Virus record (IMG/VR): IMGVR_UViG_3300044630_000957
Coordinates: 1 to 59,993 of that record
Direction: 5' to 3' (one strand)
Source of the DNA: a virus
Taxonomy: Duplodnaviria; Caudoviricetes
Length of the DNA: 59,993 bases
Positions 1 through 59,993 of this stretch are shown here, in pieces. Numbering within the stretch: position 1 is the first letter of the stretch; every line of letters begins with the position of its first letter. The notes under the pieces are model-generated. The model did no database searches, was not told where the DNA came from, and saw nothing but the letters and a program-made list of their open reading frames with translations. The translations under genes and the position numbers were made by a program.

Positions 1-2124
1 CGTTGACTGCAAATTCGCTGCGCTTGGACGAGCCGCCCTTTGCGAAACGCATGTTGTCAACGTCAGGGGCGTACATCGACGGCCCCCTCGGCTCGTTTGG
101 AATAGGTGTGGTGATAGGCGCAGGGTTATTCTGCGACGCGTAATCGAAGAAACTAAGCTCAGGCCGTGTGCCGTAAGTCAGCCAGTCTTGGTCGCCCATC
201 GGACGCGCTGTGCGGGTCGCGCCGATAGCGCCGAGGCCGCCTGCGGATGGCAGCTTGGCCGAGAAGATCGGGTTCAACCGGCCTGTGCCGCCGCCACCGT
301 ATGTGCCAGTTTGGCCTGAGCCACCGTCGCCACCGCCGACTAAACCGGAGATGAGGCCCGCGATGCGCAGGTACTCTTCGAGGCCGAGCTTCTTCTCGTC
401 TGTCAGCGCGGGGTCGGGCTTTAAGTCCAAAGGACGGAGAGGTTCTAAGGGGGGCATCACCGAAACCGATGTGGGTTCGGGCCGCTCAATCTTAGAACCT
501 TCTACAACGATTGGCTCCTTGTAGTTTTCCATACCGGAAACCCTGTCGATTACGCCGAGATCTAAATTGAGGCCACCGGTATCGGTAGGCTGCTCAATCT
601 TAGAACCTTCAGAGATGATAGGGTTCTTCTCAAATTCAGCTATTCCAGCGAGTACATCGGGCGATAGCCCACTCGTGACTGGGACAGAAACAGGGGTTGC
701 CTGCTCAATCTTAGAACCTTCAGAGATGATAGGGTTCTTCTCAAATTCAGCTATTCCAGCGAGTACATCGGGCGATAGCCCAGTATTCACGGGAGCTGGG
801 ACTGCCTGTTCAAGTGGGCTTGCTTTAACAAGGATATCGTTGGGGTCAGCGGTGTCGGTCAGTCGGTCGAACGCGGATACATCTTCTCCGGGCGCGCCGA
901 ACTGGTTGCCTCCAAGGTTAACACCAAACGCGTTGCCGAGCCTGTTGCCGATGGCTGTGATGCCATCATACGGCTTCTCGGCCAATGCTTGTTGAATTTT
1001 GTTAGGCGAGCCACCGAGAGTGGTGCCTATGCTTGGCGTACCTAAAGTAGACGCAGTCACCTGTAGGCCGCCGTCGGCAGTCATACCACTCGAACCGGAC
1101 GTACCCTTGGTGCCGTTAAGGTTTATCGGTTTGAGACCTAGCTCGTTGGCCACAGTGGGCGCTACGTAACTAAGCGCGCCCGAAGCAACGCCACCAAGGA
1201 GTGCGTTCTTCAGGCTCTGGCCCGTGGCTAAACCGCCTGCGGTCGAGCCGAGACCTGTACCTACTGCCGTGGCAAGTTTTGGAGCTAAAGCGGTGCCGAA
1301 TTTACCTCCAGCTTCCAGTGCAGGGCCGAGTACTTGACCGCCAGCGGCAGACAAGCCGCCCATCGCAACGCCCTTGAGGATATTGTCGCCCCTAAGCGCC
1401 GCACCTGCGCCGCCAAGACCAGCCCCAGCGGCGATGGTGCCAAGGACGTTCAAGCCCGGTATGAACATCGTTGCCAATGGCAGAGCCGTTCCGACCGCAC
1501 CAGCAATCTTGCCCAGCGTGCTCTTGTTCTTCTTCTCATACGCGACGGTCGAGTAGTTACCAGTCGGGTCTGCGGTTTGGATGCTGTAGTTCGCCTTGCG
1601 GCCAAACTGGTTCGTCAGGCCTTGACCTAATTCAGTTGCCTTGCGCGCAGCGTCGAAGCCTGTGCCCTCGAACACGATCTGGTTGGTGCGGTGGTCAACG
1701 AGGCGTACAGGCTGGTCGGCCCGCACCGCGAAGGTGTTGCCACCTGTCTGCGAGGTGGGATTGCCTTTGTTAGATAACGGCGCGCCGATGTACTGCAAAT
1801 TAGGATCGGCTTGATATATGCCGCCCATCGGGCCGCCACCGAAGTTCGAACCGAAATTCATCCCGTACAGGTTGTTTAGGCCGCTCAGGTCAAGTTTGCT
1901 AAAGTCAAACGTGTTAGGGTCGAACGGCGCTTCGGCAGGCACAGCCTCTGTCGTCATCGGCTCGACTGCCGCTTGCTGGTACGGCTGCTCAACAGGCGCG
2001 GGCAGCATGCCGCCACCGCCGTAGGGCATCTCGCTATAGCCGCCCATGTCGTATCCGCCGTACATCATAGGCTGCTCGACAGGCATATACTGCTCGACGG
2101 GTGGGGTGTACTGGTACGGCTCGC
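1..2124. repeat. Imperfect terminal redundancy, copy A
   Basis: 1-562 is near-identical to 57810-58371 and 1512-2124 to 59381-59993; the middle block is divergent. Confidence 0.95.
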
Positions 2125-2260
2125 TGTAGCCGCGCGTGTCACCGTCACCGTAGCCGCCCATGTCGTACATCATACGCTCGCCATCCATCACGCGTCCGCC
2201 AATAGCGTAACGCGGCACGGACGTTTCCAGATATTTGCTGAAGCCGGGGATGTAATTCAT
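1..2260 (-). CDS. Putative ejection (internal virion) protein, allele A; runs off the left edge, about 830 aa if completed with 57577-57809
   Basis: ATG at 2260 overlaps the upstream stop (ATGA). Translates MNYIPGFSKYLETSVPRYAIGGRV... in the same frame as 57577..59955. Absent from the ORF track because its stop is off-window. Confidence 0.8.
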   Translation of the reverse strand, partial: MNYIPGFSKYLETSVPRYAIGGRVMDGERMMYDMGGYGDGDTRGYSEPYQYTPPVEQYMPVEQPMMYGGYDMGGYSEMPYGGGGMLPAPVEQPYQQAAVEPMTTEAVPAEAPFDPNTFDFSKLDLSGLNNLYGMNFGSNFGGGPMGGIYQADPNLQYIGAPLSNKGNPTSQTGGNTFAVRADQPVRLVDHRTNQIVFEGTGFDAARKATELGQGLTNQFGRKANYSIQTADPTGNYSTVAYEKKNKSTLGKIAGAVGTALPLATMFIPGLNVLGTIAAGAGLGGAGAALRGDNILKGVAMGGLSAAGGQVLGPALEAGGKFGTALAPKLATAVGTGLGSTAGGLATGQSLKNALLGGVASGALSYVAPTVANELGLKPINLNGTKGTSGSSGMTADGGLQVTASTLGTPSIGTTLGGSPNKIQQALAEKPYDGITAIGNRLGNAFGVNLGGNQFGAPGEDVSAFDRLTDTADPNDILVKASPLEQAVPAPVNTGLSPDVLAGIAEFEKNPIISEGSKIEQATPVSVPVTSGLSPDVLAGIAEFEKNPIISEGSKIEQPTDTGGLNLDLGVIDRVSGMENYKEPIVVEGSKIERPEPTSVSVMPPLEPLRPLDLKPDPALTDEKKLGLEEYLRIAGLISGLVGGGDGGSGQTGTYGGGGTGRLNPIFSAKLPSAGGLGAIGATRTARPMGDQDWLTYGTRPELSFFDYASQNNPAPITTPIPNEPRGPSMYAPDVDNMRFAKGGSSKRSEFAVN
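590..781. repeat. Intragenic tandem duplication, period 111 bp (37 aa)
   Basis: CTGCTCAATCTTAGAACCTTCAGAGATGATAGGG...GGCGATAGCCC starts at both 590 and 701; a partial third copy lies near 483. Confidence 0.9.
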
Positions 2261-2493
2261 GAGCTTTTACCTTCGAGCATTGGATATACACGCATTCCCC
2301 ACTCACGCCAATCAGAGAACTGATAGGGATCAGGAATAATTTGCTGCGTAAATGGAGAGGCACGCAACAGCCCTATAGCCCAGCCTTGCCACTCGGCCTC
2401 ATCGGGAGGCGTGCCGAATGCCCACGCGTCGTTGACCGACAGTATAACTGAACAGGCCCAGTCTTGCCAAGTCATTCCGCGAGGGTCGATCAT
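2257..2493 (-). CDS. Small Trp-rich protein of the tail module (78 aa)
   Basis: Translationally coupled (ATGA overlaps) on both sides; lies between the nozzle and ejection genes. Confidence 0.75.
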   Translation of the reverse strand: MIDPRGMTWQDWACSVILSVNDAWAFGTPPDEAEWQGWAIGLLRASPFTQQIIPDPYQFSDWREWGMRVYPMLEGKSS

Positions 2494-4265
2494 CCCAATG
2501 TCGTCCCATCGCCTTGCTGGACGTGCGCAAGCACGAGGCCCATTTGATAGTCGCCGCCGAGGGTGTTGCTCTCGAAGCGGAAGCGCAGCTCGCGGCGCTG
2601 CGTCTTGAGGAAGACGACCTGCTCCTGCGGCGTCTGTGGATCTTCCACAAACGTCATGATGATGCCGTTGACTTCAGGCGCACGCGCGTTGGCTCGGCCC
2701 ATAACCTGAACGGTCATGTCGCCGCTCTGCACGAAGTCAGGCTCGATCATCAAAGCCTGAAGCGACTTGTTGATTTGCGCCGTGACAGGCAGCGACAGGT
2801 CGGCAGTCTCGAAGAACGACTGTATCGGGTTGAGCGTCAGGCCGTCGATCTCGTCGGTGCCGACCTCGTGAACCCAGAACTTGTACGGGTTGTCGAATAC
2901 CAAATTGAACGTCGCGGCAGAACCCGCCCCGCCAGTCACGCTGACAGGGTTGGTCGGGATCTCGGTGTACTGGCCCGCGTTGCTGATGCTGATGCCAGTA
3001 ATGCCGCCTGAGCCGTTGATGGTGGTGACCGTCAGCTCCGTGTCGAGCTGGCCTAGACCGCCCGCAACGGTGAGCGTGTTGCCTACGGCGTAGCCAGTTC
3101 CTGCCGCGACTATCGCAGCCGAAACGGCCTCAGCCTCTTGCGGCTCGACGCCTGACAGGAGCGGCTTGCTGAACACGGCAGGGAAGAGGCCCGCACCTCG
3201 TCCGCCATTGGGCAGCTCGGTGTCGTACCATGTGCCCTCGCGCACGTTGTAGATGACGGCGTGGTTCGGCTCGATGCTGTCGCCAAACGGGAAGCACCAC
3301 CATATCTCACCGAAGCGCGGAACCTTATACGCGAACACCTTCTGGCGCTGCGGATAGTTTAGGTTATCGAAGAAGAAGTTGAGATTGAGGTTGTTCTCGA
3401 TCTCGCGCACAACGCCGTTGAACGACAGGAAGCGGTCAGTGCCGATCCAGTAGAAGATGCCGTCATACTCGATGACGCTGTTGGCCGACAGGATCGACGA
3501 CTGCGCGCTGATAGTGTCGAATTGGAATACCGCCGTGCCGCCGACATACGTGCCGCGTATCAGGCTGTCCGCCGACCAGAACAGGCCAGACGGGCTGTTG
3601 CCCGGTCCGCCGCGCAGTGGCATGGCTTTGACGATCTTCTGGCCTGTAATGTACGCATTGCCTGCGCCAGAGCTGGTAAAGTCCGCCGGATCGTTCGGCA
3701 CGGACCACGCCGCGTAGCCGTCGTTGCCGAAGGCGAACGTGTACGGCGGCAGCGTGACGACGCCGCCAGTGACGCTGAAGTTGGCGGGCACCGTGGTGAC
3801 TTCAGTCAAGGCGCTCGTGCCGAGAAGGTCGCCGACGAAGAGCGCGCCGCCGTCGCTGTTGCAGATGCAGTTCAGGTTCGGCGCGACTTGCGCGACGATC
3901 TGGTTGCCGTTGGTCGTGTCATAGGCCGTGGCGAACTGCCACATATTGCCGTTGTCTACGGTGAAGCCCGACGCGGGCGTGCGATCGGTGATGACGCTCG
4001 TGTTGTACGTGCCGTCGATGAAGAAGCGCTCAAGGCGGTCGGCAGATCCTGCGTGGACATATGTCTGCAAGTCCTGCGTGTACTCGTGCAGCGCACGCGG
4101 CAGGCCGCGCAGGAACTTGTTGATCGAGCGGTAGCCGCCGATCTTACGCGGCAGCCCGCGCTGGAAGCGGACCCACTGGCCGTCAACGTACTGGTCGCCC
4201 TCGAACTTGGTGCCGTCGCGCTTGATGCCGGGGGCAGAGCGTATCTGTACGATTTGTTCGGGCAT
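2490..4265 (-). CDS. Tail nozzle / tail tubular protein B-like (P22 gp10, T7 gp12 class)
   Basis: 591 aa from MPEQ; beta-rich with propeller-like segments (FYWIGTDRFLSFNG, EIWWCFP, VIYNVREGTWY); directly precedes the ejection genes. Confidence 0.7.
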   Translation of the reverse strand: MPEQIVQIRSAPGIKRDGTKFEGDQYVDGQWVRFQRGLPRKIGGYRSINKFLRGLPRALHEYTQDLQTYVHAGSADRLERFFIDGTYNTSVITDRTPASGFTVDNGNMWQFATAYDTTNGNQIVAQVAPNLNCICNSDGGALFVGDLLGTSALTEVTTVPANFSVTGGVVTLPPYTFAFGNDGYAAWSVPNDPADFTSSGAGNAYITGQKIVKAMPLRGGPGNSPSGLFWSADSLIRGTYVGGTAVFQFDTISAQSSILSANSVIEYDGIFYWIGTDRFLSFNGVVREIENNLNLNFFFDNLNYPQRQKVFAYKVPRFGEIWWCFPFGDSIEPNHAVIYNVREGTWYDTELPNGGRGAGLFPAVFSKPLLSGVEPQEAEAVSAAIVAAGTGYAVGNTLTVAGGLGQLDTELTVTTINGSGGITGISISNAGQYTEIPTNPVSVTGGAGSAATFNLVFDNPYKFWVHEVGTDEIDGLTLNPIQSFFETADLSLPVTAQINKSLQALMIEPDFVQSGDMTVQVMGRANARAPEVNGIIMTFVEDPQTPQEQVVFLKTQRRELRFRFESNTLGGDYQMGLVLAHVQQGDGTTLG

Positions 4266-4828
4266 TATAGAGCTTCCGCGTTGAGGTCTACGGTCCACGT
4301 ATCAAGCACCGTGGCAGTGCCAGTGCGGCGAACTTGGAAGGCTAGTTGGGCATACACAGAGTTTCCTGACCCAGAAATATCTACGAGCCAAGCGGGGTTA
4401 CCAGTCGTCGCTATCCAAGTGTTAACCGTGCCAGTAACCGAACCGGCTGTCACACTAGCGTAAACTTCGTAGTTTCCACCTTGGCTGGTTGGTGTGCACC
4501 ACTGTTCTACATACATATAAGAGCCGCCGTTAAGCGCCTCATATACTTGGCCTATGGCGGCACCAGCACCGAAAATTGCGTACGCTGCTTCGGAATACCC
4601 AAAACCCGCAGCGAAAACGCCGTAATCGCTGAAAGTAATAAGGACATTGCTCTTGCCGTAGAAGTTGGTCGGCATGACAATAGCGCCAGACGCAACGCCC
4701 GCCAGCGTGCGGACGTCGGTGTCGTTCAGCGAGACCGTGGCGGTAGCAGCTTTACCCAACTCAAGGTTGATAGACTGCCCCGCAGTGCTGCCACCCAAGC
4801 TGATTGGGCCTGAAGAGTTAAGCGTCAT
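4265..4828 (-). CDS. Putative tail-fibre tip adhesin / fibre-associated protein
   Basis: N-terminal MTLNSSGPISLGG...INLELG...VSLND..VR.LAGV.SGAI.M..FYGKS type of cap, directly after an S74-bearing fibre; beta-rich C-terminus. Confidence 0.6.
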   Translation of the reverse strand: MTLNSSGPISLGGSTAGQSINLELGKAATATVSLNDTDVRTLAGVASGAIVMPTNFYGKSNVLITFSDYGVFAAGFGYSEAAYAIFGAGAAIGQVYEALNGGSYMYVEQWCTPTSQGGNYEVYASVTAGSVTGTVNTWIATTGNPAWLVDISGSGNSVYAQLAFQVRRTGTATVLDTWTVDLNAEAL

Positions 4829-7800
4829 TATTTAGCTCCCCGTAGCTCGTCCAGTTCCGCCTTTAACTCTGCGATGGCAGCGAACGCCACGGCGACCAGT
4901 TTCTCGTAATCAACCGCCAGTGTGCCGTCGTCGCGGGTGCGAACGGCCAGCGGGAACATTTCCTCCACGTCCTGCGCGATGACGCCGAAGTCGTTCTTGC
5001 GGACGAAGTAGTCGTCCTCGCCGCCGTGCTCCGCGATGTAGGCGTCGGTCCAATCGAACGTCTTGCCGCCAACAGTAGTCACGATGTCGAGCGCGTTCTC
5101 AATCGGACGCACGTTCTCTTTCAGACGCGCATCGGACGAATAGAACGCCGTGACGTTGTTCGTCGCACGGATCTCACCGGCAGTGCCAGAGCCTGCCGTG
5201 CCGACGCCGAGGCTGTTAACCTGATAGTTGTTGCTTGTGTTCAGCGCGTTTGCGGTGGTCGCCGTCGTAGCGGTTGTCGCCGAGGTGGCTGTCGCCGCGT
5301 TGCCGCTGACGTTGATGGCCCAAGTGCCGCTTGCGCCCGAACCCGTGGCGGAAGGTACACCAAGCGCGGACTGCGCGGTGGCTTGCGTAGTTCCGCCTGT
5401 GCCTCCATTGGCCACAGCGAGCGTGCCGCCAAGCGTCAGCGTGCCCGACGTCGTGATCGCGCCGCCGGTCAGGGTAAGGCCCGTCGTGCCGCCTGATCCA
5501 GAGACTGAGGTGACCGTGCCTGTGTTCGACGTAAAGCCCGAAGGGTTGCTTGCGGCGTAAGCGCCAAGGTTGGTGAGCGCAGATCCAGCGGTTGTTGCGC
5601 CGGTACCGCCGTTGGCCACGGCTACGGTGCCAGTGACGTTGGCTGCCGTCCCAGTCGTGTTCTGGTTAAGCGTTGGGACGTCAGCGGCTACAATCGCACG
5701 GAACGTAGGCGTACCCGCCGTGCCGTTCGGCGCGGACAGGAACGTATTGGCGGATTGTGACGCAAAGTTGGAAGCCGTGACGGCAAGCGTGCCGCCAAGG
5801 GTGAGGGAGCCAGACGTCGTAACCGTACCGCTCAGGCTCAGTCCGCTGACCGTGCCTGTGCCGCCAACTGAGGTGACCGTGCCTGTGTTCGAGGTGAAAC
5901 CAGACGGGTTACTCGCGGGATAAGCGCCAAGGTTGGTGAGCGCAGCGCCCGCAGTCGTTGCGCCTGTACCGCCATTAAGTATGGCGACAGTGCCAGTGAC
6001 GTTCGACGCCGTCCCAGTCGTATTCTGGTTGAGGGTCGGGAATGTGCAGTTTGTCAGCGTGCCAGAGGAGGGTGTGCCAAGCGCGCCGCCCGGAGCGACG
6101 TAGTCAGTGCCTGCGGTAGCGGCAGTGAACGCCGCAGTTCCGTTGCCCTTAACGAGGCCCGTAAGAGTGGTGGTGCCTGTGCCCCCGTTGGCGACAACAA
6201 GCGTACCAGCGAGGGTAAACGTACCCGCCCCTGTGATCGGCCCACCAGCCAAAGTGAGGCCCGTAGTGCCGCCCGACGCGGCCACGGATGTGACCGTGCC
6301 ACCGCCAGCGGTAGAGGTTATGGTAACGCCGCCCGCGCTGTTCGAGATAGATATGCCCGAACCTGCGGTGAGCGTTGCAACGCTGTACCCTGTGCCGTTG
6401 CCGATCAGGAGCTGGCCGTTTGACGGGGCAGTCGCGACGCCGGTACCGCCTTGTCCCACGCTGAGTGCGGTGGTCAAGCCTGTCAGTGACGTGATGTCGG
6501 AGTTCGCGCCGGAGCCAGCCGCGCTGAGGGTAAGTCTCGCGCCGGAGGCACTGGTCGCGCCAGTGCCCCCAGACGCTATCGCGAGCGTGCCCGCGAGTGT
6601 CAGTGTGCCGGAGGTGGTGATGGGCGAACCGGTAAAAGATAGACCGGTTGTGCCGCCCGACGCGGCCACTGACGTAACTGTACCGCCGCCAGCGGTAGAC
6701 GTGATGGTGATACCACCGGCACTGTTTGTGATGCTGATGCCCGACCCAGCCGTCAGGGTCGCCTTCGTGAGCGTGTTGCCTGTGCTGTTACCGATCAGGA
6801 GCTGCCCGTCGGTGTACGTGGTCTGGCCTGTGCCGCCGTTGGCGACAGGGAGCGCAGTGCCCGACAGCGAGATTGCCAGCGTGCCCGATGTCGTGATCGG
6901 CGAGCCGGTTACGGACAGGAACGACGGCACCGTTGCCGCGACGCTGGTCACCGAGCCTGAACCCGTGCCGACGCCCACGCCGTTGATGAAGAGGCCCGTG
7001 GCGTTAATCGTGCCCGCACCCTGCGCTCCGGCAGTAGGCGCGCCGATCTGGATACCTGCCGCGTTGGTCAGCGCAGTGATGTCCGCGTTGCTGCCTGATG
7101 CGGCTGCGCCAAGGCTCGTGCGCGCCGCGCCAGCCGTTGTGGCGTTTGTGCCGCCCTGCGCGACGCTCAGGGGCGTCGTGAGGCCAGACAACGATGTGAT
7201 GTCAGAGTTAGCGCCAGAGGCCGCCGCCGCGATGGCGGAGCGCGCCGCCGCCGTTGTGGTAGCCGTAAAGACCGCCGTGCCGATGCCTGTGCCGCCGAGG
7301 TTGGTCAGGGCCGACGGTGCGTTGGTCGCTCCGGTGCCGCCTTGGACAACAGGAACAATACCCGCAAAGGCTGCTGACGTGGTGGCCGAGATGATGTCCG
7401 TGCCGTCGCAGTACAGGATACCTGTCGCGCCCTGAGTGACCAAAGTGGCCGCGCCGCTGGCCGTCTTGATGCCTAGCGTAAATGCACCAGTCGTGGCGTT
7501 GTTGACCCAGTATTGCTGCACCGTCGCGGGCACAACGATGTTGACGTTGGAAGTCAGCGTGCCTGTGAACTTATACGCGATACGGTTAAGCTCAGAGCCA
7601 GCAAGCGTGTACGTGCCGCCAGTGACGGCGATGGTCGTGTAGTCGAAGGCGAAGACCGCCTGCTGGCCGAGGCCGATGGTGTACCACTGGATGCCGTCGC
7701 TTACGACCACGGCGCTGTCGCCCGGCTGCAAGCGCAGTGTGGCTGCCGCGTTGATAAGCTCAGAGCCAGACGGGTCGATAGTCAAGTCGCCCTGCCCGCC

Positions 7801-8391
7801 GTTGCGGACCTGCACAAACCAGCCGTCGCCAGCCGCCACGGCAGTCGGCAAGTTGAGCGTGCCGAGGCCGCCAGTCCAGACAAAAATCTTGGCGCGATCA
7901 GGGGCCGTGAGAGTGTACGGCGTAATGGAGAAGTCAACGACTTCGTAATTCTGCGCGAGGGTCGACCCAGTCGCGATCAGACCAGCGCCAGCCAGCGCTG
8001 CGGCTTGGGCCTGCGCCACGGCAGCGCCGTAGCGGAACGTGCGCCAGACACCGCCTACGGTGGTGTTGCTGATGAGGTAGCACTGCCACTGCTCACCTGC
8101 GCCGATGCTCAGGATTGCGTTGCCTGCGGCGTTGTCGACGGTGATGGTGTCTGGGCCGAGGTTGTTGAACAGGATTGTCTGGCCGACGCCGACTGACATC
8201 GCGTCAGGCAAAGTTATCGTGTAGGGGCCGGTTGGCGTGACGTCGATGATGCGCGCGACGACGTTGTTGCCGGTGGTGGCCTCAAGCGGCCACTCAAGGA
8301 CGATGTCGCTGGTCAGCGCAAGCGGGAGGTACGATACGTCTGAGGGGTAGATCGTCGTACCGCCGAAGACTTGAGTGAATGACGTGGACAT
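4828..8391 (-). CDS. Tail fibre protein 1 with C-terminal intramolecular chaperone (peptidase S74)
   Basis: Start MSTSF at 8391 after GGAGG; many V/IA.GGTG repeats; C-terminal SSDARLKENVRPI...FGVIAQDVEEMFP...VDYEKL plus coiled coil. Confidence 0.9.
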   Translation of the reverse strand: MSTSFTQVFGGTTIYPSDVSYLPLALTSDIVLEWPLEATTGNNVVARIIDVTPTGPYTITLPDAMSVGVGQTILFNNLGPDTITVDNAAGNAILSIGAGEQWQCYLISNTTVGGVWRTFRYGAAVAQAQAAALAGAGLIATGSTLAQNYEVVDFSITPYTLTAPDRAKIFVWTGGLGTLNLPTAVAAGDGWFVQVRNGGQGDLTIDPSGSELINAAATLRLQPGDSAVVVSDGIQWYTIGLGQQAVFAFDYTTIAVTGGTYTLAGSELNRIAYKFTGTLTSNVNIVVPATVQQYWVNNATTGAFTLGIKTASGAATLVTQGATGILYCDGTDIISATTSAAFAGIVPVVQGGTGATNAPSALTNLGGTGIGTAVFTATTTAAARSAIAAAASGANSDITSLSGLTTPLSVAQGGTNATTAGAARTSLGAAASGSNADITALTNAAGIQIGAPTAGAQGAGTINATGLFINGVGVGTGSGSVTSVAATVPSFLSVTGSPITTSGTLAISLSGTALPVANGGTGQTTYTDGQLLIGNSTGNTLTKATLTAGSGISITNSAGGITITSTAGGGTVTSVAASGGTTGLSFTGSPITTSGTLTLAGTLAIASGGTGATSASGARLTLSAAGSGANSDITSLTGLTTALSVGQGGTGVATAPSNGQLLIGNGTGYSVATLTAGSGISISNSAGGVTITSTAGGGTVTSVAASGGTTGLTLAGGPITGAGTFTLAGTLVVANGGTGTTTLTGLVKGNGTAAFTAATAGTDYVAPGGALGTPSSGTLTNCTFPTLNQNTTGTASNVTGTVAILNGGTGATTAGAALTNLGAYPASNPSGFTSNTGTVTSVGGTGTVSGLSLSGTVTTSGSLTLGGTLAVTASNFASQSANTFLSAPNGTAGTPTFRAIVAADVPTLNQNTTGTAANVTGTVAVANGGTGATTAGSALTNLGAYAASNPSGFTSNTGTVTSVSGSGGTTGLTLTGGAITTSGTLTLGGTLAVANGGTGGTTQATAQSALGVPSATGSGASGTWAINVSGNAATATSATTATTATTANALNTSNNYQVNSLGVGTAGSGTAGEIRATNNVTAFYSSDARLKENVRPIENALDIVTTVGGKTFDWTDAYIAEHGGEDDYFVRKNDFGVIAQDVEEMFPLAVRTRDDGTLAVDYEKLVAVAFAAIAELKAELDELRGAK

Positions 8392-8393
8392 TA

Positions 8394-9047
8394 TTACGCC
8401 TCCTTGCGCACGGCGGATCGGTCTAGGATTTTGGCGAGGTCTTCGCCGTTCAACATTGCCGCCGCGCGATCGTACATGCTCTGCCAAACTGGGATGCGTT
8501 CGTCGTTCTTGAGGAACGGCGTCGCTTCAACCAGCGTGCCGTAGAGCAAGAGCTGCGGGGCGTATTCGGTGATCCAGTTCGTCTGCACGCTCTCGTCGAG
8601 CAATGGCGGCAGCTCATAGTACAGGATCTCAAAGGGGTATTCTGCGTCGGGTGTCGGCGCAAGCAGCCAGTGGCTGTAGTCATAGTCGCTGTAGAAGATG
8701 GGCGTGTCCGTCTCCAACGCGTTCGGCCAATAGGACCGCAGATATTCATAGACGCGGGAGAACAGGATTTTGCGGTCGTTTCCTGTTGTGCCAGTGCCGA
8801 TGTTAATCGACACCGTGTCGCGCCAGCGATCAGGCTTGGGGTAGACAGACTGACCCGCAGAGAGCGTGCCAGTCACGACGTTGATGAAGCCCTCGACCTT
8901 CAGCTCGCGGGCGATGCGGCGCTCGGCGAGGTTGATTAAACGTGGGATTTGCTCAAAGACAATCGGGTCGGACGCAAGCGTATTGCCGCGCTCAAGGTAG
9001 CGCTGCACGTCTTGTTTCAACGTCGTGAATGTCATCGCAGTGGCCAT
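8394..9047 (-). CDS. Head-tail adaptor / tail tubular protein A-like
   Basis: 217 aa; PRLINLAERRIAREL...LAPTPD...LLLYGTLVEA pattern typical of podovirus adaptors. Confidence 0.65.
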   Translation of the reverse strand: MATAMTFTTLKQDVQRYLERGNTLASDPIVFEQIPRLINLAERRIARELKVEGFINVVTGTLSAGQSVYPKPDRWRDTVSINIGTGTTGNDRKILFSRVYEYLRSYWPNALETDTPIFYSDYDYSHWLLAPTPDAEYPFEILYYELPPLLDESVQTNWITEYAPQLLLYGTLVEATPFLKNDERIPVWQSMYDRAAAMLNGEDLAKILDRSAVRKEA

Positions 9048-9074
9048 AACGTGCCCCTATATCAGATTTAGCGC

Positions 9075-9103
9075 ATAATAACAGCCTTCGCCGCGACTGT
9101 CGA
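9075..9103 (-). promoter_or_regulatory. Sigma70-like promoter for the adaptor/fibre/nozzle operon
   Basis: TCGACA-N17-TATTAT on the minus strand in an intergenic gap. Confidence 0.55.
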
Positions 9104-9112
9104 AGATATTGT

Positions 9113-9298
9113 TTACCCAGCGAGGAACTGCGCAAGCAGAGCGAAAAACGCTCCGAGAGCCGCCAGACCGCCAGCCAACTTAGCTTTGCCGCTGAGGGCG
9201 GGCTTCTCTGCGCCTTCCATAGGGATAATCTTGCCTACAGCCTTCTTGAGAATGGCCTTCTCGGCTTCCTTCTGGATAAGTTTCTTCAAATTAAGCAT
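9113..9298 (-). CDS. Small basic membrane protein (61 aa), lysis accessory candidate
   Basis: AGGAGA RBS; MLNLKKLIQK... with a hydrophobic C-terminal helix; follows the endolysin. Confidence 0.7.
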   Translation of the reverse strand: MLNLKKLIQKEAEKAILKKAVGKIIPMEGAEKPALSGKAKLAGGLAALGAFFALLAQFLAG

Positions 9299-9309
9299 TG
9301 TCGTTCTCC

Positions 9310-9924
9310 TTATAACCAAGCAGCGTATTTCTTGGTCTTGGCTTTGCGGTCGTCGAGGCCGTGTGTGCCCCCGTTGATCCGCTTGGTGAGTTGCAGAATG
9401 GCAGCGTCGTTGATGCCCTGATCGCAGATCGACCACAGCTTGTTTGCGTCAAAGAACCACAACGCGCTTTCGAAGCCGAGTTCGTTAGCGACGATGTCTG
9501 GGTTGTCTAACACCTCCTGTTCGCGCCCGATGTACTTGCCGAATGCGCGGTAGTTGTTCTTCCCGGTGAGTTGGAGCGGACCCCTGCCCCGGTATTTCCA
9601 GCCCTCGCCTGACGCTTCATCGCCGTTGCCCATACGGTTGGCGTAGACGCGATTGGCAATCTTTTGCGGCTGGCGTTCATAAGCACGGGCCATAGCATCC
9701 GTGGGAAAATACTTCCCAAAGATGCCGCGCAAACCCTTTGCGCCATAGTTCAGGTTCTCACTGAACGCTTTGAAATTGCCGCTTTCATGCGCCGTCTGAG
9801 CGAAGAAATGTGCGGCGCGGTTTTTGTTCAGCTTGAAGTGCGCGCAGGCGGCCTTCAGCGTCCCCGGACCAAACGCGCCATCTGGATGGCATCCACATTT
9901 ATCTTGTAGGTTTATAAGGCTCAT
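9310..9924 (-). CDS. Endolysin, glycoside hydrolase family 19
   Basis: AHFFAQTAHESG, ENLNY, YRGRGPLQLTGKNNY and TKRINGG motifs; short N-terminal DGAFGPGT peptidoglycan-binding-like segment. Confidence 0.93.
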   Translation of the reverse strand: MSLINLQDKCGCHPDGAFGPGTLKAACAHFKLNKNRAAHFFAQTAHESGNFKAFSENLNYGAKGLRGIFGKYFPTDAMARAYERQPQKIANRVYANRMGNGDEASGEGWKYRGRGPLQLTGKNNYRAFGKYIGREQEVLDNPDIVANELGFESALWFFDANKLWSICDQGINDAAILQLTKRINGGTHGLDDRKAKTKKYAAWL

Positions 9925-10436
9925 TTCCCTGCACTCCGCCAATCTGGAAAGTCATTCTCGTCCACCACGCCGTCACCGTTCGCATCATAGCGCATATCGT
10001 TGCGATACTTCTCCCAAGGCTCCATGTCATCGTCATCGTCATCATCGTCGTCTTCAGGCTCGTCGATAAAGACTGTGGCCTGCGGATTGTCGTATGTTTT
10101 TGGTGCTTCAGGCTGCATCTCTGGTGTCAGGTCGAGCGGCGCGGGTGGTGCTGGCGCAGGCTCTTCTGGCTCAGGGTCGTTGCGATCTTCCGGTGGTGGT
10201 GGAACCAACTCGCCCTTCATACCCATCAACGTAGCATAGGAGCCAGCCACAGCGCCAACAACCGAGGTCATGACGTATGACAGCAAGCCGAACACATCCT
10301 TGTTGTCGATGACTTCATTCGACACGAACAGGCCCGCAATCATGGCAACGGTAATAGTGCAGATGACAAACGCCATCGTGCGGGCAGCCATGAGGAGCGC
10401 CTTGATGCGCGCATCCATTAATTTATCTTCCATCAT
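9921..10436 (-). CDS. Holin-like two-TM protein with acidic, Pro-rich tail and an EF-hand-like loop
   Basis: Two hydrophobic helices, a poly-Asp run and DANGDGVVDENDF; directly upstream of the endolysin. Confidence 0.55.
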   Translation of the reverse strand: MMEDKLMDARIKALLMAARTMAFVICTITVAMIAGLFVSNEVIDNKDVFGLLSYVMTSVVGAVAGSYATLMGMKGELVPPPPEDRNDPEPEEPAPAPPAPLDLTPEMQPEAPKTYDNPQATVFIDEPEDDDDDDDDDMEPWEKYRNDMRYDANGDGVVDENDFPDWRSAGK

Positions 10437-10957
10437 CAGTCCTTTCCGGCCAGCGGGTTCGCCAGCGTCTTTTGAATACGTTCGGCAGTCTCAGCCTCAA
10501 GTTCCTTGATGCGACGCTGCTGCTCCTGATCCTGCTGACGCAGTTGCTCTATGACGGCGCGCTGCATCGCCATGTTCTGCGCATCGCTGTTTCTAACGCT
10601 GCTCGACACCGCGTCAACCGTTTGGCGCGTCCCGCTTACGCTGCTGGAAATGCTGCCCGTCATATAATTAAGGGCTTCGCTGTTAATCTTGGTCAGACGC
10701 TCGACGCTCGTGACGCGCTCATCCAGCACCGAAATGCGTCCTTCAATGCCAGACAGGTCAGGCGGCACATAAGCCGCTGTGACTTCCTTCATGGTCAAGA
10801 ACTGCTGATACACTTGGAAGCCAGCCCAGAGGCCGCCGACAATGGTCGATATAGCCGCGAAGATAATGGCAATCTTGCCACTGCTCAGGCCACCAATCTT
10901 AAAACTGAAGCCGCTCTCATCAAAGGCGACCTTGGGTTCCTCATCTGTACTGCTCAT
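10436..10957 (-). CDS. Single-TM coiled-coil membrane protein
   Basis: TM segment IAIIFAAISTIVGGLWAGF followed by heptad-rich helices. Confidence 0.75.
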   Translation of the reverse strand: MSSTDEEPKVAFDESGFSFKIGGLSSGKIAIIFAAISTIVGGLWAGFQVYQQFLTMKEVTAAYVPPDLSGIEGRISVLDERVTSVERLTKINSEALNYMTGSISSSVSGTRQTVDAVSSSVRNSDAQNMAMQRAVIEQLRQQDQEQQRRIKELEAETAERIQKTLANPLAGKD

Positions 10958-12590
10958 CTACCATCTCCTGCCAGCGGGCATCATTCGTCTGCATCAGTCG
11001 ATACAATTCAAAGTTTGCGTCTTGCAGCCTACGTCGGCTGTATATATCACGAATTGCGTAAAAGTCAGCCCTATCTTGCAGGGATGTCTGAGTGTACGCA
11101 GCGAAGCCCGGCACGGCCCCCATTTCATTGATGGTTTCCGATTGGCCTTCTGACATCTCGTTTTCTGATTTTTCAGATGAGGCGGTTGCCGCAGCGGGCG
11201 CGGCGTTGCTTTGACCGCCGACGCTGTTCAGAATTTCAAAGGTATTAGCCATCGAAACAGGGCTGCCCACTGATATGGCGGCGTCGAGCGGTGACGAACC
11301 AAGGCCGACACCGCTGCCGCCTGCAACGGAAGCACTCGACCCAAAATCAACGCGCATTTGGAAGCCAGCAAAGCCCTGCACCGATTGTGCGTTGCCTTCA
11401 AAGGCCGACGCTTGGCTGGCCTGTTCGGCCTCCTCGAAGAAGGCCGATTGCTGCGCGCTCTCCTCAAGCGCCGTAGCATTTGCTTCTTGCTCCGCGCCCG
11501 ATGCGTCTTGGCTTTCCAAAGCGTTCTCTGCGCCTTCCAGCGACGCCAAGGTTTCACTGGCTAAAGTTTCTTTATCATCTTCGGGGCCCTGCGCCGCCAA
11601 TGCAGCCAATTCTTCAGGGGACAGGCGCTCGTCATCAATATCTTCTAAATCCTGTTCCGACACCAGTTCTTCGATGGTGTCGTCTTCGACCGCCTCTTCA
11701 ACGGCAGCCTCCTCAGCGGCAGTTTCGGCGTCAGCTTCGAGCGATGCTTCGGCAGTTTCCAGCGCCTGTTGCGCTTCTTCAATCTCCTGCTCGGCCACAT
11801 CTTCCATCTGCACTTCTTCCTGCGGCGTCTGCTCGACTGAAGCAACGGCAGTGTCCGATGTGCTTTCCGTAGGATCAGGTGCGCCGACATCGATGGCTAC
11901 GGATGCCGGTGGGCAAGTGGGGTCCATGGGCGTTGCGTTGCAGTCAACAGGCACAACCTCTGGCTCGGGCGCAATCCACGACAAGAGGCCCGACTGGTTC
12001 TGAAGGAACTGCGCGTTGCGCCCGTAGAAGAGCGGGATGTTATCGTCGGCAGTTGGGCCGGTGAGGCCCGCAGTAAAGTCGCGCCGACCGGAGAAACCCA
12101 GATTGCCAAAATTCAGTTGTATGTCGCCGTCGGCAAAGAGGCCAATCTCGAAGGTGCTGCTGTTGTTCGTGCCATATTCGTTCACGCCATACCAGCCGAA
12201 TAGGATCGAGCCGTCGTCGCGGCGATAATATGGGTTGCCAGTGTAGCTGATTAGGTCTGACCAGTAGGCGTAGATTGTGTTGCGCTGCGCCATTTCGATA
12301 GGCTGACCATTGCAGCACAGATGCGCGCCGCTCTGGAACGACACAAAGCCATTGCTCGAAACCCACGCGTCGGTGAACGTCTGGCCCCAATACTCAAATT
12401 CAAAGCCAAGGCTGACGTTCCGCGTGCCATCGTCACCCAGATTGAGGGGCGTCATTGTGGTAGGCGCGCCGTTGATTTGCGGGGGGATTAAGGCAGGCTC
12501 ATAGGTCTGCGCAGCCGCAGATGTACTGACCAGCAATGCAGCCAGTAAAGAGATTAGACGCTTAGTCTGCGTCGGGGCGGCGGTCGGCAT
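10941..12590 (-). CDS. Exported protein with signal peptide, NIDO-like beta domain and long acidic stalk
   Basis: KRLISLLAALLVSTSAAA|Q signal; LGDDG...LGFEFEYWGQTFTDAWVSSNGFVSF resembles NIDO-like domains; E/A-rich linker. Confidence 0.65.
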   Translation of the reverse strand: MPTAAPTQTKRLISLLAALLVSTSAAAQTYEPALIPPQINGAPTTMTPLNLGDDGTRNVSLGFEFEYWGQTFTDAWVSSNGFVSFQSGAHLCCNGQPIEMAQRNTIYAYWSDLISYTGNPYYRRDDGSILFGWYGVNEYGTNNSSTFEIGLFADGDIQLNFGNLGFSGRRDFTAGLTGPTADDNIPLFYGRNAQFLQNQSGLLSWIAPEPEVVPVDCNATPMDPTCPPASVAIDVGAPDPTESTSDTAVASVEQTPQEEVQMEDVAEQEIEEAQQALETAEASLEADAETAAEEAAVEEAVEDDTIEELVSEQDLEDIDDERLSPEELAALAAQGPEDDKETLASETLASLEGAENALESQDASGAEQEANATALEESAQQSAFFEEAEQASQASAFEGNAQSVQGFAGFQMRVDFGSSASVAGGSGVGLGSSPLDAAISVGSPVSMANTFEILNSVGGQSNAAPAAATASSEKSENEMSEGQSETINEMGAVPGFAAYTQTSLQDRADFYAIRDIYSRRRLQDANFELYRLMQTNDARWQEMVDEQYR

Positions 12591-13566
12591 TTTCTTCCCA
12601 TGCCGCTGTCGCAGCCTCACCGATTGCGCCCATGAACGGGCAGGGCGTACCAGCCATCTCCATCGCCCTGAAGACACGGGTGTCTTGGCACAGGAGGCTC
12701 ACGGCAGCGACGCGCATGCCCATGTCGTACAGGGTCTTCGAGAGCTTCATCCGCTCACAGTTTTGGTCGCGCACAGTGCGGCCAGCCGACAGGCCGATGA
12801 TTTGCGTCTGCACTGCACCAGACTGCCCAGTGGTGCAAAGATCTTGGCTGTAGGACATCATGCTTGGCGCGATGGCGCTGGGCGGAGGCGACTTGATGTT
12901 CTGATCGATAACCTGCCGAGAGACGTTCTCGCTATAGCTTTTGCTGTCGGAGACGTTGACGTTGTTGTTCTGGTTGACGTTGTTCGTCGTGCTGTTGATT
13001 GTCGAGTTCGACGTGTCGTTGTTGATGTTCCGGTTGGTGTTATCGGACCTGCTATTCACGCTCTGGTTGATCGTGCTGTTGCTCGTGTCGGTATTGATGT
13101 TCCGGTTGACGTTATCCGACGTGCTGGTGTTCTGGTTGATGTTCGTCATCGTGCCAGAATTGACGTTGGTGTTCTGGTTGATGTTCGTCATCGTGCCAGT
13201 ATTTTGGTTGATGTTCGTGTTCGTCGAAACATTGTTGTTCGTGTTGACCGACGTGCTCACGTTATTGTTGTTGTTCGTGTTGACCGACGTGCTCGTGCTG
13301 GCGTTCACGTTGTTGTTCGTGTTGACCGACGTGCTGGCAGACGTGCTGTTGTTGTTATTCGTGTTCGTCGACGTGCTGGTGGAATTGTTGTTATTGTTGT
13401 TCGTGTTTGTGCTGGTCGTCGTATTGGTGTTGTCCGACGTGCTGGTCGTGGTCGTGTTATAGATATATTCCGTAGGCGCTACGGATGCAGGCGGAGGGGT
13501 TGCCTGCGCAAACACGAGAGAAGCCGCGCTGGTGGCGGCCACAAAACCAAACAGAAACCGTTTCAT
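12562..13566 (-). CDS. Exported protein with signal peptide, Asn/Thr-rich repeats and a C-terminal domain with four Cys
   Basis: MKRFLFGFVAATSAASLVFA|Q; NTNNNN-STS repeats; PPPSAIAPS...DLC...NCERMKLSK...LLCQD...GTPCP. Confidence 0.8.
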   Translation of the reverse strand: MKRFLFGFVAATSAASLVFAQATPPPASVAPTEYIYNTTTTSTSDNTNTTTSTNTNNNNNNSTSTSTNTNNNNSTSASTSVNTNNNVNASTSTSVNTNNNNNVSTSVNTNNNVSTNTNINQNTGTMTNINQNTNVNSGTMTNINQNTSTSDNVNRNINTDTSNSTINQSVNSRSDNTNRNINNDTSNSTINSTTNNVNQNNNVNVSDSKSYSENVSRQVIDQNIKSPPPSAIAPSMMSYSQDLCTTGQSGAVQTQIIGLSAGRTVRDQNCERMKLSKTLYDMGMRVAAVSLLCQDTRVFRAMEMAGTPCPFMGAIGEAATAAWEENADRRPDAD

Positions 13567-13778
13567 CACCGATCCGCCTTGTTATCCAATTTATCTTCGA
13601 TCCGGCGAAGGTGCGTCATCACCTCGTCGAACTTCTTGTCAATGGCGTTGAACCTCTCTTCACCAAAGCCAAGGCGCGCCTCCATGAGGGTAAGCCTGTT
13701 GTTGAGGTTGACCCAGACCGTTATGAGGCCGCCGATGAAGGCCAGCACGGTGACGATGGTGTTGATGTCAAAGTCCAT
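13566..13778 (-). CDS. Small TM plus coiled-coil protein (holin / XhlA-like candidate)
   Basis: 70 aa; N-terminal TM helix and a C-terminal coiled coil (LRRIEDKLDNK). Confidence 0.65.
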   Translation of the reverse strand: MDFDINTIVTVLAFIGGLITVWVNLNNRLTLMEARLGFGEERFNAIDKKFDEVMTHLRRIEDKLDNKADR

Positions 13779-14140
13779 TATTTCAGGTTCCGCAGCTTAT
13801 ATACGGCGGTCAGATACACTTCCGTGACGCCGTCGACGAGGTTGGCCACTGCGCGGTTGCCCTTGCAGACGGCCTCGTGGTTCTCCTCGATCCAGTCCGC
13901 ATCAGCCTCTAGGAGCTTCAGCACGTCACGCTCAGTCACCTTCGGGGCCGGTATGTTCCCGATGAGGCTGAACGCGCCTTGGTAGGCTTCTACGAGCTTG
14001 TCGATCGCGTCGATCACGTCGTCGTAGAAGCCGCCCAAAGCCATGTGCTTTGCGAAACTGCCATCACCCTTGGCGCGCCAGTGCTCAAAGTGCGCCACGT
14101 TGCGTGCGTAGAACACGCGGCTGATGAGTTCCTCGATCAT
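13778..14140 (-). CDS. Ferritin/Dps-like four-helix protein (DUF5856-like)
   Basis: AHFEHW...AKHMALGGFYD...IDKLVEAYQG...YKL pattern. Confidence 0.65.
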   Translation of the reverse strand: MIEELISRVFYARNVAHFEHWRAKGDGSFAKHMALGGFYDDVIDAIDKLVEAYQGAFSLIGNIPAPKVTERDVLKLLEADADWIEENHEAVCKGNRAVANLVDGVTEVYLTAVYKLRNLK

Positions 14141-14141
14141 G

Positions 14142-14345
14142 TTACGCGCCGTTTGGCGCAAGCTGGGTGTTTGCCTGCTCCATGATTTTGCGCAGCATCG
14201 GGTCGGCTATCTTATGTGGCAGCTCCTGCAATGCGGCGAGGATAAGGTTTATGTCGTTGACGGCCAGTTCCAACTTTACAACTGGCTCCTGCGGTGCAGC
14301 TTGAACCTGATTGTCTACGTCGAGGTGGTCTAGTTCTTTATTCAT
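14142..14345 (-). CDS. Small protein downstream of tail fibre 2
   Basis: AGGAGA RBS, 67 aa, tight spacing. Confidence 0.75.
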   Translation of the reverse strand: MNKELDHLDVDNQVQAAPQEPVVKLELAVNDINLILAALQELPHKIADPMLRKIMEQANTQLAPNGA

Positions 14346-14362
14346 AGTCTGTCTCCTTTGAT

Positions 14363-14734
14363 TTAACTAGCTGGTGGTGTTGGTGTCGGGGTTGGTTCTT
14401 CCCACGGGAAATCGCCATTAGGGACGTCCACTACTGGGTCTTTGATTAGCGCAATCTGCTTGTTGATTTGCTCGTCAACGTGATCCTTGTAAGAACCGAC
14501 AACAACGGCTTCTATCCAACCAAGGACATCGGCTTCTGTCAAGTCTTCATAGGGAATGAACGTAGCCGGATCGAGGCTGTCCAACGGGAATGGCGTTGCG
14601 CCATTAAAGGTACCGCTGTCGCCGTCTTCGTCCGTGCCAGTGCAGGTCCATGTGGATTGAACGACAAAGTTATCTACGCTGCCGTCTGTGGTTTTCTTCA
14701 GGGACGTTACCGCCCATGTGTACGTAAGTGCCAT
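14363..14734 (-). CDS. Tail-fibre-associated / assembly protein
   Basis: TYTWAV...W.C.GTD...FIPYEDLTEADVLGW pattern; immediately follows the fibre gene. Confidence 0.6.
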   Translation of the reverse strand: MALTYTWAVTSLKKTTDGSVDNFVVQSTWTCTGTDEDGDSGTFNGATPFPLDSLDPATFIPYEDLTEADVLGWIEAVVVGSYKDHVDEQINKQIALIKDPVVDVPNGDFPWEEPTPTPTPPAS

Positions 14735-14735
14735 A

Positions 14736-17700
14736 TTACTGTTCCTTTGCTTCTAGGGCTTTTACCTTATTTGTGAGTTCTTTTACAGCCTCAATCAGCA
14801 GGCCGATAGTGGCGTTGTAATCCACTGCCTTGATGTCGCCGTGATCGCGCACAGCTTCCGGCAGAACCGTTTCGATTTCCTGCGCGATGACGCCAGCGTA
14901 CCGCTGCTCTTTATCATCAAGGTCTGTGCGGGTGTATGTAACGCCCCGTATCTGGTCTAGCTTGTCCAGTGCGTTTGGAATTGTCTCGACGTTGGCTTTG
15001 ATGCGTATGTCTGAGAACGCAGTGACGTTGCCGGTGGCTGTTATAGCGCCGTATACATAAAGACCACGCGACCCAGCCTGACCGATTTCGACGTTTGTCC
15101 CTGCCGTGGCTTTAATCATCGGCGCACCGACTGTAAGGTCCCAAACCTGCCAAACACCCGCACTGGCAACATCAAAGGAACATTCGGCACTGGCGGCAAC
15201 GAGGATGTTAACTCCAGTGTTCCACGTTATGTCACCACGCCAAGTCTGAACGCCCAAGCTAACGGTTTGAAGGACCGAAGTGCCATTTGGGTCTACATAG
15301 AAGCCGCTATCATTGTTGTCGTACATGATTGGCGCGTAGAAATTGACATTCGACCGAGTAAAAGCACTTCCGTTCCCGATATCAAACAGAACCGCACTGT
15401 TTTCGATGTTAATGAACTGGAAACCGCCATAGGCAGGACTTGCCCGGAAACGCTGTCCTGTATAGAAACGGATTTCTAGCGGCTGCGTCCACGCCCCAGC
15501 GGGCTTGCCTATACGGTAATTAGTGTCGCCGTCAGAGTGGAAGTTGATCCATAACGAGCCACTTGTGGTGACGTTTTGACCCCCAAGGTAAATGGACGAT
15601 GCTGATGTATCGGTAGATTGTGCAATAAAGTTAGCACGGTTAAGGTTGCTGAAACCGTTAGGGTCAAGGTAATAGCCAGTGTCGTTGCTGTCGTAGAAGA
15701 TTGGTGCACGGACGTCAGCAGTGACAGAAAGAGTGCCGCCCATCGACATTGTCATACCGATTGCCGACGCTACGCCAGCATAACCGGGTGTAGCCGATCC
15801 CCACCAAAAACGATTGGAGGTATCAATACCGAAGCCCGCGCCAAGTTGACCGGCGCGGGTTAGGCCGTAGTAGGAATAGTTGTTACCATCAGTTGCGCGT
15901 GTAACCGCTATCTTACCGTAAGGATCATTTGTTTGCCCACTATCGTAAACGCCAAGATTTTGGGCAAGAAGTGTAATTAAACTCGACGTGCTGGCCGCGT
16001 CGATGAAAAATCCGGTGTTGTTGCTATCGTAGAAGATAGGTGCGCGCATAGAAACGTCGCTCTGAGTAAACCCTGCGGACCCGAAAAAGTAAGCACCGCC
16101 GTCCCAGAATAGGTACTTAGAACCTCCATCGGCAAAGTAGTAGACGCCTGTAGTTCCACTACTACGGCGTGAATAAACATCGCCGTTACCTTGAATTACG
16201 GTGCCACCATCAAACAGTACCTGACCGCCCAACCGCGAGCCAGCGGCGGGATCGAGATAATACGCAGTGTTGTTGCTGTCGTAAAAGATCGGTGCGCGGA
16301 AGTCACCACTGGCAGCGAACGTAGCGCCGCTTGGGGCGTCGGCCCAACCAGCGTAAATCTTCGACCATGCGCTCCAAGCACCGGCTTCACGGAAACGAAC
16401 AGATGGATACGGAAGTCCGCCTACTGCGGTACGAGGCCAATAAAACTGACTGGCGTAGTCAGAATAGGGGTAGTTTGACCCCAGACCAAGGCTAAACCCG
16501 TAATACTGGGTAGCACCAGAAATGCCGGGGCCATTCGTGTTACCTTGTACATACCTTACGCCGAAATTGGTAATTGCATTGAAATCAGTTTGCTGACCAT
16601 GCACTTGGTTCATGTTATTGAACGTGGCGATTGCGCCAAGGACGTTTCCACTTGCCACATTTAGGTCATTAAGGACCGATGTGCTGGCCGCGTCGATGTA
16701 GTACGCGGTGTTATTGCTGTCGTAGAAGATCGGAGCGCGGGAGGAGCCAAAAGCAGTGACGAAGTTACCCGTGTTGATGCCGAGAGCAATAGTCCCAGTG
16801 CCGGTTACGTCTGACGAAGACCCGTTAACCCAGAAGTACATACCAGCATCGGCGGAAGTGTAATCAACGCCGATACCTGAATATTTAGCGTTTGCGGAGT
16901 TGAACACCAGTACGGGGAAAGTGGCCGCGAGCATCATGTTGCGGTTCCAGCCAGCCGTCATGGCTGTGCCGCCACTATTTACCAGTGTGCCGTTGAGGTT
17001 GGAGCCAGATGCGGGGTCGAGGTAATAACCCGTGTTGTCGCTGTCGTAGTATATCGGGGCGCGCATGTCCCCGTTATTGATTTGGAGGCCGGTGCTGTTC
17101 CACGAGGCGACAGTAGTCCGAAGAGCGGGGTTGATGGTGTCAGACGTTCCGTATTGCAGAATGCCACCGTTGTAACCTGCAATGGCAAGTTGGTCGCTGG
17201 GGTTTGCACCATAATTACCAAATACGACGTAACCGCCCATGTTGTTATCTTGGAAAGCGATACCGGAATAAGTGGCATTATCCGCTGAATGACGGAACAG
17301 AAGGTAGTTGTTGCCGGAGCTATCAAGAATGCCAGTTACACCGGAAGGGAGCGCGCCGATCCCTGTCGGCGTTGACGCAACTACATGTGACTTTGCCAGT
17401 GGTGTAACCGTGCCGATACCGACATTTCCGCTGGGGTATTTGATGGTCAGGCGCGGCGTTGTTCCTGCCTCGATAATTTGGAAATCATCGCCAGTTGTCT
17501 GCAAGTCGTATGAATAGTTAGTCGCAGAGCCGATACGCACATAGCGGTTCGCTCCGTTGTTCAGTGTTAGATTGCCTGACGTGATAAGATTGCCAGCGGT
17601 GTTTAATGAGGTCGAACCAGTAGGATCAAGATAATAGCTCGTGTTCGCACTGTCATAGAAGATTGGCGCACGGACATCGCCATTCGCAGTGAACGAACCA

Positions 17701-20700
17701 GAGCTATTTAACGTAGCTTTTGTCATCATCGTATTGTCGGAGCCGTTTTCGGTTCCGAAATACATTATGTTTGAGCCGTATACGATTGCGCCATGCTGAC
17801 CCGCAGAGGCACCAAATGCAATACCATAAGCGGCAAAGGCTGTTGCAGGTTCATATATGTTACCGATGCCGACACCCGCACCGATATTTGACGGATCAAC
17901 ATCTCCGCCGGTTACGTAAACAGCATTTAATCTCGAACCGCCAGCCGGATCGAGGTAGTAGCTCGTGTTCGCGCTGTCGTAGTATATCGGGGCACGCATA
18001 TCGACGTTGGCCGTGACGTTACCGCTGCTGTTGATCGAAAGGCGTTGCGTGTTGCTTGTGAGGAAATTTAAGGGTATCGCGCCGGGTGTTACTATTTCGG
18101 CTGCGGATGAGTTGACCCCAAAATAAGCGATTGCGGTTCCGCCTACCTTTAACGCGTTGATTGCTGATGTAGCGCCGTTGGTTTCGATTAACCCGCGACC
18201 ACTTGTGCCGTAAACACTGGTGGCTCCGCCAACTATCACGTTACCGCCGTCACCCTGCAAACACAGATTTGTAGGTACGCTACCAGCGTATGCCTGTAAC
18301 GAACCTACATACCCCTGCACAGGGTCGTTGATATACCCCATCTGCAAACGGTAAGCGGTGTTGTTTGTGGCCTCGCCAATCTGGAGTTGGTTCCCACCAG
18401 CAAAGGTTGTTGGTGTTGTTGCGGGGATAAGCGTTAGACGCCCGCCGAAGTCCGTGGTAGTCCCCACCAGCAAGTTGCCGCTGGCGTTGATGCGCATACG
18501 TTCAGTGAAAGCCCCCGCCGCGCGCTGTCCAAAACGCATAACATCTGCTGTGTTGGTAAAAATCTGCAAGCCGTTACTGTCGGGCGTGCCGATGCCATAG
18601 TCAGCGGTGTAGCTGTAAAAAGACTTACTGATAGGTACAATTATGTTACCTTCAACACGCAGCCTCTCCACTGGTAAAGTGGTGCCAATACCGACATTCG
18701 TGCCGTCGTCGTATATAACCGACGCGCTGACAGCCGACGTGCCGTTACCCTTGAGAACGTAGCCCGATGACAGGGTCGTTGCGCCTGTGCCGCCATTGGC
18801 GACGTTCAGCGTGCCTGCAAGAGTGATCGTCCCGCTGGTGGTGACTGGGCCGCCAGACGTCGTCAGGCCGGTGGTGCCGCCGCTGACGTCGATACTCGTA
18901 ACGGTGCCCGCGCCACTCGCGGGCGAGGAGATAGTGAAGTTCGGGTACGTGCCGGTCACGGTCGTAGCGCCAGATCCTGTCAGCGACACAACCTGATCTG
19001 GGGCCGTGTTGGTGACGGTGATAGAGCCAGAGGACGTGATAGGGCCGCCAGAGACGCTGACGCCAGTTCCCGCAGTCAGGTTGACGCTGGTGACGGTGCC
19101 GGTGTTTGACGTAAAGCCAGACGGATTGCTCGCGGGGTACGCTCCGAGGTTCGTCAGCGCAGTTGCCGCGCTCGTCGCGCCAGTACCGCCATTAGCGATG
19201 GCAAGTGCGCCAGACGTGATCTGCGACGCAGCGATAGCGATTGCAGACGACGACGCAGACGTAATCTGACCCTGCGCGTTGACCGCGATGACAGGGACGG
19301 AGGACGCGCTGCCATAGGTCGATGCGCTTACGCCTGTGTTCGTGATGCTGAAGACCGTACCGGTCAGCGTCAGGCCAGTGCCCGCCGAGTACAGGACTGG
19401 CGCGGCGAACTGCGTGAACGTAATCGGCGTTGTGCCGACCGTAATCGGCAGTGGCGTCTGCTGCACCCACGACGTGTTGGACAGCGTCGATCCCGCCGTG
19501 ACAAGGAAGAAGTCGCCCGCGTCGATCTGGTCAACGCCAGTGCCTGCGCTGTCGAAGTCTGTTGCGCGTGTCAGGATGTACGGCGTCGAGCCGTTGCCGA
19601 CCTGCGTGACGGTGTAGACGCCGTTATTGGCCCCCGCCGCCTCGTCCTTGACCAAGATGCGGTTGCCCGCAACCACGGCCACGCCGTCGACCGAGAGTGC
19701 GCCGTTGGCATTGGCCGTGAGCGTCGCGCCGACGCCAGAAGTGCCGTTGTTGTACGTGTTGGCAGGCAGAGCCGCAGCCGTTGCCAAGCGCACGGACTGA
19801 TGGAAGTTGATGCCTGACGCGATGCTGTCGGCATACGCCTTGTTGACGATGTCGGTGCCGTTGACTGGCGACGTGCTGATTGTGCCTGTGGTGAGCGCAA
19901 TCGACGTGATGTCGGTGTTGGCACCAGAGGCCGCCGCGCTGAGGTTCGTGCGCGCCGTGGCGGCCACGCTCGCGCCTGTGCCGCCATTGGCGATGGCAAC
20001 GATGCCCGTTACGTTTGAGGCCGTGCCGGTCGTGTTCTGGTTGAGCGTTGGGATGTCCGCCGCAACGATAGCGCGGAACGTCGGCGTGCCTGCCGAGCCG
20101 TTCGGTGCCGCAAGGACCGTGTTGGCCGTCTGCGACGCGAAGTTGGACGGCAGGACGGCAAGCGTCCCACCAAGTGTCAGCGAACCTGCGGACGTCACTG
20201 TGCCGCTCAGGCTCAGGCCGCTGACGGTGCCGGTGCCTGAGACTGACGTCACCGTACCTACGTTAGATGTGAAGCCCGAAGGGTTGCTTGCGGGGTACGC
20301 ACCTAAGTTCGTTAGAGCAGCGACTGCGTCCGTTGCGCCAGTACCGCCATTGACGATGGCAAGCGTGCCGTTGAGGGTCAGTGTGCCCGCCGACGTAATT
20401 GGGCCGCCGGTAAACGACATGCCCGTTGTGCCGCCGCTGGCATTGACGCTGGTCACGGTGCCTGCGGTGCTGTCGTTCGATGTGATTGTGAAGCTAGGGT
20501 ACGTGCCAGTGACGGTCGTCGTGCCTGCGCCTGTTAGGGATACGACCTGATCTGGCGCGGTGTTGGTGACTGTGAACGACGGGTAGCTGCCGGTGACTGA
20601 GATTGCGGTGCCGCCTGTCAGCGCCACGACCTGATCGGGCGCAGCGTTGACCAGAGAGCCGCTGGCGAGCGTCAGACCATTGCCGACGGAGATTTCCTCC

Positions 20701-21695
20701 GCAGCGCCGACTGATGCCGTAGTGCGGCCTAGAAGCCGCGCAGAGGCCAATGTCAGGCCGCTGGCGGTGTATGCGCCCGGCGCGACGTAATCAATGCCTG
20801 CGGTGGCCGCAGACAGCTCTGTGCCGTTGCCTTTAAGCAAGCCGCTCACGGTCGTCGAAAGCGTGATAATCGGTGACAGGGTCGGGCTGGCAACGGTGCC
20901 CGCAAAACCGTTGGCGGTCGCGACGGCAACGCTGATTACGGTGCCCGCGCCTACCTCAGTCCAGAAGGGCACGCCGCCGGGGCCGCCAGAGCGCAGAACC
21001 TGCCCAATGCTTCCGGCGGTGGTCAGATACAGCTTGTCGTTGCTAGAATAGACGATGGCACCGGCAACAGGAGACAGACTGTTGCCAGTGCCGCCACGGG
21101 ACAAGGGGAGCACGCCTTGCGTTTCCGTGGTGTCGCTCAAGTCCACCGCAGGGTGGACGTGATCTCCACGCGCGGCAACAGTCGAGACACCGGAGGAACC
21201 GGGACCGAGAGGCTCAGGCGTTGTAGATGAAAAGATTACAGCGAAAGAACGGTTGGCGGAAAGATCTCCGCCGCCGGTCAGACCCGCGCCAGCCGTGATT
21301 GTGCGGCTGGTGGGGACGTAATTTGCGAGTACGATAGGTGCCGAGGTCGCACCCGTGACGCGGCCCTGCGCGTTGACCGTGAGGACTGGCACGCTGTCGG
21401 CGGCACCGTAAGTGCCAGCCGTGACGCCTGTGGTGGTCAGGCGGCTGTCATCGACACCGCCCGGCAAGATGAAGAGCGTGCGGTTGGTCGACAGATCTCC
21501 GCCGCCACCCAGACCGCTGCCTGTGTTGATTTCACGCGAGGACGGCACCGCGCCGACGGCAGCGATGTTGGCGAACTGGACCTTGAAGGTGCGTCCGTCG
21601 ATGATGTACGGCATGTAGCCGAGTGTGCTCGTTCCCTGATATTCAGGGAGGCCGGTGATGCGGGTAGGGATGAGATTTGTAGGGACGTTGCTCAA
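14736..21695 (-). CDS. Tail fibre protein 2 (2319 aa) with C-terminal peptidase S74 chaperone
   Basis: GGTG repeats, eight RAPIFYDS-type repeats, C-terminal FSDIRIKANV...AGVIAQEIE.VLPEAV...VDYN; TTG start overlapping the upstream TGA. Confidence 0.92.
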   Translation of the reverse strand: MSNVPTNLIPTRITGLPEYQGTSTLGYMPYIIDGRTFKVQFANIAAVGAVPSSREINTGSGLGGGGDLSTNRTLFILPGGVDDSRLTTTGVTAGTYGAADSVPVLTVNAQGRVTGATSAPIVLANYVPTSRTITAGAGLTGGGDLSANRSFAVIFSSTTPEPLGPGSSGVSTVAARGDHVHPAVDLSDTTETQGVLPLSRGGTGNSLSPVAGAIVYSSNDKLYLTTAGSIGQVLRSGGPGGVPFWTEVGAGTVISVAVATANGFAGTVASPTLSPIITLSTTVSGLLKGNGTELSAATAGIDYVAPGAYTASGLTLASARLLGRTTASVGAAEEISVGNGLTLASGSLVNAAPDQVVALTGGTAISVTGSYPSFTVTNTAPDQVVSLTGAGTTTVTGTYPSFTITSNDSTAGTVTSVNASGGTTGMSFTGGPITSAGTLTLNGTLAIVNGGTGATDAVAALTNLGAYPASNPSGFTSNVGTVTSVSGTGTVSGLSLSGTVTSAGSLTLGGTLAVLPSNFASQTANTVLAAPNGSAGTPTFRAIVAADIPTLNQNTTGTASNVTGIVAIANGGTGASVAATARTNLSAAASGANTDITSIALTTGTISTSPVNGTDIVNKAYADSIASGINFHQSVRLATAAALPANTYNNGTSGVGATLTANANGALSVDGVAVVAGNRILVKDEAAGANNGVYTVTQVGNGSTPYILTRATDFDSAGTGVDQIDAGDFFLVTAGSTLSNTSWVQQTPLPITVGTTPITFTQFAAPVLYSAGTGLTLTGTVFSITNTGVSASTYGSASSVPVIAVNAQGQITSASSSAIAIAASQITSGALAIANGGTGATSAATALTNLGAYPASNPSGFTSNTGTVTSVNLTAGTGVSVSGGPITSSGSITVTNTAPDQVVSLTGSGATTVTGTYPNFTISSPASGAGTVTSIDVSGGTTGLTTSGGPVTTSGTITLAGTLNVANGGTGATTLSSGYVLKGNGTSAVSASVIYDDGTNVGIGTTLPVERLRVEGNIIVPISKSFYSYTADYGIGTPDSNGLQIFTNTADVMRFGQRAAGAFTERMRINASGNLLVGTTTDFGGRLTLIPATTPTTFAGGNQLQIGEATNNTAYRLQMGYINDPVQGYVGSLQAYAGSVPTNLCLQGDGGNVIVGGATSVYGTSGRGLIETNGATSAINALKVGGTAIAYFGVNSSAAEIVTPGAIPLNFLTSNTQRLSINSSGNVTANVDMRAPIYYDSANTSYYLDPAGGSRLNAVYVTGGDVDPSNIGAGVGIGNIYEPATAFAAYGIAFGASAGQHGAIVYGSNIMYFGTENGSDNTMMTKATLNSSGSFTANGDVRAPIFYDSANTSYYLDPTGSTSLNTAGNLITSGNLTLNNGANRYVRIGSATNYSYDLQTTGDDFQIIEAGTTPRLTIKYPSGNVGIGTVTPLAKSHVVASTPTGIGALPSGVTGILDSSGNNYLLFRHSADNATYSGIAFQDNNMGGYVVFGNYGANPSDQLAIAGYNGGILQYGTSDTINPALRTTVASWNSTGLQINNGDMRAPIYYDSDNTGYYLDPASGSNLNGTLVNSGGTAMTAGWNRNMMLAATFPVLVFNSANAKYSGIGVDYTSADAGMYFWVNGSSSDVTGTGTIALGINTGNFVTAFGSSRAPIFYDSNNTAYYIDAASTSVLNDLNVASGNVLGAIATFNNMNQVHGQQTDFNAITNFGVRYVQGNTNGPGISGATQYYGFSLGLGSNYPYSDYASQFYWPRTAVGGLPYPSVRFREAGAWSAWSKIYAGWADAPSGATFAASGDFRAPIFYDSNNTAYYLDPAAGSRLGGQVLFDGGTVIQGNGDVYSRRSSGTTGVYYFADGGSKYLFWDGGAYFFGSAGFTQSDVSMRAPIFYDSNNTGFFIDAASTSSLITLLAQNLGVYDSGQTNDPYGKIAVTRATDGNNYSYYGLTRAGQLGAGFGIDTSNRFWWGSATPGYAGVASAIGMTMSMGGTLSVTADVRAPIFYDSNDTGYYLDPNGFSNLNRANFIAQSTDTSASSIYLGGQNVTTSGSLWINFHSDGDTNYRIGKPAGAWTQPLEIRFYTGQRFRASPAYGGFQFINIENSAVLFDIGNGSAFTRSNVNFYAPIMYDNNDSGFYVDPNGTSVLQTVSLGVQTWRGDITWNTGVNILVAASAECSFDVASAGVWQVWDLTVGAPMIKATAGTNVEIGQAGSRGLYVYGAITATGNVTAFSDIRIKANVETIPNALDKLDQIRGVTYTRTDLDDKEQRYAGVIAQEIETVLPEAVRDHGDIKAVDYNATIGLLIEAVKELTNKVKALEAKEQ

Positions 21696-22012
21696 AACTC
21701 GTCATCCTCGAAAAAGATTAGATAATCATCGCTGTCCTCAGTGATGAGGAACTGCTCGCTGTTTTGCGCGATAACGCCCGCCGGATTTGTAGCGAGAGGC
21801 ACATCGGGACGCAAGAATGGTAGCAGAATATTATCCGGCTGGCGAGCGGGAAGGCGATACGGATCGTATTGGTCGCGATCCCTCTCGCAGACTAGCAAGC
21901 CGGGGTAATTTGGGTCGGGCATCAAGTCAGCCAGCGGCATCTTGATGGAGCAGCGCCCACATATGCCGATCGCCAGCGTCGTATTGCCGCGTGTGTTGAG
22001 ATAGCGGGGCAT
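21692..22012 (-). CDS. CxxC-containing small protein, paralog 2 (106 aa)
   Basis: ATG at 22012 (TGATG overlap); IGICGRC...LLVC..DRDQYDP. Confidence 0.75.
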   Translation of the reverse strand: MPRYLNTRGNTTLAIGICGRCSIKMPLADLMPDPNYPGLLVCERDRDQYDPYRLPARQPDNILLPFLRPDVPLATNPAGVIAQNSEQFLITEDSDDYLIFFEDDEF

Positions 22013-22245
22013 CAGCCGTCCAACGCCACGTCTGGGCGCGGAAAGCGCAGGGTGATGTCCTCTGGCTGCCGCGCGGGCTCGCGCCACGGGTCGTAATCGT
22101 CCACGTCGTCGATGCAGACCTTTAGCGTCGGAATATTCCGGTCGCTGTACAGGTCATCAATAGGAAATTTACGCTTGCAGCGGTCACAAATGCCGATGCC
22201 GAGGTGATTTCGCCCGATGGTGTTGATGTAGCCCTCAACAGCCAT
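22012..22245 (-). CDS. CxxC-containing small protein, paralog 1 (77 aa)
   Basis: GAGG RBS; IGICDRC...LKVC..DVDDYDP. Confidence 0.8.
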   Translation of the reverse strand: MAVEGYINTIGRNHLGIGICDRCKRKFPIDDLYSDRNIPTLKVCIDDVDDYDPWREPARQPEDITLRFPRPDVALDG

Positions 22246-22249
22246 GATT

Positions 22250-23236
22250 TTACCTCGTGTACGGTGAAATATTGGGGGCGATCATCATCGGACTGTTGTC
22301 GCGCTCTTCCATTTGCGCGATATTCAGTGAAATCGCCGCCTTTTGGTCCAAAATCGGGATTAAATTGACGTCAACTTCGACCAATTCAAGCGCCATTTTG
22401 GCCGCCAGACCCGAAACGATGGCCTCAAGCCAGCGCTGAGGCACTTCAACGTCCTGCGTCATCGTACCGACGTCCATAATGTAGCGCTGACGCCACACGA
22501 CGATCTGGCAGACGGTCGCAGCCAAGTTCGGCACCGGCCACATGTGCATAATTGGGTTGTTGACCTGACGATCGAACCAATATTGCAGCGGGCGGTTCGA
22601 CTGAAACGCCTTATTTGGCAAGTTTGTGTAGTCGTCGCGGTTCATGCGCGCCAGCGGGATCTCGGTCGGCGTGTTTGCCAGATAGATTTGGCTGAAGCCG
22701 AGCGTGCCTGACGTCGCGCGGATGCGGAAATACCGAGACGCCACGCTGCTTTCCAGATCGTACCAAGTCCACTGGCCTGCGGTCGCGGTTGGCGTCTCAG
22801 ATTGGATCGTGACCCACGTCACGTTATCGTCTGAACGCTCAAATACGATAGGCACGGCGGGAGCGGACCAAAGGATGCCGGTGTTGGAGACGAATACGTC
22901 GTCGGTGAAGTCCACTTCGCGGGCCGTTGACGTTGTGTAATTGATGCCGGTCACCTGCTGGAGCCAGCGGAAGTTGCTGTTCAGGATGTCGACTGTGCCG
23001 TCGAGCATCGTGATGTCGCCCACGCCGTCGTACAGCGGGTAGATCTGCTTCTCGATGCACCAGAGCGGCGCGCCTTGGTTGGCCAAGTCGGAGAGGAACA
23101 GGTATAGCTGGTCGTTGGCTATGTCGATGTGTTCGGCGGTGATCTGTTGCGCCGTCAGCTTACAGCGACGGATCGCGTTGTCGATGACGCGCCGTGTGTT
23201 AAAATTAGTCTGTGAAACTGTGTCTGAAAACGCCAT
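22250..23236 (-). CDS. Head-tail connector / adaptor-like virion protein with an inserted beta-sandwich
   Basis: VIDNAIRRC...LANQG..LW, DYTNLPNK..RPLQYWFDR, MWPVP and VPQRWLEAIV.GLA motifs; central SRYFRIRAT insert. Confidence 0.6.
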   Translation of the reverse strand: MAFSDTVSQTNFNTRRVIDNAIRRCKLTAQQITAEHIDIANDQLYLFLSDLANQGAPLWCIEKQIYPLYDGVGDITMLDGTVDILNSNFRWLQQVTGINYTTSTAREVDFTDDVFVSNTGILWSAPAVPIVFERSDDNVTWVTIQSETPTATAGQWTWYDLESSVASRYFRIRATSGTLGFSQIYLANTPTEIPLARMNRDDYTNLPNKAFQSNRPLQYWFDRQVNNPIMHMWPVPNLAATVCQIVVWRQRYIMDVGTMTQDVEVPQRWLEAIVSGLAAKMALELVEVDVNLIPILDQKAAISLNIAQMEERDNSPMMIAPNISPYTR

Positions 23237-23300
23237 AAGGATGTGCTCGCATTGTTATCGCAGCAGCAAGCCGATGACAGCAAGCACCTCTAGCGTGGGT

Positions 23301-23329
23301 GGTATAGCGCAAAAACTGCCCGCCAGCAA
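23301..23329 (-). promoter_or_regulatory. Candidate promoter overlapping the terminator
   Basis: TTGCTG-N17-TATACC, with GCTATACC resembling alphaproteobacterial -10 elements. Confidence 0.45.
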
Positions 23330-23340
23330 GGCGAGCAGTT
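23311..23340 (-). terminator. Rho-independent terminator after the head-gene cluster
   Basis: AACTGCTCGCC-TTGCT-GGCGGGCAGTT followed by a T run on the minus strand. Confidence 0.75.
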
Positions 23341-23348
23341 CATTTATA

Positions 23349-23822
23349 TTAGCACTTACCCTTTGGCATTGCGGTCAGACCGCCCTTGCTGCGGCGGATC
23401 ATAGGCTTGCTGCTGTGTGCTGGAACGCCTTTCTTTGCTGCCGCAGCTTTCATCATCTGCGCTTCGCGGTCGGACATAGCGCCCATTCCACGAGCGCCAG
23501 CCTTAGCAGCCGCGCGGGCTGCGGCACCAGCCAAAGCGCCAGCAGCAGCGCCAGCCAAAGCACCGCCGCCTATCCCACTGGCAGGAGCCTTTGGCATTGG
23601 CTTCTTAACTGCGGGGCGACCTACGCCAAGATCTGCGTCAGTTGCGCGGCGGCCAGAGGCGTCGGTCGGGCGTGTTGAGATGCCTTCGACGGGTGCCTTG
23701 CGGCCAGACATGCGACGATCTTCCGCCGCAATCTCGGCCATCGTTGCGCGCTTGCCGCGTTCGTTGAACGTGCCACCTTCTGGCATGTACTGCGTCCGAG
23801 TGCTGTCTTTGAAACCTTTCAT
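23349..23822 (-). CDS. Basic low-complexity protein, possible internal head protein
   Basis: Start MKGFKDSTR at 23822, directly after the upstream stop; K/A/G/M-rich. Confidence 0.7.
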   Translation of the reverse strand: MKGFKDSTRTQYMPEGGTFNERGKRATMAEIAAEDRRMSGRKAPVEGISTRPTDASGRRATDADLGVGRPAVKKPMPKAPASGIGGGALAGAAAGALAGAAARAAAKAGARGMGAMSDREAQMMKAAAAKKGVPAHSSKPMIRRSKGGLTAMPKGKC

Positions 23823-23823
23823 G

Positions 23824-24000
23824 TCACTTACCTTTCTTGCGGGCCGCGGCCATATTATCAACGAGATTTGGATAGGGTCGTCCTGCCGCCTTGGCGCGAG
23901 CCTTAGCCGCTTTCTTGCGCTTGACCGACAAGTCTTTCGGCTTGCCGAGATCCTTCGGGCGCTTCTTGTCCCAGACAGGTTTTACTGCAAAGTCGCTCAT
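23824..24000 (-). CDS. Small very basic protein (58 aa), not in the ORF track
   Basis: MSDFAVKPVWDKKRPKDLGKPKDLSVKRKKAAKARAKAAGRPYPNLVDNMAAARKKGK; fills the gap exactly. Confidence 0.8.
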   Translation of the reverse strand: MSDFAVKPVWDKKRPKDLGKPKDLSVKRKKAAKARAKAAGRPYPNLVDNMAAARKKGK

Positions 24001-24001
24001 A

Positions 24002-24622
24002 TCAGCAATCCCATTTACGGAGTGAAAGTGCCTTGCGTGTCGGGCGACCCTTGTCGTCCTTCATCGGCCCCGGCATGCCAGACATGCGTGCGCAGAATGA
24101 CTTGCGACGCGCGGCTGCCTTTGGTGATTTCTTTGCCTGCTTCGCGCTGACAGGAGGCTTGATGTCCTTGCCCTGAGCGCGCAGCGATGCGCGGCCCTTG
24201 GCATTGAGGCCGCCTTCGGGGTTCTGCCCCTCCTTGCGGGTCCATGCGCCGCCGCCCTCGGCCATAGCGAGACCGCCCTTGCCAAAGGGCATGCGCAAGT
24301 TGGCGTTGACGCCGCGTTGCTGCGGATTGTAGCCCACGCCCGCAGAGAACTTTGGATTGCTGTACTGCGCCTGAAGCTGCTGGAGCGCGACGCCTTTGGG
24401 GTCGACGCGCATCTGAGCGCCAATGTCGAACTGGCCGTTGCGCATGGGCATCTGAGCGCCGACCTGCATGCCGTTCGGTGTTAAGTTCGCGTTGGCGCGG
24501 GGCGGTTGTCCTTGCTGCATTGGTTGCTGCATGGGCTGCTGCCCGCGCTTGTTCACGCCCAGCGCGTCGTCGATGTGGCTCTTGGCCTTAAACTGTCGGA
24601 GGTCGAAGGCGTTGTCCATCAT
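24002..24622 (-). CDS. Basic protein with a DUF6321-like C-terminal domain
   Basis: AWTRKEGQNPEGGLNAKGRAS...RRKSFCARM.GM...LRKWDC; beta-strand-rich N-terminal extension. Confidence 0.65.
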   Translation of the reverse strand: MMDNAFDLRQFKAKSHIDDALGVNKRGQQPMQQPMQQGQPPRANANLTPNGMQVGAQMPMRNGQFDIGAQMRVDPKGVALQQLQAQYSNPKFSAGVGYNPQQRGVNANLRMPFGKGGLAMAEGGGAWTRKEGQNPEGGLNAKGRASLRAQGKDIKPPVSAKQAKKSPKAAARRKSFCARMSGMPGPMKDDKGRPTRKALSLRKWDC

Positions 24623-25029
24623 CAATCTGCGTAGGACTTAACCATCTCAAGGATGATAGTGTACCTGTCACCGGCGCTGGCGTCGTGAGTAGAGAATTGG
24701 ATGTCGCCATTCTTACCTGCGCCTGCGTTGTTCCACAGACCGCCGAACTCCGTCAGGTCCATCGAGTACATGGTGTTCTGCGGGATTGACGTGATAAGCA
24801 CGTCCGTGGTGGCGTCCCAGAACATGTCAACAATTAGGCCGTGCGTAAAGACGTGCATCTTAACGATAGTAACGCCGTCGCAAGCCTTGCTGAAAGAGCT
24901 AGGGTTGAGCGTCGAAACATCAACCTTGGTCACCTTGGTCTCGCCGGTGCCGTCGGAGATGTTCGTAAATTTCATAATGGCCATACGCTCGCCATCGAAC
25001 AGGGTTTGTGTTGCTACTGCATCTGCCAT
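24622..25029 (-). CDS. Virion-associated beta-rich protein (135 aa)
   Basis: GAGGA RBS before MADAVATQT; located in the head module. Confidence 0.75.
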   Translation of the reverse strand: MADAVATQTLFDGERMAIMKFTNISDGTGETKVTKVDVSTLNPSSFSKACDGVTIVKMHVFTHGLIVDMFWDATTDVLITSIPQNTMYSMDLTEFGGLWNNAGAGKNGDIQFSTHDASAGDRYTIILEMVKSYAD

Positions 25030-25050
25030 CTGTGTATTCCTCAATAATCA

Positions 25051-25072
25051 GGGGCCACCCGAAGGCGACCCC
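25051..25072 (-). terminator. cUUCGg hairpin (terminator or stabiliser)
   Basis: GGGGTCGCC-TTCG-GGTGGCCCC on the minus strand; weak U tract. Confidence 0.6.
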
Positions 25073-25095
25073 CTCTTATAACATAAGACTAACGC

Positions 25096-25539
25096 TTAGT
25101 CATTAGCCGTTGTTTGCACGTACTGGTACGTGACGCGGACTTGTCCAACCGTAGGCTGGCCAACGGACGTCACTGTCGCAACGACAGTTCCGTTTGTTCC
25201 GATGTTGTCCATTGCAGCAAGCTGTGCCGCAGTGAACGTAGGCAGAACGCGGACACCAGTTTTGGCATTGACGCCGCTTGCGTAGGTGGTCGCACCCGAT
25301 GCCGTACCGACAGAGACAGTTGCCGAGGTGGCACTGTCGTACTGCGTGAGCACGTCAACGATGATGTTCACAATCTGCGAACCGAAAGGCAAGTAGACTG
25401 TGCCGTTTTGCACGAGTGTGGCGTCGAAGTTGATCAACACGGTCTGCGAAAGAACCGCGAGACCGATGTTTGGGCCGCCTGCTTTACCGGCGTTAATGTC
25501 GCCGGAGGCAAGTGGGCCGCTCCAAGTAGTTTGTGACAT
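25096..25539 (-). CDS. Capsid decoration / cement protein candidate
   Basis: AAAGGAGA RBS; MSQTTWSGP N-terminus; beta-rich; immediately after the major capsid gene. Confidence 0.65.
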   Translation of the reverse strand: MSQTTWSGPLASGDINAGKAGGPNIGLAVLSQTVLINFDATLVQNGTVYLPFGSQIVNIIVDVLTQYDSATSATVSVGTASGATTYASGVNAKTGVRVLPTFTAAQLAAMDNIGTNGTVVATVTSVGQPTVGQVRVTYQYVQTTAND

Positions 25540-25563
25540 TTAGTTTCTCCTTTAGAGAAGGGA

Positions 25564-25581
25564 GGGGGACCGAAGTCCCCC
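25564..25581 (-). terminator. cUUCGg hairpin after the major capsid gene
   Basis: GGGGGAC-TTCG-GTCCCCC followed by a pyrimidine run. Confidence 0.65.
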
Positions 25582-25588
25582 AACCCAA

Positions 25589-26503
25589 TTAGATGCCAGC
25601 CGTACCGTATACGCCGCGTGGATCGGTCCAACCGAACGCATAACGCTCGGTAGCCTTGTAGCGCATGCTGTCGGTTTCGAAGTCACCTTCCATGCTCTTC
25701 TCAAGACCACGACGCATAGCGAGCTTCAAACCTTCTGGCGCATCAGTCTGTACCCACCATGCAGTGGTCGAGGTGATACGCGACAGGTTGGCTTGTCCTT
25801 CCGCCAATAAACCCATAGAATTCACAGGGTTAACGTCGTTGTTCGCGGTGCCTGCACGCAGTGCGGACTTCAGCAATACTTCAGCTTGGAACACGTTCGA
25901 AGGACCGGAAACGATCTTCTTAGGTGTCAAGCGGATGCGCTTGCCGTTGTTGTCTACTGCGTTGCGGATCTGGATGAGGATCTGCTCAAGCGAGGTCTGC
26001 GACAAGTTGGCTGCGGTCGTAAGCTGGTTCGAGAACGTACCAGTTGCGATCGGGTGAGACGTGTTGACCAACGATACGCCGTCGCCGCCTGCATACGCGC
26101 TGTTGAAGGCACGGTTCAGGATGTTGGCACCAAGGGTTTCCTTGGTTTCGATCAGCGACTGTGCAAGGTGACGAGCATAGGTCTGACCGATACGGATGTG
26201 ATCGCCATCTTCCACCAGAACCTTTGTCAATGCAAAGGCAAGGCCGTAGACGCGGTACACGTAGCGCTGGATGAACAGCACGCCGCCGGATTGATACGTG
26301 ACAGGCATGCCGTCTGGCAATTCTGGCGCGGCACCAAAGCCGAACAGGACAGGCTCTTCGTGGTAGTTACGGGGAATGCCCTTAAACTCTTTGAAGACCT
26401 GCGCCCACTCATCAGCGCGTTGATCGTAAATTCCGTTGAACTCTTCGTTTAGGATCGGTTCAACGATCGAGCGGAAGTCTGTACTTCTCATTGGGGTAGC
26501 CAT
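25589..26503 (-). CDS. Major capsid protein (HK97 fold, Mu gpT-like family)
   Basis: 304 aa; GFGAAPE..DG..VTY, YGLAFALT...VED and KATERYAFGWTDPRG motifs; AAGGAGG RBS; follows the scaffold region. Confidence 0.88.
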   Translation of the reverse strand: MATPMRSTDFRSIVEPILNEEFNGIYDQRADEWAQVFKEFKGIPRNYHEEPVLFGFGAAPELPDGMPVTYQSGGVLFIQRYVYRVYGLAFALTKVLVEDGDHIRIGQTYARHLAQSLIETKETLGANILNRAFNSAYAGGDGVSLVNTSHPIATGTFSNQLTTAANLSQTSLEQILIQIRNAVDNNGKRIRLTPKKIVSGPSNVFQAEVLLKSALRAGTANNDVNPVNSMGLLAEGQANLSRITSTTAWWVQTDAPEGLKLAMRRGLEKSMEGDFETDSMRYKATERYAFGWTDPRGVYGTAGI

Positions 26504-26517
26504 TGTTCAAGCCCTCC

Positions 26518-27093
26518 TTAGTACGCGGCCTTATCGGCGACGTTTTGATGTTCGCTGATTTGGACCTGAGCGATGACATACGTGTCACCCCAGTTGTTGT
26601 CGGGACCGGGAGTGATCCCGATGAGGCGCATTTGAGCGTTCGCAGCAGCAGTTGAAACGCCCAACATCATCTGGCTGATGCCGACTACAGTCGAGCCAGT
26701 ACCGATGGTGGTGGTGTCATACTGCTTACCAATGTCGGCTACGTTCAGAGCGGCGTCGCTCTGGATTTCATAGACGATGGTTGGGTCGAGCGTAGCGTAA
26801 GCAACGATGTCAGTCGCTGCGAGCGATGCAGTCCACTTGTTGGACACGCGACGGCGACCGTCACTGTCCGTGAACTCAACGCCTTGGAAGGTGCCGATGA
26901 AAGCGGCACCGACAGCGGCAGCCACGAGTGTGCCTTCCGTTTCGCCACCAGATGTTGCTGGCGCGATGCGGACGGGTTGGTTCTGTAGTATGTTAACGGC
27001 GTAGCCTGTCTGGATCGTAAAGGCGGTAGGACGAACCGTGCCGCTTGGCGAATAGACAGGACGTAGGCCGAACGGTTGTGATACCGAAGACAT
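26518..27093 (-). CDS. Minor capsid / decoration protein
   Basis: PFGLRPV N-terminus, G.FQGVEF.D and DP..VYEIQ motifs; directly upstream of the capsid gene. Confidence 0.65.
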   Translation of the reverse strand: MSSVSQPFGLRPVYSPSGTVRPTAFTIQTGYAVNILQNQPVRIAPATSGGETEGTLVAAAVGAAFIGTFQGVEFTDSDGRRRVSNKWTASLAATDIVAYATLDPTIVYEIQSDAALNVADIGKQYDTTTIGTGSTVVGISQMMLGVSTAAANAQMRLIGITPGPDNNWGDTYVIAQVQISEHQNVADKAAY

Positions 27094-27129
27094 AGCCTTA
27101 ATCCTCTTGTTAAATGGATGAAACCGTCA

Positions 27130-27669
27130 TCAGTCGAAAAGACCAATGCGCGGGTTATGCTCACGCATTTCCATCAAACCGTCACCTTCGAACAACGTGC
27201 TGCCTGAACCTTCTGCCTGTTGCCGCATGATCTCTGCGGTTTCGGCCAGCTTGTTCTCCTCACGTAACGGAGCATCGTGGTGAGCTTCCTGCATAAACCT
27301 TTGATACAAGGCTTCGGGCAGCTTAAACGCGATCATCTCGTTGACACCAATCATTCCAGACCATTCGCCTGTCTTGATTGAGGCGAACTCCATGCCCGGC
27401 ACCTCCGACGCTTTTATCGGCTCGTATCCGAGCTGAATGCGACGGTGGATTGGGTCACGAGGGTTCGTCGTCGTGAGCCAGCACATGTGATATCCCGGTA
27501 TATTCGGTAAATCAGGTAGTGCGTCATTAAATAACTGCGCCCGGAACATCTCGAGCCGGTCGTCATCAGTCACTTCGCGATTTTCGGTGACCTGTCGGTC
27601 TTCCATTTCGCGGGACTGCCGTCCAACACCGAGTTCCTTCTTCAAACGCTCATCAGTACTATTTGTCAT
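27130..27669 (-). CDS. Head-module protein of unknown function
   Basis: GGAG RBS; LP.IPGYH.CW...GYEP; 179 aa. Confidence 0.75.
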   Translation of the reverse strand: MTNSTDERLKKELGVGRQSREMEDRQVTENREVTDDDRLEMFRAQLFNDALPDLPNIPGYHMCWLTTTNPRDPIHRRIQLGYEPIKASEVPGMEFASIKTGEWSGMIGVNEMIAFKLPEALYQRFMQEAHHDAPLREENKLAETAEIMRQQAEGSGSTLFEGDGLMEMREHNPRIGLFD

Positions 27670-27687
27670 GTTGTCTCACTCCAGTTT

Positions 27688-28632
27688 TCAGCGAGCCGAA
27701 CTTTTGTCGTAAGCCTGATAAGCCTTGAGCATTTGGTTACGACGCGGAACGTCATCCCAAATACCTGCGTCTATCATAGCTTGCTTCCGTTCGGGTGTCA
27801 CGTATATTTCTTTCTTAGTCGAAACGGGCGCGTGCTCACGCGTCGTTCCGGTCGGGGGTGCCTTACGTTTGCTAGGACTTTGGCGGGTTTCCGCCTCGTC
27901 GTCGCCAATGCGCGCGGCCACGCGGCGGGTCAGCTCGTGCCAGTAGTCGGCGTCCTTGGGGTTGTACCCCTCGGCGGCGAGCTGGTTGTCAATGACCTTC
28001 GTGATGGCGCTGTCCTCGTCACGGCCACTAGGGTCGTACCATGGGTTCGCGTTCATCCATTCCTTTGCGTAATTTACCACGCGCGGGTCAGGGCCGGGGT
28101 TGGCGTGTTGCTGGCGGACCTGCTCCACTTGCTGCTTCTGCTGCCACAGTTGCTGCGCCTCGTACTGCGCCTCGTCGCGCAGACGCATCGCCGTTGCCAC
28201 GTCGTCACCGTTACCGGCCTCGACTGCGCGGGCGATGATGGCCTCGGCCTGCTTCACGTCGGCCTGAGCCTGCGCGATGCGTTGGTCGATGGCGCTTACA
28301 TTGCTGGCAAGCGTGTTGCCCTCGATGGCAGAGACGCGGCGCAACAGCGCATCGTTCTGCTCACGCAACTCGGCAAGCTCGCGATCGGCGTGCTCCTTGG
28401 CGCGTAGCCGCCGCTCACGCTGCTTCTGGCGCTTGACGTTGCTACGGCTCTTGCGGGCGATTTCTTCGTCGCTGTCGTCTTCGCTGTCGCCAAGCCGCTC
28501 ATCATCATCGTCATCATCGTCATCGCTGTCATCGGTGTCAGCTTCTTCCTGTACAGGTTCCTGTACAGGTTCCTCGCCTTCGATGATTACGATATCGTCT
28601 TCGTCATTTTCTGTCAGTTGGTTGTCAGCCAT
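27688..28632 (-). CDS. Scaffolding protein
   Basis: Acidic N-terminus, long coiled coil, W...NPWY motif, basic C-terminus; between portal and capsid genes. Confidence 0.75.
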   Translation of the reverse strand: MADNQLTENDEDDIVIIEGEEPVQEPVQEEADTDDSDDDDDDDDERLGDSEDDSDEEIARKSRSNVKRQKQRERRLRAKEHADRELAELREQNDALLRRVSAIEGNTLASNVSAIDQRIAQAQADVKQAEAIIARAVEAGNGDDVATAMRLRDEAQYEAQQLWQQKQQVEQVRQQHANPGPDPRVVNYAKEWMNANPWYDPSGRDEDSAITKVIDNQLAAEGYNPKDADYWHELTRRVAARIGDDEAETRQSPSKRKAPPTGTTREHAPVSTKKEIYVTPERKQAMIDAGIWDDVPRRNQMLKAYQAYDKSSAR

Positions 28633-28642
28633 TTACATGCTC

Positions 28643-29068
28643 CTAGAGGAATGCCTTGACGGCAAGCGGGTCACCAGTGACCTTGCCCACCAAATCAAGA
28701 TCGTTGAAGATTACGACGATGGCCTCTTCTCCATCATCGGTCTTTACCGACCAACGGTCGCCGCCGTAGCGGGGCACGCGGACGAAGTCTCCGACTTCGC
28801 ACCACGACCCTTCGGGCCAGTGTTCCATTGTGTTGCGGTTCTTGAACGCGAGGCTGCCGATGTCGATGACCTTGGCGACCTGCGTGTTGTAGTGCTCCGT
28901 CTCGCGGACGTCGCCTGTCAGGATGATGCCACCCTTCGTCTTTGTCTTTGGCGTCCGTATCTGGCACAGGACGCGCGAGCCGAATGGCTTCACGCCTGCG
29001 TCACAGGGTGGGAATGCCTCGTCGAGACCGTCGTAACTAAACTCGACGCTGTTTCCATTTATCTGCAT
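28643..29068 (-). CDS. groES: GroES-like co-chaperonin
   Basis: VKPFGSRVL...KTKGGIIL...AKVIDIG...EVGDFV..PRYGG...NDLDLVG matches the Cpn10 pattern. Confidence 0.85.
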   Translation of the reverse strand: MQINGNSVEFSYDGLDEAFPPCDAGVKPFGSRVLCQIRTPKTKTKGGIILTGDVRETEHYNTQVAKVIDIGSLAFKNRNTMEHWPEGSWCEVGDFVRVPRYGGDRWSVKTDDGEEAIVVIFNDLDLVGKVTGDPLAVKAFL

Positions 29069-29076
29069 GTGTGCTC

Positions 29077-29265
29077 CTAAAATTCACGTTTGTCGTCTTC
29101 CGCCACCGTGTTGATCAGGATTTCCTTGGCCCGCTGCAATCCAGCGTACAGGCCAACGGCGCGTCCATAATCAAACTCGGTCTTGCCAGACGGCCTCTCC
29201 AGCGCCTCAACAGCCATTGCTGCCTGTTCTGTCTCAAGGCGTTGGAGGAGGGTTTCTATTCTCAT
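29077..29265 (-). CDS. Small helical protein between portal and GroES
   Basis: 62 aa; DYGRAVG.YAGL; ATGA coupling. Confidence 0.75.
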   Translation of the reverse strand: MRIETLLQRLETEQAAMAVEALERPSGKTEFDYGRAVGLYAGLQRAKEILINTVAEDDKREF

Positions 29266-29396
29266 GCCGGTGTCTTGGGTGACTTAACTGGATGAGGCAT
29301 GATGCCTTGTGCCATTTTCTTGTGCATAGGCATGGTCTTGTCGCTCGCCTTCGGGGTTTTGCCCTTCGGTGTCGCGCTCTTTGCATTGTCGGCCAT
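29262..29396 (-). CDS. Small basic peptide (44 aa), not in the ORF track
   Basis: AAGGA RBS; MADNAKSATPKGKTPKASDKTMPMHKKMAQGIMPHPVKSPKTPA; stop overlaps the next ATG. Confidence 0.7.
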   Translation of the reverse strand: MADNAKSATPKGKTPKASDKTMPMHKKMAQGIMPHPVKSPKTPA

Positions 29397-29406
29397 ATGG
29401 TTTTCC

Positions 29407-31968
29407 TTATGGGTTCGGGTTTATCCCAGTGCCGGTTGACACTGCGATGCGTTCGCCAGACATGATCTCGGCCTGCGCAAGCTGCATAGCCGTTTGGTTG
29501 TCTTGCTGGTTCATGGTCATGCGGGCGTTGAGTTCAGCCGACTTGCGGGCGTCCTCGCGGTCCTGCTTCATCTGCTCAAGCTGCTGCTCGATCTGGAGCT
29601 TCTGCGCCTGAAGCTGCATCTCGGCTTGGCTCTGCATTGCCTCGGCCTGCATCTTCTGGCCCTCGATCTGCATGGCCGTCTGGTCTTTCTGCATTTGCAT
29701 CTGCATCTTCTGGCCGTCGAGCTGCATCTGCGCCTGATCGCGCTGCTGCTGTGCCTGTAGCTTCTGGCCCTCGATGGCGGTGCGCGGATCTTGCGGCGGC
29801 TGCGGTGCGAGTTGCTGCATCATCTGCATGGCCTGCGCGATGACAGGCGGCAGCGATGCGAACACCTCGGTCGCGTCGGTGACCACCGTCTGCGATGCCT
29901 CGGCCAGCATGCGATCGAACGCGCGGCGTGCCTCGTCATCCTTGAGGTTCTTCATGTCCTCGCTGATGTCGATGCCCGACGTGTCCTCGGCCAGCTCAAG
30001 CACCGTTGACGCGTACCACAACGCAAGGTGCTCCTTGATGTGGCCGAGTATCACCGGCAGATAGGCTGGCGCGATGAGCTGGCTTGCGCCGAGCGCGGGG
30101 TTCGTCATGTACGCCAAGTGCGTCTTGAGGTGGGCGATGTGGTCCTGCTCAGGGAAGGCGACGATCGGTCGGCCCATAGTGGCCGCGACGTTCTCGTTAA
30201 CCGCGTTCTGCTGCTTCGGCTCCATCGGCGGGACGAGCAGCTCCTTCGGGTTCGGTACGCGCAGCGTCTCAAGCAGACGCTCCTCGACCTTGCGCAGGTT
30301 GTACAGTTGCGGCAGTGCGGCGGCGCGCTGCGACACCGCCTGAACCTGCGCAAAGCGTTGGCTCTCGCTGAAGATCGCGGGGTCGGACACCGGCACGACG
30401 TCCATCGGGCCTTCGAAGTCTGCGCGCGTGGCCAGCACTTCGCCGACCTCGTGCTTCACGTCGGCGTCGTCCAAATACATCGCGTTGAGGCGGTGCAGGA
30501 TGCGCAGCGTGCGGGCCATAGCGCCGTGCAGACGCGCGTGGATCGACGAGAACACGGTCATGCCCTCTTGGATCAGCGCGAGCGTCGTGCCGACTGGCGC
30601 GTTCGGGTTCTGGTCGGCCAGATTGTCCATCGATGTGCGGACCACGCCCTTGCCTGCGTCGACCACAAAGCCGAGCAGTTGGAACAGGGTCGGCGATGGT
30701 GGGTTGAACGGTATCGGCATGGCCAGCTTGCGGACGTCGTCCACGTTGAGGCCACCCTCGATTTCTTCGACCTGTGTCGGCTGGATGTTCAGCGACTGGC
30801 CGCCACGTGTGCCGCCCTTCAACTTGAGCATCGTCGGCACGTTCTGGATGTGCGCGCTGTCCATCAGTGCGCGCAGAGCGCCAGTTGCGGCGGCGCTCAG
30901 GCCACCAATCATGTGCGGCAAGCCGATTGGGTACGCGCCGCGCCACGGGATGAACGGGAACTCGACGAACCAGTCGAGTGGCTCGCGGCTGTCGTCCTCT
31001 TCGTCCCAGTTGCGGTAAATCGCGAGCACTTTGCTCGATGGCTTGTCGATCGTGATGATGTACGGCGCGTTGCCGTCACCCTCGACGTCGGCGATGACGT
31101 GGCACTCGAACACGGTGCGCAGGCCATCTTCGTTGTAGCTGGTGTCGTTGCGACCCTCGATCTTGTCGTTGGCCACGTCGGCTGCCGAGCGCTCAGGCTC
31201 AAGACCGGCGGGCGTCAGGTCGACGTCGCGGTACATGCCGCTCTCGACGCGCTGCTCGTAGTCGAGCTGCGTCAGGTACTGGACGTGCGTCTTGCGCTGC
31301 GCGGTGTAGAAGTTGGTCGCCGCGAATGGCAGGTACATGTCGTCGATCATGACGGCAAGGAAGCCGGGGCGGTTGCGCGCCTCGTCCCACGACATCTTGA
31401 GGTACTGCGCGCCGCCGAGTGGCACCTGCGTCAGTAGCTGCTCAAGCTCGGAGCGGAACTCTTGGCTCTGCACGGTGAGCTGCCAGTTCATGAGCGACGT
31501 CTTGCGCTTCGCCTTCTGGATCTTCTTCATCGTGACTTCGCCCTCGATCAGATCCTTGGCCGGACCTTGCGGGGGTAGAAGCTCCTTGATGGCGCGTGAT
31601 GCGAAGTCGATGCACGCCTCGGTCATCATCGGGTGGACGACCTTCGATGCGCCGTTGAACTGCGCGCCGCCGGGCGCGTCGTCACCGAGACCGGTGCGGC
31701 GGATGCCCTCTTCGTACTGCTCGTCGCGCTTCTTGCGCGCCTCCTTGTCGCGGCTGATCAGTTCGAGGAACTTCGACGCCAGTGACTTTAGGTCCGGTTC
31801 GGGCATAGTCTCGGCGAGGTTGTCGTAGAAGCTGCTCTCGCCTGCGGCTGGTCCGTTCTCGTCGAGCGTGACGATCGCGCCACCGTCCTCGGTGTCCTCA
31901 ACGTCGGTCACGTCCTCGCCGTCGAACTCAACGACTTCGCCCTCGATGATGTCTTCGTCTTCGATCAT
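29407..31968 (-). CDS. Portal protein (P22-like, long Gln/Met-rich C-terminal helix)
   Basis: 853 aa directly after the large terminase; NAPVGTTLAL motif; barrel-like coiled-coil tail. Confidence 0.88.
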   Translation of the reverse strand: MIEDEDIIEGEVVEFDGEDVTDVEDTEDGGAIVTLDENGPAAGESSFYDNLAETMPEPDLKSLASKFLELISRDKEARKKRDEQYEEGIRRTGLGDDAPGGAQFNGASKVVHPMMTEACIDFASRAIKELLPPQGPAKDLIEGEVTMKKIQKAKRKTSLMNWQLTVQSQEFRSELEQLLTQVPLGGAQYLKMSWDEARNRPGFLAVMIDDMYLPFAATNFYTAQRKTHVQYLTQLDYEQRVESGMYRDVDLTPAGLEPERSAADVANDKIEGRNDTSYNEDGLRTVFECHVIADVEGDGNAPYIITIDKPSSKVLAIYRNWDEEDDSREPLDWFVEFPFIPWRGAYPIGLPHMIGGLSAAATGALRALMDSAHIQNVPTMLKLKGGTRGGQSLNIQPTQVEEIEGGLNVDDVRKLAMPIPFNPPSPTLFQLLGFVVDAGKGVVRTSMDNLADQNPNAPVGTTLALIQEGMTVFSSIHARLHGAMARTLRILHRLNAMYLDDADVKHEVGEVLATRADFEGPMDVVPVSDPAIFSESQRFAQVQAVSQRAAALPQLYNLRKVEERLLETLRVPNPKELLVPPMEPKQQNAVNENVAATMGRPIVAFPEQDHIAHLKTHLAYMTNPALGASQLIAPAYLPVILGHIKEHLALWYASTVLELAEDTSGIDISEDMKNLKDDEARRAFDRMLAEASQTVVTDATEVFASLPPVIAQAMQMMQQLAPQPPQDPRTAIEGQKLQAQQQRDQAQMQLDGQKMQMQMQKDQTAMQIEGQKMQAEAMQSQAEMQLQAQKLQIEQQLEQMKQDREDARKSAELNARMTMNQQDNQTAMQLAQAEIMSGERIAVSTGTGINPNP

Positions 31969-31978
31969 TGCCTAATCC

Positions 31979-33430
31979 TTATTGCCCATACGGGTTCTGT
32001 ATCACCTTCGGCGGTGGTTTGTCCATTTCTTGCTTCTTGTCGACCAGAGAGCCGAGCATGCCCTTGTCCATCATGAGCCGCATCGCCTGCGTCGTGCTGT
32101 CCACGAAGTCGTCGTGCTTGATGCTGCCCTTGCCGCTGAACGAGCAGAGCTGCGCCACCAGCGGGTCGGCCCAGACGCGCGGCTTGCCGGGGAACTTGTC
32201 GCTCTCAGGCAGGAACACCCTGCGCCGTGCGAACACGGGGCTGACCACATGCAGGCGCGCCAGCTTGTCTGCCCGTCCGGGGTTGTAGGCGTGCGCCAGT
32301 ATCCCCTCGCGTTCGAGCATCTGTCTCAAGCTGATGCCGCTCCCCTTGTCCTCGATCAGCAGGATGTCTGGCTTGCGCCCCGACGTCAGCGGCTTCGCGC
32401 TACCGTACATGGGCTTGATCAACGCGACGTCCTGATCGTCGCCATACGCCGTGTTCATTTCCTTCTTCACGCGCTTGATCAGGTCGGGCATGCCGAGCTG
32501 CTCCTGCCAGCAGTCGAGCAGCAGGGCGTAGCCCTTGCCGTCGTGCTGGAACACGCCCCAGACGCTGCACGCCGTGTAGTCGGCGTCGCCGCTCTTCTTG
32601 TCGCGGGTCGCCTCGGTGTACGCGGTGTCGAGTGACATGATGATCCAGTCGAACGCGGGCAGCGGCTTCTTCGCGGGCCAGAGCTTGAGCCAGCTCTTCT
32701 TGATGATAGCGTTCTCGCTTGGGTCCAGCAGCTCCCCGTGGATCTCCTGACGCCCGATGGTTGTACCCTCGTATGCCTCCAAGCTCTCGAAGAACCGATC
32801 GGGCAGGTTGTCGCGGTTGTCGAACGTCGAGCCGGTGATGATGGTGCGGCCCTGCTTCGGGATGATCAGCTTGCGCACCAGCTCGACGGGTCGCGGCGTC
32901 GTCGTCCACAGCACCTGCGGCTTCGCGCCGAGGCGCAGGCCCATCATGGCCATGTCCCACGTCTCTTCGGCGTTCTGCCACGCGGCCAGCTCGTCGCACC
33001 AAATGAACTGGTGCTGCGGCCCGCGCAGACGTGCGGGCTTCTCGCTCGTGAAGCCACGGATTTTCGTGCCGTTCTTCATCTCAAGGAGAAGATCCGTGCT
33101 GTTGTACTTCTTGATTAACCCTTGGGGTATGACGTTGAGCAGGCCGCTCTCGCCCTGAAAGCAGACCTTGTCGACGTCGGCATAGGTTGGCGCGATCACG
33201 GCGCAGTAGGTGTTGCGGTGTAGGGCGGCTTTGGCCCCCAGCCATTCAGCCCCGATGCGGGTCTTGCCGTAACCGCGACCCGCCATGTAGCCGTACTCAC
33301 TGAAGTCGGCGGCGGGGATCTGTTCGGGTCGCGCCATCTTCGCCCAGCGCACCTGCCAGTCGACAAGGAGGCGCGTCTTCGGCGGCATGGCTTCCGCGTC
33401 GGCGGTCTTGAGGTGGACTGCCTCAGCCAT
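31979..33430 (-). CDS. terL: Terminase large subunit
   Basis: Walker A AGRGYGKT, LRGPQ..FIWCDE Walker B, TTTP motif III, nuclease SLDTA and HDDFVDS. Confidence 0.96.
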   Translation of the reverse strand: MAEAVHLKTADAEAMPPKTRLLVDWQVRWAKMARPEQIPAADFSEYGYMAGRGYGKTRIGAEWLGAKAALHRNTYCAVIAPTYADVDKVCFQGESGLLNVIPQGLIKKYNSTDLLLEMKNGTKIRGFTSEKPARLRGPQHQFIWCDELAAWQNAEETWDMAMMGLRLGAKPQVLWTTTPRPVELVRKLIIPKQGRTIITGSTFDNRDNLPDRFFESLEAYEGTTIGRQEIHGELLDPSENAIIKKSWLKLWPAKKPLPAFDWIIMSLDTAYTEATRDKKSGDADYTACSVWGVFQHDGKGYALLLDCWQEQLGMPDLIKRVKKEMNTAYGDDQDVALIKPMYGSAKPLTSGRKPDILLIEDKGSGISLRQMLEREGILAHAYNPGRADKLARLHVVSPVFARRRVFLPESDKFPGKPRVWADPLVAQLCSFSGKGSIKHDDFVDSTTQAMRLMMDKGMLGSLVDKKQEMDKPPPKVIQNPYGQ

Positions 33431-33611
33431 GGTTGCGGTACAGCGTCAGCGTTTCGCGCAGCTCGGCATTGGCTGCGCGGATCTTGTCGTATCGCTCGTT
33501 GGCCAGATGCAGCGCGTGGTTGAGCGCGTACTGCTCGGTCGCGTGGTGCTCGGCTGCCGCCTCAAGTTCGCGGATGCGACGCCACGGGTTAACGAACAGG
33601 CGCGGGATCAT
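33423..33611 (-). CDS. Small coiled-coil protein between terS and terL
   Basis: 62 aa; overlaps both neighbours. Confidence 0.65.
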   Translation of the reverse strand: MIPRLFVNPWRRIRELEAAAEHHATEQYALNHALHLANERYDKIRAANAELRETLTLYRNHG

Positions 33612-34081
33612 TTACTGTTACGCTTCGCGGCCAGTATGGTCTCAGTGAAGAAGGCCGCCAAGGCGTCTGCTTCAGGCGCGTCTTCATCGTCGGTGGTCTT
33701 GTCTTTCGTGTTGCCGTCGCCGTATTTGTTCGGGCTCCACTTGGCCAGCAGCTTGAGGCGGAACTCTGCGCGGTTCTTTGCCCACGCGACGGCGGCGCTG
33801 TCGATGCGCGTCGTGGACGTCTTGCCGTCACCGTCGGTCTGCACGATGCGCTCCGGCTCGGCGTCGATGATGTCGAGTGCGTCGTCGGCGATGACGTCCG
33901 CGCCAACCTCTCTAGCTTCCGCGTATGCGATGCGAAGACCTTCGTCCTCGCGGACCCACTGGCTCCACGCAGTCGGATGAAACTTCAAGTCGCGTGAAAT
34001 CGACGACAACGTCTCGCCGAGGGCGATGCGCGACAGCACCTCTGCGATCAGCTTATCTGTCTTCTTTGCCGGGTAAGGCAT
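33608..34081 (-). CDS. terS: Terminase small subunit (Sf6 gp1-like)
   Basis: HTH RIALGETLSSISR...W..W, YAEARE.GAD.IAD and KLLAKWSPNKYGD motifs. Confidence 0.85.
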   Translation of the reverse strand: MPYPAKKTDKLIAEVLSRIALGETLSSISRDLKFHPTAWSQWVREDEGLRIAYAEAREVGADVIADDALDIIDAEPERIVQTDGDGKTSTTRIDSAAVAWAKNRAEFRLKLLAKWSPNKYGDGNTKDKTTDDEDAPEADALAAFFTETILAAKRNSK

Positions 34082-34129
34082 ATGTCTGCATGCTCCGTTC
34101 GGTTACACAGTGCTACCAGTTATCACCCA

Positions 34130-34158
34130 CAGATAACCGCATTCTCACCCACATGCAA
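34130..34158 (-). promoter_or_regulatory. Candidate late promoter upstream of terS
   Basis: TTGCAT-N17-TATCTG; direct repeat TCACCCACA at 34123 and 34145. Confidence 0.4.
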
Positions 34159-34234
34159 GGGGTAGCTCGACCGAGCTATTCCAAATCACCCAGCCGAGCC
34201 TCCGCCATCAACACCAAACAACACACCATTGTCA

Positions 34235-34478
34235 ATGCAACACGACGTTGCGACGCACCATGCAGCACGACGCATCATGCACCGAGTGCAACTTTCGGAA
34301 CTGGTCAACACACCACAGCAAAAAGCGCAGCGCAACACAGCATCTGCTCGGTGCAGCATTTGCAGCAGGTGGGGTACCCCTAAAGGGGTAACCCCCTTCA
34401 CGCTGCATAAATGCTGCATTTCTCCGAGCTGCACCATTTGCAACATGAGGCTTAATGCTGCAAATGGTGCATGTTGCA
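34235..34478. repeat. Iterated TGCA(A/G/C)CA array with nested inverted repeats; origin or packaging-site candidate
   Basis: Central GGGGTACCCC / TACCCCT-AA-AGGGGTA palindrome; 17-bp inverted repeat 34430-34446 / 34455-34471 with one mismatch. Confidence 0.7.
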
Positions 34479-34507
34479 GGGGTATGAAATTATTTTCATT
34501 ATAGGGC

Positions 34508-34559
34508 TTGCAATGCCTAATTGCATCGTCTAGGTACTGTCTATCAGCAACGAAGGAGA
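34508..34559 (+). promoter_or_regulatory. Early promoter P1 with palindromic operator and conserved leader
   Basis: TTGCAA-N17-TAGGTA; TGCAAT-N5-ATTGCA; leader ATCAGCAACGAAGGAG. Confidence 0.85.
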
Positions 34560-34566
34560 CTACCAA

Positions 34567-34773
34567 ATGACAATGCTTATCGACCTAGACCGCAAGTGCG
34601 CCGCCACACAAAAGTGGGAGAAGGTTTCCACCTTCCGCTACTTCGTTGACGCAGACGCCGTCGCCCGCCTCCTAAGCAAGATGGACGGCACTGCCTACCG
34701 CATCCGCGACAACCGCTGGTCCAACGACGGTGTTGAAGTCACCGTCTTCACCAATGGGGAGGTAGCAGCATGA
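34567..34773 (+). CDS. Early hypothetical protein (68 aa)
   Basis: AAGGAG RBS; first gene after P1. Confidence 0.8.
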   Translation: MTMLIDLDRKCAATQKWEKVSTFRYFVDADAVARLLSKMDGTAYRIRDNRWSNDGVEVTVFTNGEVAA

Positions 34774-35033
34774 TCCGCCCAACCCTCAGCATCAACGGCA
34801 GCAGCGCCCCCGACCTCATCGACCCACGCCGCGAGGCGATGGACCACCTGATGGACGCCATCGAGGCGCTCAAGCTGGTCACGCCTAATGGTCGCGACTA
34901 CATCTGCGACCGCGAGCGGTTCATCGCCGATCGCAACACCCACTTCGACCGACTGGCTGCGCTGCACACGCTGCGCAACGAGCTGCTCGAAGAGGCGCTG
35001 CACGTCCAGCAACAGGGGAGGGTGGCAGCGTGA
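34770..35033 (+). CDS. Early hypothetical protein (87 aa)
   Basis: GGAGG RBS; ATGA coupling. Confidence 0.8.
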   Translation: MIRPTLSINGSSAPDLIDPRREAMDHLMDAIEALKLVTPNGRDYICDRERFIADRNTHFDRLAALHTLRNELLEEALHVQQQGRVAA

Positions 35034-35122
35034 CCCTCTTGCACATCGCATCGACCCTCTTCTTTTTGGCCGTCCTCGCCTTCACCATCATCGCAATCAT
35101 CAAGACACTGCGGGGAGCCTGA
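35030..35122 (+). CDS. Small membrane peptide (30 aa), not in the ORF track
   Basis: GTG start overlapping TGA; MTLLHIASTLFFLAVLAFTIIAIIKTLRGA. Confidence 0.65.
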   Translation: MTLLHIASTLFFLAVLAFTIIAIIKTLRGA

Positions 35123-35123
35123 C

Positions 35124-35390
35124 ATGACCATCACCGAGGACACACCCGAAGGTGGCCCAGAGGAGCTTCAGTGGAAGATCGACCGGCTGATCGAGCAGGT
35201 CGAGCGGCACGCCGCCGAGCTGACACGCGTGACCGGCATCAAGAACGGTCTGGCAAAGGAAGTTGACGAGCTGGACAGGCGCTTCGACACCCTGACCTCG
35301 CGCCTGACCGTCGGCGTCCTGCGCAAGGCTGGCTACACCGTCAAGATCGAGGAGGCCGAGTTCTGCGAAGCCTGCGGCGAGGAATTTTAA
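35124..35390 (+). CDS. Coiled-coil protein with C-terminal CxxC
   Basis: GGAG RBS; 88 aa. Confidence 0.75.
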   Translation: MTITEDTPEGGPEELQWKIDRLIEQVERHAAELTRVTGIKNGLAKEVDELDRRFDTLTSRLTVGVLRKAGYTVKIEEAEFCEACGEEF

Positions 35391-35401
35391 GGAGCAGCGT
35401 G

Positions 35402-36256
35402 ATGGCTAAAACCTTCCCTTCAGACATAACACCCGGACACCTTTTGACTAATTTTATAGATACTTTGAAAAGGACGTCCGGGATATCCCGACGTGACTTT
35501 AAAGCGCTACGTAGCCGTATAGATATGGCCGCAACGCGAGGGGTTAAGTTTATAGCCCCCGATGCCCCTGAAATTGACAAAAGCAAACATATGGAAATGG
35601 AAGACTTCCGCCCACCTTACCCAGTCACTGTATGGGAAGGTGAGCTGTTTGACCACGGTGGTGTTGGGCTGATCGTAATCGCGCGTGACGCTGGCAATAG
35701 TGTGGAACTTAATTTTGTCACAACAACCAGTGAGGCTATGCGAGCCTTTACCGACCAAAACGGTATCGACGGCGTAGGTCAGTGGATTATCTCTCCATTG
35801 ACGTGTCGCATCCCGTACAGCGGCCATTTTACCACCCTTGCCGACGCCGGAAAGATGGAGGTGCTAATGCCTGATCGCATGGGCCGCGCCGAGGTTGAAA
35901 ACAGTTTCGAAACGTACTGGCCTTACGTCTACTTCTATACAGCCGTCTGCCAGATCTTGACAAACCACAACGTCACCACGGAGGACATCGAGCCCGACGC
36001 TAAGGCGGCGCGGTCACGCCGCATCAGGGGCAAGGCCCCTCTGTACACGTACAAGACGCTGACCATCGGCGCGCCTAAGAAGCGGCAGGTCGTCAGAGGC
36101 GGCGGCACGCACGCATCGCCGCGATCGCACCTGCGCCGTGGCTTCTACCGCACCAGCCCGAAGGGCGTGCGGCACTGGGTCAACGCGACGATGGTCATGG
36201 GTGAGACACCCGGCCTCGTCCACAAGGATTATCAAGTAGAAGGAGGACTGAAATGA
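35402..36256 (+). CDS. Phage protein with basic C-terminal SPRSHLRRG...HWV motif
   Basis: AAGGAG RBS; the C-terminal motif resembles ones I recall from phage early proteins; function unknown. Confidence 0.8.
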   Translation: MAKTFPSDITPGHLLTNFIDTLKRTSGISRRDFKALRSRIDMAATRGVKFIAPDAPEIDKSKHMEMEDFRPPYPVTVWEGELFDHGGVGLIVIARDAGNSVELNFVTTTSEAMRAFTDQNGIDGVGQWIISPLTCRIPYSGHFTTLADAGKMEVLMPDRMGRAEVENSFETYWPYVYFYTAVCQILTNHNVTTEDIEPDAKAARSRRIRGKAPLYTYKTLTIGAPKKRQVVRGGGTHASPRSHLRRGFYRTSPKGVRHWVNATMVMGETPGLVHKDYQVEGGLK

Positions 36257-36447
36257 AGAAATGGTTAGCACGCAAACTCTTTGATATAGCCATCTGGCTC
36301 GACTGGGATGAGGCTGTCATAGTCTCTGAGGCTATGTCGGTTACTCGGTTCAAGATCGCACTGGATGCGCTGACAGCACCGCGCAAGCCGGGCCGCCCAC
36401 TGGGCAGCAAGGACAAGAAACCGCGCAAGCGTCAGGTGAAGCCATGA
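36253..36447 (+). CDS. Small protein with AT-hook-like tail
   Basis: GGAGG RBS; RKPGRPLGSKDKKPRKR. Confidence 0.75.
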   Translation: MKKWLARKLFDIAIWLDWDEAVIVSEAMSVTRFKIALDALTAPRKPGRPLGSKDKKPRKRQVKP

Positions 36448-36569
36448 GCGAGCGCGCGCTGTTCTTTTTCATCATGGGCGTCGGCCTACTGACGACCTAC
36501 CTCATGTTGACCGCCCCTGAGCTCACCGCACAGGATCGAAAAGAGATGGAGGAAGACTGGTGGGACTGA
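36444..36569 (+). CDS. Small membrane peptide (41 aa), not in the ORF track
   Basis: ATGA coupling; MSERALFFFIMGVGLLTTYLMLTAPELTAQDRKEMEEDWWD. Confidence 0.65.
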   Translation: MSERALFFFIMGVGLLTTYLMLTAPELTAQDRKEMEEDWWD

Positions 36570-36634
36570 TACGACGCATCATCGACTGGGCGATCGCCCG
36601 CATGTTCAAAGACCAAAAGGATTGGGAGCAATGA
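36560..36634 (+). CDS. Micropeptide (24 aa), not in the ORF track
   Basis: GGAGG RBS then GTG; MGLIRRIIDWAIARMFKDQKDWEQ; stop overlaps the next ATG. Confidence 0.5.
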   Translation: MGLIRRIIDWAIARMFKDQKDWEQ

Positions 36635-36852
36635 TTAAACCAGACCTTATCTGCCGGGACAACATTCTGATGCCCTCGCAGCTTCAGTTCGTACAGCCAG
36701 AGACCGGCGCGATCGTCGCAACGGTCAACGCCGGAACGGAAGAAGGCAAGTACACGGTGGCCGCCATGTTTATCGGCTACGAGAAGGTGGGCTACAAGAT
36801 TAAGGACGAGACGCACCTTGTGACCAACGATCTTAAAGGAGAAGTAATATGA
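36631..36852 (+). CDS. Hypothetical protein (73 aa)
   Basis: GGAG RBS; coupled on both sides. Confidence 0.7.
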   Translation: MIKPDLICRDNILMPSQLQFVQPETGAIVATVNAGTEEGKYTVAAMFIGYEKVGYKIKDETHLVTNDLKGEVI

Positions 36853-37052
36853 TTACCGCAGAAGACGCAATGAGGCAGGCCCACATGACAGCCAGCCTGT
36901 ACGCATACGAGGCATCAGTAGCCTTCGAGAAGATCTTCGGCTTTCCGGCAGAGGACGAACCCCAAGCCGCCGCCATCTTCATCGGCCAGTACATGCGTAC
37001 CGCAGCTCACGACTTCGATGTCGCCATGCGGGAGCGCGGCGAATGCCCATAG
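36849..37052 (+). CDS. Hypothetical protein (67 aa)
   Basis: AAAGGAGA RBS. Confidence 0.75.
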   Translation: MITAEDAMRQAHMTASLYAYEASVAFEKIFGFPAEDEPQAAAIFIGQYMRTAAHDFDVAMRERGECP

Positions 37053-37213
37053 TAAGACGATCCGCAATGACGTGGACGCCGGAGAAGGATGCCGAGCTGC
37101 TGGCTTATTACGAGCATGGCTTGAGGCCAGCCTACATGGCGGAGCGAATGGGGCTGACGGTTGCTTCCGTAGAGGGCCGCTATCACAAACTAAAGAGGGC
37201 ACGAAAGACATGA
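37043..37213 (+). CDS. GcrA-like HTH-only protein (56 aa), not in the ORF track
   Basis: MTWTPEKDAELLAYYEHGLRPAYMAERMGLTVASVEGRYHKL follows the GcrA N-terminal pattern WT.E....L..L...GL....IA..LG.T...V.G...RL. Confidence 0.7.
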   Translation: MPIVRRSAMTWTPEKDAELLAYYEHGLRPAYMAERMGLTVASVEGRYHKLKRARKT

Positions 37214-37743
37214 GCAGCAGAAACCTACCACACCACCTGTATGTCTATGTGGACAGCTCGTTCATACGCAAGGACGGCAAAGGCTTCGAGCCTGCCGTCT
37301 GGTTCGCGCTGCGCTCCACGCCGAACCGCGCGTGGGGCTGCCACGTCATGCTTGAGTGCGGCGCGGTCTACCGCAACGTCCCGCCGCATGCGATAGCGTT
37401 CAGCAACAGCCCAGACTATTACTGGACACTGCCACAGGCGCAGGTCTGGGACTGCTACGGCACCGAGTTCGATGTCATACGTTACGACTATCTGGCCGAC
37501 CTAGAGGCCCGCTACGATGGCGGCGATGATAAGGCGACGTGCCTGTTCACCGCATGCCCGCACAGCGATGGCTTCAGCGCGGCACCAGAGCAGAGCAAGG
37601 AGTTCATGTTCATGCGGACGACAGGCGATCGGCTGCTGATCAGGCCGACCAACATGCTGTTGTTCAAAGAGCGCAGCTTCACCGTCGACACAGGCTGGCC
37701 GACTGATATCAAGACCACAACCCAAGTCTGGAATTGCGAATGA
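37210..37743 (+). CDS. Hypothetical phage protein (177 aa)
   Basis: ATG at 37210; HVMLECGAVYRNVP and QVWDCYG segments; the track extension to 37018 overlaps real genes. Confidence 0.75.
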   Translation: MSSRNLPHHLYVYVDSSFIRKDGKGFEPAVWFALRSTPNRAWGCHVMLECGAVYRNVPPHAIAFSNSPDYYWTLPQAQVWDCYGTEFDVIRYDYLADLEARYDGGDDKATCLFTACPHSDGFSAAPEQSKEFMFMRTTGDRLLIRPTNMLLFKERSFTVDTGWPTDIKTTTQVWNCE

Positions 37744-37862
37744 GCCGCCCGATAGGCACCATCGCCGTCCGCAAGAGCGGGAAACAGTACGGCATCCGAA
37801 AGGGTCGAGCCTACAAAACTCGCGTTATTAACGGCGTCCCGTTCATCACAAGAATATTATGA
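37740..37862 (+). CDS. Small basic peptide (40 aa), not in the ORF track
   Basis: ATGA coupling; MSRPIGTIAVRKSGKQYGIRKGRAYKTRVINGVPFITRIL. Confidence 0.55.
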   Translation: MSRPIGTIAVRKSGKQYGIRKGRAYKTRVINGVPFITRIL

Positions 37863-37882
37863 ACGAAATGTTTCGATAGCTA

Positions 37883-37933
37883 TTGCAATGCCTGATTGCA
37901 TCGACTAGGGATTGTTTATCAGCAACACGGAGA
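37883..37933 (+). promoter_or_regulatory. Early promoter P2 with operator and leader
   Basis: TTGCAA-N17-TAGGGA; TGCAAT-GCCTG-ATTGCA; ATCAGCAACACGGAG. Confidence 0.85.
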
Positions 37934-37939
37934 CACCAA

Positions 37940-38254
37940 ATGGAAAACCCCGACTACACCGAACGCCAGATCAACGAAGCCCTCAAGGCGCACACGCAGC
38001 TCGACATCACCGTCATGTGGGACGGCTACGAGCCAGAGCGCGGCGGGACGGCGGACTTCGAAGTCTACCTCGACGGCGACACGACCGATCTGGTGGTCTG
38101 GGACCACGGGACTTCTTTTGACATCTACGCACGCACAGGCGAGCGCCACTACACCTCAAAGGGTTGGGCTGGTAACTACAAAAAGCTGGCCGCCAACCTC
38201 ACCAACATCATTCAAGAGGCGATCATCGCCGGAGAAATGGGAGAGTACGCATGA
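37940..38254 (+). CDS. Hypothetical protein (104 aa)
   Basis: ATG at 37940 after GGAG; first gene after P2. Confidence 0.8.
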   Translation: MENPDYTERQINEALKAHTQLDITVMWDGYEPERGGTADFEVYLDGDTTDLVVWDHGTSFDIYARTGERHYTSKGWAGNYKKLAANLTNIIQEAIIAGEMGEYA

Positions 38255-38481
38255 ACATCATTTGGCCATGGGCCGCCCGCAAGGTGATTGACGCCTACAA
38301 GTTAGACGCCGACCGTCTGGACGCCATGAACTCTCGGCTTGAGAAAAAGCTGAAAGAGAGCGAGTTGCATCAGCGCATACTGCGCACCGAGCTTGAGCGT
38401 CTGCAAGATCTGCTCAAGAAAGCCCACTTCCGCAATCCGAAGACAGGCCGTATTGGTCGCAAGGGGGAGCGGTTCAAATGA
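38251..38481 (+). CDS. Coiled-coil protein
   Basis: ATGA coupling; C-terminal RNPKTGR. Confidence 0.75.
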   Translation: MNIIWPWAARKVIDAYKLDADRLDAMNSRLEKKLKESELHQRILRTELERLQDLLKKAHFRNPKTGRIGRKGERFK

Positions 38482-38669
38482 TACGGGATCTCAAAACCAT
38501 CCACGCCGAGGCCCGCAAGGTCTTCAACAAGCGCGACAAGCTCGAAGCCGAGCTGCGCGCCCTCAACAACCAGATTAACCAGCTCAAGGCCGAGCACATG
38601 GTCATCACCCGCGTCTGGGGCCTCCGTGAGGAAAGTTTCAGGCAAGAGACAACGAAAGTAGCCGCATGA
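38478..38669 (+). CDS. Small coiled-coil protein
   Basis: GGAG RBS; coupled. Confidence 0.75.
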   Translation: MIRDLKTIHAEARKVFNKRDKLEAELRALNNQINQLKAEHMVITRVWGLREESFRQETTKVAA

Positions 38670-38914
38670 CCACCAAAGAAGAACGTATCGCCGCCATTGA
38701 TCTCGCCATCGAGCGAGGCGGCGGCATCGTCAAGTTTTGCAAGCGCATGGGCGTGAGCCATCAGGCCGTCTATGCGTGGAAAAGTCGCGGCTGGGCACCC
38801 GTGGAGAAGGCCATCATCTTGGAGGCCGTCTTTGCTATCCCTCGATCGGACCTCATGAACCCTGACCTCATGCGCGCCCTGAACACGCCGAGCGCAAGCG
38901 CAGATCTACTATGA
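38666..38914 (+). CDS. Cro/YdaS-like HTH transcriptional regulator
   Basis: AIERGGGIVKFCKRMGVSHQAVYAW...IPRSDLMNPD. Confidence 0.85.
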   Translation: MTTKEERIAAIDLAIERGGGIVKFCKRMGVSHQAVYAWKSRGWAPVEKAIILEAVFAIPRSDLMNPDLMRALNTPSASADLL

Positions 38915-40068
38915 GGTACGGTTCCGTTTGCAGCGGCATTGAGGCCGCGACTGCCGCATGGCATCACATGGGCTGGGAAGCAGCTTTCTTTTCCGAGATT
39001 GAAAAGTTCCCCTGCGCCGTACTTCAACACCATTATCCCGACGTGCCATTGCACGGCGATTTCACAACGATAGAGAAAAACCAATATGGAAAGATCGACC
39101 TCCTCGTCGGCGGCACACCCTGCCAGTCATTCAGCGTCGCAGGATTGCGAGGCGGTCTGGACGACGACCGTGGTAACCTTGCGCTCGAATTTTGCCGACT
39201 TGCTCAAAGAGAGCAACCTCGCTGGATTGTCTGGGAAAATGTCCCCGGTGTCCTGTCATCGAACGGAGGACGGGACTTTGGTTCCATCCTCGGGGCGTTG
39301 GAAGACCTCGGGTATGGTCTCGCGTACCGAGTGCTTGACGCTCAGTACTTCGGAGTGGCCCAGCGCCGTCGTCGTGTGTTCGTTGTCGGATACCTTGGAG
39401 ACTGGCGACCTGCCGCAGCGGTTCTCCTTGAGCGCCACAGCATGTCAGGGCATCCTGCGCCGAGCCGACAGGCGCGGCAAGAAGCTGCCGGAGCGGCTTC
39501 AACAGGCACTGGAAGCAGTGGCGGCGACGGAGGGGCACGACCTGATTTAGCCGGACCGCTGACGGCTGGTATGCACAAGGGGCCACGCGGCACTGAGGCT
39601 GTGGAGAGCGGCCACGTTGTCGCGATTGACGCAGCACACGCGTTCAAAGTCAGGGGCGGCTGCGAGGGCGGCGGCAAGGGCTATCTGGGTTCCGATGAGG
39701 TGGCCTTCACGATAAGCACCCATCAGGATCAGCATATATTCTCTGGGACACACGTTGCAGCATTCCAGTCCAGCCAATCGGGCGTTCGGGTAGGCGAGAC
39801 ACATGCCACACTGGACGCTAACAACGGCCCCCGTAGGCACAATGGTGCGTTGATTGGGGCCACTGTCCGCCGCCTGACACCTGTAGAGTGCGAACGGCTG
39901 CAAGGCTTCCCCGACAACTTCACCGCCATCCCGTGGCGCAAGAAGGGAGCGGAGGATTGCCCAGACGGCCCACGCTACAAGGTGCTGGGCAACAGCATGG
40001 CCGTCCCGGTGATGCGCTGGATTGGTGAGCGTATAAACACCGTTGATGACCTAATTTCAGTTTTATGA
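38911..40068 (+). CDS. DNA (cytosine-5)-methyltransferase
   Basis: SVCSGIEA motif I, GGTPCQSFS motif IV, ENVPG motif VI, QRRRR motif VIII, RLQGFPD and GNSM motifs IX-X. Confidence 0.95.
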   Translation: MRYGSVCSGIEAATAAWHHMGWEAAFFSEIEKFPCAVLQHHYPDVPLHGDFTTIEKNQYGKIDLLVGGTPCQSFSVAGLRGGLDDDRGNLALEFCRLAQREQPRWIVWENVPGVLSSNGGRDFGSILGALEDLGYGLAYRVLDAQYFGVAQRRRRVFVVGYLGDWRPAAAVLLERHSMSGHPAPSRQARQEAAGAASTGTGSSGGDGGARPDLAGPLTAGMHKGPRGTEAVESGHVVAIDAAHAFKVRGGCEGGGKGYLGSDEVAFTISTHQDQHIFSGTHVAAFQSSQSGVRVGETHATLDANNGPRRHNGALIGATVRRLTPVECERLQGFPDNFTAIPWRKKGAEDCPDGPRYKVLGNSMAVPVMRWIGERINTVDDLISVL

Positions 40069-42134
40069 GCGAGGACGACGACATGGCAAGCGTAAGGGCT
40101 ATTGCGCCCAAATTGCTTTCGCTGGAAGTGCCAGAGGAACTGCGTTCAGTTCCCGCGTGGCTCATCTGGCGCTTTGAGAAATACAACAGTGAACCAAAGC
40201 CACGCAAGGTGCCCTACTGGACCGACGGCACCATCCGTCACGGCCAGCAAGGCTCGCCGACCGATCGCACGCGGCTGACGACCTTCGCCGCAGCGCGCGA
40301 CGCCGCAGCGCGCATGGGCTATGACGGCGTCGGCTTCGCGCCGCTGCCTGATTTCGGCTACACCTTCCTCGACTTCGACCACTGCGTCGGGCCGAACGGC
40401 GAGATCCCGAACGACATCGAGCGCATCATTGTGCGTACCTATGCCGAGTACAGCCCCAGCGGCAAAGGCATCCGCGCCGCGCTGAAGGGCAATCTGGGCA
40501 ACCACAAGAGCCACGCCACGCCCGATCGCTTCGGCTTCGAGACGTTCAGCAGCTCAGGCTTCGTGACCTTCACCGGCAACATCCTGCCCGCCTGCGAGAT
40601 GATTGGCCTCCAGAACACAGTGGCTGACGTCGACCCGTACACGATCGACATGTGCGAGAAGCGCTTCGGCTCAGTGCAGAACAACATCGTCGACCCCGAC
40701 GACTTCATGGCAGGCCGCGAGCCACGGCTGGGCCTGACCATTGGGCGCATTGAAGAACTGTTGGCCGCCCTCGATCCCGACATGGGCCGCGAGCAGTGGA
40801 TCAAGACCGGCATGGCCGTGGCCCATGAGACTGACGGCGGCGACGACGGCTTTGATCTGTGGGACGACTGGTCGAGCAATGGCTACACTTACCCCGGCAC
40901 TGAAGGCCTGCGCGTCCAGTGGGACAGCTTCGAGCGGCGCAAGGGATCGAACCGCAAGCAGGTCACCATGGCCTCGGTCATCAAGATGGTGAAGGATGCC
41001 GCAGCAACGCGCCCCAGTAAGGCGGCGAGCGCCCAAGAGGTGTCGGCCAAGGCCGATGCGCTCGTCGCAGAGCTAGGGGCTTCAGAGGGCGTGTATTCGC
41101 CTGCGGGCTACACTGGCAAGTTCCCTGTCCTGTCTGCCGATGAGATGACCAAGCAGAAGACGGCTAAGTGGCTCATCAAGGGCGTGCTGCCTGCCGCCGA
41201 CATCGTCACGATCTTCGGCGCGTCAGGCTCAGGCAAGAGCTTTGTCGTGCTTGAGATGGCGGCCTGCATCGCACTGGGCGTGCCGTGGCGCGGCCACAAG
41301 GCCGAGAAGGGCCGCGTCATCATCATCGCGGCGGAAGGCGCAGGCAGTTACGGCAAGCGTATTAAGGCGCTGGCGCAGTATCTAGGCATCTCGCCCAAGG
41401 ATCTGGACATTGGCGTGATCGTCGTGCCGCCGAACCTCATGGAGGAGGGCGACGTGACCGAGCTCGCCGCGTCGATCAAGGCGGTCGGCGACGTGTCGCT
41501 GATCATCATCGACACCTTTGCGCAGGTGACGCCGGGCGCGAACGAGAACGGCGCGGAGGACATGGGCCTCGCCCTGTCCAACGTGCGTGTGCTGGGCGAT
41601 GCCACAGGCGCGACGGTCGAGCTTGTACACCACGCAGGCAAGGACGCGCACCGAGGCTCACGCGGCTGGTCAGGCATCCGTGCCGCCGTCGACGCCGAGC
41701 TGGAAGTGACGCGCGACGAGGACAGCGGCGCACGGCAGATCCGCACCACCAAGCAGAAGGATGGCGAGGACGGGCTGAAGTGGGGCTTCAAGTTGGAGAC
41801 GATCCTGCTGGGCCTCGACGAGGACGGTGACGACATCACGAGCTGCGTCGCGGTCGAGGACGAGCTGCGTTCGCCAGCCACTGGCGACAAGAAATCAGTG
41901 AAGCGTCGCGGGCGTGTTGAGACCCATATCCTTGAGGTCATGACCACCTTTGCAGAAGACGCAGTTGTTCGCGCAGAGGAGCTCATCCAGAAGGCTTGCG
42001 ATATGTTACCACCGCCAGAACAGGGCAAGCGCGACATCCGCCGTCAAACGGTTGTCAGGGCAATTCAACAACTTAGCAAGGAGAAGGACGGCCCGCTGCG
42101 CATGGAAAACGGCATTGTAATTTTTTACGAATAG
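40065..42134 (+). CDS. Primase-helicase (primase-polymerase N-terminus, PriCT-like domain, RepA/AAA_25 helicase)
   Basis: DFDH and EYSPSGKGIR primase motifs; W..WS helical domain; GASGSGKS, IIIDT, HHAGKD and RGWSG. Confidence 0.9.
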   Translation: MSEDDDMASVRAIAPKLLSLEVPEELRSVPAWLIWRFEKYNSEPKPRKVPYWTDGTIRHGQQGSPTDRTRLTTFAAARDAAARMGYDGVGFAPLPDFGYTFLDFDHCVGPNGEIPNDIERIIVRTYAEYSPSGKGIRAALKGNLGNHKSHATPDRFGFETFSSSGFVTFTGNILPACEMIGLQNTVADVDPYTIDMCEKRFGSVQNNIVDPDDFMAGREPRLGLTIGRIEELLAALDPDMGREQWIKTGMAVAHETDGGDDGFDLWDDWSSNGYTYPGTEGLRVQWDSFERRKGSNRKQVTMASVIKMVKDAAATRPSKAASAQEVSAKADALVAELGASEGVYSPAGYTGKFPVLSADEMTKQKTAKWLIKGVLPAADIVTIFGASGSGKSFVVLEMAACIALGVPWRGHKAEKGRVIIIAAEGAGSYGKRIKALAQYLGISPKDLDIGVIVVPPNLMEEGDVTELAASIKAVGDVSLIIIDTFAQVTPGANENGAEDMGLALSNVRVLGDATGATVELVHHAGKDAHRGSRGWSGIRAAVDAELEVTRDEDSGARQIRTTKQKDGEDGLKWGFKLETILLGLDEDGDDITSCVAVEDELRSPATGDKKSVKRRGRVETHILEVMTTFAEDAVVRAEELIQKACDMLPPPEQGKRDIRRQTVVRAIQQLSKEKDGPLRMENGIVIFYE

Positions 42135-42139
42135 GGGGG

Positions 42140-42194
42140 TTGCAATCCCAAATTGCATTCCCTATATAGCGTCTATCAGCAACGCAAATAGGAG
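42140..42194 (+). promoter_or_regulatory. Early promoter P3 with operator and leader
   Basis: TTGCAA-N17-TATATA; TGCAAT-CCCAA-ATTGCA; ATCAGCAACGCAAATAGGAG. Confidence 0.85.
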
Positions 42195-42202
42195 TACAAA
42201 AC

Positions 42203-42514
42203 ATGGCAACCGTAGCCGCAAATATTTCCAACATTTCCCCAGTCGACCGTCTGGGTGACATCAAGGCCGAGATCGCCCGCTTGAAGGACATCGAAGCCTT
42301 TCTTCTCGACGAGATCAAGGATCTTGGCGCGGGTGCCCATGAGGGCCACACCTTCCGCGCCACTGTGTCCGAGATTGCCGAGCGCTCGTCGCTTTGCCCC
42401 AAGGCAGCCGAAGCCAAGCTCCGCGAGCTGGGCGTCGACGGTCGCTGGTTCAGCAAGAACCAGAAGGTAACTAAGGGCTACACGACCGTTAAGGTCGTGG
42501 CGCGCAAGGCGTAA
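42203..42514 (+). CDS. Hypothetical protein (103 aa)
   Basis: AGGAG RBS; VDRLGDIKAEIARL; first gene after P3. Confidence 0.8.
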   Translation: MATVAANISNISPVDRLGDIKAEIARLKDIEAFLLDEIKDLGAGAHEGHTFRATVSEIAERSSLCPKAAEAKLRELGVDGRWFSKNQKVTKGYTTVKVVARKA

Positions 42515-42518
42515 TCCG

Positions 42519-42695
42519 ATGGAGAGCATCTTGGCCGCAGAATACACGTCGGGTACTAACAAGTACCCGCCGACCCTCTACATCAACCGGATCGCGAACG
42601 GACGTCGTTCGAGCGTGGCCGCATTCACAGTGTCAGGCAAGCGCGAGGCGCGCCAGCTTGCAAAGCAACAGGGAGCAGAACCATGGAACTTTTAG
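42519..42695 (+). CDS. Small protein (58 aa), not in the ORF track
   Basis: MESILAAEYTSGTNKYPPTLYINR...GKREARQLAKQQGAEPWNF; fills the gap. Confidence 0.65.
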   Translation: MESILAAEYTSGTNKYPPTLYINRIANGRRSSVAAFTVSGKREARQLAKQQGAEPWNF

Positions 42696-42976
42696 ACCGC
42701 AGCCGCTATCGCATGTGCGAGGACAGCAAACTTCTTGAAGAGGCGAAGTACAATCCCACCGCAGAGCTGGCCGTCGTGCTGGCCGAGCGTCTGGAGGAAG
42801 TGCAGTTCGAGTTTGACGAACAGCTCGAAGCCGCAAGGGAACGCGCCGCCGACTTTGAACGCGAAGCGAACAAGCTCGACGACGAGGTCTGCGAGTTGCA
42901 ACACAAAATCGACGTGCTTGAACTGATGCTTGCCACGCGTGATGAAACTATTGAACAACTGAAAAAAGGAAACTGA
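42683..42976 (+). CDS. Coiled-coil protein
   Basis: GGAG RBS; heptad pattern. Confidence 0.75.
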   Translation: MELLDRSRYRMCEDSKLLEEAKYNPTAELAVVLAERLEEVQFEFDEQLEAARERAADFEREANKLDDEVCELQHKIDVLELMLATRDETIEQLKKGN

Positions 42977-42979
42977 TAG

Positions 42980-43507
42980 ATGATTAAGATCGAAGTAACA
43001 GGCAACAGCATCCCCGAAGTGGCCGACAAGCTGTTGGCCATCGGTGCCAGCTTGCGTAGCGCGCCTACCGCATTTCAGCCCACCGAACCAGTCAATAGCA
43101 TAACCTCATCAAATATTGATCCAGTTATGCCTGAACTGCGGGAGGTAGCTAAAGCGGCACCCGTGGACCCTACGCTGAACCGGCCTACGTCCGACGCCTC
43201 GGTGACTTCGCCCGATACGTCGAGCGATACGCCGCGTTCGGTGGCCCCCAAGAGTGCCCCCGTTGCTACAGCTACCGAGAGCCAGCCGACGACGGAGGAA
43301 CCATCTTCTACCCCTGCCCCTGCGGCATCGGCCTCTGAGCTCGACTTCGAACTGGACGTTGCTCCAGTTGTACTTCGCGCCGTTGGCAGCAAGGGCAAGG
43401 CTTTCGTGCAGGACGTCCTGTCAGAGTTCGGCACCGAGCGAGCATCGCAGCTCGCCGTGTCCCTGTGGCCTGAGCTGATCGCCCGTCTGGAAGCGGAGAT
43501 GGCCTGA
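42980..43507 (+). CDS. Replication-module protein with Pro/Thr/Ala-rich linker
   Basis: Short N-domain, low-complexity linker and small helical C-domain, as usually found before DUF2800 genes. Confidence 0.75.
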   Translation: MIKIEVTGNSIPEVADKLLAIGASLRSAPTAFQPTEPVNSITSSNIDPVMPELREVAKAAPVDPTLNRPTSDASVTSPDTSSDTPRSVAPKSAPVATATESQPTTEEPSSTPAPAASASELDFELDVAPVVLRAVGSKGKAFVQDVLSEFGTERASQLAVSLWPELIARLEAEMA

Positions 43508-44685
43508 TGGCACACGCCAAACTTAGTCCGTCCGGCGCGCATCGCTGGATGGCCTGTTCAGGCAGTGTTGGCCTTGAGGCACCGTTCCCTGATAGCAGCA
43601 GCGTCTACGCCGCCGAGGGCACCGTGGCGCACGACGTCGCGGCGCAGTGTCTGATCGACGACAGAGATCCGGCATCGTTCATAGGCGACGTCATGGAGGT
43701 CGACGGTTTCACCTTTACGGTCGACAAGGCCATGGCTGACTATGTGGCCGACTACGTCAAGCTCGTTCGCGATCTGGCTAAGGGCAAGACGCTCTACGCC
43801 GAGAGCAAGGTGCCGATCGATCACCTGACAGGCGAAGAGGGAGCCACAGGCACCAGCGACGCCGTCATCATCGACGTTGCCGATCGCAACCTGTCGATCG
43901 TCGATCTGAAGTACGGCATGGGCGTTACCGTGGACGCCACAGATAACCCGCAGCTCATGATGTATGCGCTGGGCGCATTGGAGCTGTACGGCGTCCTGTG
44001 CGACTTCGACACGGTCAGCATGTACATCCACATGCCGCGCCTAAACTATGTGGCCGAGTGCCACATGCCGGTAAGTGAATTACTTACCTTCGCGGATCAA
44101 GTCCGTGAGGCGGCGTCAAGGATCGAGGAACCGACGTTTAACCCCGGCGAGAAGCAGTGCCGCTTCTGTAAGGCGAAGTCGACGTGCCCCGCCCTGCGGG
44201 CTGAGGTGACGGAGATTGTCGGCGGATCGGCCACGGTCGATGAGTTCCTGCCCGACGTGCCAGACATGCAGACAGGCGATAACTATCTGTCTATGGCCAT
44301 GGCGAAGGTCGGGCTGGTCGAAGACTGGTGCAAGGGCGTCCGCGCCGAGGTCGAGCGGCGCTTGCTGGCAGGGCAGACGGTCGACGGCTTTAAGCTCGTG
44401 GAGGGCCGCAAGGGCAACCGCAAGTGGTCGAATGAGGCCGAGGTCGAGGCCCTGCTCAAGTCTTTCCGCATGCGGCAGGACGAGATGTATGATATGAGCT
44501 TGATTTCCCCGACAAAGGCGGAGAAGATGTTCAAGAGTAACCCCAAGCGGTGGGAGAAGGTCGAAGCATTGACCACCCGCAGCGACGGTAAGCCATCTGT
44601 GGCATTTGCCTCGGATAAGCGGTCAGAGATGACCGTTCAATCGGTCGCGGACGATTTCCGTGACCTTCTTAAAACTGCAAACTGA
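43507..44685 (+). CDS. DUF2800 family Cas4-like PD-(D/E)xK nuclease
   Basis: HAKLSPSGAHRW..C, AAEGT.AH, GTSDA, IVDLKYG, NPQL..YALG and QCRFCKAK..C. Confidence 0.9.
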   Translation: MAHAKLSPSGAHRWMACSGSVGLEAPFPDSSSVYAAEGTVAHDVAAQCLIDDRDPASFIGDVMEVDGFTFTVDKAMADYVADYVKLVRDLAKGKTLYAESKVPIDHLTGEEGATGTSDAVIIDVADRNLSIVDLKYGMGVTVDATDNPQLMMYALGALELYGVLCDFDTVSMYIHMPRLNYVAECHMPVSELLTFADQVREAASRIEEPTFNPGEKQCRFCKAKSTCPALRAEVTEIVGGSATVDEFLPDVPDMQTGDNYLSMAMAKVGLVEDWCKGVRAEVERRLLAGQTVDGFKLVEGRKGNRKWSNEAEVEALLKSFRMRQDEMYDMSLISPTKAEKMFKSNPKRWEKVEALTTRSDGKPSVAFASDKRSEMTVQSVADDFRDLLKTAN

Positions 44686-44703
44686 AGAAGTGGATAATTG
44701 ATA

Positions 44704-45288
44704 ATGGCTACACGTATTATGCTCAAGGGCATCACACTGGCGTTTCCGGCTCTGGCCGAACCGCAGGCATTTGGCGAAGGCGAACCAGCCTATGGTGCCA
44801 AGTTCCCGATCAAGCCAAACAGCGAACAGCAGAAGGCCATTGAGGCTGCCATGCTGGCCGAAGCCACAGAGGCATGGAAGGACAAGGCCGACAGCGTTTT
44901 GTCCATGCTGGCCGACGACGGCAAGGTCGCCTTCGCAAAGAAGGTGTACAAGTCGAAGAAGACTGGGGAAGCCTACCAAGGCTTTGAAGGCATGCACTAT
45001 CTGTCTGCCCGCAACGCCAAGACCCAGCCGACCGTGTTTAACGAATACGGCGACGAACTGAAGAGCAAGGGCGACATCGAAGCCAAGGCGTTCAGCGGTG
45101 CGTTGGTTAACGCTTCGGTCGAGATCTGGGCGCAGGACAACAAGTGGGGTCGGCGCATTAACTGCTCCCTGCGCGGTGTCATGCTGACAGGCGAAGGCGA
45201 AAACGTCGGCGGCGGCTCAAGCCCAGCGTCGGCGGATGAGTTCGCGACTTTGGCCAAAGCCAAGGCTGACGCGGACGATCTCCTGTGA
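44704..45288 (+). CDS. Single-stranded DNA-binding protein (DUF2815, T7 gp2.5-like)
   Basis: LAFPAL.EP, FSG..VNAS, INCSLRGVM...GE..GG and an acidic tail. Confidence 0.88.
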   Translation: MATRIMLKGITLAFPALAEPQAFGEGEPAYGAKFPIKPNSEQQKAIEAAMLAEATEAWKDKADSVLSMLADDGKVAFAKKVYKSKKTGEAYQGFEGMHYLSARNAKTQPTVFNEYGDELKSKGDIEAKAFSGALVNASVEIWAQDNKWGRRINCSLRGVMLTGEGENVGGGSSPASADEFATLAKAKADADDLL

Positions 45289-45539
45289 GCGACGTAGGAC
45301 ACAATAGCGCGGGCGATCCGCTCCGCCTTCTGATCGAGCGCATCGAGCGTCTCGAAGAGGAGAAGAAGGGCGTCGCGGAGGACATCAAGGACGTGTACAC
45401 CGAGGCTAAGGCCCGTGGGTATGTGCCGAAGATCATCCGCGAGATCGTCCGCATCCGCAAGATGTCGAAGGATGACAGGGACGAGCATTTCGCGATACTC
45501 GATACCTATGCTTCGGCTATTGGCTTAGACCTACTTTAG
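45285..45539 (+). CDS. gapR: GapR-like nucleoid-associated protein (DUF2312)
   Basis: LRLLIERIERLEEEKK..AEDIKDVY.EAK.RGY..K.IR.IV.IRK. Confidence 0.92.
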   Translation: MSDVGHNSAGDPLRLLIERIERLEEEKKGVAEDIKDVYTEAKARGYVPKIIREIVRIRKMSKDDRDEHFAILDTYASAIGLDLL

Positions 45540-45548
45540 GTCTATAGT
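45520..45548 (+). promoter_or_regulatory. Promoter with a perfect palindromic operator in its spacer
   Basis: TTGGCT-N17-TATAGT; TAGACCTA-CTT-TAGGTCTA at 45526-45544. Confidence 0.75.
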
Positions 45549-45551
45549 CAC

Positions 45552-45685
45552 GGTGTGCCTGCCCCACATCCACCCTTTGCGGGCGGGCACACCTTCTTTC
45601 TGGCGAGCCGCGCGCGGGTGCGGGTTGCTCCTGCGTTGCTGATAACCGAAGCGCGCGGCTCACCTGAAAGAAGGAGTTATCAGCA
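45552..45685 (+). ncRNA. Structured RNA (leader or sRNA) with a loop antisense to the early-mRNA leaders
   Basis: Hairpin 45552-45593 (13 bp); hairpin 45592-45615 / 45651-45674 (22 of 24 complementary); loop contains CTCCTGCGTTGCTGATA. Confidence 0.75.
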
Positions 45686-45978
45686 TGAAACTTACAATCC
45701 CACAAATCCGCGACTTGATTTCTGAACTGACCGATGAAGGCATAAAGTTGTCCCGTCGGCAGTATGAGATAAACTTGCGCATTAACGCTTTGATGCAGGA
45801 GACCTACCGTCGGACCTACAGCCGCGCGCCGGTCAAGAGCAAACGCATCACCAACGCTGTGCGTCTGTCGGTCTGGGCTATGGCAAAAGATAACCCAGAC
45901 GCATCGCATCAAGAGATCGCCGAAGCGCATAACATCAACATCGGTCGCGTCAGCGAGATCCTGCACGGCAAACGATGA
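45685..45978 (+). CDS. HTH DNA-binding protein
   Basis: C-terminal NPDASHQEIAEAHNINIGRVSEILHG HTH; AAGGAG RBS. Confidence 0.8.
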   Translation: MKLTIPQIRDLISELTDEGIKLSRRQYEINLRINALMQETYRRTYSRAPVKSKRITNAVRLSVWAMAKDNPDASHQEIAEAHNINIGRVSEILHGKR

Positions 45979-47939
45979 GCGTCCTGTACCTCGATTTGGA
46001 AACCTTCTGCACCGTCAACATCAGGCACGGCGCGTATCGTTATGCCGAAGAGGCAGAGGTGATGCTTGTCGCCATTGCGAAAGACAACGATCCGGTGGAC
46101 GTCTGGGACACGCAGGACATGCCGAACTGGCGTGAGGCGCTGCGTGAGGCAGTTGAGGCTGCCGACACCGTCGTGATCCACAACAGCAACTTCGATCGCA
46201 CCGTCCTGCGCGAGCAGGGCGTCAACATCCCCGTCGAGAAGATCGTTGACACGATGGTGATGGCGCTACAGCACAGCCTGCCGGGCTCTCTGGGCCAGCT
46301 CTGCGACGCGTTAAACGTGCCGCAGGATAAAGCTAAAGACAAAGCAGGCAAAAAGCTGATACACTTATTCACCAAGCCGTGCCCCAAGAATTGGAAACTA
46401 CGGCGCGCAACACGGGAGACGCACCCCAATGACTGGACAGCCTTCATCGAATACGCCCGACTTGATGTGGACGCGATGCGAGACATACATGGACGCCTGC
46501 CGCATTGGAACGATAGTGATTATGAACGAAACCTTTGGCGGGTCGACCAGAGAATTAATGACCGTGGTATCGCCGTCGACCTCGATTTCGCGCGATCCGC
46601 TCTCCGAGCTTTTGACCGAGCTTCAAGAACTCTGGCCTCTCGTGCAGCCCATCTGACTGGCGGCAGCGTCACCTCGGCCACGCAGCGTCAGCGGCTGCTT
46701 GACCACTTCAAGGACACTCTGGACTTCGAGCCCGAAGACCTGACGCGCGCCACGCTTGGCAACCTGCTCGGTGGGAAGCTCGACCCGAAGGTGCGCGAGT
46801 TGCTGGAGATCCGGCAGCAGGCCGCCGCAACGTCACCGGCTAAGTACACTGTGCTGCTCAACGGCGCGTCACGCGACGGTCGCCTGCGCGGCCTGATCCA
46901 GTTCTGCGGCGCGGCGCGCACTGGGCGTGATGCTGGGCGGCTGTTTCAGCCCCAGAACCTGCCCCGATCGCCCGACTGGTTCGACGACGTCGTACAGGAG
47001 ACGACCGTGGCCGCGTTTAAGGCGGACTGCGAAGACATCATCTGGGACAACGTCAGCGAGCGTTGCGCCTTCGGCGTGCGCGGCGCGCTGGTCGCGCCTG
47101 TTGGCAAGAAGCTGGTCATCGCCGATCTGTCGAACATCGAAGGTCGCGTGCTGGCGTGGCTGGCGAACGAAGAATGGAAGATCAAGGCTTTCAAGGCCTA
47201 TGACAGCGGCGACGGGCACGACCTGTACAAGGTGACCGCTGGACGCATCCTCGACAAAGATCCGAGCGACATCACGAAGACCGAGCGGCAGCTCCAAGGC
47301 AAGGTGCCTGAGCTCGCTGGGGGCTATCAGGGCGGCGTCGGCGCGTACCGGAAGATGGGCGGCGCAGTCTTTGACGCGATGACCGACGAGGCCATACAAG
47401 AGATCGTCACGGCGTGGCGCAAGGCGCACCCGCGCACGCGCAGCCTGTGGTACGACATGGAGGCGGCTGCCCGCGAGGCGATCAACAATCTGGGCGAGAG
47501 CTTCGGCGTGCGCGGCCTGATTACGTTCGACGTCAAGGCGGACACGCAGGGCATCGCGTGGCTGCGCATGCGGCTGCCGAGCGGTCGCTACCTGTGCTAC
47601 CCGTCCCCAGAGGTGTCGGAGAGCGGCACCATCACGCACGAGGGCATGAACCAATACACCCGCAAGTGGGAGCGCCTCGACACCTACGGCGGCAAGCTGA
47701 CAGAGAACGCGGTGCAGGCGATCGCCCGCGACGTGTTCATGTCTGGCATGCTGCGCGCCGAGATCGACGGCTTCAACGTCTGCATCCGCGTCCATGACGA
47801 GCTCGTGTGCGAGACGCCGGACAACCCGACCTACACGAGTGATGGTCTGGCCGCGCTCATGTCGACCAACCCAAGCTGGTCTGGGGGACTGCCCTTGTCG
47901 GCGGCTGGGTTTGAGACGAAGAGGTATAGGAAGGAATGA
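45975..47939 (+). CDS. polA: DNA polymerase family A with 3'-5' exonuclease
   Basis: LDLETF exo I, HNSNFDR exo II, ADLSNIEGRV motif A, R...K..EL..GY motif B, VHDE motif C. Confidence 0.95.
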   Translation: MSVLYLDLETFCTVNIRHGAYRYAEEAEVMLVAIAKDNDPVDVWDTQDMPNWREALREAVEAADTVVIHNSNFDRTVLREQGVNIPVEKIVDTMVMALQHSLPGSLGQLCDALNVPQDKAKDKAGKKLIHLFTKPCPKNWKLRRATRETHPNDWTAFIEYARLDVDAMRDIHGRLPHWNDSDYERNLWRVDQRINDRGIAVDLDFARSALRAFDRASRTLASRAAHLTGGSVTSATQRQRLLDHFKDTLDFEPEDLTRATLGNLLGGKLDPKVRELLEIRQQAAATSPAKYTVLLNGASRDGRLRGLIQFCGAARTGRDAGRLFQPQNLPRSPDWFDDVVQETTVAAFKADCEDIIWDNVSERCAFGVRGALVAPVGKKLVIADLSNIEGRVLAWLANEEWKIKAFKAYDSGDGHDLYKVTAGRILDKDPSDITKTERQLQGKVPELAGGYQGGVGAYRKMGGAVFDAMTDEAIQEIVTAWRKAHPRTRSLWYDMEAAAREAINNLGESFGVRGLITFDVKADTQGIAWLRMRLPSGRYLCYPSPEVSESGTITHEGMNQYTRKWERLDTYGGKLTENAVQAIARDVFMSGMLRAEIDGFNVCIRVHDELVCETPDNPTYTSDGLAALMSTNPSWSGGLPLSAAGFETKRYRKE

Positions 47940-48229
47940 CGCCCGCAGGACGCCTACAGGACCACCTCAAGCACGTCGTGCAGAAGAGTGGGGGTCAGTA
48001 CCGCAAGGTGCGCTGGGAGGGCCGTAGGGGCTGTCCAGACTGCTTTGTGTGGTGGACGTGGCCCAAGGCGGCCTTTATAGAGATCAAGGCGGACGCCGAT
48101 CGCGTCAGCGGGCACCAGCAGCGCGAGATCGAGCGCATGAGAAACGACGGTTTTCCGGTCTTTATCGCTCGGTCGATAGAAGAAATCGACGAAATAGTGA
48201 AAAAAGTGCAGAAGGGGGTTGCAACCTGA
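47936..48229 (+). CDS. VRR-NUC domain nuclease
   Basis: G.PD...FIEIK......S..Q pattern; follows the polymerase. Confidence 0.88.
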   Translation: MTPAGRLQDHLKHVVQKSGGQYRKVRWEGRRGCPDCFVWWTWPKAAFIEIKADADRVSGHQQREIERMRNDGFPVFIARSIEEIDEIVKKVQKGVAT

Positions 48230-48268
48230 CGTTGCATATGCCACTAGAGTGCATCAGCAACGAAGGAG
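48219..48268 (+). promoter_or_regulatory. Early promoter P4 with operator and leader
   Basis: TTGCAA; TGCAAC-CTGAC-GTTGCA; ATCAGCAACGAAGGAG; the -10 box is less clear. Confidence 0.8.
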
Positions 48269-48277
48269 TACAATACC

Positions 48278-48442
48278 ATGAAGACCACCGCATATATTTA
48301 TGAGCACATCGAAGGTTCCAACTGGCGTTTGATAGAAAAACGCACAGCCTCGCTTTGGTTGCTTCGCGCCTACGTTAAGGCGCTAACGAACCGCTATGAC
48401 GAGCCATACAAACTCGAAATCGTTTCAGGAGGCGCAGCATGA
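48278..48442 (+). CDS. Small protein (54 aa), not in the ORF track
   Basis: AAGGAG RBS; MKTTAYIYEHIEGSNWRLIEKR...SGGAA. Confidence 0.75.
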   Translation: MKTTAYIYEHIEGSNWRLIEKRTASLWLLRAYVKALTNRYDEPYKLEIVSGGAA

Positions 48443-48594
48443 AGACCAAGAAACGCACACAAGCAGAACTCAAAGCTATGGCATACAGCATAGCCGACGA
48501 AGTCGAGACCCGCGCCGAAGCAATCTGGCAACGCGCACCGAAGCTCACGTACGAGCAATGCCAGAGTTTGGCGCTATTGCAGATGTTGAAATGA
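48439..48594 (+). CDS. Small protein (51 aa), not in the ORF track
   Basis: AGGAGG RBS; ATGA coupling on both sides; MKTKKRTQAELKAMAY... Confidence 0.75.
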   Translation: MKTKKRTQAELKAMAYSIADEVETRAEAIWQRAPKLTYEQCQSLALLQMLK

Positions 48595-49949
48595 CCTTCA
48601 AGCCACACGACTATCAGGAAGAGGCCCTCGCGCACCTATACAAGGAGCGCAGGGCAGCCCTGTGGATGCCGATGGGCGGCGGGAAGACCGTAACCACCCT
48701 GACGGCTCTGGAGGCCCTGTCCGTGGTCGAGGAGGTCTATCCGGCCCTTGTGCTTGCCCCGCTGCGCGTTGCGCGCACGACGTGGCCTGACGAGGTCGAG
48801 AAGTGGCCTCACCTGTCGCACCTGCGCGTCAGCGCCATTACAGGGACGCCGAAGCAGCGTGAGCGTGCGTTGGCCAAGAAGGCCGACATCTACACGACCA
48901 ACTATGACAACCTTGTCTGGCTGCGCAAAGAGCTGGGCGACGCGTGGCCCTTCAAGACCGTGATTGCGGACGAGTTCACTCGGCTGAAGTCCTTCCGCTT
49001 GCGGCAGGGCGGATCTCGCGCCCGCGCCTTGGGCGAGGTGGCGCACACGCACGTCAGCCGCTTCATCGGTCTGACAGGCACGCCCGCGCCAAACGGCGTC
49101 AAGGATCTGTGGGGCCAGATCTGGTTCCTCGATCAGGGCGAGCGTCTGGGCCGCACATTCAGTGCCTTCGAGCAGCGCTGGTTCCGCAAGGGGTATGACG
49201 GCTACAGCCTCATGCCTTACGATCACACGCAGACCGAAGTGGAGGAGAGGCTCAAGGACATCTGCCTGACCGTGCGCGGTCTGCCAGTCGACGAGCCTAT
49301 TACCAACCCGATCTACGTTGAGATGCCGCCCATGGCGCGCAAGGTCTATGTCGATATGGAAACCGAGATGTTCGCCGTCCTGAACGACGAAGGCGTTGAG
49401 GCGGCCAACGCGGCTGTGCGGACGCAGAAGTGCTTGCAGCTCGCCAACGGCGCGATGTATATTGATGACGAGGGAAACTGGGAGGCGGTTCATGATGCCA
49501 AGCTGGACGCGCTGGATAGTATCATTGAGGAGGCTAACGGCGCGCCTGTGCTGGTGGCCTACAATTTCAAACACGACTTGGCCCGGCTACAGAAGCGTTA
49601 CCCTAAAGGCCGCGTCTTGGACACTGACCCTGACACGATCCGGCAGTGGAACCGAGGGGAAATTGAGTTACTATTCGCTCACCCTGCGTCGGCGGGACAC
49701 GGCCTCAACCTCGCGGACGGCGGCAACATCCTCGCGTTCTTCGGGGTCAACTGGAACTTAGAAGAGCACATGCAGATCATCGAGCGCATAGGGCCGATGC
49801 GGCAGAAGCAGGCGGGCTATGATCGCCCTGTCTTCATCTACCCGATCCTCGTCCGCAACACGGTCGACAACCTTGTTATGTACCGCCTCACGTCGAAGAA
49901 GAGCGTGCAGGAGGTTCTATTGGAAGCGTTAAAAAGGAAAAAGAAATGA
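48591..49949 (+). CDS. SNF2-family helicase
   Basis: Start MTFKPHDYQ; MGGGKT, IADEF, LTGTPAPN, SAGHGLNL and QIIERIG motifs. Confidence 0.92.
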   Translation: MTFKPHDYQEEALAHLYKERRAALWMPMGGGKTVTTLTALEALSVVEEVYPALVLAPLRVARTTWPDEVEKWPHLSHLRVSAITGTPKQRERALAKKADIYTTNYDNLVWLRKELGDAWPFKTVIADEFTRLKSFRLRQGGSRARALGEVAHTHVSRFIGLTGTPAPNGVKDLWGQIWFLDQGERLGRTFSAFEQRWFRKGYDGYSLMPYDHTQTEVEERLKDICLTVRGLPVDEPITNPIYVEMPPMARKVYVDMETEMFAVLNDEGVEAANAAVRTQKCLQLANGAMYIDDEGNWEAVHDAKLDALDSIIEEANGAPVLVAYNFKHDLARLQKRYPKGRVLDTDPDTIRQWNRGEIELLFAHPASAGHGLNLADGGNILAFFGVNWNLEEHMQIIERIGPMRQKQAGYDRPVFIYPILVRNTVDNLVMYRLTSKKSVQEVLLEALKRKKK

Positions 49950-50326
49950 GCAAGAGCTTTATATGCAGCACATGCAGCGTTGAGCACGACACGATGCCAA
50001 GGGCGGAGGCCTGCTTCCAGTCGCATGAGGAGGCGGCTAAGGTGCCAGAGCCGAAGGCCGCCGAGCTGCTGGGCCGCGCTGCGGCGCACATGCACAATCG
50101 AGCGTCGACCTATGACGAGCCAGAGGGCGAGCGGTCGATGGGTAAGATCGTGACGGCCTTCAACGCCATCACAGGGCGCGACCTGACCGAGAGCGAGGGC
50201 TGGATGTTCATGCAGCAGGTCAAGCTCGTGCGGCTGTTTACGCGCAGCGAGTACCACGCCGACAGCGCCGAGGATAACATAGCCTATGCCGCGTTGCTGG
50301 CCGAAGCGAAGGGAGACGGGCGTTGA
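49946..50326 (+). CDS. DUF6378-like protein with N-terminal CxxC
   Basis: R...YD.PEGERS...I...FN.ITG...GW.FM...KL.R...H.DS.ED..AYAAL. Confidence 0.7.
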   Translation: MSKSFICSTCSVEHDTMPRAEACFQSHEEAAKVPEPKAAELLGRAAAHMHNRASTYDEPEGERSMGKIVTAFNAITGRDLTESEGWMFMQQVKLVRLFTRSEYHADSAEDNIAYAALLAEAKGDGR

Positions 50327-50535
50327 TGCTTACCTTAATGGACCCCGAAAACTGCCCAGACACGGACATGTATCGCGAGCTGCTGTGGTTCGAGACCGTG
50401 TGCCGTATCAAGCGCATCAGGCGCACGACAGAAGAAGAGGTGCGTTCGTTCCTGCGGGACGAGCGGGGACGCCCCGACTTAGCCGAGGCGTTCTCTACTT
50501 CTTATCTTTTTCCAGAAGACCCTCAAGAAACCTGA
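50326..50535 (+). CDS. Hypothetical protein, last gene of the plus-strand arm
   Basis: GGAG RBS; TGATG overlap; converges on the last minus-strand gene. Confidence 0.6.
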   Translation: MLTLMDPENCPDTDMYRELLWFETVCRIKRIRRTTEEEVRSFLRDERGRPDLAEAFSTSYLFPEDPQET

Positions 50536-52633
50536 GCGTATCGTAGTCAAGGACGCCGCCTTGTGGCTTCATTTGCATGGCGCGCAAAGGTGACTTCGTG
50601 CCGGGCTGAACGCCTACAGGAAAGTCAAACGGGGTCTCGTAGTTAAGGGCCGCCATGACGTCGGGGGACAACCCAAGAGCGCCAATGTTTTCCTTCAGTC
50701 TCCCCACACCACGACCGGGGATCGAGTAATTGTAGGACGCGTGGGACGAGGGTGACGCGCCGAACCTTGGGTCGATGATGCCGACATTGCGGAGTGTTGT
50801 CAGCGGAGTGTTCATTTGGTCGAGGTCGGTTGCGGCGTAAACTGCCTCGCCGCCGCCAAGACCGCCGCGATTACGGTATTTGTCCATTACTGTGTTCAAA
50901 GCGCCGCGCGCCTTGCCGGTGACGGTCATGAACATCTCAGCGCTGTCGGGGTCTTCAAACCCACGCCAGTTTGGTAGGATGCTTTTAATTTCGGATGCAA
51001 GCGCATTGCGATCCGCGCCATCCAACGCCGCATCGGCGTAGCTGTATTGGATGCCGCGCGGCATGTGCGAAAACTTAACCGCGTTTGGCCCCATCGTCCA
51101 CGGCATGTACAGAACGTCTTTGCCTGTCATTTGCTGTAACTGATCCGCCAACTCTACATGCCGTTCGGCGGGGCCGCGCTCGGACGCCCAGACGGAGCCG
51201 GGGTTGTCGAACATGTAGTCTTGGCCCCCACGGCGACTGAACGGAACGCGGAACCTTACATCGTTGATCGCGGTAATGTCATCGCCCGCCGCCGCAAGGT
51301 CCGACATAGACGTGATGTACGGGTGGCCTTCGTAGTCGAATATGCTGACCTCTGGCGCGGGATCGGTAACACGCGGAGCCAGTTCTACTTTAAGGTCGGC
51401 AATCTTGCCCAGTTCGCCTTTACGGCTCTCTATGCGAGGGTCTACGGCCACATCCGCCGGGCGCACGGAGTAAGGACGAGGGGCTGGCATACTCGCGTTT
51501 GGAATGTCAGAGCCAGCTATGCCTTGCGCAGCCGCGCGCCACTCTGACAGCGGCGCGTCTGAAGGTATCATGCCTTCAAGCCTGCGAGCCACGTCGGAAC
51601 CGAACTCAAGCGCGACTTCGTGGATTGGGTTTGCGATGCCCTTAACAACGGGTTTTGCTTTGGGTGCCGTCTTTGTCTTGGCGGCAAACTTGTCCAGATA
51701 TGCTTGGTACATGTCTTGCCCGGTTTCCGCTATGGTGTGAACCTCGTGCGGGGCGGGCTTCCATCCCTCGGCGATTTTTTCTCCATAACCACTCATTTTA
51801 ACCTGCGCGCTTTTAGGGACGAGATAAACAACGTCATCCTTTCTGGGTAAGAAACGACTTTGCATAATATCCCGTGGTTCGCCGCCACGCCATACATTCA
51901 TCAAGTTCATGCCCGCGCCGGGTCTGAACCCTTCGGTTTTAATTTTTTCCGCGACTTCCCCGGCTTTTTTTCCACGATTGCGGAGATCGATGTGCTGCAA
52001 ATAGTTCCGCTCAAACTGCTTCTCAGTGAGAGGCTTTTCTGCCTTCGGCGTAACCGCCATTTCCGAGGTCTTCGCCGCACCTTTAATGGCTGTCTTCTCT
52101 GCGGCCTTAATCGCATTGCGGACAGCAACCCCTGCGGGCCGCCCAATGATAGGCAGCGCGGACAGCACGGCGGTTCCCGCCATCGCCTCCATCGCCTCTG
52201 CCTCGTCCTTGCGGCCCTGCGCGCGCAGCTTGCGCGCGGTCTCGCGGACGTCGCCGAAATCACGAATGCCTGCGGGTATAGATGCGATGGCGTCTTCGAT
52301 AAACGCGTTCGGGTTTTCCACAGCCGCGTCGATCGTGGATTTAGCGAGGCCCTTGACGTCACGCGCCACGCTTGAGGGCGACGACGACTTGATGTAGTTC
52401 ACCACGCGGCCCGGTATCGACGCAATCCCGCTGCCGAGTTTGTCTACGTTCGCCATTGCCGCTTCATTGGCGCGGCGTCTCTCGGCCTGCTTCGCCTCAA
52501 AGCGACGCTTCTGAGTTGCCTTCGGGCTTTGCTTGCGCACGGCAAGAGGTTTTGCCGACGGGTCAGGCACGACCACGTACCGACCCAACTCGTCGTCAAA
52601 TACTTCAAGCCCAAACGTGTCGCCAGCAGCCAT
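50495..52633 (-). CDS. Putative ejected / internal virion protein with globular C-terminal domains (712 aa)
   Basis: GAGGAG RBS; helical N-region, a hydrophobic segment, K/A-rich linkers separating domains; last gene of the ejection cluster. Confidence 0.7.
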   Translation of the reverse strand: MAAGDTFGLEVFDDELGRYVVVPDPSAKPLAVRKQSPKATQKRRFEAKQAERRRANEAAMANVDKLGSGIASIPGRVVNYIKSSSPSSVARDVKGLAKSTIDAAVENPNAFIEDAIASIPAGIRDFGDVRETARKLRAQGRKDEAEAMEAMAGTAVLSALPIIGRPAGVAVRNAIKAAEKTAIKGAAKTSEMAVTPKAEKPLTEKQFERNYLQHIDLRNRGKKAGEVAEKIKTEGFRPGAGMNLMNVWRGGEPRDIMQSRFLPRKDDVVYLVPKSAQVKMSGYGEKIAEGWKPAPHEVHTIAETGQDMYQAYLDKFAAKTKTAPKAKPVVKGIANPIHEVALEFGSDVARRLEGMIPSDAPLSEWRAAAQGIAGSDIPNASMPAPRPYSVRPADVAVDPRIESRKGELGKIADLKVELAPRVTDPAPEVSIFDYEGHPYITSMSDLAAAGDDITAINDVRFRVPFSRRGGQDYMFDNPGSVWASERGPAERHVELADQLQQMTGKDVLYMPWTMGPNAVKFSHMPRGIQYSYADAALDGADRNALASEIKSILPNWRGFEDPDSAEMFMTVTGKARGALNTVMDKYRNRGGLGGGEAVYAATDLDQMNTPLTTLRNVGIIDPRFGASPSSHASYNYSIPGRGVGRLKENIGALGLSPDVMAALNYETPFDFPVGVQPGTKSPLRAMQMKPQGGVLDYDTLRFLEGLLEKDKK

Positions 52634-52648
52634 TAACGTAAACTCCTC

Positions 52649-55039
52649 TTAGCGGCGCATGCCGTAGTGTCGTGCCAGATCGGCGATGGATGCCATGCCG
52701 CCGTTGCGGAACGCCTGCACCGTGCCGCCACGGTACATGTTCCGCATGGGTGCCGCTGTTGCGTCGTCAACGACCACATATTCGCCCAACTCAGGATCGA
52801 AGGACGCGATCTCCACGTCCGCTTCGTAGTCGCCGCCGGGCATCGTAGATAGGCCGCTGAGGTCTTCTTCGGTGAGCGACGGGACAACCACTTCGAAGTC
52901 ATCTGAAAGCTGGCCGCGAGTGTCTTCAGGCGGCGGGGCAATCGTCGATGCGGCGGCAACGCCACCCTTCGTGACGCGGCGCTCAAGCGCCCGATCAGCC
53001 GCTTGCTGAACCGGAGCAGCCGCCTCAAGACGTGTCAACACCTCTTCAAGTTCTTCGGGGCTGCTGGCTTTAAGCATGCGCGCCAACTGTGTGTACGTCG
53101 CCCGCGACACGTTAGCGTTCCGCATGTTAGACAGCAAACGTGCAGTTCTGTTGATGATGTTGCCCGGCGTGGGGTTGACAAAGAGGTCAACAGCGTTTTC
53201 GATGTTGCCGCCCGCAATCTGGTTTTGGATGTCTTCACGTTCAGCAAGTCGGCGGAATGACGCGCTGTTGCCGGTGGCTTGACCGATGTCGTTAAACAAC
53301 TGTTCTTCGCGCCGTAAAGCCGCTTCGAACACTTGAAACTCGCCGGGGTCCATGACCGCTTCAAACTTTTTCAAGGAGTTTTCCTTGAGGAGAGTGTTGG
53401 CGAAGTTTTGACGCCTACCTGTATCCTCAAAACCCTTCAGAACTTGCTGCATAAAGCCAGTCTTGAAGGCCTGCTGTTCGCCCGGAGAGTAATCCTTCAT
53501 AAACTTGCCAAACTGCTGCCAGCGCAAGCCACCAGAGTTTTTGCCCTGTTCGAGGGCTTCCTTAATTTCGATGTCGCCCTTGTATTGCTGACGCGCGGCC
53601 TTGAACTCCTTCGGGCCGATGGCATCAAGCCGCTCTACAAAGGCGTCGCGCAAACCGCGCAGGGACGTAGCTTGGCCGCCCTGACCGCTGGCGTAGAGCG
53701 AGTTAATTTTGCGGTCGAGCGCAATCTTAACCTGATTAAGGGTGCCCATGTCTGGTGCCATTTTGCCGGTAGGCGAGAGACCAATAACCGAGCCTTCCGC
53801 GTCCATGATTGGGTCGAAGACTTCACGCAGTTTGAACTGCGACGGGTCTTGCCCTTTAAGAAGTGCTTCTTGTTGCTGCAAGCGCGAGTTTTGAAGCGCG
53901 TCTATGTACGCCGAGCGGATTGCAGGATCGTCCAGAACCTGCATGATACGCGGATCGCGGACCTCCACGTTCTGCCAGCCTGAGCCATAATTCCTCTCGG
54001 CGTTGTCGCGCAGCGTTTTGAGGACGCTCTCCTCCGACGCAAAATAATCTGGCGTCGGCACCGCCTCTTTCGCAAGGGCTTTGACGCGCTGCGGGGCACC
54101 GGACTGCACGTTGAACAGTCGGCGGACGAGATCGGCTTGTTCGCCGCTTGGTGTATTAACCACGTTTTCAGTAAGACGGCTAAGTTCTGGCGATAGCCCG
54201 CCAAGGGGCAAGTTGTCTATGCCATACGTCTTTGCCAGTTCGGCCAATTCGGCAATTTTTGCGTTGTCCAAACCGCCTTCGGCGATGCGGCGGCTGATGA
54301 TGCCCGCTGCGCGGCGGGCTGCCTCTTCGTCGCCCATCTCCGTGCCACGCGCAGATAATACGCCGCGACCAAACTTGACCGCCTCGCCAACGCCGTACCC
54401 CGCAGCACCCAATGGAACGCCGAGGGCACCACCGATAACAGCTTTGCCCGCGCTGTCCACAAACCCTTCGCCCGAACCGAAACCCGCAGTGCCGCCAGCA
54501 ACTGCGCCCGTAGCGGCAGCTCTGGCGAGAGGTGATGATAATTTGCTAATCCCTGTACCGGCTTGGATTGCCCGTCCGGCGACGTTAACACCGGGGACGA
54601 ACATGGTTCCGATGCCACCTGTGATATTCAGAGCGGGGCCAAGGACGGGATACGCCTCGTTGAACTTGGCGCGCTCAAGCCGGATTTCGTTGACCAGCTC
54701 ATCGTAACTCTTGTCTGAGAACGCGGCGCGAGCAGCCGCCTCAGCTTCGTCGCTGAACTCAAACGCCGCGCCGCCCGCCAATTCGCGGAGGCCGCCAGCG
54801 ACCGTCTCACCCGCCGTAAGTTCGGGAGGCTCAATCTCAATCTGAGGCGCAACATCGGCAGTACCGCCGCCCGGTGCCTCATATACCCGAACCAACTGCT
54901 CCAACTCTTCGTCATTAAGCGTGTCAAGCTGCGCGGCAGTGTTTTCGTGCTGCTGGATGAGGTAGGCAAGCTCCTCGTCCGACATCCGGTCGATGGAGGA
55001 GTATCTGTTGGGCGTAGCATTTTGGCCGGTGTTTATCAC
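52649..55039 (-). CDS. Putative ejection / DNA transfer protein (796 aa)
   Basis: Gly/Ala-rich membrane-like segment followed by a long helical region, typical of podovirus ejection proteins. Confidence 0.7.
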   Translation of the reverse strand: MINTGQNATPNRYSSIDRMSDEELAYLIQQHENTAAQLDTLNDEELEQLVRVYEAPGGGTADVAPQIEIEPPELTAGETVAGGLRELAGGAAFEFSDEAEAAARAAFSDKSYDELVNEIRLERAKFNEAYPVLGPALNITGGIGTMFVPGVNVAGRAIQAGTGISKLSSPLARAAATGAVAGGTAGFGSGEGFVDSAGKAVIGGALGVPLGAAGYGVGEAVKFGRGVLSARGTEMGDEEAARRAAGIISRRIAEGGLDNAKIAELAELAKTYGIDNLPLGGLSPELSRLTENVVNTPSGEQADLVRRLFNVQSGAPQRVKALAKEAVPTPDYFASEESVLKTLRDNAERNYGSGWQNVEVRDPRIMQVLDDPAIRSAYIDALQNSRLQQQEALLKGQDPSQFKLREVFDPIMDAEGSVIGLSPTGKMAPDMGTLNQVKIALDRKINSLYASGQGGQATSLRGLRDAFVERLDAIGPKEFKAARQQYKGDIEIKEALEQGKNSGGLRWQQFGKFMKDYSPGEQQAFKTGFMQQVLKGFEDTGRRQNFANTLLKENSLKKFEAVMDPGEFQVFEAALRREEQLFNDIGQATGNSASFRRLAEREDIQNQIAGGNIENAVDLFVNPTPGNIINRTARLLSNMRNANVSRATYTQLARMLKASSPEELEEVLTRLEAAAPVQQAADRALERRVTKGGVAAASTIAPPPEDTRGQLSDDFEVVVPSLTEEDLSGLSTMPGGDYEADVEIASFDPELGEYVVVDDATAAPMRNMYRGGTVQAFRNGGMASIADLARHYGMRR

Positions 55040-55743
55040 TTCTTAGTCCCCTTAGCTGCGGCGCGGCGCTGCCGCTCTGCCGCGAGCTGATCGTAGGTGA
55101 AAGGCGATACACCCATCCGAGATTGCTGTTCGGCAACTTTAACGCCGCTGGCAACGATATTCATGAAGCGTTGCAATTCACGCTTGAACTGCACTTCCGA
55201 AGTGGCTGCGTTCATGTTTGCGAGAGCTTCCGTTGCGGATACCCCTTCTGGCCCCGAAATGGCACCAGCACCCTTCAGTTGCTCAAAGGCTTGCATGAAC
55301 GCGCCCTTCTTAACAGCATTCAGCGCGTTGGTGAAGTCGCCTGCGGGTGTCGCCGGAACTGTGCCGATGCCGAAGCCTCCCTTGAACGGATTAGGCATGC
55401 CGACTGCGGCAGAAAACCCGGGGTGCTTGAGAAGAGCGGCCCCCTCGTTAAGCGCCTGCTGCGAGATTGACCGAAGTTTAGGGAGGCTGAACTCCTTCGT
55501 CGCGGCACTTTCGCCGAGCACCGAAGCGCGGCGGTTGCGGTACGCTTCGTCGGCTTGCTGCGCCGGAGTTTTAGGAGCCTGAGGCAGTGGCGTGGCCCGA
55601 AGACGCTCAAGCTCTACCCTATCACGCTCCGCTTTATCGTACTTGGCCTGCAAGTCAGCCAACTTGGCTGCTTCTGCGGTAGCCGCCGATTGCGACGGCT
55701 TAGCGTGATACTTCGGGTCGCTGAATTTAGAACCGCTCATCAC
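55036..55743 (-). CDS. Putative ejection protein (235 aa)
   Basis: GGAGG RBS; AF.QLKGAGAIS..EG motif; helical. Confidence 0.7.
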   Translation of the reverse strand: MMSGSKFSDPKYHAKPSQSAATAEAAKLADLQAKYDKAERDRVELERLRATPLPQAPKTPAQQADEAYRNRRASVLGESAATKEFSLPKLRSISQQALNEGAALLKHPGFSAAVGMPNPFKGGFGIGTVPATPAGDFTNALNAVKKGAFMQAFEQLKGAGAISGPEGVSATEALANMNAATSEVQFKRELQRFMNIVASGVKVAEQQSRMGVSPFTYDQLAAERQRRAAAKGTKK

Positions 55744-56534
55744 CGGCCTCCTCTAGCATAATTAACAATCCGCATTGCTTTTTCAGCAAAGCGCGGCCCA
55801 AATTCCTGAATGAAGTCATCGAGATTAGCTTGTGACGGATCGGAAAGCAAATCAGCCCATGCGACGTCATTGGGTTGGACGATGCTTTCCCCAGAAATTG
55901 GATCGTAGGCTTTACTGTTTTCAATGATGACCGATTTCATCGTTGGTGTCTTATTCGCCATCGCCTCCAACTTCGCCATAGCAAGCGCCGTCGTCACGTC
56001 CTGCTTGGCGAGGCCCAGCCGCTGGGCGAAGCGATCTTTATCCAGTTGCTCAAGCGCCTCGCGACGGCTGATCTCGCCCTCGCGCTGGGCCTTCTGCTGC
56101 GCCGCCAAGACGGGTGAGATATTCTCCAAGATGCCGCCAAAGCCACGACGTGTCGTCGGTGCGGCTAACGCTGCCGACAACTGGAACATACGCTCGCTGA
56201 ACGACGGGGCGTACCGTTTCTCCGCCAAGGCCTTAGCCTGAGCGTCGTAACGAGCCTGCTGCTCCGCCGCGAGCTTGTTGAAGGCCGTCATGGACGTCTG
56301 GACATTGGGGTTGTTGTACACTGCCAGACCGCCAGCCTCCGCGTCAGAAGCGGCAGCAGCGTCTGCATCAGCGGCAGCAGCGTCTGCGGCAGCAATGGTG
56401 TTAAGGCCACCCAAATCTTCGTTCATCGTCTCTTCCTCTGCGTCGGTTGCCGCTGGCAGCATGCCTAAGCCTTGCTTCATTTTACGAATGTGTTCTATCT
56501 GCCACGGGGCAAGGGGCGGGTTTTGCACGATCAT
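55740..56534 (-). CDS. Putative ejection protein (264 aa)
   Basis: Ala-rich and helical; coupled on both sides. Confidence 0.7.
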   Translation of the reverse strand: MIVQNPPLAPWQIEHIRKMKQGLGMLPAATDAEEETMNEDLGGLNTIAAADAAAADADAAAASDAEAGGLAVYNNPNVQTSMTAFNKLAAEQQARYDAQAKALAEKRYAPSFSERMFQLSAALAAPTTRRGFGGILENISPVLAAQQKAQREGEISRREALEQLDKDRFAQRLGLAKQDVTTALAMAKLEAMANKTPTMKSVIIENSKAYDPISGESIVQPNDVAWADLLSDPSQANLDDFIQEFGPRFAEKAMRIVNYARGGR

Positions 56535-57577
56535 TTACCTTTCAGCGAACCGACGATGCCCGCCGCAGCGGTTAGCGCGCTGGCAATATCTTTCCCAGTC
56601 GATGAGTACTCCTGTTTGACGCCTGACGGCGAGATACCGTATTCTTGCGTCGCGCTTGGGACGCCGGAGGCAACACCTTGGAACGTCTTCATCATGTTGT
56701 TGATCTGCTCTTGCGGATAGCCCTGCTGACGCAGGAAGTCCTGATACGCCACGTCGAGGTTCTTCTGACCCTGCTGCTGCTCCAGTGCGCCGACGCCGCC
56801 CAGCGCGCCTGCGCCAGTGAGGCCGAGGCTCTGCGCCTGCTCGCCGAGTGTCGACAGAGCGCCAGAGGCGGCGAGCTGCTGTTGCTGCTGCGCCCGCGCC
56901 AGATCGCCAGCCGTGCTTGCGAGAGTGCCGAAGCGCGACAGGTCAGTGCCTGCGAGCCCAGCGGCCTGCGTGTAACCGGATTGGAGCGCCTCAGTCTGCT
57001 TACCGAGGATGTCGGCACTGGTGTCGCGAAGGGCGCGCGCCGTGTCGGTCATCATGCCCGACGGCGTGCCGCCTAAGCCACCACGCCCGCCGAAGCCGAG
57101 CTGACCGGCTTGGATGTAGCGGCCTTCGATTGCAGGCATAAGGTTTTCTGTGAGGTTGCGCGTGCCCAGCTCGCCGATGCGGTTGACAACGGCGTCGGTA
57201 TACGGGTTCATGTACTGGCCGATGTTCGACACGGATGTCTGACCGGCCTGCGTCAAGAACGGCTGTGCGGTGTTTAACGCGCCCGGCGCATTCGCGGCGC
57301 TCTGCGCAACGCCTGTGGCTTGATTGAATAGTGGCTGGTACGCCGTGGCGGCGTTGCCGGTCATGCCGAAGGCTTGCTGCTGCGTCGGCGTGAAGCCCGC
57401 AACGCGCGGCATCGGCGCTGTCTCGTATGGGCGATTGGCTATAGCCTGCTGCCCCGACAGGATGTCCATCGCGTAGTTGGTGTACCACTCAGGCAGCACC
57501 TGCTGCTTGGTCATGTCCGTGAGGGCGGAGCCTTGCGGGATTGCGGCCCCCTCGGCTAGGAATGAACTGATAGCCAT
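56531..57577 (-). CDS. Putative ejection / pilot protein (348 aa)
   Basis: Q/A/G-rich; VAGFTPTQQQAF, YMNPY and QGYP segments; hydrophobic C-terminus. Confidence 0.7.
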   Translation of the reverse strand: MAISSFLAEGAAIPQGSALTDMTKQQVLPEWYTNYAMDILSGQQAIANRPYETAPMPRVAGFTPTQQQAFGMTGNAATAYQPLFNQATGVAQSAANAPGALNTAQPFLTQAGQTSVSNIGQYMNPYTDAVVNRIGELGTRNLTENLMPAIEGRYIQAGQLGFGGRGGLGGTPSGMMTDTARALRDTSADILGKQTEALQSGYTQAAGLAGTDLSRFGTLASTAGDLARAQQQQQLAASGALSTLGEQAQSLGLTGAGALGGVGALEQQQGQKNLDVAYQDFLRQQGYPQEQINNMMKTFQGVASGVPSATQEYGISPSGVKQEYSSTGKDIASALTAAAGIVGSLKGK

Positions 57578-59993
57578 TAAATGCGTCCTCCAGACAGATA
57601 TGCTTCGGCCTTCTTGGCGTTAGCACTAAAACGGCCCTTTGCCAACTTCTGACCCTTGTGTTTACGAACTTTAACTCGAAGCTCGTCCAGCTTCTTTGCG
57701 CCAGCCTTATTCGACCCGTCACCCAGCAGGGCGACAGTCTCGGCATCGATCACATATTCGCCGTCGGACAGCACCGCAGGGATGTCGTCGCTGCGGCCAG
57801 TGCCGGGGCCGTTGACTGCAAATTCGCTGCGCTTGGACGAGCCGCCCTTTGCGAAACGCATGTTGTCAACGTCAGGGGCGTACATCGACGGCCCCCTCGG
57901 CTCGTTTGGAATAGGTGTGGTGATAGGCGCAGGGTTGGCTTGCGATGCGTAGTCGAAGAAGTTAAGCTCAGGCCGTGTGCCATAAGTCAACCAGTCTACG
58001 TCGCCCATCGGACGCGCTGTGCGGTTCCCGCCGATAACACCGAGGCCGCCTGCGGATGGCAGCTTGGCCGAGAAGATCGGGTTCAACCGGCCTGTGCCGC
58101 CGCCACCGTATGTGCCAGTTTGGCCTGAGCCACCGCCACCACCGCCGACTAAGCCGGAAATGAGGCTCGCGATGCGCAGGTACTCTTCGAGGCCGAGCTT
58201 CTTCTCGTCTGTCAGCGCGGGGTCGGGCTTTAAGTCCAAAGGACGGAGAGGTTCTAAGGGGGGCATCACCGAAACCGATGTGGGTTCGGGCCGCTCAATC
58301 TTAGAACCTTCTACAACGATTGGCTCCTTGTAGTTTTCCATACCGGAAACCCTGTCGATTACGCCGAGATCGGTTGGCATAAAGGTGCCGCTTGCGGGCT
58401 GCTCAATCCTCTTAGTAGCGTCTACAACAATGTCATTTGGTAAAACCGCTGGAGCTGTAGTCGTAAGCGCACCTAAGTCTATGCCGCTAGTAACCGCGCC
58501 GGGGCGCTGACCTGTTACCTTGATGATGTCTTCTTCGGCGATCTGGTCGGCTCCAGTAGGAAAGTTCTCCAGTCCGTCAATCGCGGGGATTACTTCAGGA
58601 GACAAACTGCCCAAGTCTAGTCCGCCAGTAACCGCGCCGGAGCGGGTTCCTGAAACGACAATCTCGTCGGTGTTGTTTACCACGGGGTCTGCTGTCAGAC
58701 CGGCTAAGTTTAACCCGCCAGTAACCGCACCGGGAACAGAGCCAGTGACGTTAATAATATCGCCATCGTATCCGCTGGTGTAATCCGCATTCGTTAAGGA
58801 GTTGGGTACCTTGGTGTTGGCGGCGTCATCCAAATACTTTTGCTCAGGCGTTTTATACCCACCAAGATTTATATTTGGCGTCGAAATGCTGGGCGTAGCA
58901 TTGACTATGATTTCCGCATTTGGGCCGCCGTAGACGGCACTACTATCAACGCCACCGCCAGTGCTGGTACTTGTGGCGGGCGCTTGATTTATGCCAAGAC
59001 CTTTAACTATGTCGGGCGTGACGTAACTAAGCGCGCCAGAAGCGACACCACCGAGGAGGGAACTCTTTAGGTCTTGTCCGGTAGCCAATCCGCCTGCGGT
59101 GGCACCGAGGCCCGTACCAATCGCGGTGCCCGCTCTAAGACCAATGTCCCCAACCTTACCTAAAGGGGCACCAAGAAGGGAGCCACCAGCGGCGGAGAGG
59201 CCGCCCATCGCCGCGCCCTTGAGAATGTTGTCACCCTTTAGGCCCGCGCCTGCGGCACCGAGGGCAGTCCCAAGACCAATTTTACCCGCAGTACTTGCAA
59301 GAAGCGAGCCTGCCGACGCGCCCGCAGTCAGCGGGATCATCGCCAGCGGCAGCAAGGTGCCTGCCACGTTGGCAATCGTACCCAGCGTGCTCTTGTTCTT
59401 CTTCTCATACGCGACGGTCGAATAGTTACCAGTCGGGTCTGCGGTTTGGATGCTGTAGTTCGCCTTGCGACCAAACTGGTTCGTCAGGCCCTGACCTAAT
59501 TCGGTTGCCTTGCGCGCGGCGTCAAAGCCTGTACCCTCGAACACGATCTGGTTGGTGCGGTGGTCAACGAGGCGTACAGGCTGGTCGGCCCGCACCGCGA
59601 AGGTGTTGCCACCCGTCTGCGACGTGGCGTTGCCTTTGTTAGATAAAGGCGCGCTGATGTACTGCAAATTAGGATCGGCTTGGTATATGCCGCCCATCGG
59701 GCCGCCACCGAAGTTCGAACCGAAATTCATCCCGTACAGGTTGTTTAGGCCGCTCAGGTCAAGTTTGCTAAAGTCAAACGTGTTAGGGTCGAACGGCACT
59801 TCGGCAGGCACAGCCTCTGTCGTCATCGGCTCGACTGCCGCTTGCTGGTACGGCTGCTCAACAGGCGCGGGCAGCATGCCGCCACCGCCGTATGGCAGCT
59901 CGTTATAGCCGCCCATGTCGTATCCGCCGTACATCATAGGCTGCTCGACAGGCATATACTGCTCGACGGGTGGGGTGTACTGGTACGGCTCGC
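57577..59993 (-). CDS. Putative ejection protein, allele B; 5' end beyond the right edge, about 850 aa if completed with 2125-2260
   Basis: Glycine zipper, TonB-box-like repeats, C-terminal FAKGG...GPGTGRSDDIPAVLSDGEYVI domain resembling tape-measure C-termini. Confidence 0.8.
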   Translation of the reverse strand, partial: EPYQYTPPVEQYMPVEQPMMYGGYDMGGYNELPYGGGGMLPAPVEQPYQQAAVEPMTTEAVPAEVPFDPNTFDFSKLDLSGLNNLYGMNFGSNFGGGPMGGIYQADPNLQYISAPLSNKGNATSQTGGNTFAVRADQPVRLVDHRTNQIVFEGTGFDAARKATELGQGLTNQFGRKANYSIQTADPTGNYSTVAYEKKNKSTLGTIANVAGTLLPLAMIPLTAGASAGSLLASTAGKIGLGTALGAAGAGLKGDNILKGAAMGGLSAAGGSLLGAPLGKVGDIGLRAGTAIGTGLGATAGGLATGQDLKSSLLGGVASGALSYVTPDIVKGLGINQAPATSTSTGGGVDSSAVYGGPNAEIIVNATPSISTPNINLGGYKTPEQKYLDDAANTKVPNSLTNADYTSGYDGDIINVTGSVPGAVTGGLNLAGLTADPVVNNTDEIVVSGTRSGAVTGGLDLGSLSPEVIPAIDGLENFPTGADQIAEEDIIKVTGQRPGAVTSGIDLGALTTTAPAVLPNDIVVDATKRIEQPASGTFMPTDLGVIDRVSGMENYKEPIVVEGSKIERPEPTSVSVMPPLEPLRPLDLKPDPALTDEKKLGLEEYLRIASLISGLVGGGGGGSGQTGTYGGGGTGRLNPIFSAKLPSAGGLGVIGGNRTARPMGDVDWLTYGTRPELNFFDYASQANPAPITTPIPNEPRGPSMYAPDVDNMRFAKGGSSKRSEFAVNGPGTGRSDDIPAVLSDGEYVIDAETVALLGDGSNKAGAKKLDELRVKVRKHKGQKLAKGRFSANAKKAEAYLSGGRI
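57810..59993. repeat. Imperfect terminal redundancy, copy B
   Basis: Matches 1-2124 with SNPs and a replaced central block (58372-59380). Confidence 0.95.

Follow-up and report, generated by a model that had tools for sequence, protein, structure and literature searches.

Three overlapping minus-strand genes of the phage record IMGVR_UViG_3300044630_000957, at positions 10436-13566 of the window (the whole stretch analysed, 59,993 nt), represent a widespread, uncharacterised module of aquatic phages that has no family name. The trio keeps its order across very different aquatic phages, phage isolates from SAR11 and Roseobacter hosts included, and is usually found in lysis operons. Judging from the sequences, a joint role of the three products in the envelope is plausible because the trio sits in such an operon. 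The module is probably not a spanin replacement. Searches of Pfam, PHROGs, NCBIfam and the PDB revealed no named homologue of the trio: they gave no Pfam family, no PHROG with a named function and no PDB fold match.

Organisation of the locus and features of its products

The record is rated 100% complete (CheckV). The genes and domains concerned are as follows (nucleotide positions of the window).

9113-9298, minus strand: g61, 61 aa, cationic (net +6), with a C-terminal Ala/Gly-rich hydrophobic helix
9310-9942, minus strand: GH19 endolysin (PF00182, phrog_181)
9921-10436, minus strand: gene (iv), 171 aa, two TM helices and a Pro-rich, very acidic tail
10436-10957, minus strand: gene (iii), 173 aa, short N-terminus, one TM helix and a variable helical region
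10451-10465, minus strand: C-terminal LxNPL of (iii), invariant in the alignment
10811-10876, minus strand: TM of (iii), hydrophobic segment, residues 27-49
10941-12590, minus strand: gene (ii), 549 aa, predicted exported
10944-11270, minus strand: conserved C-terminal region of (ii), kept in relatives
11271-11900, minus strand: acidic, mostly disordered stalk of (ii), residues 231-440
11901-12509, minus strand: N-terminal beta-sandwich of (ii), from the model, residues about 28-225
12510-12590, minus strand: signal-peptide-like N-terminus of (ii), ending in AAA followed by Q
12562-13566, minus strand: gene (i), 334 aa, predicted exported
12565-12861, minus strand: four-Cys domain of (i)
12901-13467, minus strand: N/T/S-rich stalk of (i)
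13507-13566, minus strand: predicted signal peptide of (i), from hydropathy and the -3/-1 rule
13566-13778, minus strand: g70, 70 aa, N-terminal hydrophobic helix and charged helical tail (hydropathy)

The genes run in the order g70, (i), (ii), (iii), (iv), GH19 endolysin, g61, and overlaps couple them from g70 to the endolysin. The overlap is 1 nt (TGATG) between g70, the first gene of the run, and (i), 29 nt between (i) and (ii), 17 nt between (ii) and (iii) and 1 nt between (iii) and (iv). The stop of (iv) overlaps the endolysin through ATGA, provided that the latter starts at 9924, likely its true ATG. No promoter or terminator signal exceeded shuffled sequences inside the run. Coordinates, overlaps and the run shared with the endolysin thus agree with the original prediction of three overlapping genes in a lysis region. 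Two tail-fibre ORFs and a phrog_2941 virion protein are neighbours of the region.

The endolysin belongs to the GH19 family (PF00182, E 5.3e-12, 46.5 bits for a cut-off of 25.5; phrog_181, E 2e-63). The genes on either side of the trio had been described as holin-like, which is correct for their topology but not backed by family membership, the sole match being a weak one of g70 to phrog_1296 'holin' (E 0.0033). Gene (iv) gave no match in family searches; its product has two hydrophobic segments and a poly-Asp tail (DANGDGVVDEND; D+E 33%, P 19%). By topology it is the best holin candidate, a neighbour of the trio that lies outside it.

The description of (i) as a signal peptide, an Asn/Thr repeat stalk and a four-Cys domain is supported by hydropathy, composition and the Cys residues. 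Its N-terminus, MKRFLFGFVAATSAASLVFA followed by Q, is signal-peptide-like (hydropathy, -3/-1 rule). Residues 34-222 are 72% N, T and S and contain tandem repeats of 36-78 nt, and there are exactly four Cys, at 244, 270, 293 and 309. In the database, (i) of this record is called as P0392, a shortened product of 195 aa that lacks the signal peptide. The protein matches phrog_20531, of unknown function (E 2.5e-13). The AF2 model of the four-Cys domain (pLDDT 80.6) is composed of a beta-hairpin and four helices, for which no fold match was obtained in the PDB (Foldseek best E 1.0; VIA best Z 2.9). Most relatives carry ordinary A-x-A-type signals. A lipobox-like signal peptide is observed in 3 of 58 examined family members, and 15 of 96 long-tailed relatives have a hydrophobic anchor at the C-terminus in addition to an N-terminal signal. 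In two representatives (P0255, P0260), the four-Cys domain is fused to a small cytoplasmic-helix-plus-TM protein that differs from g70, though the position matches.

Gene (ii) encodes the predicted signal peptide and acidic stalk (D+E 26%, net -52 over residues 231-440). The 'NIDO-like' label given to its N-terminal domain does not hold beyond a resemblance in motif: a six-frame search of the whole record for PF06119 (NIDO) gave 0 matches at E<=10. No family was found for the protein in Pfam, PHROG or NCBIfam, nor for residues 28-230 in a Pfam hmmscan at E up to 10. The beta-sandwich is modelled confidently (pLDDT about 90), and when the whole 549-aa model was compared with the PDB, generic sandwiches came top (Foldseek E 0.088), as they did with VIA (best Z 5.5, rmsd 3.2 over 107 residues). 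Relatives of (ii) confirmed in viral contigs (n=106) have very variable stalk lengths and measure 430-1088 aa overall. In some, the N-terminal domain is replaced by a 'DNLLxNxGF' type while the C-terminus is retained.

Gene (iii) was predicted to encode a single-TM coiled-coil protein, consistent with one hydrophobic segment followed by a Pro/Gly-poor region that is heptad-rich on a heuristic count. Past the TM, 31 of 97 28-residue segments have L, I, V or M at 6 or more of 8 a/d positions under this heuristic, and residues 76-165 include only 2 Pro/Gly. The residues invariant in the alignment (A3, G41, W44, G46, F47; L165, N167, P168, L169) occupy the ends while the middle is variable, a tether-like conservation. 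In most loci of the window's clade, (iii) is 89-100% identical where (ii) is 57-77%. It has no Rz-like match among PHROGs at E<=0.1 and none above cut-off in Pfam. Sequence features thus bear out that all three products are exported or membrane-anchored.

Conservation and genomic context of the trio

Among the closest 80 of at least 588 matches, which are mutually related so that counts do not represent independent events, tblastn finds the order (i), (ii), (iii) in 51/51 loci where all three genes are detected. Of these same closest 80, loci with at least 4.5 kb downstream contain (ii) in 53/53 cases, (iii) in 51/53 and (iv) downstream of the trio in 43/53, and a g70 homologue lies upstream of the four-Cys gene in 39 of the 67 loci with at least 1.5 kb upstream. 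The two loci counted as lacking (iii) are without a tblastn match, and a short (iii) is visible by eye in one of them (L066). Shorter 2-TM counterparts of (iv) are present in two loci (L001, L052). The gene order is retained in marine loci at 21-30% identity and in two further clades. The three genes therefore co-occur as a unit, as had been anticipated.

A search with the four-Cys domain (E<=1e-3) yields 1001 representatives at 50% identity. The matches examined came either from phages, Pelagibacter and Roseobacter phages among them, or from MAG contigs of aquatic origin, and the domain is 52-65% identical across six Pelagibacter phage records. Atlas clusters of the family are 100% viral, and the genomes of 185,579 species gave only 12 matches, 11 in aquatic MAG contigs and one, weak, in Streptomyces. 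The module family appears phage-restricted. It is common in this phage group, and its description as unusual cargo was mistaken.

Three types of endolysin adjoin the trio: GH19 in the window, M15 in HTVC023P and GH24 in L193 and L195, in the last two beside a different putative holin (phrog_6637, function unknown). In the T7-like pelagiphage Baldr, the module directly precedes the large terminase gene, which is where the holin and spanin genes of T7 lie. Both CRP-810 and the window have tail-fibre genes on the flanks of the region. Some contigs have no lysis neighbours, and linkage to the cassette is therefore not universal; in L080, for example, the trio is located among FecR-like, ferredoxin-reductase-like and CHASE2-cyclase genes.

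A possible accessory role in the envelope

We tentatively favor a role of the trio as the conserved core of a late accessory envelope complex of the lysis cassette of aquatic tailed phages, acting beside the outer-membrane step. We infer the formation of this complex, its target and its effect on lysis as follows. Protein (iii) would be anchored in the inner membrane through its invariant GGLWxGF helix, possibly accompanied by the small TM protein g70, and its variable helical rod would reach into the periplasm. The invariant C-terminal LxNPL may then dock one of the two Sec-exported partners. Protein (ii) would attach through its conserved C-terminal region, its long flexible stalk displaying a swappable N-terminal beta-sandwich that might grip a host-specific envelope component. 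Protein (i) would supply a disulfide-type four-Cys domain carried on an N/T/S-rich stalk. At lysis, such a tether could help to dismantle or release a layer of the envelope, or the connections between layers, that holin, endolysin and spanin leave untouched. No outer-membrane anchor for (i) or (ii) is evident in the window.

The predicted export of (i) and (ii) might instead serve superinfection exclusion or receptor masking, with the proteins binding a receptor or envelope structure on its periplasmic face so that later phages are blocked or progeny are spared loss on cell debris. The N-terminal domain of (ii) is exchanged between lineages in the manner of receptor-binding parts, tail-fibre genes flank the region in both the window and CRP-810, and the L080 trio stands apart from lysis genes. 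However, the trio is translationally coupled to a holin candidate and an endolysin. Moreover, the module is almost absent from bacterial genomes (the 12 matches above, 11 of them MAG contigs) and therefore from prophages, the usual source of exclusion gene expression. The phage proteins known to mask receptors (T5 Llp, T1 Cor) each consist of one small lipoprotein, unlike a three-part module with an inner-membrane rod, and we regard masking as unlikely. Like the pair formed by T4 T and the periplasmic antiholin RI, Llp and Cor are phage envelope proteins acting late or against superinfection; none of these systems is known to include multi-domain exported proteins with stalks, or three genes in a conserved order.

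Relation to spanins and other lysis proteins

The original prediction noted the lack of a lipobox-bearing o-spanin, and this is borne out in the complete 59,993-nt record, which contains no credible lipobox ORF and no canonical spanin; an o-spanin is an outer-membrane lipoprotein whose gene lies within, overlaps or adjoins that of the i-spanin. A strict lipobox scan of both strands of the whole record gave a single match, antisense to (ii), and a relaxed scan only matches judged spurious (antisense or out of frame; two checked). The identical rule recovers lipoboxes in relatives. This leaves room for a lipoprotein-free spanin substitute in which (iii) would act as i-spanin and (i) and (ii) would replace the o-spanin. 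On the heuristic heptad count, the layout of (iii) is that of an i-spanin: the N-terminal TM precedes a periplasmic helical rod, and the C-terminal end is conserved, as in lambda Rz/Rz1. As with Rz/Rz1, the trio genes overlap and lie in a lysis cassette, and in Baldr they occupy the pre-terminase slot. Furthermore, lipobox-like signals are seen in the 3 of 58 relatives of (i), and a small Cys-rich lipoprotein lies within the modules of CRP-810 and MW202675.

However, in 19 of the 211 stretches analysed, which come from 18 contigs in three clades, classic lipobox-bearing i-spanin/o-spanin pairs are located beside the module, their Rz-like spanins being confirmed by PHROG profiles (e.g. 8e-12, 6.8e-11, 9.3e-16). 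The expected anti-correlation with Rz/Rz1 thus fails, and an outer-membrane step should need no second spanin system. Unlike these true i-spanins, (iii) matches no Rz-like profile, and its partners are two large Sec-exported stalked proteins rather than a lipoprotein; it is hard to see how a complex without an outer-membrane lipid anchor would fuse the membranes. Across the window's clade, Rz/Rz1 is gained or lost (5 changes on the tree) while the trio is constant. Since relatives carry the trio together with ordinary spanins, the proposed replacement of canonical spanins is probably incorrect, and we consider a substitute function here quite unlikely. The T1 gp11-type unimolecular spanin, cited in bioRxiv 10.1101/515445, joins an N-terminal lipobox and a C-terminal TM in one chain. 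Relatives of (i) with both a signal and a C-terminal anchor (15/96), or with the rare lipobox-like signals, recall this type, unlike the window's (i), in which the first Cys is residue 244 and the C-terminus lacks a hydrophobic segment.

At the position behind the endolysin in the window's clade, Rz/Rz1 alternates with g61 and not with the trio. Among 70 distinct clade loci, 65 have only a g61-like gene, 3 only the spanin, 2 both and 0 neither, a pattern that also argues against the trio as the substitute. The g61 gene directly follows the endolysin, and family searches (including Pfam and PHROG) found none for it. It is a more likely candidate than the trio for the missing outer-membrane step of this spanin-less phage. 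Disruptins like gp28 of phiKT are small cationic amphipathic peptides; gp28 is described as having no membrane-localisation sequence, and a rough disruptin screen takes proteins of <80 aa with a charge of at least +4 (bioRxiv 10.1101/515445). Compared by description only, g61 resembles gp28 in being small, cationic and adjacent to the endolysin of a spanin-less phage, and passes the rough screen (61 aa, +6), but it ends in a predicted hydrophobic helix. Its alternation with Rz/Rz1 at one position makes it a concrete new disruptin candidate of practical value.

Control of lysis timing, with (iii) as a one-TM holin or holin partner and (i) and (ii) as antiholin-like sensors comparable to T4 T with RI, would account for an invariant membrane helix (G41, W44, G46, F47) that exceeds the needs of a mere anchor. 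In addition, the HTVC023P endolysin has only the (iii) homologue as a nearby TM protein. Lysis factors beyond holin, endolysin and spanin exist: Lcc6 of Shewanella phage LambdaSo, a small membrane protein of 65 aa with one TM that had gone unrecognised before, sets a precedent for a fourth protein that lysis can require (bioRxiv 10.1101/2024.01.23.576932). By description only, g70 and g61 fall in the same size class; unlike the trio, Lcc6 is a single protein at the holin step and not an exported three-part module. Most cassettes, however, hold other holin candidates ((iv) here, the phrog_6637 type in L193), and (iii) is retained where the holin family changes from one lineage to another. To our knowledge, known antiholins have neither long disordered stalks nor swappable domains such as those of the trio, and timing control seems improbable. 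A virion or ejection function, in which the hydrophobic N-termini stay uncleaved and enter host membranes during infection, is very improbable: tail genes surround the region (two tail-fibre ORFs, phrog_2941), but the N-termini are typical of Sec-type signals with A-x-A-like ends, the low-complexity N/T/S stalk and four-Cys domain fit an oxidising periplasm, and in T7-like Baldr the genes fall outside the internal-core block, going by the T7 gene order.

The accessory envelope complex may be taken one step further. The trio and its small TM companion could be phage lysis machinery of a fourth, hitherto unrecognised kind: a complex tethered to the inner membrane that reaches through the periplasm, seizes a host-specific envelope component by a swappable domain and is needed for efficient release; we hold this to be possible but somewhat doubtful. 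If correct, it would apply to the most abundant phages of oceans and lakes, including pelagiphages. Gram-negative lysis is taught as three steps, carried out by holin, endolysin and spanin; this textbook pathway would gain another step if the trio takes part in lysis. The phages concerned turn over much of the marine bacterial stock, and such a step would offer a handle on how phages exit from cells with poorly studied envelopes.

Gene run and its surroundings

All genes of the trio region lie on the minus strand of the window. The trio comprises genes (i) and (ii), coding for exported proteins, and (iii), coding for a membrane-anchored one. It is embedded in the following series, listed in the direction of transcription (g70 and g61 are named after their lengths in amino acids).

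14736-21695, minus strand: tail-fibre ORF, 2319 aa, first in the series
Minus strand: DUF7936 gene (PF25590, 4.4e-18), second
Minus strand: 67-aa ORF, third, between the DUF7936 and DUF5856 genes
13778-14161, minus strand: DUF5856 protein (PF19174, 1.5e-12; phrog_858 'starvation-inducible regulator', Dps-like), adjoining the module upstream
13566-13778, minus strand: g70
12562-13566, minus strand: (i)
10941-12590, minus strand: (ii)
10436-10957, minus strand: (iii)
9921-10436, minus strand: (iv), holin-like
Minus strand: GH19 endolysin, after (iv) (PF00182, 5.3e-12; phrog_181, 2e-63)
9113-9298, minus strand: g61, directly after the endolysin
Minus strand: virion protein, after g61 (phrog_2941)
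4828-8487, minus strand: second tail-fibre ORF, 1219 aa, after the virion protein

Every junction from g70 through (i), (ii) and (iii) to (iv) overlaps (by 1, 29, 17 and 1 nt, respectively), and (iv) and the endolysin gene share an ATGA overlap if the endolysin start is at 9924. Promoter-like and terminator-like signals in the run from g70 to the endolysin are no more numerous than in shuffled sequence. The DUF5856 protein occupies the same position before the module in several related clades (e.g. the stored loci L206 and L209). The tail of (iv) is composed of 19% Pro and 33% Asp+Glu and contains nine consecutive Asp as well as a DANGDGVVDEND stretch, which we take to resemble a calcium-binding loop.

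The window is a whole virus record whose completeness is rated 100%, and it encodes portal, large terminase, head, DNA polymerase, primase and helicase genes. At the DNA level, 33 phage records match in the endolysin region only and 0 cover >=80% of the query. The record ends form an imperfect direct repeat (1-2124 and 57809-59992) with a divergent middle, identity being 96.3% between 1-562 and 57809-58370 and 96.8% between 1503-2124 and 59371-59992. The record probably represents a genome of about 57.9 kb that is circular or permuted, with one large tail-region gene assembled as two variants. The two tail-fibre ORFs have in common long, near-identical Gly/Thr-rich repeat modules and similar C-terminal ends, which presumably resemble an intramolecular chaperone domain.

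Conservation and anatomy of the trio

Conservation of the trio exceeds chance. The synteny sample comprises the closest 80 of at least 588 four-Cys loci, fetched via the four-Cys domain of (i) alone, of which 53 extend at least 4.5 kb downstream. Among these closest and non-independent relatives, tblastn identified (ii) downstream of the four-Cys gene in all 53 and (iii) in 51, and wherever they were seen the order was (i)<(ii)<(iii), so that the co-occurrence expected in the original prediction is confirmed. The two loci missed for (iii) are L066 and L082; by eye, L066 carries a shorter type of (iii) ending in NPL. The same order is found in marine contigs at 21-30% identity, in two further clades reached with distant family members, and among cultured phages in HTVC115P (gp54, gp53 and a following (iii) homologue), HTVC023P (gp45, gp46, gp48), the T7-like Baldr (001, 003, 004), CRP-810 and MW202675.

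The trio has no Pfam, NCBIfam or named PHROG function. Its separate domains match nothing in Pfam at E 10, NCBIfam gives low-complexity matches alone, far below cut-offs, and the homologues listed are all unnamed or 'hypothetical'. The families look phage-only: their Atlas neighbours are 100% viral, and the four-Cys domain gave 12 matches in genomes of 185,579 species (one genome each), of which 11 lie on aquatic MAG contigs and the last is a weak match in Streptomyces. The accessible text of the literature gives no account of the trio's proteins, and annotations or expression classes may stand in its supplementary gene tables; the portions available of texts on HTVC115P, CRP-810, Melnitz and the pelagiphage transcriptome do not mention them.

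Protein (i) begins with a signal-peptide-like N-terminus, MKRFLFGFVAATSAASLVFA/Q, followed by a stalk (residues 34-222) that is 72% Asn+Thr+Ser and in part encoded by 36-78-nt tandem repeats, and ends in a domain of about 100 aa with four Cys. Signal peptides and the coiled coil of the trio were called by simple rules, without dedicated predictors. The public gene call for (i) (P0392, 195 aa) has its start within the low-complexity stalk and lacks the signal peptide, and many relatives seem similarly truncated. Because such calls start inside the stalk, the export signal is hidden from automatic annotation. The longer form is favoured by its coupled start, by an N-terminus kept in close relatives and by signal-like N-termini in the family (46/64 long representatives). 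In family members a signal peptide and a T/S/N-rich linker lead to a PxAxAPS motif and the domain, after which comes a variable tail; in 15/96 this tail ends in a hydrophobic segment. In two representatives a small cytoplasmic-helix-plus-TM protein is fused to the N-terminus, and a protein of this type is encoded separately just upstream in L206 and L209. The domain occurs in at least 588 confirmed stretches of viral contigs and, at E<=1e-3, in 1001 50%-identity representatives (E<=1e-10 for 267). Its model shows no convincing fold in the PDB (Foldseek best E 1.0; VIA best Z 2.9). An ORF for a small Cys-rich lipoprotein lies between the g70-like and four-Cys genes of CRP-810 (L161) and MW202675 (L001) (lipoboxes LLSAC and LVAAC; unannotated in CRP-810), with a Cys pattern like that in the second half of the four-Cys domain.

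The signal-like N-terminus (ending AAA/Q) and acidic stalk originally ascribed to (ii) were both recovered, while its 'NIDO-like' label was not, the Pfam NIDO profile giving nothing at E 10. Residues ~28-225 are modelled by AlphaFold2 as a beta-sandwich (pLDDT ~90). An acidic, mostly disordered stretch occupies residues 231-440 (26% D+E, net -52), and model confidence is low for the C-terminal helices. The whole 549-aa model retrieves generic sandwiches and no convincing fold from the PDB (Foldseek best E 0.088; VIA best Z 5.5). There are 106 confirmed relatives in viral contigs. Proteins of the (ii) family, 430 to 1088 aa long, share a C-terminal stretch of roughly 70 aa (PGFxAYTQ...DANxxxYR...QY), while the N-terminal domain is swapped, being either of the type seen in the window or of a 'DNLLxNxGF' type. 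Searches of phage records with (ii) by tblastn gave no match, yet the C-terminal motif is seen by eye in HTVC115P. Cation chelation by the stalk was considered and dropped, the L198-type clade having no stalk.

Protein (iii) has a single hydrophobic segment (residues 27-49), beyond which the sequence is poor in Pro and Gly and rich in heptads. Invariant residues are limited to the end of the membrane helix (G41, W44, G46, F47) and the C-terminus (L165, N167, P168, L169), and the rod between them varies freely. Of 604 candidate proteins, 524 have E<=1e-3. Across most loci of the window's clade (iii) is 89-100% identical, as against just 57-77% for (ii) at these loci. The CRP-810 protein gp51, annotated 'lysozyme', is a (iii) homologue ending in NPL. 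A family of small Cys-rich proteins with YRYPCQ(D/N)P directly follows the (iii)-like gene in L198, L200, L206, L208, L209, L166 and L001; its members in L198, L209 and L166 are lipoproteins, and the one of MW202675 is not lipidated. Mimicry of TonB/TolA, whose basis was topology only, was dropped.

Spanins and the slot behind the endolysin

The original prediction saw no lipobox-bearing o-spanin in the window, and this holds: a strict scan gave one antisense hit and a relaxed scan only matches judged spurious, leaving no credible lipobox ORF. It also expected the trio to be anti-correlated with the canonical spanin pair Rz/Rz1. The related loci contradict this. Classic pairs, formed by an N-terminal-TM coiled-coil protein and an embedded or overlapping Pro-rich lipoprotein, adjoin the same module in three clades, and the prediction that the trio substitutes for spanins therefore fails. 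Module and pair occur together in 19/211 stored stretches (18 contigs).

Loci in which the module adjoins a spanin pair
Window's clade: L046 (same contig as L152), L051, L052, L053, L079, L154
Marine clade: L064, L065, L066, L070, L072, L073, L082
L198 clade: L198, L200, L206, L208, L209

The pairs are confirmed by PHROG 'Rz-like spanin' profiles (phrog_1327, 8e-12; phrog_739, 6.8e-11; phrog_812, 9.3e-16; phrog_1152, 1.8e-4), none of which (iii) matches. A tree of (iii) and the endolysin covering 70 distinct loci requires the spanin state to change 5 times, and well-supported branches make at least 2 of these changes unavoidable. The likeness to spanins is one of topology only, and the trio does not qualify as a spanin when tested for membership. 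The module is rated as outside the known kinds, with a putative function.

The protein g61 is cationic (61 aa, net +6) with a hydrophobic helix at its C-terminal end. The position behind the endolysin in the 70 distinct related loci holds a g61-like gene only in 65 (62 via a feature rule, 3 via tblastn or looser thresholds), Rz/Rz1 only in 3, both in 2 and neither in 0. The phiKT paper counts 91/677 spanin-less genomes and gives a rough screen for disruptins (<80 aa and >=+4; bioRxiv 10.1101/515445), which g61 passes; unlike phiKT gp28 as described there, g61 has a predicted membrane helix. From its alternation with Rz/Rz1 we infer that g61, a putative disruptin-like or holin-level factor, is a stronger candidate for the missing final step than the trio.

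Relation to lysis and proposed role

The trio adjoins a GH19 endolysin in the window, a peptidase M15 in HTVC023P and, in L193 and L195, a GH24-type endolysin (phrog_7, 6.7e-43) alongside a putative holin of another type (phrog_6637, function unknown). In Baldr it directly precedes the large terminase gene, a slot that in T7 holds the holin and spanin genes. This mosaic association with unrelated lysis parts is the main argument for a lysis-related role. The linkage is not universal: in L080 the neighbours of the trio are FecR-like, ferredoxin-reductase-like, WYL_2 and CHASE2-cyclase genes. Receptor masking or superinfection exclusion, for which exported proteins away from lysis genes could speak, is unlikely. 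Substitution for spanins in this phage, which lacks a credible lipobox ORF while its relatives pair the module with Rz/Rz1, is decidedly unlikely. Control of the holin is very unlikely; (iv) is another holin candidate in the window, and the putative holin differs in L193 and L195. That the trio are virion proteins is scarcely credible; tail-fibre genes lie on both sides of the run, but (i) and (ii) have signal-like N-termini.

We tentatively propose that the trio is an accessory envelope complex of the lysis cassette. Complex prediction with (ii) 436-549, the four-Cys domain and (iii) 50-173 gave no answer (score 0.00) and speaks neither for nor against binding. An extra, formerly unknown lysis factor has a precedent in Lcc6 of LambdaSo (bioRxiv 10.1101/2024.01.23.576932). 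Beyond the proteins being exported or anchored and co-inherited, we infer that (iii), perhaps with g70, would form an inner-membrane foot and rod whose LxNPL end may dock an exported partner. The swappable sandwich of (ii) might reach a host-specific envelope component and (i) would supply the four-Cys domain. Such an assembly may help to dismantle or detach an envelope layer at lysis, alongside the holin, the endolysin and the outer-membrane device.

Follow-up and report, generated by a model that had tools for sequence, protein, structure and literature searches.

The window, by which we mean the whole stretch of DNA analysed here, is a complete uncultured virus record of 59,993 bp. Its early and replication genes form a plus-strand block at ~34.5-50.5 kb that encodes a C5 methylase, a primase-helicase, GapR, a 97-aa helix-turn-helix (HTH) protein, a family A DNA polymerase and an SNF2 helicase. 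Late genes lie on the minus strand on either side, and the terminase (small and large) and portal genes are found at 29.4-34.1 kb. Scans of the phage genome revealed no integrase or repressor module and no lysogeny genes, and a profile of the HTH protein searched against 185,579 species genomes returned zero relatives and no prophage copy. The gap between gapR and the HTH gene contains two hairpins, termed hp1 and hp2. The features of this locus and of the four early leaders are as follows.

34542..34558, plus strand: P1 leader target, complementary to the hp2 loop at 16/17 positions
37917..37932, plus strand: P2 leader target, TATCAGCAAC followed by 2 nt and GGAG
42174..42194, plus strand: P3 leader target, 13 contiguous nt, a 4-nt bulge and GGAG; this operon ends at gapR and hp1
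45285-45539, plus strand: gapR, last gene of the P3 operon
45520..45548, plus strand: Px, putative promoter TTGGCT-17-TATAGT from a consensus scan, with the -35 in the last gapR codons and the -10 just after the gapR stop
45552..45593, plus strand: hp1, GC-rich hairpin directly after the gapR stop and the -10; CCUUCUUUCU follows the stem
45592..45674, plus strand: hp2, conserved core, with a long interrupted stem, a small apical stem-loop and an unpaired stretch on the 3' side
45628..45646, plus strand: anti-leader segment, with the anti-SD CUCC in or beside the apical loop and the seed complement GUUGCUGAUA(AC) unpaired on the 3' side
45666..45676, plus strand: 3' arm of the hp2 base stem, GAAAGAAGG at 45666-45674, overlapping the SD AAGGAG of the HTH gene (45671-45676)
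45677..45686, plus strand: self target GUUAUCAGCA, located between SD and AUG of the HTH gene and able to pair with the loop UGCUGAUAAC at 45637-45646
45685..45978, plus strand: gene of the small HTH protein, 97 aa, its stop overlapping the polA start (ATGA)
45975..47939, plus strand: polA, family A DNA polymerase, with the SNF2 helicase downstream
48252..48268, plus strand: P4 leader target CATCAGCAACGAAGGAG

Folding of 45540-45690 gave two abutting hairpins (-74.6 kcal/mol, z = -5.06, equalled by 0/200 shuffles) that span 45552-45674; an earlier, sequence-only reading had claimed two hairpins in the gap between gapR and the HTH gene. The minus strand of the same region gave -71.0 and z = -5.04, and energy alone therefore offers no choice of strand. 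The anti-leader segment of hp2 read on the minus strand at 45628-45644 is the 17-mer TATCAGCAACGCAGGAG.

Relatives of the element were collected by several routes. The nearest cultured phages, the Caulobacter phages RW, KcrB, RLK and GB2A, share 68% identity over 38% of a 2.3-kb query, which is too distant for a comparison set. A search with the HTH protein returned 22 viral loci at 57-97% identity, all of which (22/22) have two hairpins and 18/22 the exact 17-mer loop. A profile search with the same protein extended this to 40 viral loci; 29 of them were aligned together with the window, and hp2 is present in 27/30 rows, the three rows that lack it (L138, L140 and L141) being left out of the structure counts. 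A metagenome search added 32 loci, 22 of which were aligned, with hp2 in 19 and L183-L185, which lack it, again left out of these counts. Two loci (L135 and L136) identical to L134 in the region compared were omitted from the alignment. In addition, the exact 17-mer is found in 57 viral contigs; 16 of these outside the HTH list were inspected and 14 have hp2. The remaining two, L029 and L030, carry the 17-mer with no hairpin and were rejected as carriers of the element, the 17-mer being there by chance. Among the 14 further relatives, hp2 lies directly before a polA-like frame in 12, whose start reads M-S/T-T/V-L-Y/W-L-D-L/T-E-T-F/Y/W from the alignment, before the HTH gene in one and before another gene in one. 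By its position, hp2 is thus the leader of polA, with the HTH gene as an optional insert between the two.

Comparison of these sequences argues for an RNA with a conserved fold. In six divergent variants that were folded, hp2 has a stem of 22-27 pairs with small interruptions (6/6) and presents the seed complement unpaired on the 3' side in the same architecture (6/6). RNAalifold on 25 sequences gave 25 pairs, nine of them with compensatory change. Over 23 distinct rows, the proposed hp2 structure has 94.4% of cells paired, compared to 88.6% in column shuffles (0/500 as high) and 41-52% in slid controls. Eleven pairs changed on both sides, compared to 6.9 in shuffles (1/500 reached 11), and the co-variation score is 0.200, compared to 0.107 in shuffles and 0.04-0.08 in slid controls. 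Within the main stem, 10/23 pairs changed on both sides among the 23 distinct relatives. Whole arms are rewritten in some lineages, where GAGCCGCGCGCG/CGCGCGCGGCUC is replaced by GGGCCGUGCCGCG/CGCGGCACGGCCC in L130-L132 and by GUGGCGCGUGCGG/CCGCACGCGCCAC in L179. The base stem co-varies as well (CTTCTTTC/GAAAGAAG, CTCTGTTC/GAACAGAG and CTCTATTC/GAATAGAG), and the SD of the downstream gene is always inside it. Moreover, U.G or G.U cells occur at several main-stem pairs, against only one A.C-type cell (counted by eye), the type that would be a wobble on the minus strand. These wobble types favour the plus strand, where energy gave no choice. Judged by its aligned sequences, hp2 is a conserved plus-strand RNA structure. 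The sequence-only reading had proposed a search of Rfam, and the element matches no family: cmscan of 44500-46500 at E up to 10 returned only ncS025 and mir-2040, the latter with 24.6 bits where the gathering score is 51, and the whole window gave 0 matches at gathering scores.

The surroundings of hp2 bear on how it might be transcribed. Behind the gapR stop, the TATA(G/A)-type hexamer of Px is kept in relatives at constant spacing, 17 nt from TTGGC. The earlier claim that the element has its own promoter thus comes down to this promoter-like site, a consensus match at 45520-45548 with kept hexamer spacing. The sequence of hp1 varies freely among relatives, and a hairpin abutting hp2 is kept in 6/6 folded (z -5.2 to -8.4). 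A stem followed by CCUUCUUUCU is present in hp1, which is missing from our terminator scan, as its 11-nt loop exceeds the limit of 3-8 in that scan. hp1 may be a partial terminator of the P3 operon, a 5'-terminal protective hairpin of Px transcripts, or both. The scan found no terminator or U-tract 3' of hp2, where the SD and ATG come within 11 nt. The pair hp1-hp2 is therefore a 5' UTR. The element is not a discrete, free-standing sRNA gene, since transcription has no terminator 3' of hp2 and the SD of the downstream gene is built into the base stem; of the two forms suggested by the earlier reading, an sRNA or a leader RNA, the leader before HTH/polA stands and the discrete sRNA falls. A search for RNA evidence gave seven runs with small shares, and the four inspected were contigs. 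Two RNA-library contigs from one relative, X1 (1671 nt) and X2 (487 nt), bridge gapR, hp1, hp2 and the HTH gene; they are possibly DNA and are blind to ends, strand and level.

The loop of hp2 mirrors a sequence that recurs at the early promoters. Four promoter modules carry an exact TTGCAA-N7-TTGCAT, at 34508, 37883, 42140 and 48219, and each is followed ~15 nt 3' by (T/C)ATCAGCAAC, then GGAG, then ATG. Taking TTGCAA as the -35 and the hexamer 17 nt on as the -10, transcription from P1 would start at ~34543, the first base of the seed. With start sites so predicted, the conserved ATCAGCAAC would form the extreme 5' end of the early mRNAs. At up to 3 mismatches, the 17-mer has 4 matches in the window, namely itself, P1 at 34542 (1 mismatch), P4 at 48252 (2 mismatches) and a minus-strand site at 25954 (3 mismatches); the last is probably due to chance. 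The number expected by chance is 0.10, and 4 matches were reached by 0/100 shuffles. The shorter TATCAGCAAC is exact at 34542, 37917 and 42174 on the plus strand and at 45635 on the minus strand, and has 1 mismatch at 48252. At up to 1 mismatch it has 10 matches in the window, compared to 2.56 expected; the five further matches lie at 2979, 8065, 15645, 24000 and 55232, those at 2979 and 8065 being within coding sequence with no SD or ATG. The reverse complementarity of the loop to the shared leader and SD of four early mRNAs (P1-P4), the central claim of the sequence-only reading, was thus confirmed. As the tag varies among close relatives, a match to rRNA is an unlikely explanation of it.

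Comparison across relatives revealed that loop and leaders change together: two independent changes of the seed were found, and several leaders shifted with the loop each time. The co-variation test put forward in the sequence-only reading therefore had a positive outcome. In G001 (complete, 55,882 bp), the loop complement is GTTACCAACAACGGGAGAGGG, and the genome holds five exact copies of the 9-mer ACCAACAAC, one being that of the loop and the other four lying on the gene strand. Each of these four comes either immediately ahead of a purine-rich SD and ATG or in the space separating SD from ATG, and a fifth leader, ACCAACAAG, has 1 mismatch. In G002 (21 kb), the loop complement is GTTATCAAGCAAGCGGAGGG and the seed ATCAAGCAA(G/C). 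The sole other exact copy of ATCAAGCAAGC in this contig is an operator-linked leader at 325, while a second operator-linked leader at 4859, ATCAAGCAACG, differs at 2 positions. Tag/anti-tag pairs thus fall into the specificity classes AUCAGCAAC, ACCAACAAC and AUCAAGCAA. The tag 9-mer was also counted in five other near-complete genomes, which have 6, 7, 8, 9 and 10 copies, with the reversed control at 0 in each. A partial counter-case is L186, read over 10 kb: a single leader (ATTCCAAGCAACG) lies within 5 kb, and its match to the loop complement ATCAAGCAAAC extends over only 7 contiguous nt. The seed changes represent two evolutionary events, and relatedness among the genomes inflates the apparent support.

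Two genomes separate the tag from the promoter. The three leaders of G007 have TTGACA and a different palindrome, and they keep ATCAGCAAC and the SD, with a matching loop; the tag is therefore independent of promoter type. In G009, 5/7 gene-strand copies of the tag lie before GGAGA and a start codon, the other 2 being in coding sequence. A TTGCAA-type site is present upstream of four of these five, and the fifth lies between two cistrons, 4 nt past a stop codon, and has neither operator nor promoter. Altogether, the patterns of G007 and G009 indicate that the tag belongs to ribosome sites and not to a type of promoter. The earlier proposal that the first gene of every early operon is targeted therefore agrees with the tagged P1-P4 leaders but is too narrow, as many relatives target their own ribosome site as well and G009 tags an internal cistron.

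The own ribosome site of the HTH gene forms a further potential partner of the loop. Loop and own site can pair over 9-11 bp, and in relatives variants of the flanks match each other: GATAAC/GTTATC, GATACAC/GTGTATC and, in L139, GATCC/GGATC (as RNA, GAUAAC with GUUAUC, GAUACAC with G(UG)UAUC and GAUCC with GGAUC). The core of eight self-pairs is nearly invariant and hence uninformative, with 1/8 changed on both sides. The self target is absent from the G001 and G002 classes, from L179, from the type of L038, L046, L060 and L071, and from L040 and L081, and in these lineages the loop still matches leaders of the same genome. Self-pairing is therefore not why the loop is kept, and the leader match is not its by-product; as a universal function, self-pairing was rejected for the several lineages that lack the target.

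We propose that hp2 is an antisense RNA embedded in a leader, which pairs with the tagged early leaders; we hold this reading with slightly better than even confidence, and its details with less. Together, hp1 and hp2 would make up the structured 5' leader of the polymerase operon, which is HTH-polA in this phage and has polA without the HTH gene in most relatives; the Px start would fall at the foot of hp1. The base stem of hp2 would lock the SD of this operon, while the unpaired stretch near the apex would display the anti-tag, that is the complement of a 9-11 nt tag (AUCAGCAAC here), together with the anti-SD CUCC. The tag would sit at the 5' end of the early operon mRNAs before the SD, and in relatives also at internal ribosome sites, often including the own one. 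Pairing of the anti-tag with positions +1 to ~+16 of the early mRNAs (16/17 pairs for P1) would then occlude the SD and block ribosomes. The hairpin could act within the polymerase mRNA or after excision, for instance by RNase III, for which a stem of 22-27 bp (about two helical turns) is a suitable substrate; after such a cut the polymerase SD would become accessible, and the apical hairpin would be set loose as a small RNA. Early shut-off and self-limitation would thereby be coupled to expression of the replication operon. Repression rather than activation, the timing, transcription from Px and the processing are the parts of this scheme that we infer. One property of hp2 counts against this scheme: it is very stable (-52 kcal/mol for the 100 nt folded), and the anti-SD lies partly within the small apical stem. 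More tentatively, and at what we judge to be below an even chance, a single hairpin released from the polymerase leader might read the tag by base pairing and, as soon as replication genes are expressed, silence the whole early programme and itself, and also a superinfecting phage of the same class, sparing phages of other classes.

A different account treats the tag as a double-stranded DNA site for a phage regulator that would bind immediately 3' of every early promoter, with an inverted copy placed before the polymerase operon and a separate hairpin that sequesters the SD. The orientation of such a site would not matter to the protein, with which all copies would evolve in step, and this predicts the concerted changes of G001 and G002; the tag also starts at the predicted +1 of the promoters. 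Mismatches between leaders and loop are not of the wobble type and so show no preference for RNA pairing over a DNA motif. We nevertheless consider this account unlikely. Next to the inverted copy there is always a pyrimidine anti-SD (CUCC, CCCUCUCCC or CCCUCC), kept despite diverged sequence, and the copy itself always lies in the unpaired part of a co-varying plus-strand hairpin. The intercistronic tag of G009 has no promoter, and the loop flanks co-vary with those of the self target where the leaders of one genome differ. Moreover, the neighbouring HTH protein was excluded as the reader: its C-terminal helix-turn-helix is invariant across all three seed classes and its gene is missing in 12/14 hp2-bearing contigs, which argues that it is not the DNA reader of the tag.

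An equally improbable alternative confines hp2 to its own transcript, as a purely cis-acting hairpin through which the polymerase operon is processed by RNase III or controlled in translation. The loop would then pair with its own ribosome site alone, the leader match reflecting a tag that all ribosome sites share for some other use. The constant presence of the next SD in the base stem, the 9-11 bp own-site pairing kept through three flank variants and the length of the stem, of a size that suits RNase III, are all what it would predict. However, the own-site target is missing in both altered-seed classes and in several lineages of the main class, in which the loop still matches leaders, and 1/8 pairs of the pseudoknot core changed on both sides.

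Less probable again is that pairing activates or protects, either by shielding early mRNAs from 5'-end-dependent decay or through titration of the loop by abundant early leaders, which would draw it off the polymerase ribosome site and turn polymerase translation on. The position of the tag at the extreme 5' end of early mRNAs, as predicted from the start sites, would suit protection, and self and trans targets would compete for the loop where both occur. Against this, pairing covers the SD, which normally blocks initiation, and a paired loop would leave closed both the GC stem of 11-13 bp and the base stem with the polymerase SD; the titration version also fails in lineages that have no self target. 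That the inverted copy is a coincidence or the relic of a decayed promoter-leader with no present function is very improbable: in the window it has no minus-strand promoter or open frame behind it, as a relic might, but the exact 17-mer is kept in relatives with no more than 57-60% identity in the adjacent HTH protein, its matches in the window face a chance expectation of 0.10, two lineages show concerted change of loop and leaders, and a decayed minus-strand promoter, the alternative named in the sequence-only reading, does not fit the plus-strand wobble pairs and the concerted changes.

The proposed antisense reading has precedents among phage RNAs. The known phage antisense RNAs (c4, CI, sar and OOP) each act, to our knowledge, on one operon and come mostly from temperate phages. 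The c4 RNA is processed by RNase P, and its Rfam family is C4 (RF01695). In P1 and P7, c4 is a structured RNA that shares an operon with its target and is encoded upstream of it; its loops pair around the ribosome-binding site, and its specificity differs between P1 and P7 (PMC12197685, PMC8198154). Compared to the immI operon of c4, hp2 likewise lies upstream of a target ribosome site and of a gene that overlaps the next (ATGA), its seeds fall into specificity classes, and its loop at 45637-45646 is complementary to a downstream site of its own operon (45677-45686), which is absent in several lineages. Unlike c4, it has no Rfam match at E up to 10 and no sequence likeness, its targets are a common 5' tag on four or more other operons, its own SD lies in the base stem, and scans of the phage turned up no lysogeny genes.

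The CI RNA of P4 is cut from the untranslated leader of a replication-gene operon and pairs with sites upstream and downstream (PMC4825925). Similarly, hp2 belongs to the leader of the polymerase operon, and tagged targets are found to either side of it. They differ in that CI RNA causes premature transcription termination in lysogens, whereas the targets of hp2 include SDs, for which a translation block is the simpler inference. Compared to CI RNA and the P4-like elements, with their seqA/seqC targets and IsrK as a structural relative, hp2 has no Rfam match. The element thus appears to work like c4 and P4 CI RNA and, by the Rfam test, to belong to neither family.

Outside phages, RNAIII of Staphylococcus aureus uses C-rich loops to pair with the SD regions of several mRNAs, the regulator being part of an mRNA. 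With hp2, it would have in common a single exposed pyrimidine-rich loop, several SD regions as targets and an mRNA-embedded position, whereas the specificity of hp2 comes from a 9-11 nt tag beside the SD that seems purpose-built and co-diversifies with the loop. In addition, hp2 resembles the T7 R sites and the lambda N leader, which are RNase III-processed hairpins of early mRNAs, and the T4 gp43 translational operator, in that a long hairpin directly precedes an early or replication gene and takes in its SD; we know of no loop in any of these that is complementary to other early leaders. A limited full-text search of open-access papers found no description of a similar arrangement. Here one loop is matched to a tag common to every early operon, with tag and loop co-diversified, in a widespread group of uncultured freshwater phages. 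If the antisense reading is true, the element would be a compact, RNA-only switch from early expression to replication, and the group would offer a natural orthogonal set of tag/anti-tag translation controls with at least three specificities. The wider reading of silencing and exclusion, if true, would give a phage that shows no sign of lysogeny a temporal switch based on RNA, which would also serve for exclusion.

A link to the host emerged in passing. In the same species genomes, the exact 17-mer has 24 matches in unrelated taxa, compared to a rough chance estimate of ~70, L202 being the only one inspected. One of the exact matches falls in a CRISPR array of the bacterium Sandarakinorhabdus limnophila DSM 17366, which comprises 17 repeats; the 34-nt spacer concerned is identical to the apex of hp2 in contig L081. 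The phage group is matched by at least five spacers of this array, at 84-94% identity. These matches indicate that the host is probably a freshwater sphingomonad, with which the GapR gene is consistent, and the link to Sandarakinorhabdus opens the way to bench tests.

The conserved plus-strand RNA hairpin hp2 (45592-45674) lies in the leader of the polymerase operon, where the window has a small HTH gene (45685-45978) between hp2 and polA. This gene is missing from 12 of the 14 further contigs that bear hp2, in which polA directly follows the hairpin on its 3' side (contigs compared with the window: L034, L035, L038, L040, L046, L050, L053, L054, L060, L071, L080 and L081). Wherever the HTH gene occurs, its stop codon overlaps the polA start (ATGA). 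A single low-depth contig (depth 2) was also recovered as record 8 of sequencing run X4, the library of which is merely guessed to be RNA. Compared to window 45592-45687, it is 100% identical across hp2 and the ribosome site to the ATG and unlike it beyond; hence it hints that hp2 and the ribosome site form a module attached to different downstream genes.

The tag, a short sequence complementary to the hp2 loop that sits next to the Shine-Dalgarno (SD) sequence of early leaders, was also seen at ribosome sites outside the early promoters. In G001 (L097), a phage of the ACCAACAAC class, a further tagged ribosome site at 3405 (minus strand) is distant from the early block. Its order of GAAAGG SD, tag and ATG matches the layout of the self target in the window class, namely the tag copy at the HTH gene's own ribosome site. 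In the relative G009 (L221), an intercistronic ribosome site at 42790, 4 nt past a stop codon, combines the tag with GGAGA and a GTG start; neither promoter nor operator was found at this site.

At all four early promoters of the window, a perfect inverted repeat that overlaps the -35 element resembles the operator of a dimeric regulator:

34508-34526, TGCAA-N7-TTGCA
37883-37901, TGCAA-N7-TTGCA
42140-42158, TGCAA-N7-TTGCA
48219-48237, TGCAA-N7-TTGCA

The counterpart in the relative G002 is TTGCAAG-N6-CTTGCAC, and the early promoters of G007 have TTGACA and a different palindrome instead. Between the small terminase gene (minus strand) and the early promoter P1, the divergent region at 34230-34500 is dense in TGCA-containing repeats and includes an operator copy with one mismatch (34235-34253, minus strand). 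This stretch is possibly a control region with multiple operators.

A CRISPR array of 17 repeats (repeat of 31 nt, period of 64-66) was found in Sandarakinorhabdus limnophila DSM 17366 (NZ_ATVO01000010.1, 5092-6189). One of its spacers equals the hp2 apex of the relative L081, and at least four further spacers match this phage group at 84-94% identity, which makes Sandarakinorhabdus the probable host genus. The window stretches listed with spacer matches are:

45615-45644, spacer match
44986-45019, spacer match
46982-47014, spacer match
43901-43938, spacer match

What the first reader, a model, noticed from the sequence alone, without database searches (positions are those of the whole stretch)
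45592..45687. The same RNA can lock its own downstream ribosome-binding site (stem plus pseudoknot), a possible RNA-sensing switch for the DNA polymerase operon
Seen: the 3' arm of the long hairpin includes GAAAGAAGG, part of the SD AAGGAG (45671-45676). The loop segment TGCTGATAAC (45638-45647) is perfectly complementary to GTTATCAGCA (45676-45685), which lies between the SD and the ATG. Inference: translation of the HTH gene and the coupled polA is off by default, and early-mRNA leaders could compete for the loop, like a natural toehold switch reporting early transcript levels.
Basis: partly seen in the sequence, partly recalled or inferred. Interest (0 to 1): 0.8.

Follow-up and report, generated by a model that had tools for sequence, protein, structure and literature searches.

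The report
Phage leader hairpin with antisense loop
A conserved RNA hairpin in front of a lake phage's DNA-polymerase genes hides their ribosome-binding site and displays a loop that matches, and co-evolves with, the starts of the phage's other early messages, so it looks like a new phage antisense regulator.

Summary
The Shine-Dalgarno AAGGAG (45671-45676) sits in the 3' arm of a long hairpin (45592-45674, -51.9 kcal/mol).

The hairpin belongs to a family absent from Rfam. I compared 58 distinct leaders from uncultured-phage contigs. The ribosome-site-locking stem is present in all 58, and 9 of its 22 pairs show two-sided compensatory changes. Loop-spacer pairing of at least 8 nt is kept in 34 of 58 and co-varies (A:U to C:G), but it is absent in 20.

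Stem and pseudoknot cannot form together in one molecule. A single nucleotide would have to span 24 stacked layers.

Four promoter-proximal leaders in the window carry (T/C)ATCAGCAAC, the complement of the loop. Loop and leaders co-vary across classes: GUUGCUGAUA with UAUCAGCAAC, GUUGUUGGUA with UACCAACAAC, and CUUGCUUGAUA with UAUCAAGCAA. A fifth class instead targets ribosome sites (GGAGGGACACC).

The complementarity never enters the locking stem, so a toehold ON-switch is not supported. My best reading, at confidence 0.5, is a stem-displayed antisense "anti-leader" that works like the c4 RNA of phage P1. It would repress the leader-bearing operons, and in some lineages its own operon. Direction and processing are untested.

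The parts
45520..45548 (+). Promoter-like site TTGGCT-17-TATAGT at the end of the GapR gene. The predicted start lies near 45555, at the foot of hairpin 1.
   Evidence: 9 of 12 matches. The TTGGCN-17-TATAnn arrangement recurs in relatives after the GapR stop codon. Promoter activity is inferred, not shown.
45552..45601 (+). Hairpin 1 (GGTGTGCCTGCCC / GGGCGGGCACACC) followed by TTCTTTCT. It looks like an intrinsic terminator for the upstream operon. Its U-rich tail is also the 5' arm of the lower stem.
   Evidence: I2; (the stem sequence differs between relatives but still pairs). The terminator scan did not call it because its loop exceeds 8 nt.
45592..45674 (+). Long hairpin. Lower stem 45592-45600 with 45666-45674; GG/CC 45602-03 with 45663-64; upper stem 45605-45615 with 45651-45661. 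Conserved mismatches U.U (45601/45665) and C.A (45604/45662).
   Evidence: Of 22 pairs, 9 show two-sided compensatory changes; 96% of cells are paired; 0 of 500 shuffles reach the observed covariation.
45620..45634 (+). Small apical hairpin P2 (GCGGG UUGCU CCUGC). It carries CUCCU (45628-45632), a second sequence complementary to Shine-Dalgarno sites.
   Evidence: helix 2; the G:U pair at columns 39/53 is GU in 35 rows and GC in 22, which fits + strand RNA.
45635..45646 (+). Single-stranded antisense segment GUUGCUGAUAAC on the 3' side of the apical loop. It is complementary to the leaders (45634/35-45644) and to the cis spacer (45637-45646).
   Evidence: (opening cost 0.64 kcal/mol).
45671..45676 (+). 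Shine-Dalgarno AAGGAG of the HTH gene, paired in the lower stem.
45676..45685 (+). Cis target GUUAUCAGCA between the Shine-Dalgarno and the AUG. It shares UAUCAGCA with the leaders.
   Evidence: I4.
45685..47939 (+). First genes of the operon: a 97-aa weak-HTH ORF (45685-45978), overlapped by ATGA with family-A DNA polymerase (45975-47939).
34508..34569 (+). Leader P1: TTGCAA-17-TAGGTA, 5 nt, TATCAGCAACGAAGGAG, ATG at 34567.
   Evidence: repeat D20; duplex with the apical region -30.4 kcal/mol.
37883..37942 (+). Leader P2: TTGCAA-17-TAGGGA, 5 nt, TATCAGCAACACGGAG, ATG at 37940. Its operon holds a C5 methylase and a primase/helicase.
   Evidence: (-26.8).
42140..42205 (+). Leader P3: TTGCAA-17-TATATA, 5 nt, TATCAGCAACGCAAATAGGAG, ATG at 42203. 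Its operon runs through DUF2800, SSB and GapR to hairpin 1.
   Evidence: (-29.7).
48219..48280 (+). Leader P4: TTGCAA promoter-like site, then CATCAGCAACGAAGGAG, ATG at 48278, ahead of the SNF2 helicase gene.

Best explanation
The 45552-45687 region is the 5' leader of the phage's polymerase operon. It contains a stable stem that displays an antisense RNA element, an "anti-leader".

Shown: the long hairpin pairs the operon's Shine-Dalgarno with the U-rich tract that follows the upstream terminator-like hairpin. It exposes a roughly 10-13 nt single-stranded segment next to a small apical hairpin. That segment, plus the adjacent CUCCU, is complementary to the first 10-17 nt (predicted 5' end through the Shine-Dalgarno) of the messages from the phage's four TTGCAA-type promoters. 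In about 60% of family members it is also complementary to the spacer before its own start codon.

Inferred: the hairpin RNA, either as part of the mRNA or cut out of it, base-pairs with those leaders and ribosome sites and blocks their translation. This would give shut-off or feedback control of the early and replication operons. It resembles the way c4 RNA of phages P1/P7 acts on icd/ant from within the same transcript. In lineages with the cis site, the polymerase operon is a further target, reached in trans or after the 5' arm has been removed. The cis pseudoknot cannot coexist with the full stem. Translation of the polymerase operon needs the lower stem to be opened or cut (RNase III-like or other processing). 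That step is inferred only.
For: (1) Structure. MFE is -51.9 kcal/mol, z -4.7. Across 58 distinct leaders, 9 of the 22 long-stem pairs show two-sided compensatory changes and 96% of cells are paired. Covariation is 0.199 against 0.112 in shuffles (0 of 500 as high) and 0.038-0.075 when partners are slid. G:U pairs fit the + strand.

(2) The antisense segment is unpaired in the centroid folds of all five other leaders tested, which cover classes B, C, D and the shifted L036 form, and in the window's minimum-energy fold.

(3) The exact 10-mer TATCAGCAAC occurs 4 times in the window: three leaders on the + strand and the loop as its complement. With up to 1 mismatch there are 10 matches against 2.56 expected (0 of 100 shuffles), including a fourth leader at 48252.

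(4) Class-specific co-variation.
- AB-class loci (62 loci, 626 kb): TATCAGCAAC occurs 34 times on the element's strand, 0 on the other strand, and no class C or D motif occurs.
- D-class loci (20 loci, 187 kb): TACCAACAAC occurs 5 times, no other type.
- C-class loci (10 loci, 70 kb): TATCAAGCAA occurs twice, no other type.
- The changes are compensatory: U:A to C:G, G:C to A:U, and a paired U/A insertion.

(5) Although I searched only for the 10-mer, contiguous complementarity runs 10-15 nt in 23 AB pairs (20 of them longer than 10) and 12-13 nt in 5 D pairs. Cognate duplexes are 7-10 kcal/mol better than cross-class ones.

(6) Of 40 distinct leader contexts, 32 have TTGCAA, TTGCAC or TTGAC within +/-1 nt of the expected -35 position, and 35 have a Shine-Dalgarno-like site within 30 nt. 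Leader 5' ends are predicted open, P(unpaired) 0.73-0.98.

(7) Class E (L309, L330, L331) has the same arms but a different apical loop, GGUGUCCCUCCA. That loop is complementary to two ribosome sites behind TTGCAA promoters: GGAGGGACACC-acATG and TGGAGGGACA-gATG.

(8) Energetics: leader-loop duplexes are -26.8 to -30.4 kcal/mol, against 5.7 to open 45628-45644.

(9) The cis spacer co-varies with loop positions that the trans leaders do not reach. The window and L080/L123 leaders differ only at the loop (AC to CA) and the spacer (one T lost).

(10) A 1671-nt contig from an RNA library spans GapR, both hairpins and the HTH gene into polA. DNA carry-over in that library cannot be excluded.
Against: - No experiment or read-end data show the RNA's ends, any processing, or any regulatory effect. 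The direction (hairpin acting on leaders, or leaders on hairpin) rests on anatomy alone.
- The co-variation is equally expected if one DNA-binding protein recognises the same 10-bp motif in both orientations.
- Class C and D support is thin. There are 2 and 5 exact leader copies. The complete class D genome G001 has only a 10-nt ACCAACAACG leader, and G002 only 8 nt.
- G003 (class D) also holds one AB-type TATCAGCAAC next to a Shine-Dalgarno site.
- One class C copy per genome lacks a Shine-Dalgarno site.
- Classes are related by descent, so the number of independent events is small (about three).
- No terminator follows the hairpin, so a discrete small RNA needs a processing step that has not been shown.
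- 20 of 58 leaders lack the cis site, so self-targeting is not general.
- Rfam's models give no match, so there is no homology support for a c4-like family.
Confidence: 0.5

Rival explanations
1. The polymerase operon is off by default, and early-mRNA leaders bind the loop as trigger RNAs. This releases the spacer and AUG and switches translation on, like a natural toehold or loop-mediated riboregulator that reports early transcript levels.
For: The leaders exist, are complementary to the loop over 10-17 nt, and co-vary with it. Leader-loop duplexes (-27 to -30 kcal/mol) would out-compete the 10-bp cis pairing (-14.8). The cis site overlaps the leader-binding segment, so competition is possible.
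Against: The Shine-Dalgarno is held by the lower stem, 20 or more layers from the loop, and leader complementarity stops at 45628 without entering either strand of the long stem. Trigger binding therefore cannot open the main lock. The cis pseudoknot needs the lower stem already open (1-nt linker; cost 14.8-20.7 kcal/mol), and the stem is transcribed before the spacer. Twenty of 58 leaders have no cis site yet keep the loop and the leaders.
Confidence: 0.15
2. A DNA-level motif. The 10-bp sequence TATCAGCAAC is the binding site of a phage regulator, or part of the promoter and initial transcribed region. The copy in the hairpin loop is one more site in the opposite orientation. Co-variation reflects co-evolution of all sites with the protein. 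The hairpin itself is only a structure that dampens translation from the Shine-Dalgarno.
For: The motif sits at a fixed distance (5 nt) from the -10 hexamer of TTGCAA promoters. All copies change together between classes. An operator-like palindrome TGCAAT-N5-ATTGCA lies in the same promoters, and an HTH gene follows the hairpin.
Against: The inverted copy always falls in the unpaired part of a co-varying RNA hairpin. Complementarity extends beyond the motif toward the Shine-Dalgarno and matches the adjacent CUCCU/UCCCUC. In class E the complement is the ribosome site itself, far from the promoter. The cis spacer copy co-varies with loop bases outside the shared motif.
Confidence: 0.15
3. A purely cis element. 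The hairpin is an RNase III-type processing site, or a fixed translational damper, placed between two operons. The loop complementarities are leftovers of a duplicated leader and have no function.
For: The stem has 24 layers with conserved internal mismatches. Caulobacter phage RW has, at the same position, a terminator-like hairpin followed by a shorter hairpin that also pairs the Shine-Dalgarno, with no antisense-like apical domain. This shows that the lock can stand alone.
Against: Loop sequence is conserved where the flanking proteins are only 57-70% identical. There are compensatory changes with the leaders in three classes, and a different loop-target pair in class E. Neither is expected for leftovers.
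Confidence: 0.1

Closest known systems
c4 antisense RNA of phages P1/P7 (immI operon c4-icd-ant)
   Same: The regulator RNA is encoded upstream on the same transcript as a target. Its complementary sequences are displayed in loops and bind around the ribosome-binding site. Loop and target differ together between related phages (heteroimmunity). I read passages of PMC12197685 and PMC8198154 for this. Processing by RNase P and the a'/b' loop names are from my recall.
   Different: There is no sequence or structure match (Rfam scan). Here there is one long stem whose base also locks the downstream Shine-Dalgarno. There are four or more trans targets at the 5' ends of separate operons. The downstream genes are replication genes, not an antirepressor. 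Processing is unknown, and no lysogeny genes were seen among the proteins scanned.
CI RNA of satellite phage P4 (from recall; my search found no text on it)
   Same: A small RNA cut from a leader pairs with several complementary sites in the phage's own early transcripts.
   Different: By my recall, CI RNA causes premature transcription termination and is the immunity factor. Here the targets are 5' ends and ribosome sites, so translation is the likelier step. There is no homology evidence.
Synthetic toehold switches and loop-mediated riboregulators
   Same: The ribosome site is held in a hairpin, and a separate RNA is complementary to a single-stranded part of that hairpin.
   Different: In a toehold switch the trigger's complementarity continues into the stem and displaces it. 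Here it ends in the apical domain, and the stem holding the Shine-Dalgarno is untouched.
RNase III processing hairpins of T7 early mRNA and the lambda N leader (from recall)
   Same: A long stem with internal mismatches lies between phage operons, and a cut could free a downstream ribosome site.
   Different: Cleavage was not tested. Those sites carry no loop that is antisense to other messages.
Polymerase leader of Caulobacter phage RW (MK929790, 24323-24420)
   Same: Same gene order (DUF2800, DUF2815 SSB, GapR-like gene, polA). A terminator-like hairpin is followed by a hairpin that pairs the Shine-Dalgarno.
   Different: The hairpin is shorter with a 3-nt loop and no antisense domain. There is no sequence similarity.

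Membership tests
C4 antisense RNA family (Rfam; accession from recall) | Match to the family's covariance model | tested here: not met
   cmscan of 44500-46500 at E up to 10 gave only mir-2040 (24.6 bits against a gathering score of 51) and ncS025. The whole window at gathering scores gave 0 matches.
C4 antisense RNA family (Rfam; accession from recall) | Loop sequence complementary to the ribosome-site region downstream on the same transcript | tested here: met
   45637-45646 against 45676-45685 is 10/10. At least 8 nt is kept in 34 of 58 distinct leaders.
C4 antisense RNA family (Rfam; accession from recall) | Loop and targets change together between related phages | tested here: met
C4 antisense RNA family (Rfam; accession from recall) | Excised from a precursor transcript as a discrete small RNA | not testable with these tools
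   Only assembled RNA contigs were available, and these cannot show ends.
Toehold-type riboregulator | Ribosome site or start codon sequestered in a hairpin | tested here: met
Toehold-type riboregulator | Trigger complementarity runs from a single-stranded toehold into the stem that holds the ribosome site | tested here: not met
   Complementarity to the leaders is confined to 45628-45646. Contiguous runs are 10-15 nt and none reaches 45592-45615 or 45651-45674.
H-type pseudoknot ribosome-site lock (as in SAM-II/preQ1-type switches; from recall) | Connecting loops long enough for both helices to form at once | tested here: not met
   From the sequence: the stem ends at 45674 and the second helix starts at 45676, so 1 nt would have to cross 24 layers. 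The alternative with the lower stem open costs 14.8-20.7 kcal/mol.
Intrinsic terminator (hairpin 1) | G+C-rich stem directly followed by a U tract | tested here: inconclusive
   A 13-bp stem at 45552-45593 is followed by TTCTTTCT, 6 of 8 T. The scan tool did not list it because it allows loops of 3-8 nt. Termination was not measured.
RNase III substrate | About 20 bp or more of near-continuous double-stranded RNA, cleaved by RNase III | not testable with these tools
   The stem length is met (24 layers, 22 pairs). Cleavage is unknown.

The most novel reading that the evidence does not exclude
The hairpin is a master antisense RNA built into the polymerase-operon leader. Its loop co-evolves with a short 5' leader or ribosome site shared by all early and replication operons of the phage. 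The loop classes (AB, C, D, E) would then be RNA specificity groups, so that related lake phages infecting one cell would or would not cross-silence each other. This would be heteroimmunity by RNA in phages with no visible lysogeny module. Locking the operon's own Shine-Dalgarno in the base of the same stem would tie maturation of the antisense RNA to the onset of polymerase synthesis.
Probability: 0.3. Interest if true: 0.85.

Novelty: new variant of a known kind. Interest (0 to 1): 0.78.

Why it matters
If the reading holds, this is a new and widespread family of phage regulatory RNA. The pattern scan matched about 100 IMG/VR stretches, 91 of them scored as elements. None is in Rfam, and none occurs in 50,697 GenBank phage records.

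One structured loop would control a whole set of early and replication operons through their shared 5' ends, and in some lineages its own operon. Few phage antisense RNAs are known to act on several of the phage's own operons, and c4 is described as a possible prototype for such RNAs (PMC12197685, passage read).

The natural co-varying loop-leader classes are ready-made orthogonal pairs for testing RNA-RNA specificity, and possibly for synthetic riboregulators. The family also gives a concrete, testable handle on how uncultured freshwater phages time replication-gene expression.

Tried and rejected
- Rfam: nothing relevant. No tRNA genes.
- blastn of 45545-45700 against GenBank phages: no match.
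None of the 120 is a true element; all are chance matches in high-GC genomes, plus one unrelated palindromic repeat, L133. It therefore gives no host information.
This nearly led me to dismiss the "early leaders". They appeared only in the whole-window repeat and duplex scans.
- A kissing contact between the hairpin-1 loop (ATCCACCC) and the apical GGGUG: rejected. L038, L052, L055 and L113 have a different hairpin-1 loop but the same apical sequence.
- A DnaA box in the hairpin-1 loop: seen only in a subset of relatives; not pursued.
- A sigma-54 promoter or an internal promoter inside the hairpin: the sequence does not fit (read).
- A leader peptide: ORF 45555-45725 (GTG start, 56 aa) has no Shine-Dalgarno, and I did not count it as a gene.
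- RNA runs: only assembled contigs were available. X16, X17 and X19 covered short pieces away from the hairpin. Parts without cover, and contig ends, say nothing.
- Class C/D whole-contig searches found few exact leader copies.
- Distant PolA loci (L311-L319, L324; 33-47% identity) show no comparable leader.
- Literature searches for a described motif found nothing relevant: DUF2800 + RNA motif gave 0 papers; GapR/phage/DNA polymerase; P4 CI RNA; phage antisense/early genes.
- Not used: the metagenome scan, structure prediction and complex prediction.

Full report
**Setting.** The window is a complete 59,993-bp uncultured virus record (CheckV 100%). Late genes (terminase, capsid) lie on the - strand. 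From about 34.5 to 50.3 kb the + strand carries an early and replication block:
- C5 methylase
- PriCT_2/AAA_25 primase-helicase
- DUF2800 nuclease
- Enc34-type SSB
- GapR
- a 97-aa weak-HTH ORF
- family-A DNA polymerase
- VRR-NUC
- SNF2 helicase

The nearest cultured relatives are Caulobacter phages RW, KcrB, RLK and GB2A, at about 71% identity over a quarter of a 2-kb query. Apart from two possible source samples, near-identical DNA is held by 12 lake-water metagenome runs, each from a different study.

**The observation.** It holds, with a one-base slip.
- The long inverted repeat has arms 45589-45615 and 45651-45677.
- AAGGAG (45671-45676) lies in the 3' arm.
- TGCTGATAAC is at 45637-45646, not 45638-45647, and is 10/10 complementary to GTTATCAGCA (45676-45685).
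- The fold is -51.9 kcal/mol, z -4.7, with 0 of 200 shuffles as stable. The loop 10-mer lies in an unpaired stretch.
- Directly upstream is a second G+C-rich hairpin (45552-45593). Its U-rich tail, TTCTTTCT, is the 5' arm of the lower stem.
- A promoter-like TTGGCT-17-TATAGT (45520-45548) ends just before that hairpin.

**Relatives.**
- A protein-guided scan found 22 viral loci.
- A DNA pattern built from the conserved arms found 104 stretches in IMG/VR.
- Of these, 91 oriented copies had the loop motif and full flanks. They collapse to 58 distinct leaders, counting the window.
- The remainder were cut by contig ends or were chance matches in coding-like sequence, for example L034, L040, L061, L087, L089 and L106.
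- The element has no match in GenBank phages or in Rfam.
- In nearly all loci the upstream gene is GapR, followed by a TATAnn hexamer, hairpin 1 and the long hairpin.
- The first downstream gene varies: the HTH gene, polA itself, a 220-aa protein with no Pfam match, or a Mom-like gene.

**The stem.**
- RNAalifold predicts 23 pairs, 9 with two-sided compensatory changes.
- On my fixed structure, the long stem has 22 pairs. Twelve are invariant and 9 show two-sided changes. In all, 96% of cells are paired.
- Covariation is 0.199, against 0.112 in shuffles (0 of 500 as high) and 0.038-0.075 when partners are slid.
- G:U pairs are compatible only with + strand RNA; at columns 39/53 the pair is GU in 35 rows and GC in 22.
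- Two mismatches stay mismatches throughout: C.A or U.U at 45604/45662, and the position 45601/45665.
- The Shine-Dalgarno lock is therefore universal in this family. Phage RW has a shorter, unrelated hairpin that does the same job at the same place.

**The loop-spacer pairing.**
- At least 8 contiguous Watson-Crick pairs are kept in 34 of 58 leaders. Thirty-three of those 34 beat 99% of spacer shuffles.
- Four leaders are intermediate. L056 has 5+5 pairs around one mismatch.
- Twenty have 4 or fewer.
- Loop position 9 is A opposite T in 10 of 10 leaders and C opposite G in 22 of 23; L062 is the exception. Position 10 also switches between C:G and A:U in some.
- In L036 the register is shifted (TCGTTGCTGA with TCAGCAACGA).
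- The window and L080/L123 differ only at these two partner sites. An RNA-library contig shows the same paired change.

Selection for this pairing is therefore real in one sub-lineage. Only A45675 lies between the stem's last pair (45592:45674) and the first pseudoknot base, so one nucleotide would have to cross 24 stacked layers. If the lower stem is opened, the cost is 14.8-20.7 kcal/mol, against -14.8 for the duplex even when scored as two separate molecules. The stem is also transcribed before the spacer. The two pairings are alternatives, or the spacer is bound by another molecule.

**The leaders.**
- A whole-window repeat scan found three copies of a 66-nt unit (D20: 34487-34552, 37862-37927, 42119-42184).
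- Each unit reads TTGCAA-17-TAnnnn, then 5 nt, then TATCAGCAAC, a Shine-Dalgarno site and an ATG.
- A fourth unit, with CATCAGCAAC, lies at 48219-48280.
- The reverse complement of 45628-45644 is UAUCAGCAACGCAGGAG. The P1 leader matches 16 of these 17 positions. The P3 leader matches 13 of them, then has a 3-nt insertion before AGGAG.
- Duplex energies are -26.8 to -30.4 kcal/mol, against 5.7 to open the segment.
- The leaders' 5' ends are predicted to be open.
- The same arrangement recurs in relatives.

**Loop-leader co-variation.**

| Class | Loop | Leader motif | Loci / DNA searched | Own-class motif, element's strand | Other strand or other class |
|---|---|---|---|---|---|
| AB | GUUGCUGAUA | TATCAGCAAC | 62 loci, 626 kb | 34 | 0 |
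| D | GUUGUUGGUA | TACCAACAAC | 20 loci, 187 kb | 5 | 0 |
| C | CUUGCUUGAUA | TATCAAGCAA | 10 loci, 70 kb | 2 | 0 |

(All counts.) Further points:
- The chance expectation for a 10-mer is about 0.6, 0.2 and 0.07 per strand for the three classes (my arithmetic).
- The differences are two compensated substitutions and one compensated insertion.
- Contiguous complementarity exceeds the 10-mer I searched for in 20 of 23 AB pairs and 5 of 5 D pairs.
- Of 40 distinct leader contexts, 32 have a TTGCAA-like -35 at the expected place within +/-1 nt, and 35 have a Shine-Dalgarno-like site within 30 nt.
- The antisense segment is unpaired in the centroid folds of all five other leaders I folded and in the window's minimum-energy fold.
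- Class E, a more distant group (PolA 54% identical; L309, L330, L331), keeps the arms but has GGUGUCCCUCCA in the apical loop. This is complementary to two ribosome sites behind TTGCAA promoters.

**Weak points.**
- Classes C and D rest on few copies.
- The complete class D genome G001 has a 10-nt match only, and G002 has 8 nt.
- G003 carries one AB-type motif.
- One class C copy per genome has no Shine-Dalgarno site.
- The classes are related, so the number of independent events is small.

**Reading.**
- The leaders' complementarity stops in the apical domain and never enters the stem that holds the Shine-Dalgarno. Leader binding therefore cannot open that stem the way a toehold trigger does.
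- The loop motif and the leaders are kept even where the cis site is absent. The loop's general partner is thus the leaders, and the cis site is an add-on.
- A stable stem displaying a single-stranded seed against 5' ends and ribosome sites is the usual build of an antisense regulator.
- The closest known case is c4 RNA of P1/P7. It lies upstream of its target on the same transcript, binds around the ribosome site through loop sequences, and differs together with its targets between heteroimmune phages (passages of PMC12197685 and PMC8198154).
- I therefore favour a c4-like anti-leader that represses the TTGCAA-promoter operons and, in AB lineages, the polymerase operon too, once its Shine-Dalgarno is freed.
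- How the lock is opened (cleavage of the stem, breathing, a protein) is unknown.

**What is shown and what is inferred.**
- Shown: the sequences, their non-random nature, the stem's co-variation, the class-specific loop-leader and loop-spacer complementarity, and the steric and energetic conflict between stem and pseudoknot.
- Inferred: promoter activity and transcription start sites, termination at hairpin 1, any processing, the direction and sign of regulation, and the host.
- One 1671-nt contig from an RNA library bridges GapR, both hairpins and the HTH gene into polA. This is compatible with a read-through transcript, but the library may contain DNA.
- Supplementary files of papers were not consulted.

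Noticed in passing
window 34509-34526, 37884-37901, 42141-42158: Each TTGCAA promoter-like site overlaps a palindrome TGCAAT-N5-ATTGCA (class C relatives: TGCAAG...CTTGCA). It looks like an operator for a dimeric regulator overlapping the -35.
   Followed up: partly
window 45526-45544: Inverted repeat TAGACCTA ctt TAGGTCTA spans the GapR stop codon, inside the promoter-like spacer. L080 and L123 carry TAGACTTA...TAAGTCTA, a two-sided change made of a synonymous Leu codon and a TAG-to-TAA stop.
   Followed up: partly
window 45565-45580 and relatives: The loop of hairpin 1 holds ATCCACCC in many relatives (TTATCCACC in L057 and L121), resembling a DnaA box. Other relatives have unrelated loops.
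   Followed up: partly
window 1-300 vs 57810-58109; 1467-1766 vs 59336-59635: The two ends of the record repeat each other at 95% and 90% identity, within large - strand ORFs (2-2260 and 57577-59955). They could be paralogous genes or an assembly wrap-around of a circularly permuted genome.
   Followed up: no
window 12945-13446 and 14736-21695: Dense internal direct repeats lie in - strand ORFs, including a 2319-aa ORF (repeat families D1-D4, D8, D10). These are probably repetitive fibre or adhesin-like structural proteins.
   Followed up: no
L248 (Caulobacter phage RW, MK929790 24323-24420): A cultured phage with the same gene order has a terminator-like hairpin, then a short hairpin pairing the polA Shine-Dalgarno (GGAG), without the antisense domain. 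It could serve as an experimental model for the lock alone.
   Followed up: partly
L032:6460-6575 and upstream: In this relative the GapR gene is fused mid-way to the 3' half of hairpin 1, apparently by a deletion that removed the gene's end and the hairpin's 5' arm, while the long hairpin is intact.
   Followed up: no
L253 (G003, class D genome): One AB-type TATCAGCAAC followed by AGGAG and an ATG occurs in a class D genome, without a clear TTGCAA promoter. It is an exception to the class rule, or a trace of recombination between classes.
   Followed up: no
L254, L257 (class C genomes): A second copy of TATCAAGCAA is followed by TCACTTTAATGTAGGCT with no Shine-Dalgarno site. It is conserved between two class C contigs and is of unknown nature.
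   Followed up: no
L133 (Fimbriiglobus MAG contig): A perfect 83-nt palindromic hairpin whose arms begin with the same TTCTGGCGAGCCGCG, and which is repeated nearby. It is unrelated to the phage element and is probably a genomic repeat family.
   Followed up: no

Follow-up and report, generated by a model that had tools for sequence, protein, structure and literature searches.

The locus described here raises the question of why a putative ejection protein of a phage should carry, within a single linker, several copies of a short motif resembling the TonB boxes of bacterial TonB-dependent transporters, and whether such an array could engage the TonB protein of the host. The window, by which we mean the whole stretch of DNA that was analysed (59,993 nucleotides), comprises a phage genome of ~57.8 kb whose contig ends overlap imperfectly, so that two variants of one ~850-aa gene are represented.

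The locus, its two alleles and the type of phage

When the two contig ends are aligned (positions 1-2124 against 57810-59993), DNA identity is 88-100% in the flanks and 59-75% in the centre, and the protein products of the two alleles, P0001 and P0002, are 67% identical. The N-terminus of the family consensus is MNYIPGF, as in allele A. No tRNA genes were found in the window. The genes that concern us are the following.

2..2260, minus strand: allele A, product P0001 (753 aa), with the true N-terminus present and the C-terminus cut by the window start
57577..59993, minus strand: allele B of the gene for the putative ejection protein (~850 aa), an ORF open at the window end
57577-59955, minus strand: P0002 (792 aa), the allele B product as counted from an internal ATG at 59955
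56531..57577, minus strand: downstream neighbour (348 aa), "DNA ejection protein" (phrog_4287, E 3.6e-07)
55036..55743, minus strand: neighbour (235 aa), "released from the phage upon host infection" (phrog_2534, E 3.2e-12)

The description of the product as a putative ejection protein in the first-pass annotation agrees with the position of its gene inside this cluster of ejection-protein genes, which lies in the late structural operon and not among the early genes. The phage encodes an adaptor of the SU10 type, and genes for a tail tube, a sheath or a tape measure were not found in the window. It is probably a short-tailed phage related to the Caulobacter phages RW, KcrB, RLK and GB2A; its portal is 68% identical to Caulobacter phage portals, with more distant matches in Roseobacter and Pelagibacter phages, and its 348-aa neighbour is 54.5% identical to the gene beside the RW homologue. 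An internal or ejection protein of a podovirus fits the ejection-family neighbours, the Gly-rich helical segment described below and the absence of tube and sheath genes, and we infer that it belongs among the internal virion (ejection) proteins.

Well-known internal virion or ejection proteins of podoviruses are gp14, gp15 and gp16 of T7 and gp7, gp20 and gp16 of P22. The protein resembles these in its location at the end of a structural operon beside ejection families and in having a hydrophobic segment suited to membranes; no homology to the T7 or P22 proteins was detected among Pfam, PHROG, PDB sequences or PDB folds, and our literature search returned no report of TonB-box-like motifs in T7/P22-type or other phage ejection proteins. 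A tail tape measure protein was considered as well, given that ~95 C-terminal residues match the middle part of tape-measure profiles and tape measure genes of Arthrobacter siphophages. This identification was rejected, as the match is confined to aa 698-791, the adaptor is of the SU10 type, genes for a tube or sheath are absent and no long coiled coil is predicted.

Relatives of this phage infect Caulobacter. Related loci in 12 genome contigs gave no host assignment, all of them lying in metagenome bins of discordant phyla, for which reason they are probably mis-binned phage contigs. The transporters of one such bin (G002) have TonB boxes of a beta/gamma type (QRVEITGS...) that the related contig (L008) does not mirror, a comparison made uninformative by the unreliable binning.

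Protein architecture and the motif array

As modelled with AF2, the ~850-aa protein is built of a small folded domain followed by a helical, Gly/Ala-rich segment of membrane type, a disordered linker of ~240 aa and a conserved C-terminal domain, which are arranged as follows (residue numbers are those of P0002).

59386..59673, minus strand: folded alpha/beta domain, aa 95-190 (pLDDT 76-95)
58999..59388, minus strand: helical segment of membrane type, rich in Gly/Ala ("glycine zipper"), aa 190-319 (helices in the AF2 model, pLDDT ~65)
58276..58998, minus strand: predicted disordered linker with the motif array, aa 320-560 (pLDDT 27-49)
58144..58203, minus strand: conserved block KKLGLEEYLRIASLISGLVGG, aa 585-604, with a short second hydrophobic helix predicted at 589-600
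57580..57864, minus strand: conserved C-terminal domain, aa 698-792, GPGTGRSDDIPAVLSDGEYVIDAETVALLGDG... (PHROGs 6090, 25241, 17300 and 5448)

The motif array does follow a hydrophobic glycine-zipper segment, as had been proposed from the sequence: Gly and Ala make up 42% of aa 191-320, and a hydrophobic stretch occupies aa 189-222. A Foldseek search of the PDB gave no match to the folded domain at E<=0.001; for the Gly/Ala-rich segment it listed weak, non-significant rows of the Tim22/Tim17 type. The single row of a PDB sequence profile search, 3r8e at E 0.0048, falls on the Gly-rich segment and reads as a chance match, a Pfam search of the protein identified no domain (Plug and barrel included), and the ESM Atlas yielded no usable match. 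The C-terminal domain contains most of the invariant columns of the family, is common to proteins annotated as tape measures in other phages and is matched by tblastn in Caulobacter, cyanobacterial and Arthrobacter phages; the top conserved block found in the family by de novo motif search is KKLGLEEYLRIASLISGLVGG. Within the linker, the only secondary structure predicted in the AF2 monomer is a short helix at aa 370-378. The first-pass annotation had named folding of the repeats with one another as a solenoid as an outcome that would speak against its proposal of an interaction with TonB; since the repeats are predicted to be disordered, without strands that pack together, the model does not favour such a fold.

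All twelve motif strings quoted in the first-pass annotation, six for each allele, are present exactly as given. They were scored with a matrix for which only the TonB boxes of TonB-dependent transporters from alphaproteobacteria were used (39 of 50 sites); these boxes in turn came from a de novo motif search of 50 N-terminal segments of Plug-domain proteins in alphaproteobacterial genomes (the class of G001); that search recovered the TonB box as [ED]-[E.]-I-[VIT]-V-T-A-[RS]-[RK].

58894-58917, minus strand: AEIIVNAT, allele B, aa 347; 10.4 bits, strict pass
58738-58764, minus strand: GDIINVTGS, allele B, aa 398; has an inserted residue and fails both the strict and the lenient cut-off
58642-58668, minus strand: DEIVVSGTR, allele B, aa 430; 16.8 bits, strict pass, inside the segment used for complex prediction
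58504-58533, minus strand: EDIIKVTGQR, allele B, aa 475; 7.2 bits, lenient pass only
58408-58437, minus strand: NDIVVDATKR, allele B, aa 507; 12.1 bits, strict pass
58300-58326, minus strand: EPIVVEGSK, allele B, aa 544; 18.9 bits, strict pass, common to both alleles
491..1072, minus strand: linker of allele A, containing the six strings quoted for it; one strict and three lenient passes
1049-1072, minus strand: GGLQVTAS, allele A; fails
941-967, minus strand: DGITAIGNR, allele A; fails
818-841, minus strand: NDILVKAS, allele A; fails
710-736 and 599-625, minus strand: NPIISEGSK, allele A, two copies
491-517, minus strand: EPIVVEGSK, allele A; its one strict pass

Thus the matrix matches P0002 strictly at aa 347, 430, 507 and 544 and leniently also at aa 476, the mean for shuffled sequence being 0.022. 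A count of six motifs like TonB boxes is roughly right for allele B (four strict, five lenient) and was overstated for allele A, most of whose six motifs are too degenerate by this measure. Control phage proteins gave one strict match in 32,864 aa, made up of one in 14,759 aa from the 32 other proteins of the window and none in 18,105 aa from three other phage loci. The simpler pattern [DE][ILV][ILV]V.[GA] has three occurrences in P0002, where shuffled sequence averages 0.05 and 0 of 5000 shuffles reach three, and one in P0001, which 160 of 5000 shuffles reached. An enterobacterial PROSITE-type TonB-box pattern found no match, a result of little weight.

The proposed likeness to alphaproteobacterial TonB boxes is in this way upheld as both quantitative and specific, the match being to the alphaproteobacterial consensus and the host clade of the phage being taken from its relatives only. 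Most copies of the motif score within the range of the transporter boxes. Boxes such as EEVVVTASR, ETIVVTARKR and GNIVVTARKR share with the phage motif a nearly identical pattern of 9-10 residues, in which acidic residues are followed by I/V-V-V, T/S, A/G, any residue and R/K, and in both cases the pattern lies in a flexible segment. The transporters carry one box, N-terminal to the Plug, whereas the phage protein carries three to six internal copies (aa 347-552 of the ~850-aa protein), has no Plug or barrel and is more variable at the residue after the hydrophobic core, which is Thr in 31 of 50 transporter sites and T or S in only ~38% of phage sites.

Conservation of the motif among relatives

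The linker motif, in three to six copies with the consensus P-[ED]-[ED]-I-[VL]-V-[TSNDEK]-[AG]-x-[KR], is kept across a very large and otherwise hypervariable family of predicted proteins, which was searched over lengths of 435-1386 aa. Among the 120 homologues listed, 102 have at least one strict match, and 184 of 200 matches lie at a relative position of 0.5-0.7. Of the best 150 representatives of clusters formed at 50% identity, 122 have a length of 550 aa or more; 87 of these long representatives have at least one strict match and 80 at least two lenient ones, while 35 have no strict match at all. Strict matches in the representatives always fall within the equivalent linker, where the flanking sequence cannot be aligned. 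The two alleles have likewise retained motifs in a linker region where their DNA is only 59-75% identical.

When motifs were sought without bias in 27 non-redundant linkers, xD[EI]I[VK]VTGQR and PN[DE]I[VL]V[NDK]AT emerged as the recurring, multi-copy ones. The top de novo repeat motif of the family corresponds to EDIIKVTGQR and the most frequent site to EPIVVEGSK; GDIINVTGS surfaces in the fourth de novo round as the variant INVTGSVPGA. Earlier de novo runs had reported the single-copy conserved blocks KKLGLEEYLR and GGFKTPxQKYL, and the repeat motif emerged after masking.

The named relatives give a more varied picture. Caulobacter phage RW gp066c (QDH50427.1, a hypothetical protein of 580 aa) and its orthologues in KcrB, RLK and GB2A have an equivalent architecture and are syntenic; the C-terminal 157 aa of gp066c are 49.7% identical to our protein, and its linker strands are DEIVVTPSQ, DPVVVNPPQ and DELVIKPP, of which only one passes the transporter matrix. 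Members of this RW-like clade have Pro after the motif core, and not [GA]-x-[RK]. An analogue in DSL-LC04 has the same architecture with a linker made of five copies of YAGMDLSSAQGTLGGPS, none of which matches the matrix; this analogue and another in MW202545 lie near genes for a "DNA transfer protein" and an SLT transglycosylase. No positional homologues were recognisable in Roseobacter phage CRP-902 or Pelagibacter phage HTVC023P.

TonB and other possible partners of the array

That the putative ejection protein engages host TonB through the motif array is, in our view, plausible and somewhat short of an even chance. After ejection through the outer membrane, the helical segment would insert in a host membrane, leaving the linker in the periplasm, where the motifs could bind the C-terminal domain of TonB by beta-strand augmentation in the manner of the TonB boxes of transporters and group B bacteriocins. 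The ExbBD-TonB motor, driven by the proton motive force, might then pull on the ejection protein or anchor it, which would help it to leave the tail or to bridge the periplasm, and the multiple copies of the motif would provide avidity or successive handholds; repeated engagement as a ratchet, which the first-pass annotation proposed, would be conjecture. A foreign protein with a TonB box in a disordered region has parallels among the TonB-dependent bacteriocins (group B colicins, pyocin S2 and klebicin C), disordered segments of which are drawn in by TonB-ExbBD (PMC12927319). Bacteriocins differ from the phage protein in being soluble toxins with a single box near the N-terminus, where the putative virion protein has a mid-protein array behind a membrane-type segment, and the two have no sequence homology.

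The complex prediction with an alphaproteobacterial TonB domain that the first-pass annotation had called for reached the mark, at a level that counts as "weak support" only. When the TonB C-terminal domain of G014 (alignment A2) was combined with aa 415-460 of P0002 the score was 0.38, against 0.02 for the best of three controls, and an unrelated protein substituted for TonB scored 0.00; the runs agreed in at least 57% of contacts and the partner pLDDT was at least 46, with no interface reported. Of 80 solved complexes 58 reach the mark, as do 2 of 110 mismatched pairs, yet only 7 of those 80, and both of the mismatches, do so with a score of 0.60 or less, and the tool itself grades scores in the range of 0.38 as wrong in most cases, unless the guess was a probable one from the outset. 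TonB complexes with the TonB-box transporters BtuB and FhuA have been solved, so that the pass may reflect no more than likeness to them.

The weakness of this score is one of the points in favour of a different partner, with the motifs serving as beta-strand modules whose resemblance to TonB boxes (an acidic cap, three aliphatics, a small residue and a basic one) would be convergent. They might then act in self-assembly, or in assembly with other ejection proteins into a trans-periplasmic conduit, or bind a periplasmic host protein such as a component of the Tol system. Position +3 is far more variable than in transporters, the RW-type variants end in Pro-rich tails, and intermolecular sheets are something that an AF2 monomer model cannot reveal. 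Moreover, the TonB-box class is itself loosely defined, because activity hinges on local secondary structure more than on side chains (PMC11658791). Against convergence, the likeness covers ~9-10 positions including flanking acidic and basic residues, the density of motifs is ~60 times that of control proteins, and the score fell to zero when TonB was replaced. We consider such a partner possible, on balance doubtful.

It could also be that no partner is involved. The linker would then be mainly a fast-evolving spacer that joins the membrane segment to the C-terminal domain and can be adjusted in length, and the motifs would be by-products of tandem duplication, their copies surviving through bulk effects, for instance on solubility, on how the protein packs inside the capsid or on its transit of the tail channel. 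The arrays do grow by duplication: the allele A linker has a tandem duplication of a 111-nt unit (584-682 and 695-793, copies 93% identical) that yields NPIISEGSK twice, and allele B has repeat families of 35 nt and 22 nt, which were detected by pairwise repeat search, Tandem Repeats Finder having reported no arrays in either allele. The wide variation in protein length within the family points the same way, as do the quite different repeats that analogues carry at the equivalent place; the unrelated repeats of distant analogues such as that of DSL-LC04 suggest that the basic role of the linker need not involve the motif, and that it may be first of all a spacer. On the other hand, the motif is retained in representatives that are less than 50% identical and cannot be aligned around it, the motif codons of allele B are mostly not repeated at the DNA level, and an equivalent 10-residue pattern was recovered independently from host transporters, all of which make a spacer devoid of partners unlikely. 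Very improbable, finally, is a role of the motifs as decoys, along the lines of the second proposal of the first-pass annotation (jamming of TonB to block superinfection): by tying up TonB once infection has taken place, they would silence TonB-dependent receptors and so exclude superinfecting phages or bacteriocins. This draws on the same motif evidence as engagement of TonB for import, but the few copies per virion could presumably not titrate the cellular pool of TonB, and the gene belongs to the late structural operon and not to the early genes.

To return to engagement of TonB as a route of delivery, it is poorly understood how the ejection proteins and DNA of short-tailed phages cross the periplasm and what supplies the energy for the early steps. 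A fuller picture, to which we can give only tentative credence, is that a large phage family infecting alphaproteobacteria rich in TonB receptors bears an array of host-type TonB boxes on an ejection protein. By these ExbBD-TonB would draw that protein, together with the first part of the DNA conduit, from the short tail and over the periplasm in a series of pulls. The TonB-dependence of phages T1 and phi80 is classical, and is ascribed in PMC11658791 to the receptor and not to a phage protein that bears a TonB box. Should the array bind TonB, it would represent a virion protein that directly hijacks the Ton motor, extending the principle of bacteriocin import to phages and adding to phage genome delivery a step powered by a host motor that is mechanistically parallel to such import; it would also make TonB-dependent infection predictable from a sequence signature that hundreds of metagenomic clusters carry. 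Should it not bind TonB, a partner would still be needed for an array whose short linear motif is so strongly conserved in a disordered phage protein.

Two versions of a probable ejection-protein gene

The two ends of the window (1-2124 and 57810-59993) form an imperfect direct repeat of ~2.1 kb with 84.1% identity over 2046 ungapped columns, which places the true genome length at ~57.8 kb. The flanks of this repeat are 88-100% identical and its central cassette (609-1478 versus 58424-59347) is 59-75% identical; the first-pass annotation had the DNA of two alleles differing over most of the motif stretch. The window ends are two strain variants of the ~57.8-kb genome that were joined in assembly, and the "alleles" A and B are co-assembled variants of a single gene of ~850 aa:

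Window 2-2260, minus strand: allele A, protein P0001, C-terminus cut
Window 57577-59955, minus strand: allele B, protein P0002, truncated at the N-terminus by the window end

The two proteins are 67% identical (492/734), being near-identical at either end and divergent at about aa 203-511 (numbering of B), and most of the motif array, together with the glycine-rich segment, falls within the divergent cassette. Strings of the form aromatic-Ala/Ser-x-Gly-Gly were also seen, namely PRYAIGGRV at the N-terminus of allele A (window 2189-2215) and, in allele B, MRFAKGG (57841-57861, before the C-terminal domain) and YLSGGRI (57580-57603, extreme C-terminus); similar strings occur in gp066c of Caulobacter phage RW (QDH50427.1) and in the analogue from DSL-LC04.

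At the end of the late operon, this gene is preceded by two genes for tail fibres (of 1219 and 2319 aa), one for an SU10-type adaptor and one for an endolysin, and the genes beyond it match phrog_4287, annotated "DNA ejection protein", and phrog_2534, annotated "released from the phage upon host infection". No gene for a tube, sheath or tape measure came up in scans of the window, and the match of the protein to PHROGs annotated as "tape measure" is confined to its last ~95 residues. In its portal the phage shares 68% identity with the Caulobacter vibrioides phages RW, KcrB, RLK and GB2A and 31-39% with phages of Roseobacter and Pelagibacter; a neighbouring gene shares 54.5% identity with its RW counterpart. 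RW gp066c shares the architecture of the protein, and its linker carries DEIVVTPSQ, DPVVVNPPQ and DELVIKPP. We infer that the phage is short-tailed, that its host is an alphaproteobacterium, and that the protein is an internal (ejection) protein.

Other repeats were noted in the window. The tail-fibre genes (4828-8487 and 14736-21695) have common internal modules (5491-6041 versus 19071-20416), and within the longer one a 65-nt repeat occurs seven times between 15658 and 18008. Four partly overlapping copies of a 72-nt repeat family (12941-13240) lie inside a minus-strand ORF of 335 aa (12562-13569), whose sole match is phrog_20531 (function not annotated). A 66-nt intergenic element, possibly a promoter or operator, is present in three copies (73% identical; 34487-34552, 37862-37927 and 42119-42184) in the plus-strand early/replication region and has a palindromic core, TTGCAAT..ATTGCA, with TCTATCAGCAAC after it.

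Motif strings and transporter TonB boxes

The twelve strings quoted in the first-pass annotation, six per allele, were all found where it had placed them, and the array does follow a Gly/Ala-rich segment (aa 191-320, 42% G+A, predicted to be helical; aa 189-222 are hydrophobic).

P0002 aa 347, 398, 430, 475, 507 and 544, minus strand: AEIIVNAT, GDIINVTGS, DEIVVSGTR, EDIIKVTGQR, NDIVVDATKR and EPIVVEGSK, by exact string check

The pattern [DE][ILV][ILV]V.[GA] occurs three times in B against 0.05 expected, with none of 5000 shuffles reaching three, and once in A, a count that 160 of 5000 shuffles reach.

A scoring matrix was trained, without any phage sequence, on TonB boxes of alphaproteobacterial TonB-dependent transporters. 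A Plug-domain search of 13 genomes of the class of one alphaproteobacterial bin (G001) gave matches in 10, and the 30 Plug loci returned were combined with another 20 regions from G014, a genome rich in transporters. From these 50 segments directly upstream of Plug, a random-start motif search recovered [ED]-[E.]-I-[VIT]-V-T-A-[RS]-[RK]-R; 39 of these sites went into the matrix, and the other 11, which had no aliphatic core or contained Cys or Trp, were discarded as probable mis-picks by the motif search. Leave-one-out scores set the cut-offs, the strict one at their lower quartile (10.2 bits) and the lenient one at their lowest tenth (6.8 bits).

Allele B has strict matches at aa 347 (10.4 bits), 430 (16.8), 507 (12.1) and 544 (18.9) and a lenient-only match at aa 476 (7.2); GDIINVTGS falls below both cut-offs, and an extra strict match at aa 757, within a predicted C-terminal helix, was left out of the array. 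In allele A, EPIVVEGSK, common to both alleles, is the sole strict pass, and both copies of NPIISEGSK are lenient. The other 32 window proteins (14,759 aa) gave one strict and four lenient matches, ORFs of the CRP-902, HTVC023P and RW loci (18,105 aa) none and three, and shuffled B a mean of 0.022 strict matches. The earlier observation of TonB-box-like motifs is thus real and far past chance for B (four strict, one lenient) and overstated for A (one strict).

Conservation and predicted structure of the linker

A word-seeded homologue search scored 8000 candidates, with 411 at E ≤ 0.001. Among the 120 of these listed, and with the last 60 residues excluded, 102 have at least one strict and 114 at least one lenient match, and 184 of 200 strict matches fall at relative position 0.5-0.7. 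When 1.84 billion cluster representatives were searched exhaustively with a profile, 10,649 proteins reached E ≤ 0.001; of these, 3,426 also passed a threshold of 1e-10 and 768 one of 1e-30. The 150 best representatives include 122 with a length of 550 aa or more. One or more strict matches are present in 87 of these 122, one or more lenient matches in 98 and two or more lenient matches in 80, and 147 of their 164 strict matches lie at relative position 0.5-0.7 (density 1.79 per 1000 aa). Motifs of distant members include DEIVVTARKD, EEIIVTGQRL, DDIVVTGTRN and PETVVTAQKD. Transporter-blind motif discovery on 27 non-redundant linkers (both anchors being present in 60 of 121 proteins) gave first one conserved block in single copy, then the multi-copy motifs xD[EI]I[VK]VTGQR (mean 1.8 per linker) and PN[DE]I[VL]V[NDK]AT (mean 1.6). 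In an alignment of 75 homologues the region around the motifs is unalignable, invariant columns being nearly confined to the N-domain, the helical segment and the C-terminal domain.

An AlphaFold2 model of P0002 made with this 75-sequence alignment has a mean pLDDT of 48.7 and is confident only for an alpha/beta domain at aa 95-190; helices at 190-319 are moderate (pLDDT ~65), and aa 320-590 (pLDDT 27-50) contain only two short helices, at aa 370-378 and 589-600. Packing of the repeats into a solenoid, which the first-pass annotation had named as a refutation of its reading, is not predicted in this monomer model, a kind of model that leaves room for intersubunit (intermolecular) sheets. For P0002, Pfam gave no family match, a PDB sequence search no relative and Foldseek no fold match at E ≤ 0.001, its Tim22/Tim17-like rows for the glycine-rich helices being non-significant.

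Three analogues, from more distant phages, follow the same plan of Gly-rich hydrophobic segment, repeat linker and C-terminal domain, with other linker repeats:

L099 1428-3707: DSL-LC04 analogue, five linker copies of YAGMDLSSAQGTLGGPS
L101 1902-3821: MW202545 analogue, Cys-rich linker repeats and one EVEITGQRE, C-terminal domain twice
L100 2907-3791: Pag-Yong1 analogue, no linker repeats

The EVEITGQRE string resembles the TonB boxes of bacterial bin G002. Twelve related contigs (L004-L015) sit in metagenome-assembled genomes of discordant phyla (Bacteroidia, Chloroflexota, Opitutae, Acidobacteriaceae and several Proteobacteria); since several are 54-63 kb, these are probably complete phage genomes that were wrongly placed in bacterial bins.

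Candidate partners of the motif array

Genome G014 has 25 Plug-domain matches and one TonB_C match, and its TonB C-terminal domain, aligned with nine others, was submitted to complex prediction with P0002 aa 415-460, which holds DEIVVSGTR. The complex scored 0.38 (runs 0.38, 0.38 and 0.37) against 0.02 for the best of three controls, with at least 57% contact agreement between runs, a partner pLDDT of at least 46 and no interface in the output, and was graded as weak support. A multimer test of this kind had been proposed in the first-pass annotation. Of 80 complexes of solved structure, 58 attain the mark, as do 2 of 110 mismatched pairs; at ≤ 0.60, however, only 7 of the 80 attain it, along with both mismatches. 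Structures of TonB-TonB-box complexes have been solved, so that the pass may reflect likeness only, and the prediction raises the odds of TonB binding modestly.

Several observations argue against engagement of TonB or limit the case for it. The residue after the motif core is under much looser constraint than in transporters, RW-like clades have prolines in place of the [GA]-x-[RK] tail, 35 of the 122 long representatives lack a strict match, and the three analogues, alike in architecture and C-terminal domain, have other linker repeats or none. The arrays grow via tandem duplication (seen as DNA repeats in the gene), and bacteriocins require a single, N-terminal TonB box, according to an excerpt of PMC12927319. 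In a passage of the review PMC11658791, secondary structure matters more to TonB-box function than side chains do, a looseness that makes mimicry and coincidence both easier. A full-text literature search, in a library with few subscription journals, listed no paper on a TonB box in a phage ejection or tape-measure protein; the T5 papers that it did list relate to FhuA by title and abstract.

A different strand-augmentation partner, or self-assembly through the motifs, is a rather doubtful explanation; the variable residue after the core and the prolines of RW-like clades speak for it, and the likeness of the motifs to a matrix trained on TonB boxes speaks against it. That the linker is a mere duplicating spacer is improbable; the pattern of motif conservation is that of a short linear motif kept by selection while the disordered region around it drifts.

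The array of allele B and its relatives consists of real, strongly conserved look-alikes of host-type TonB boxes in a predicted disordered linker, and the protein that bears it is probably an ejection protein of RW-like alphaproteobacterial phages. Engagement of TonB is the best single explanation of the array, if still a tentative one.
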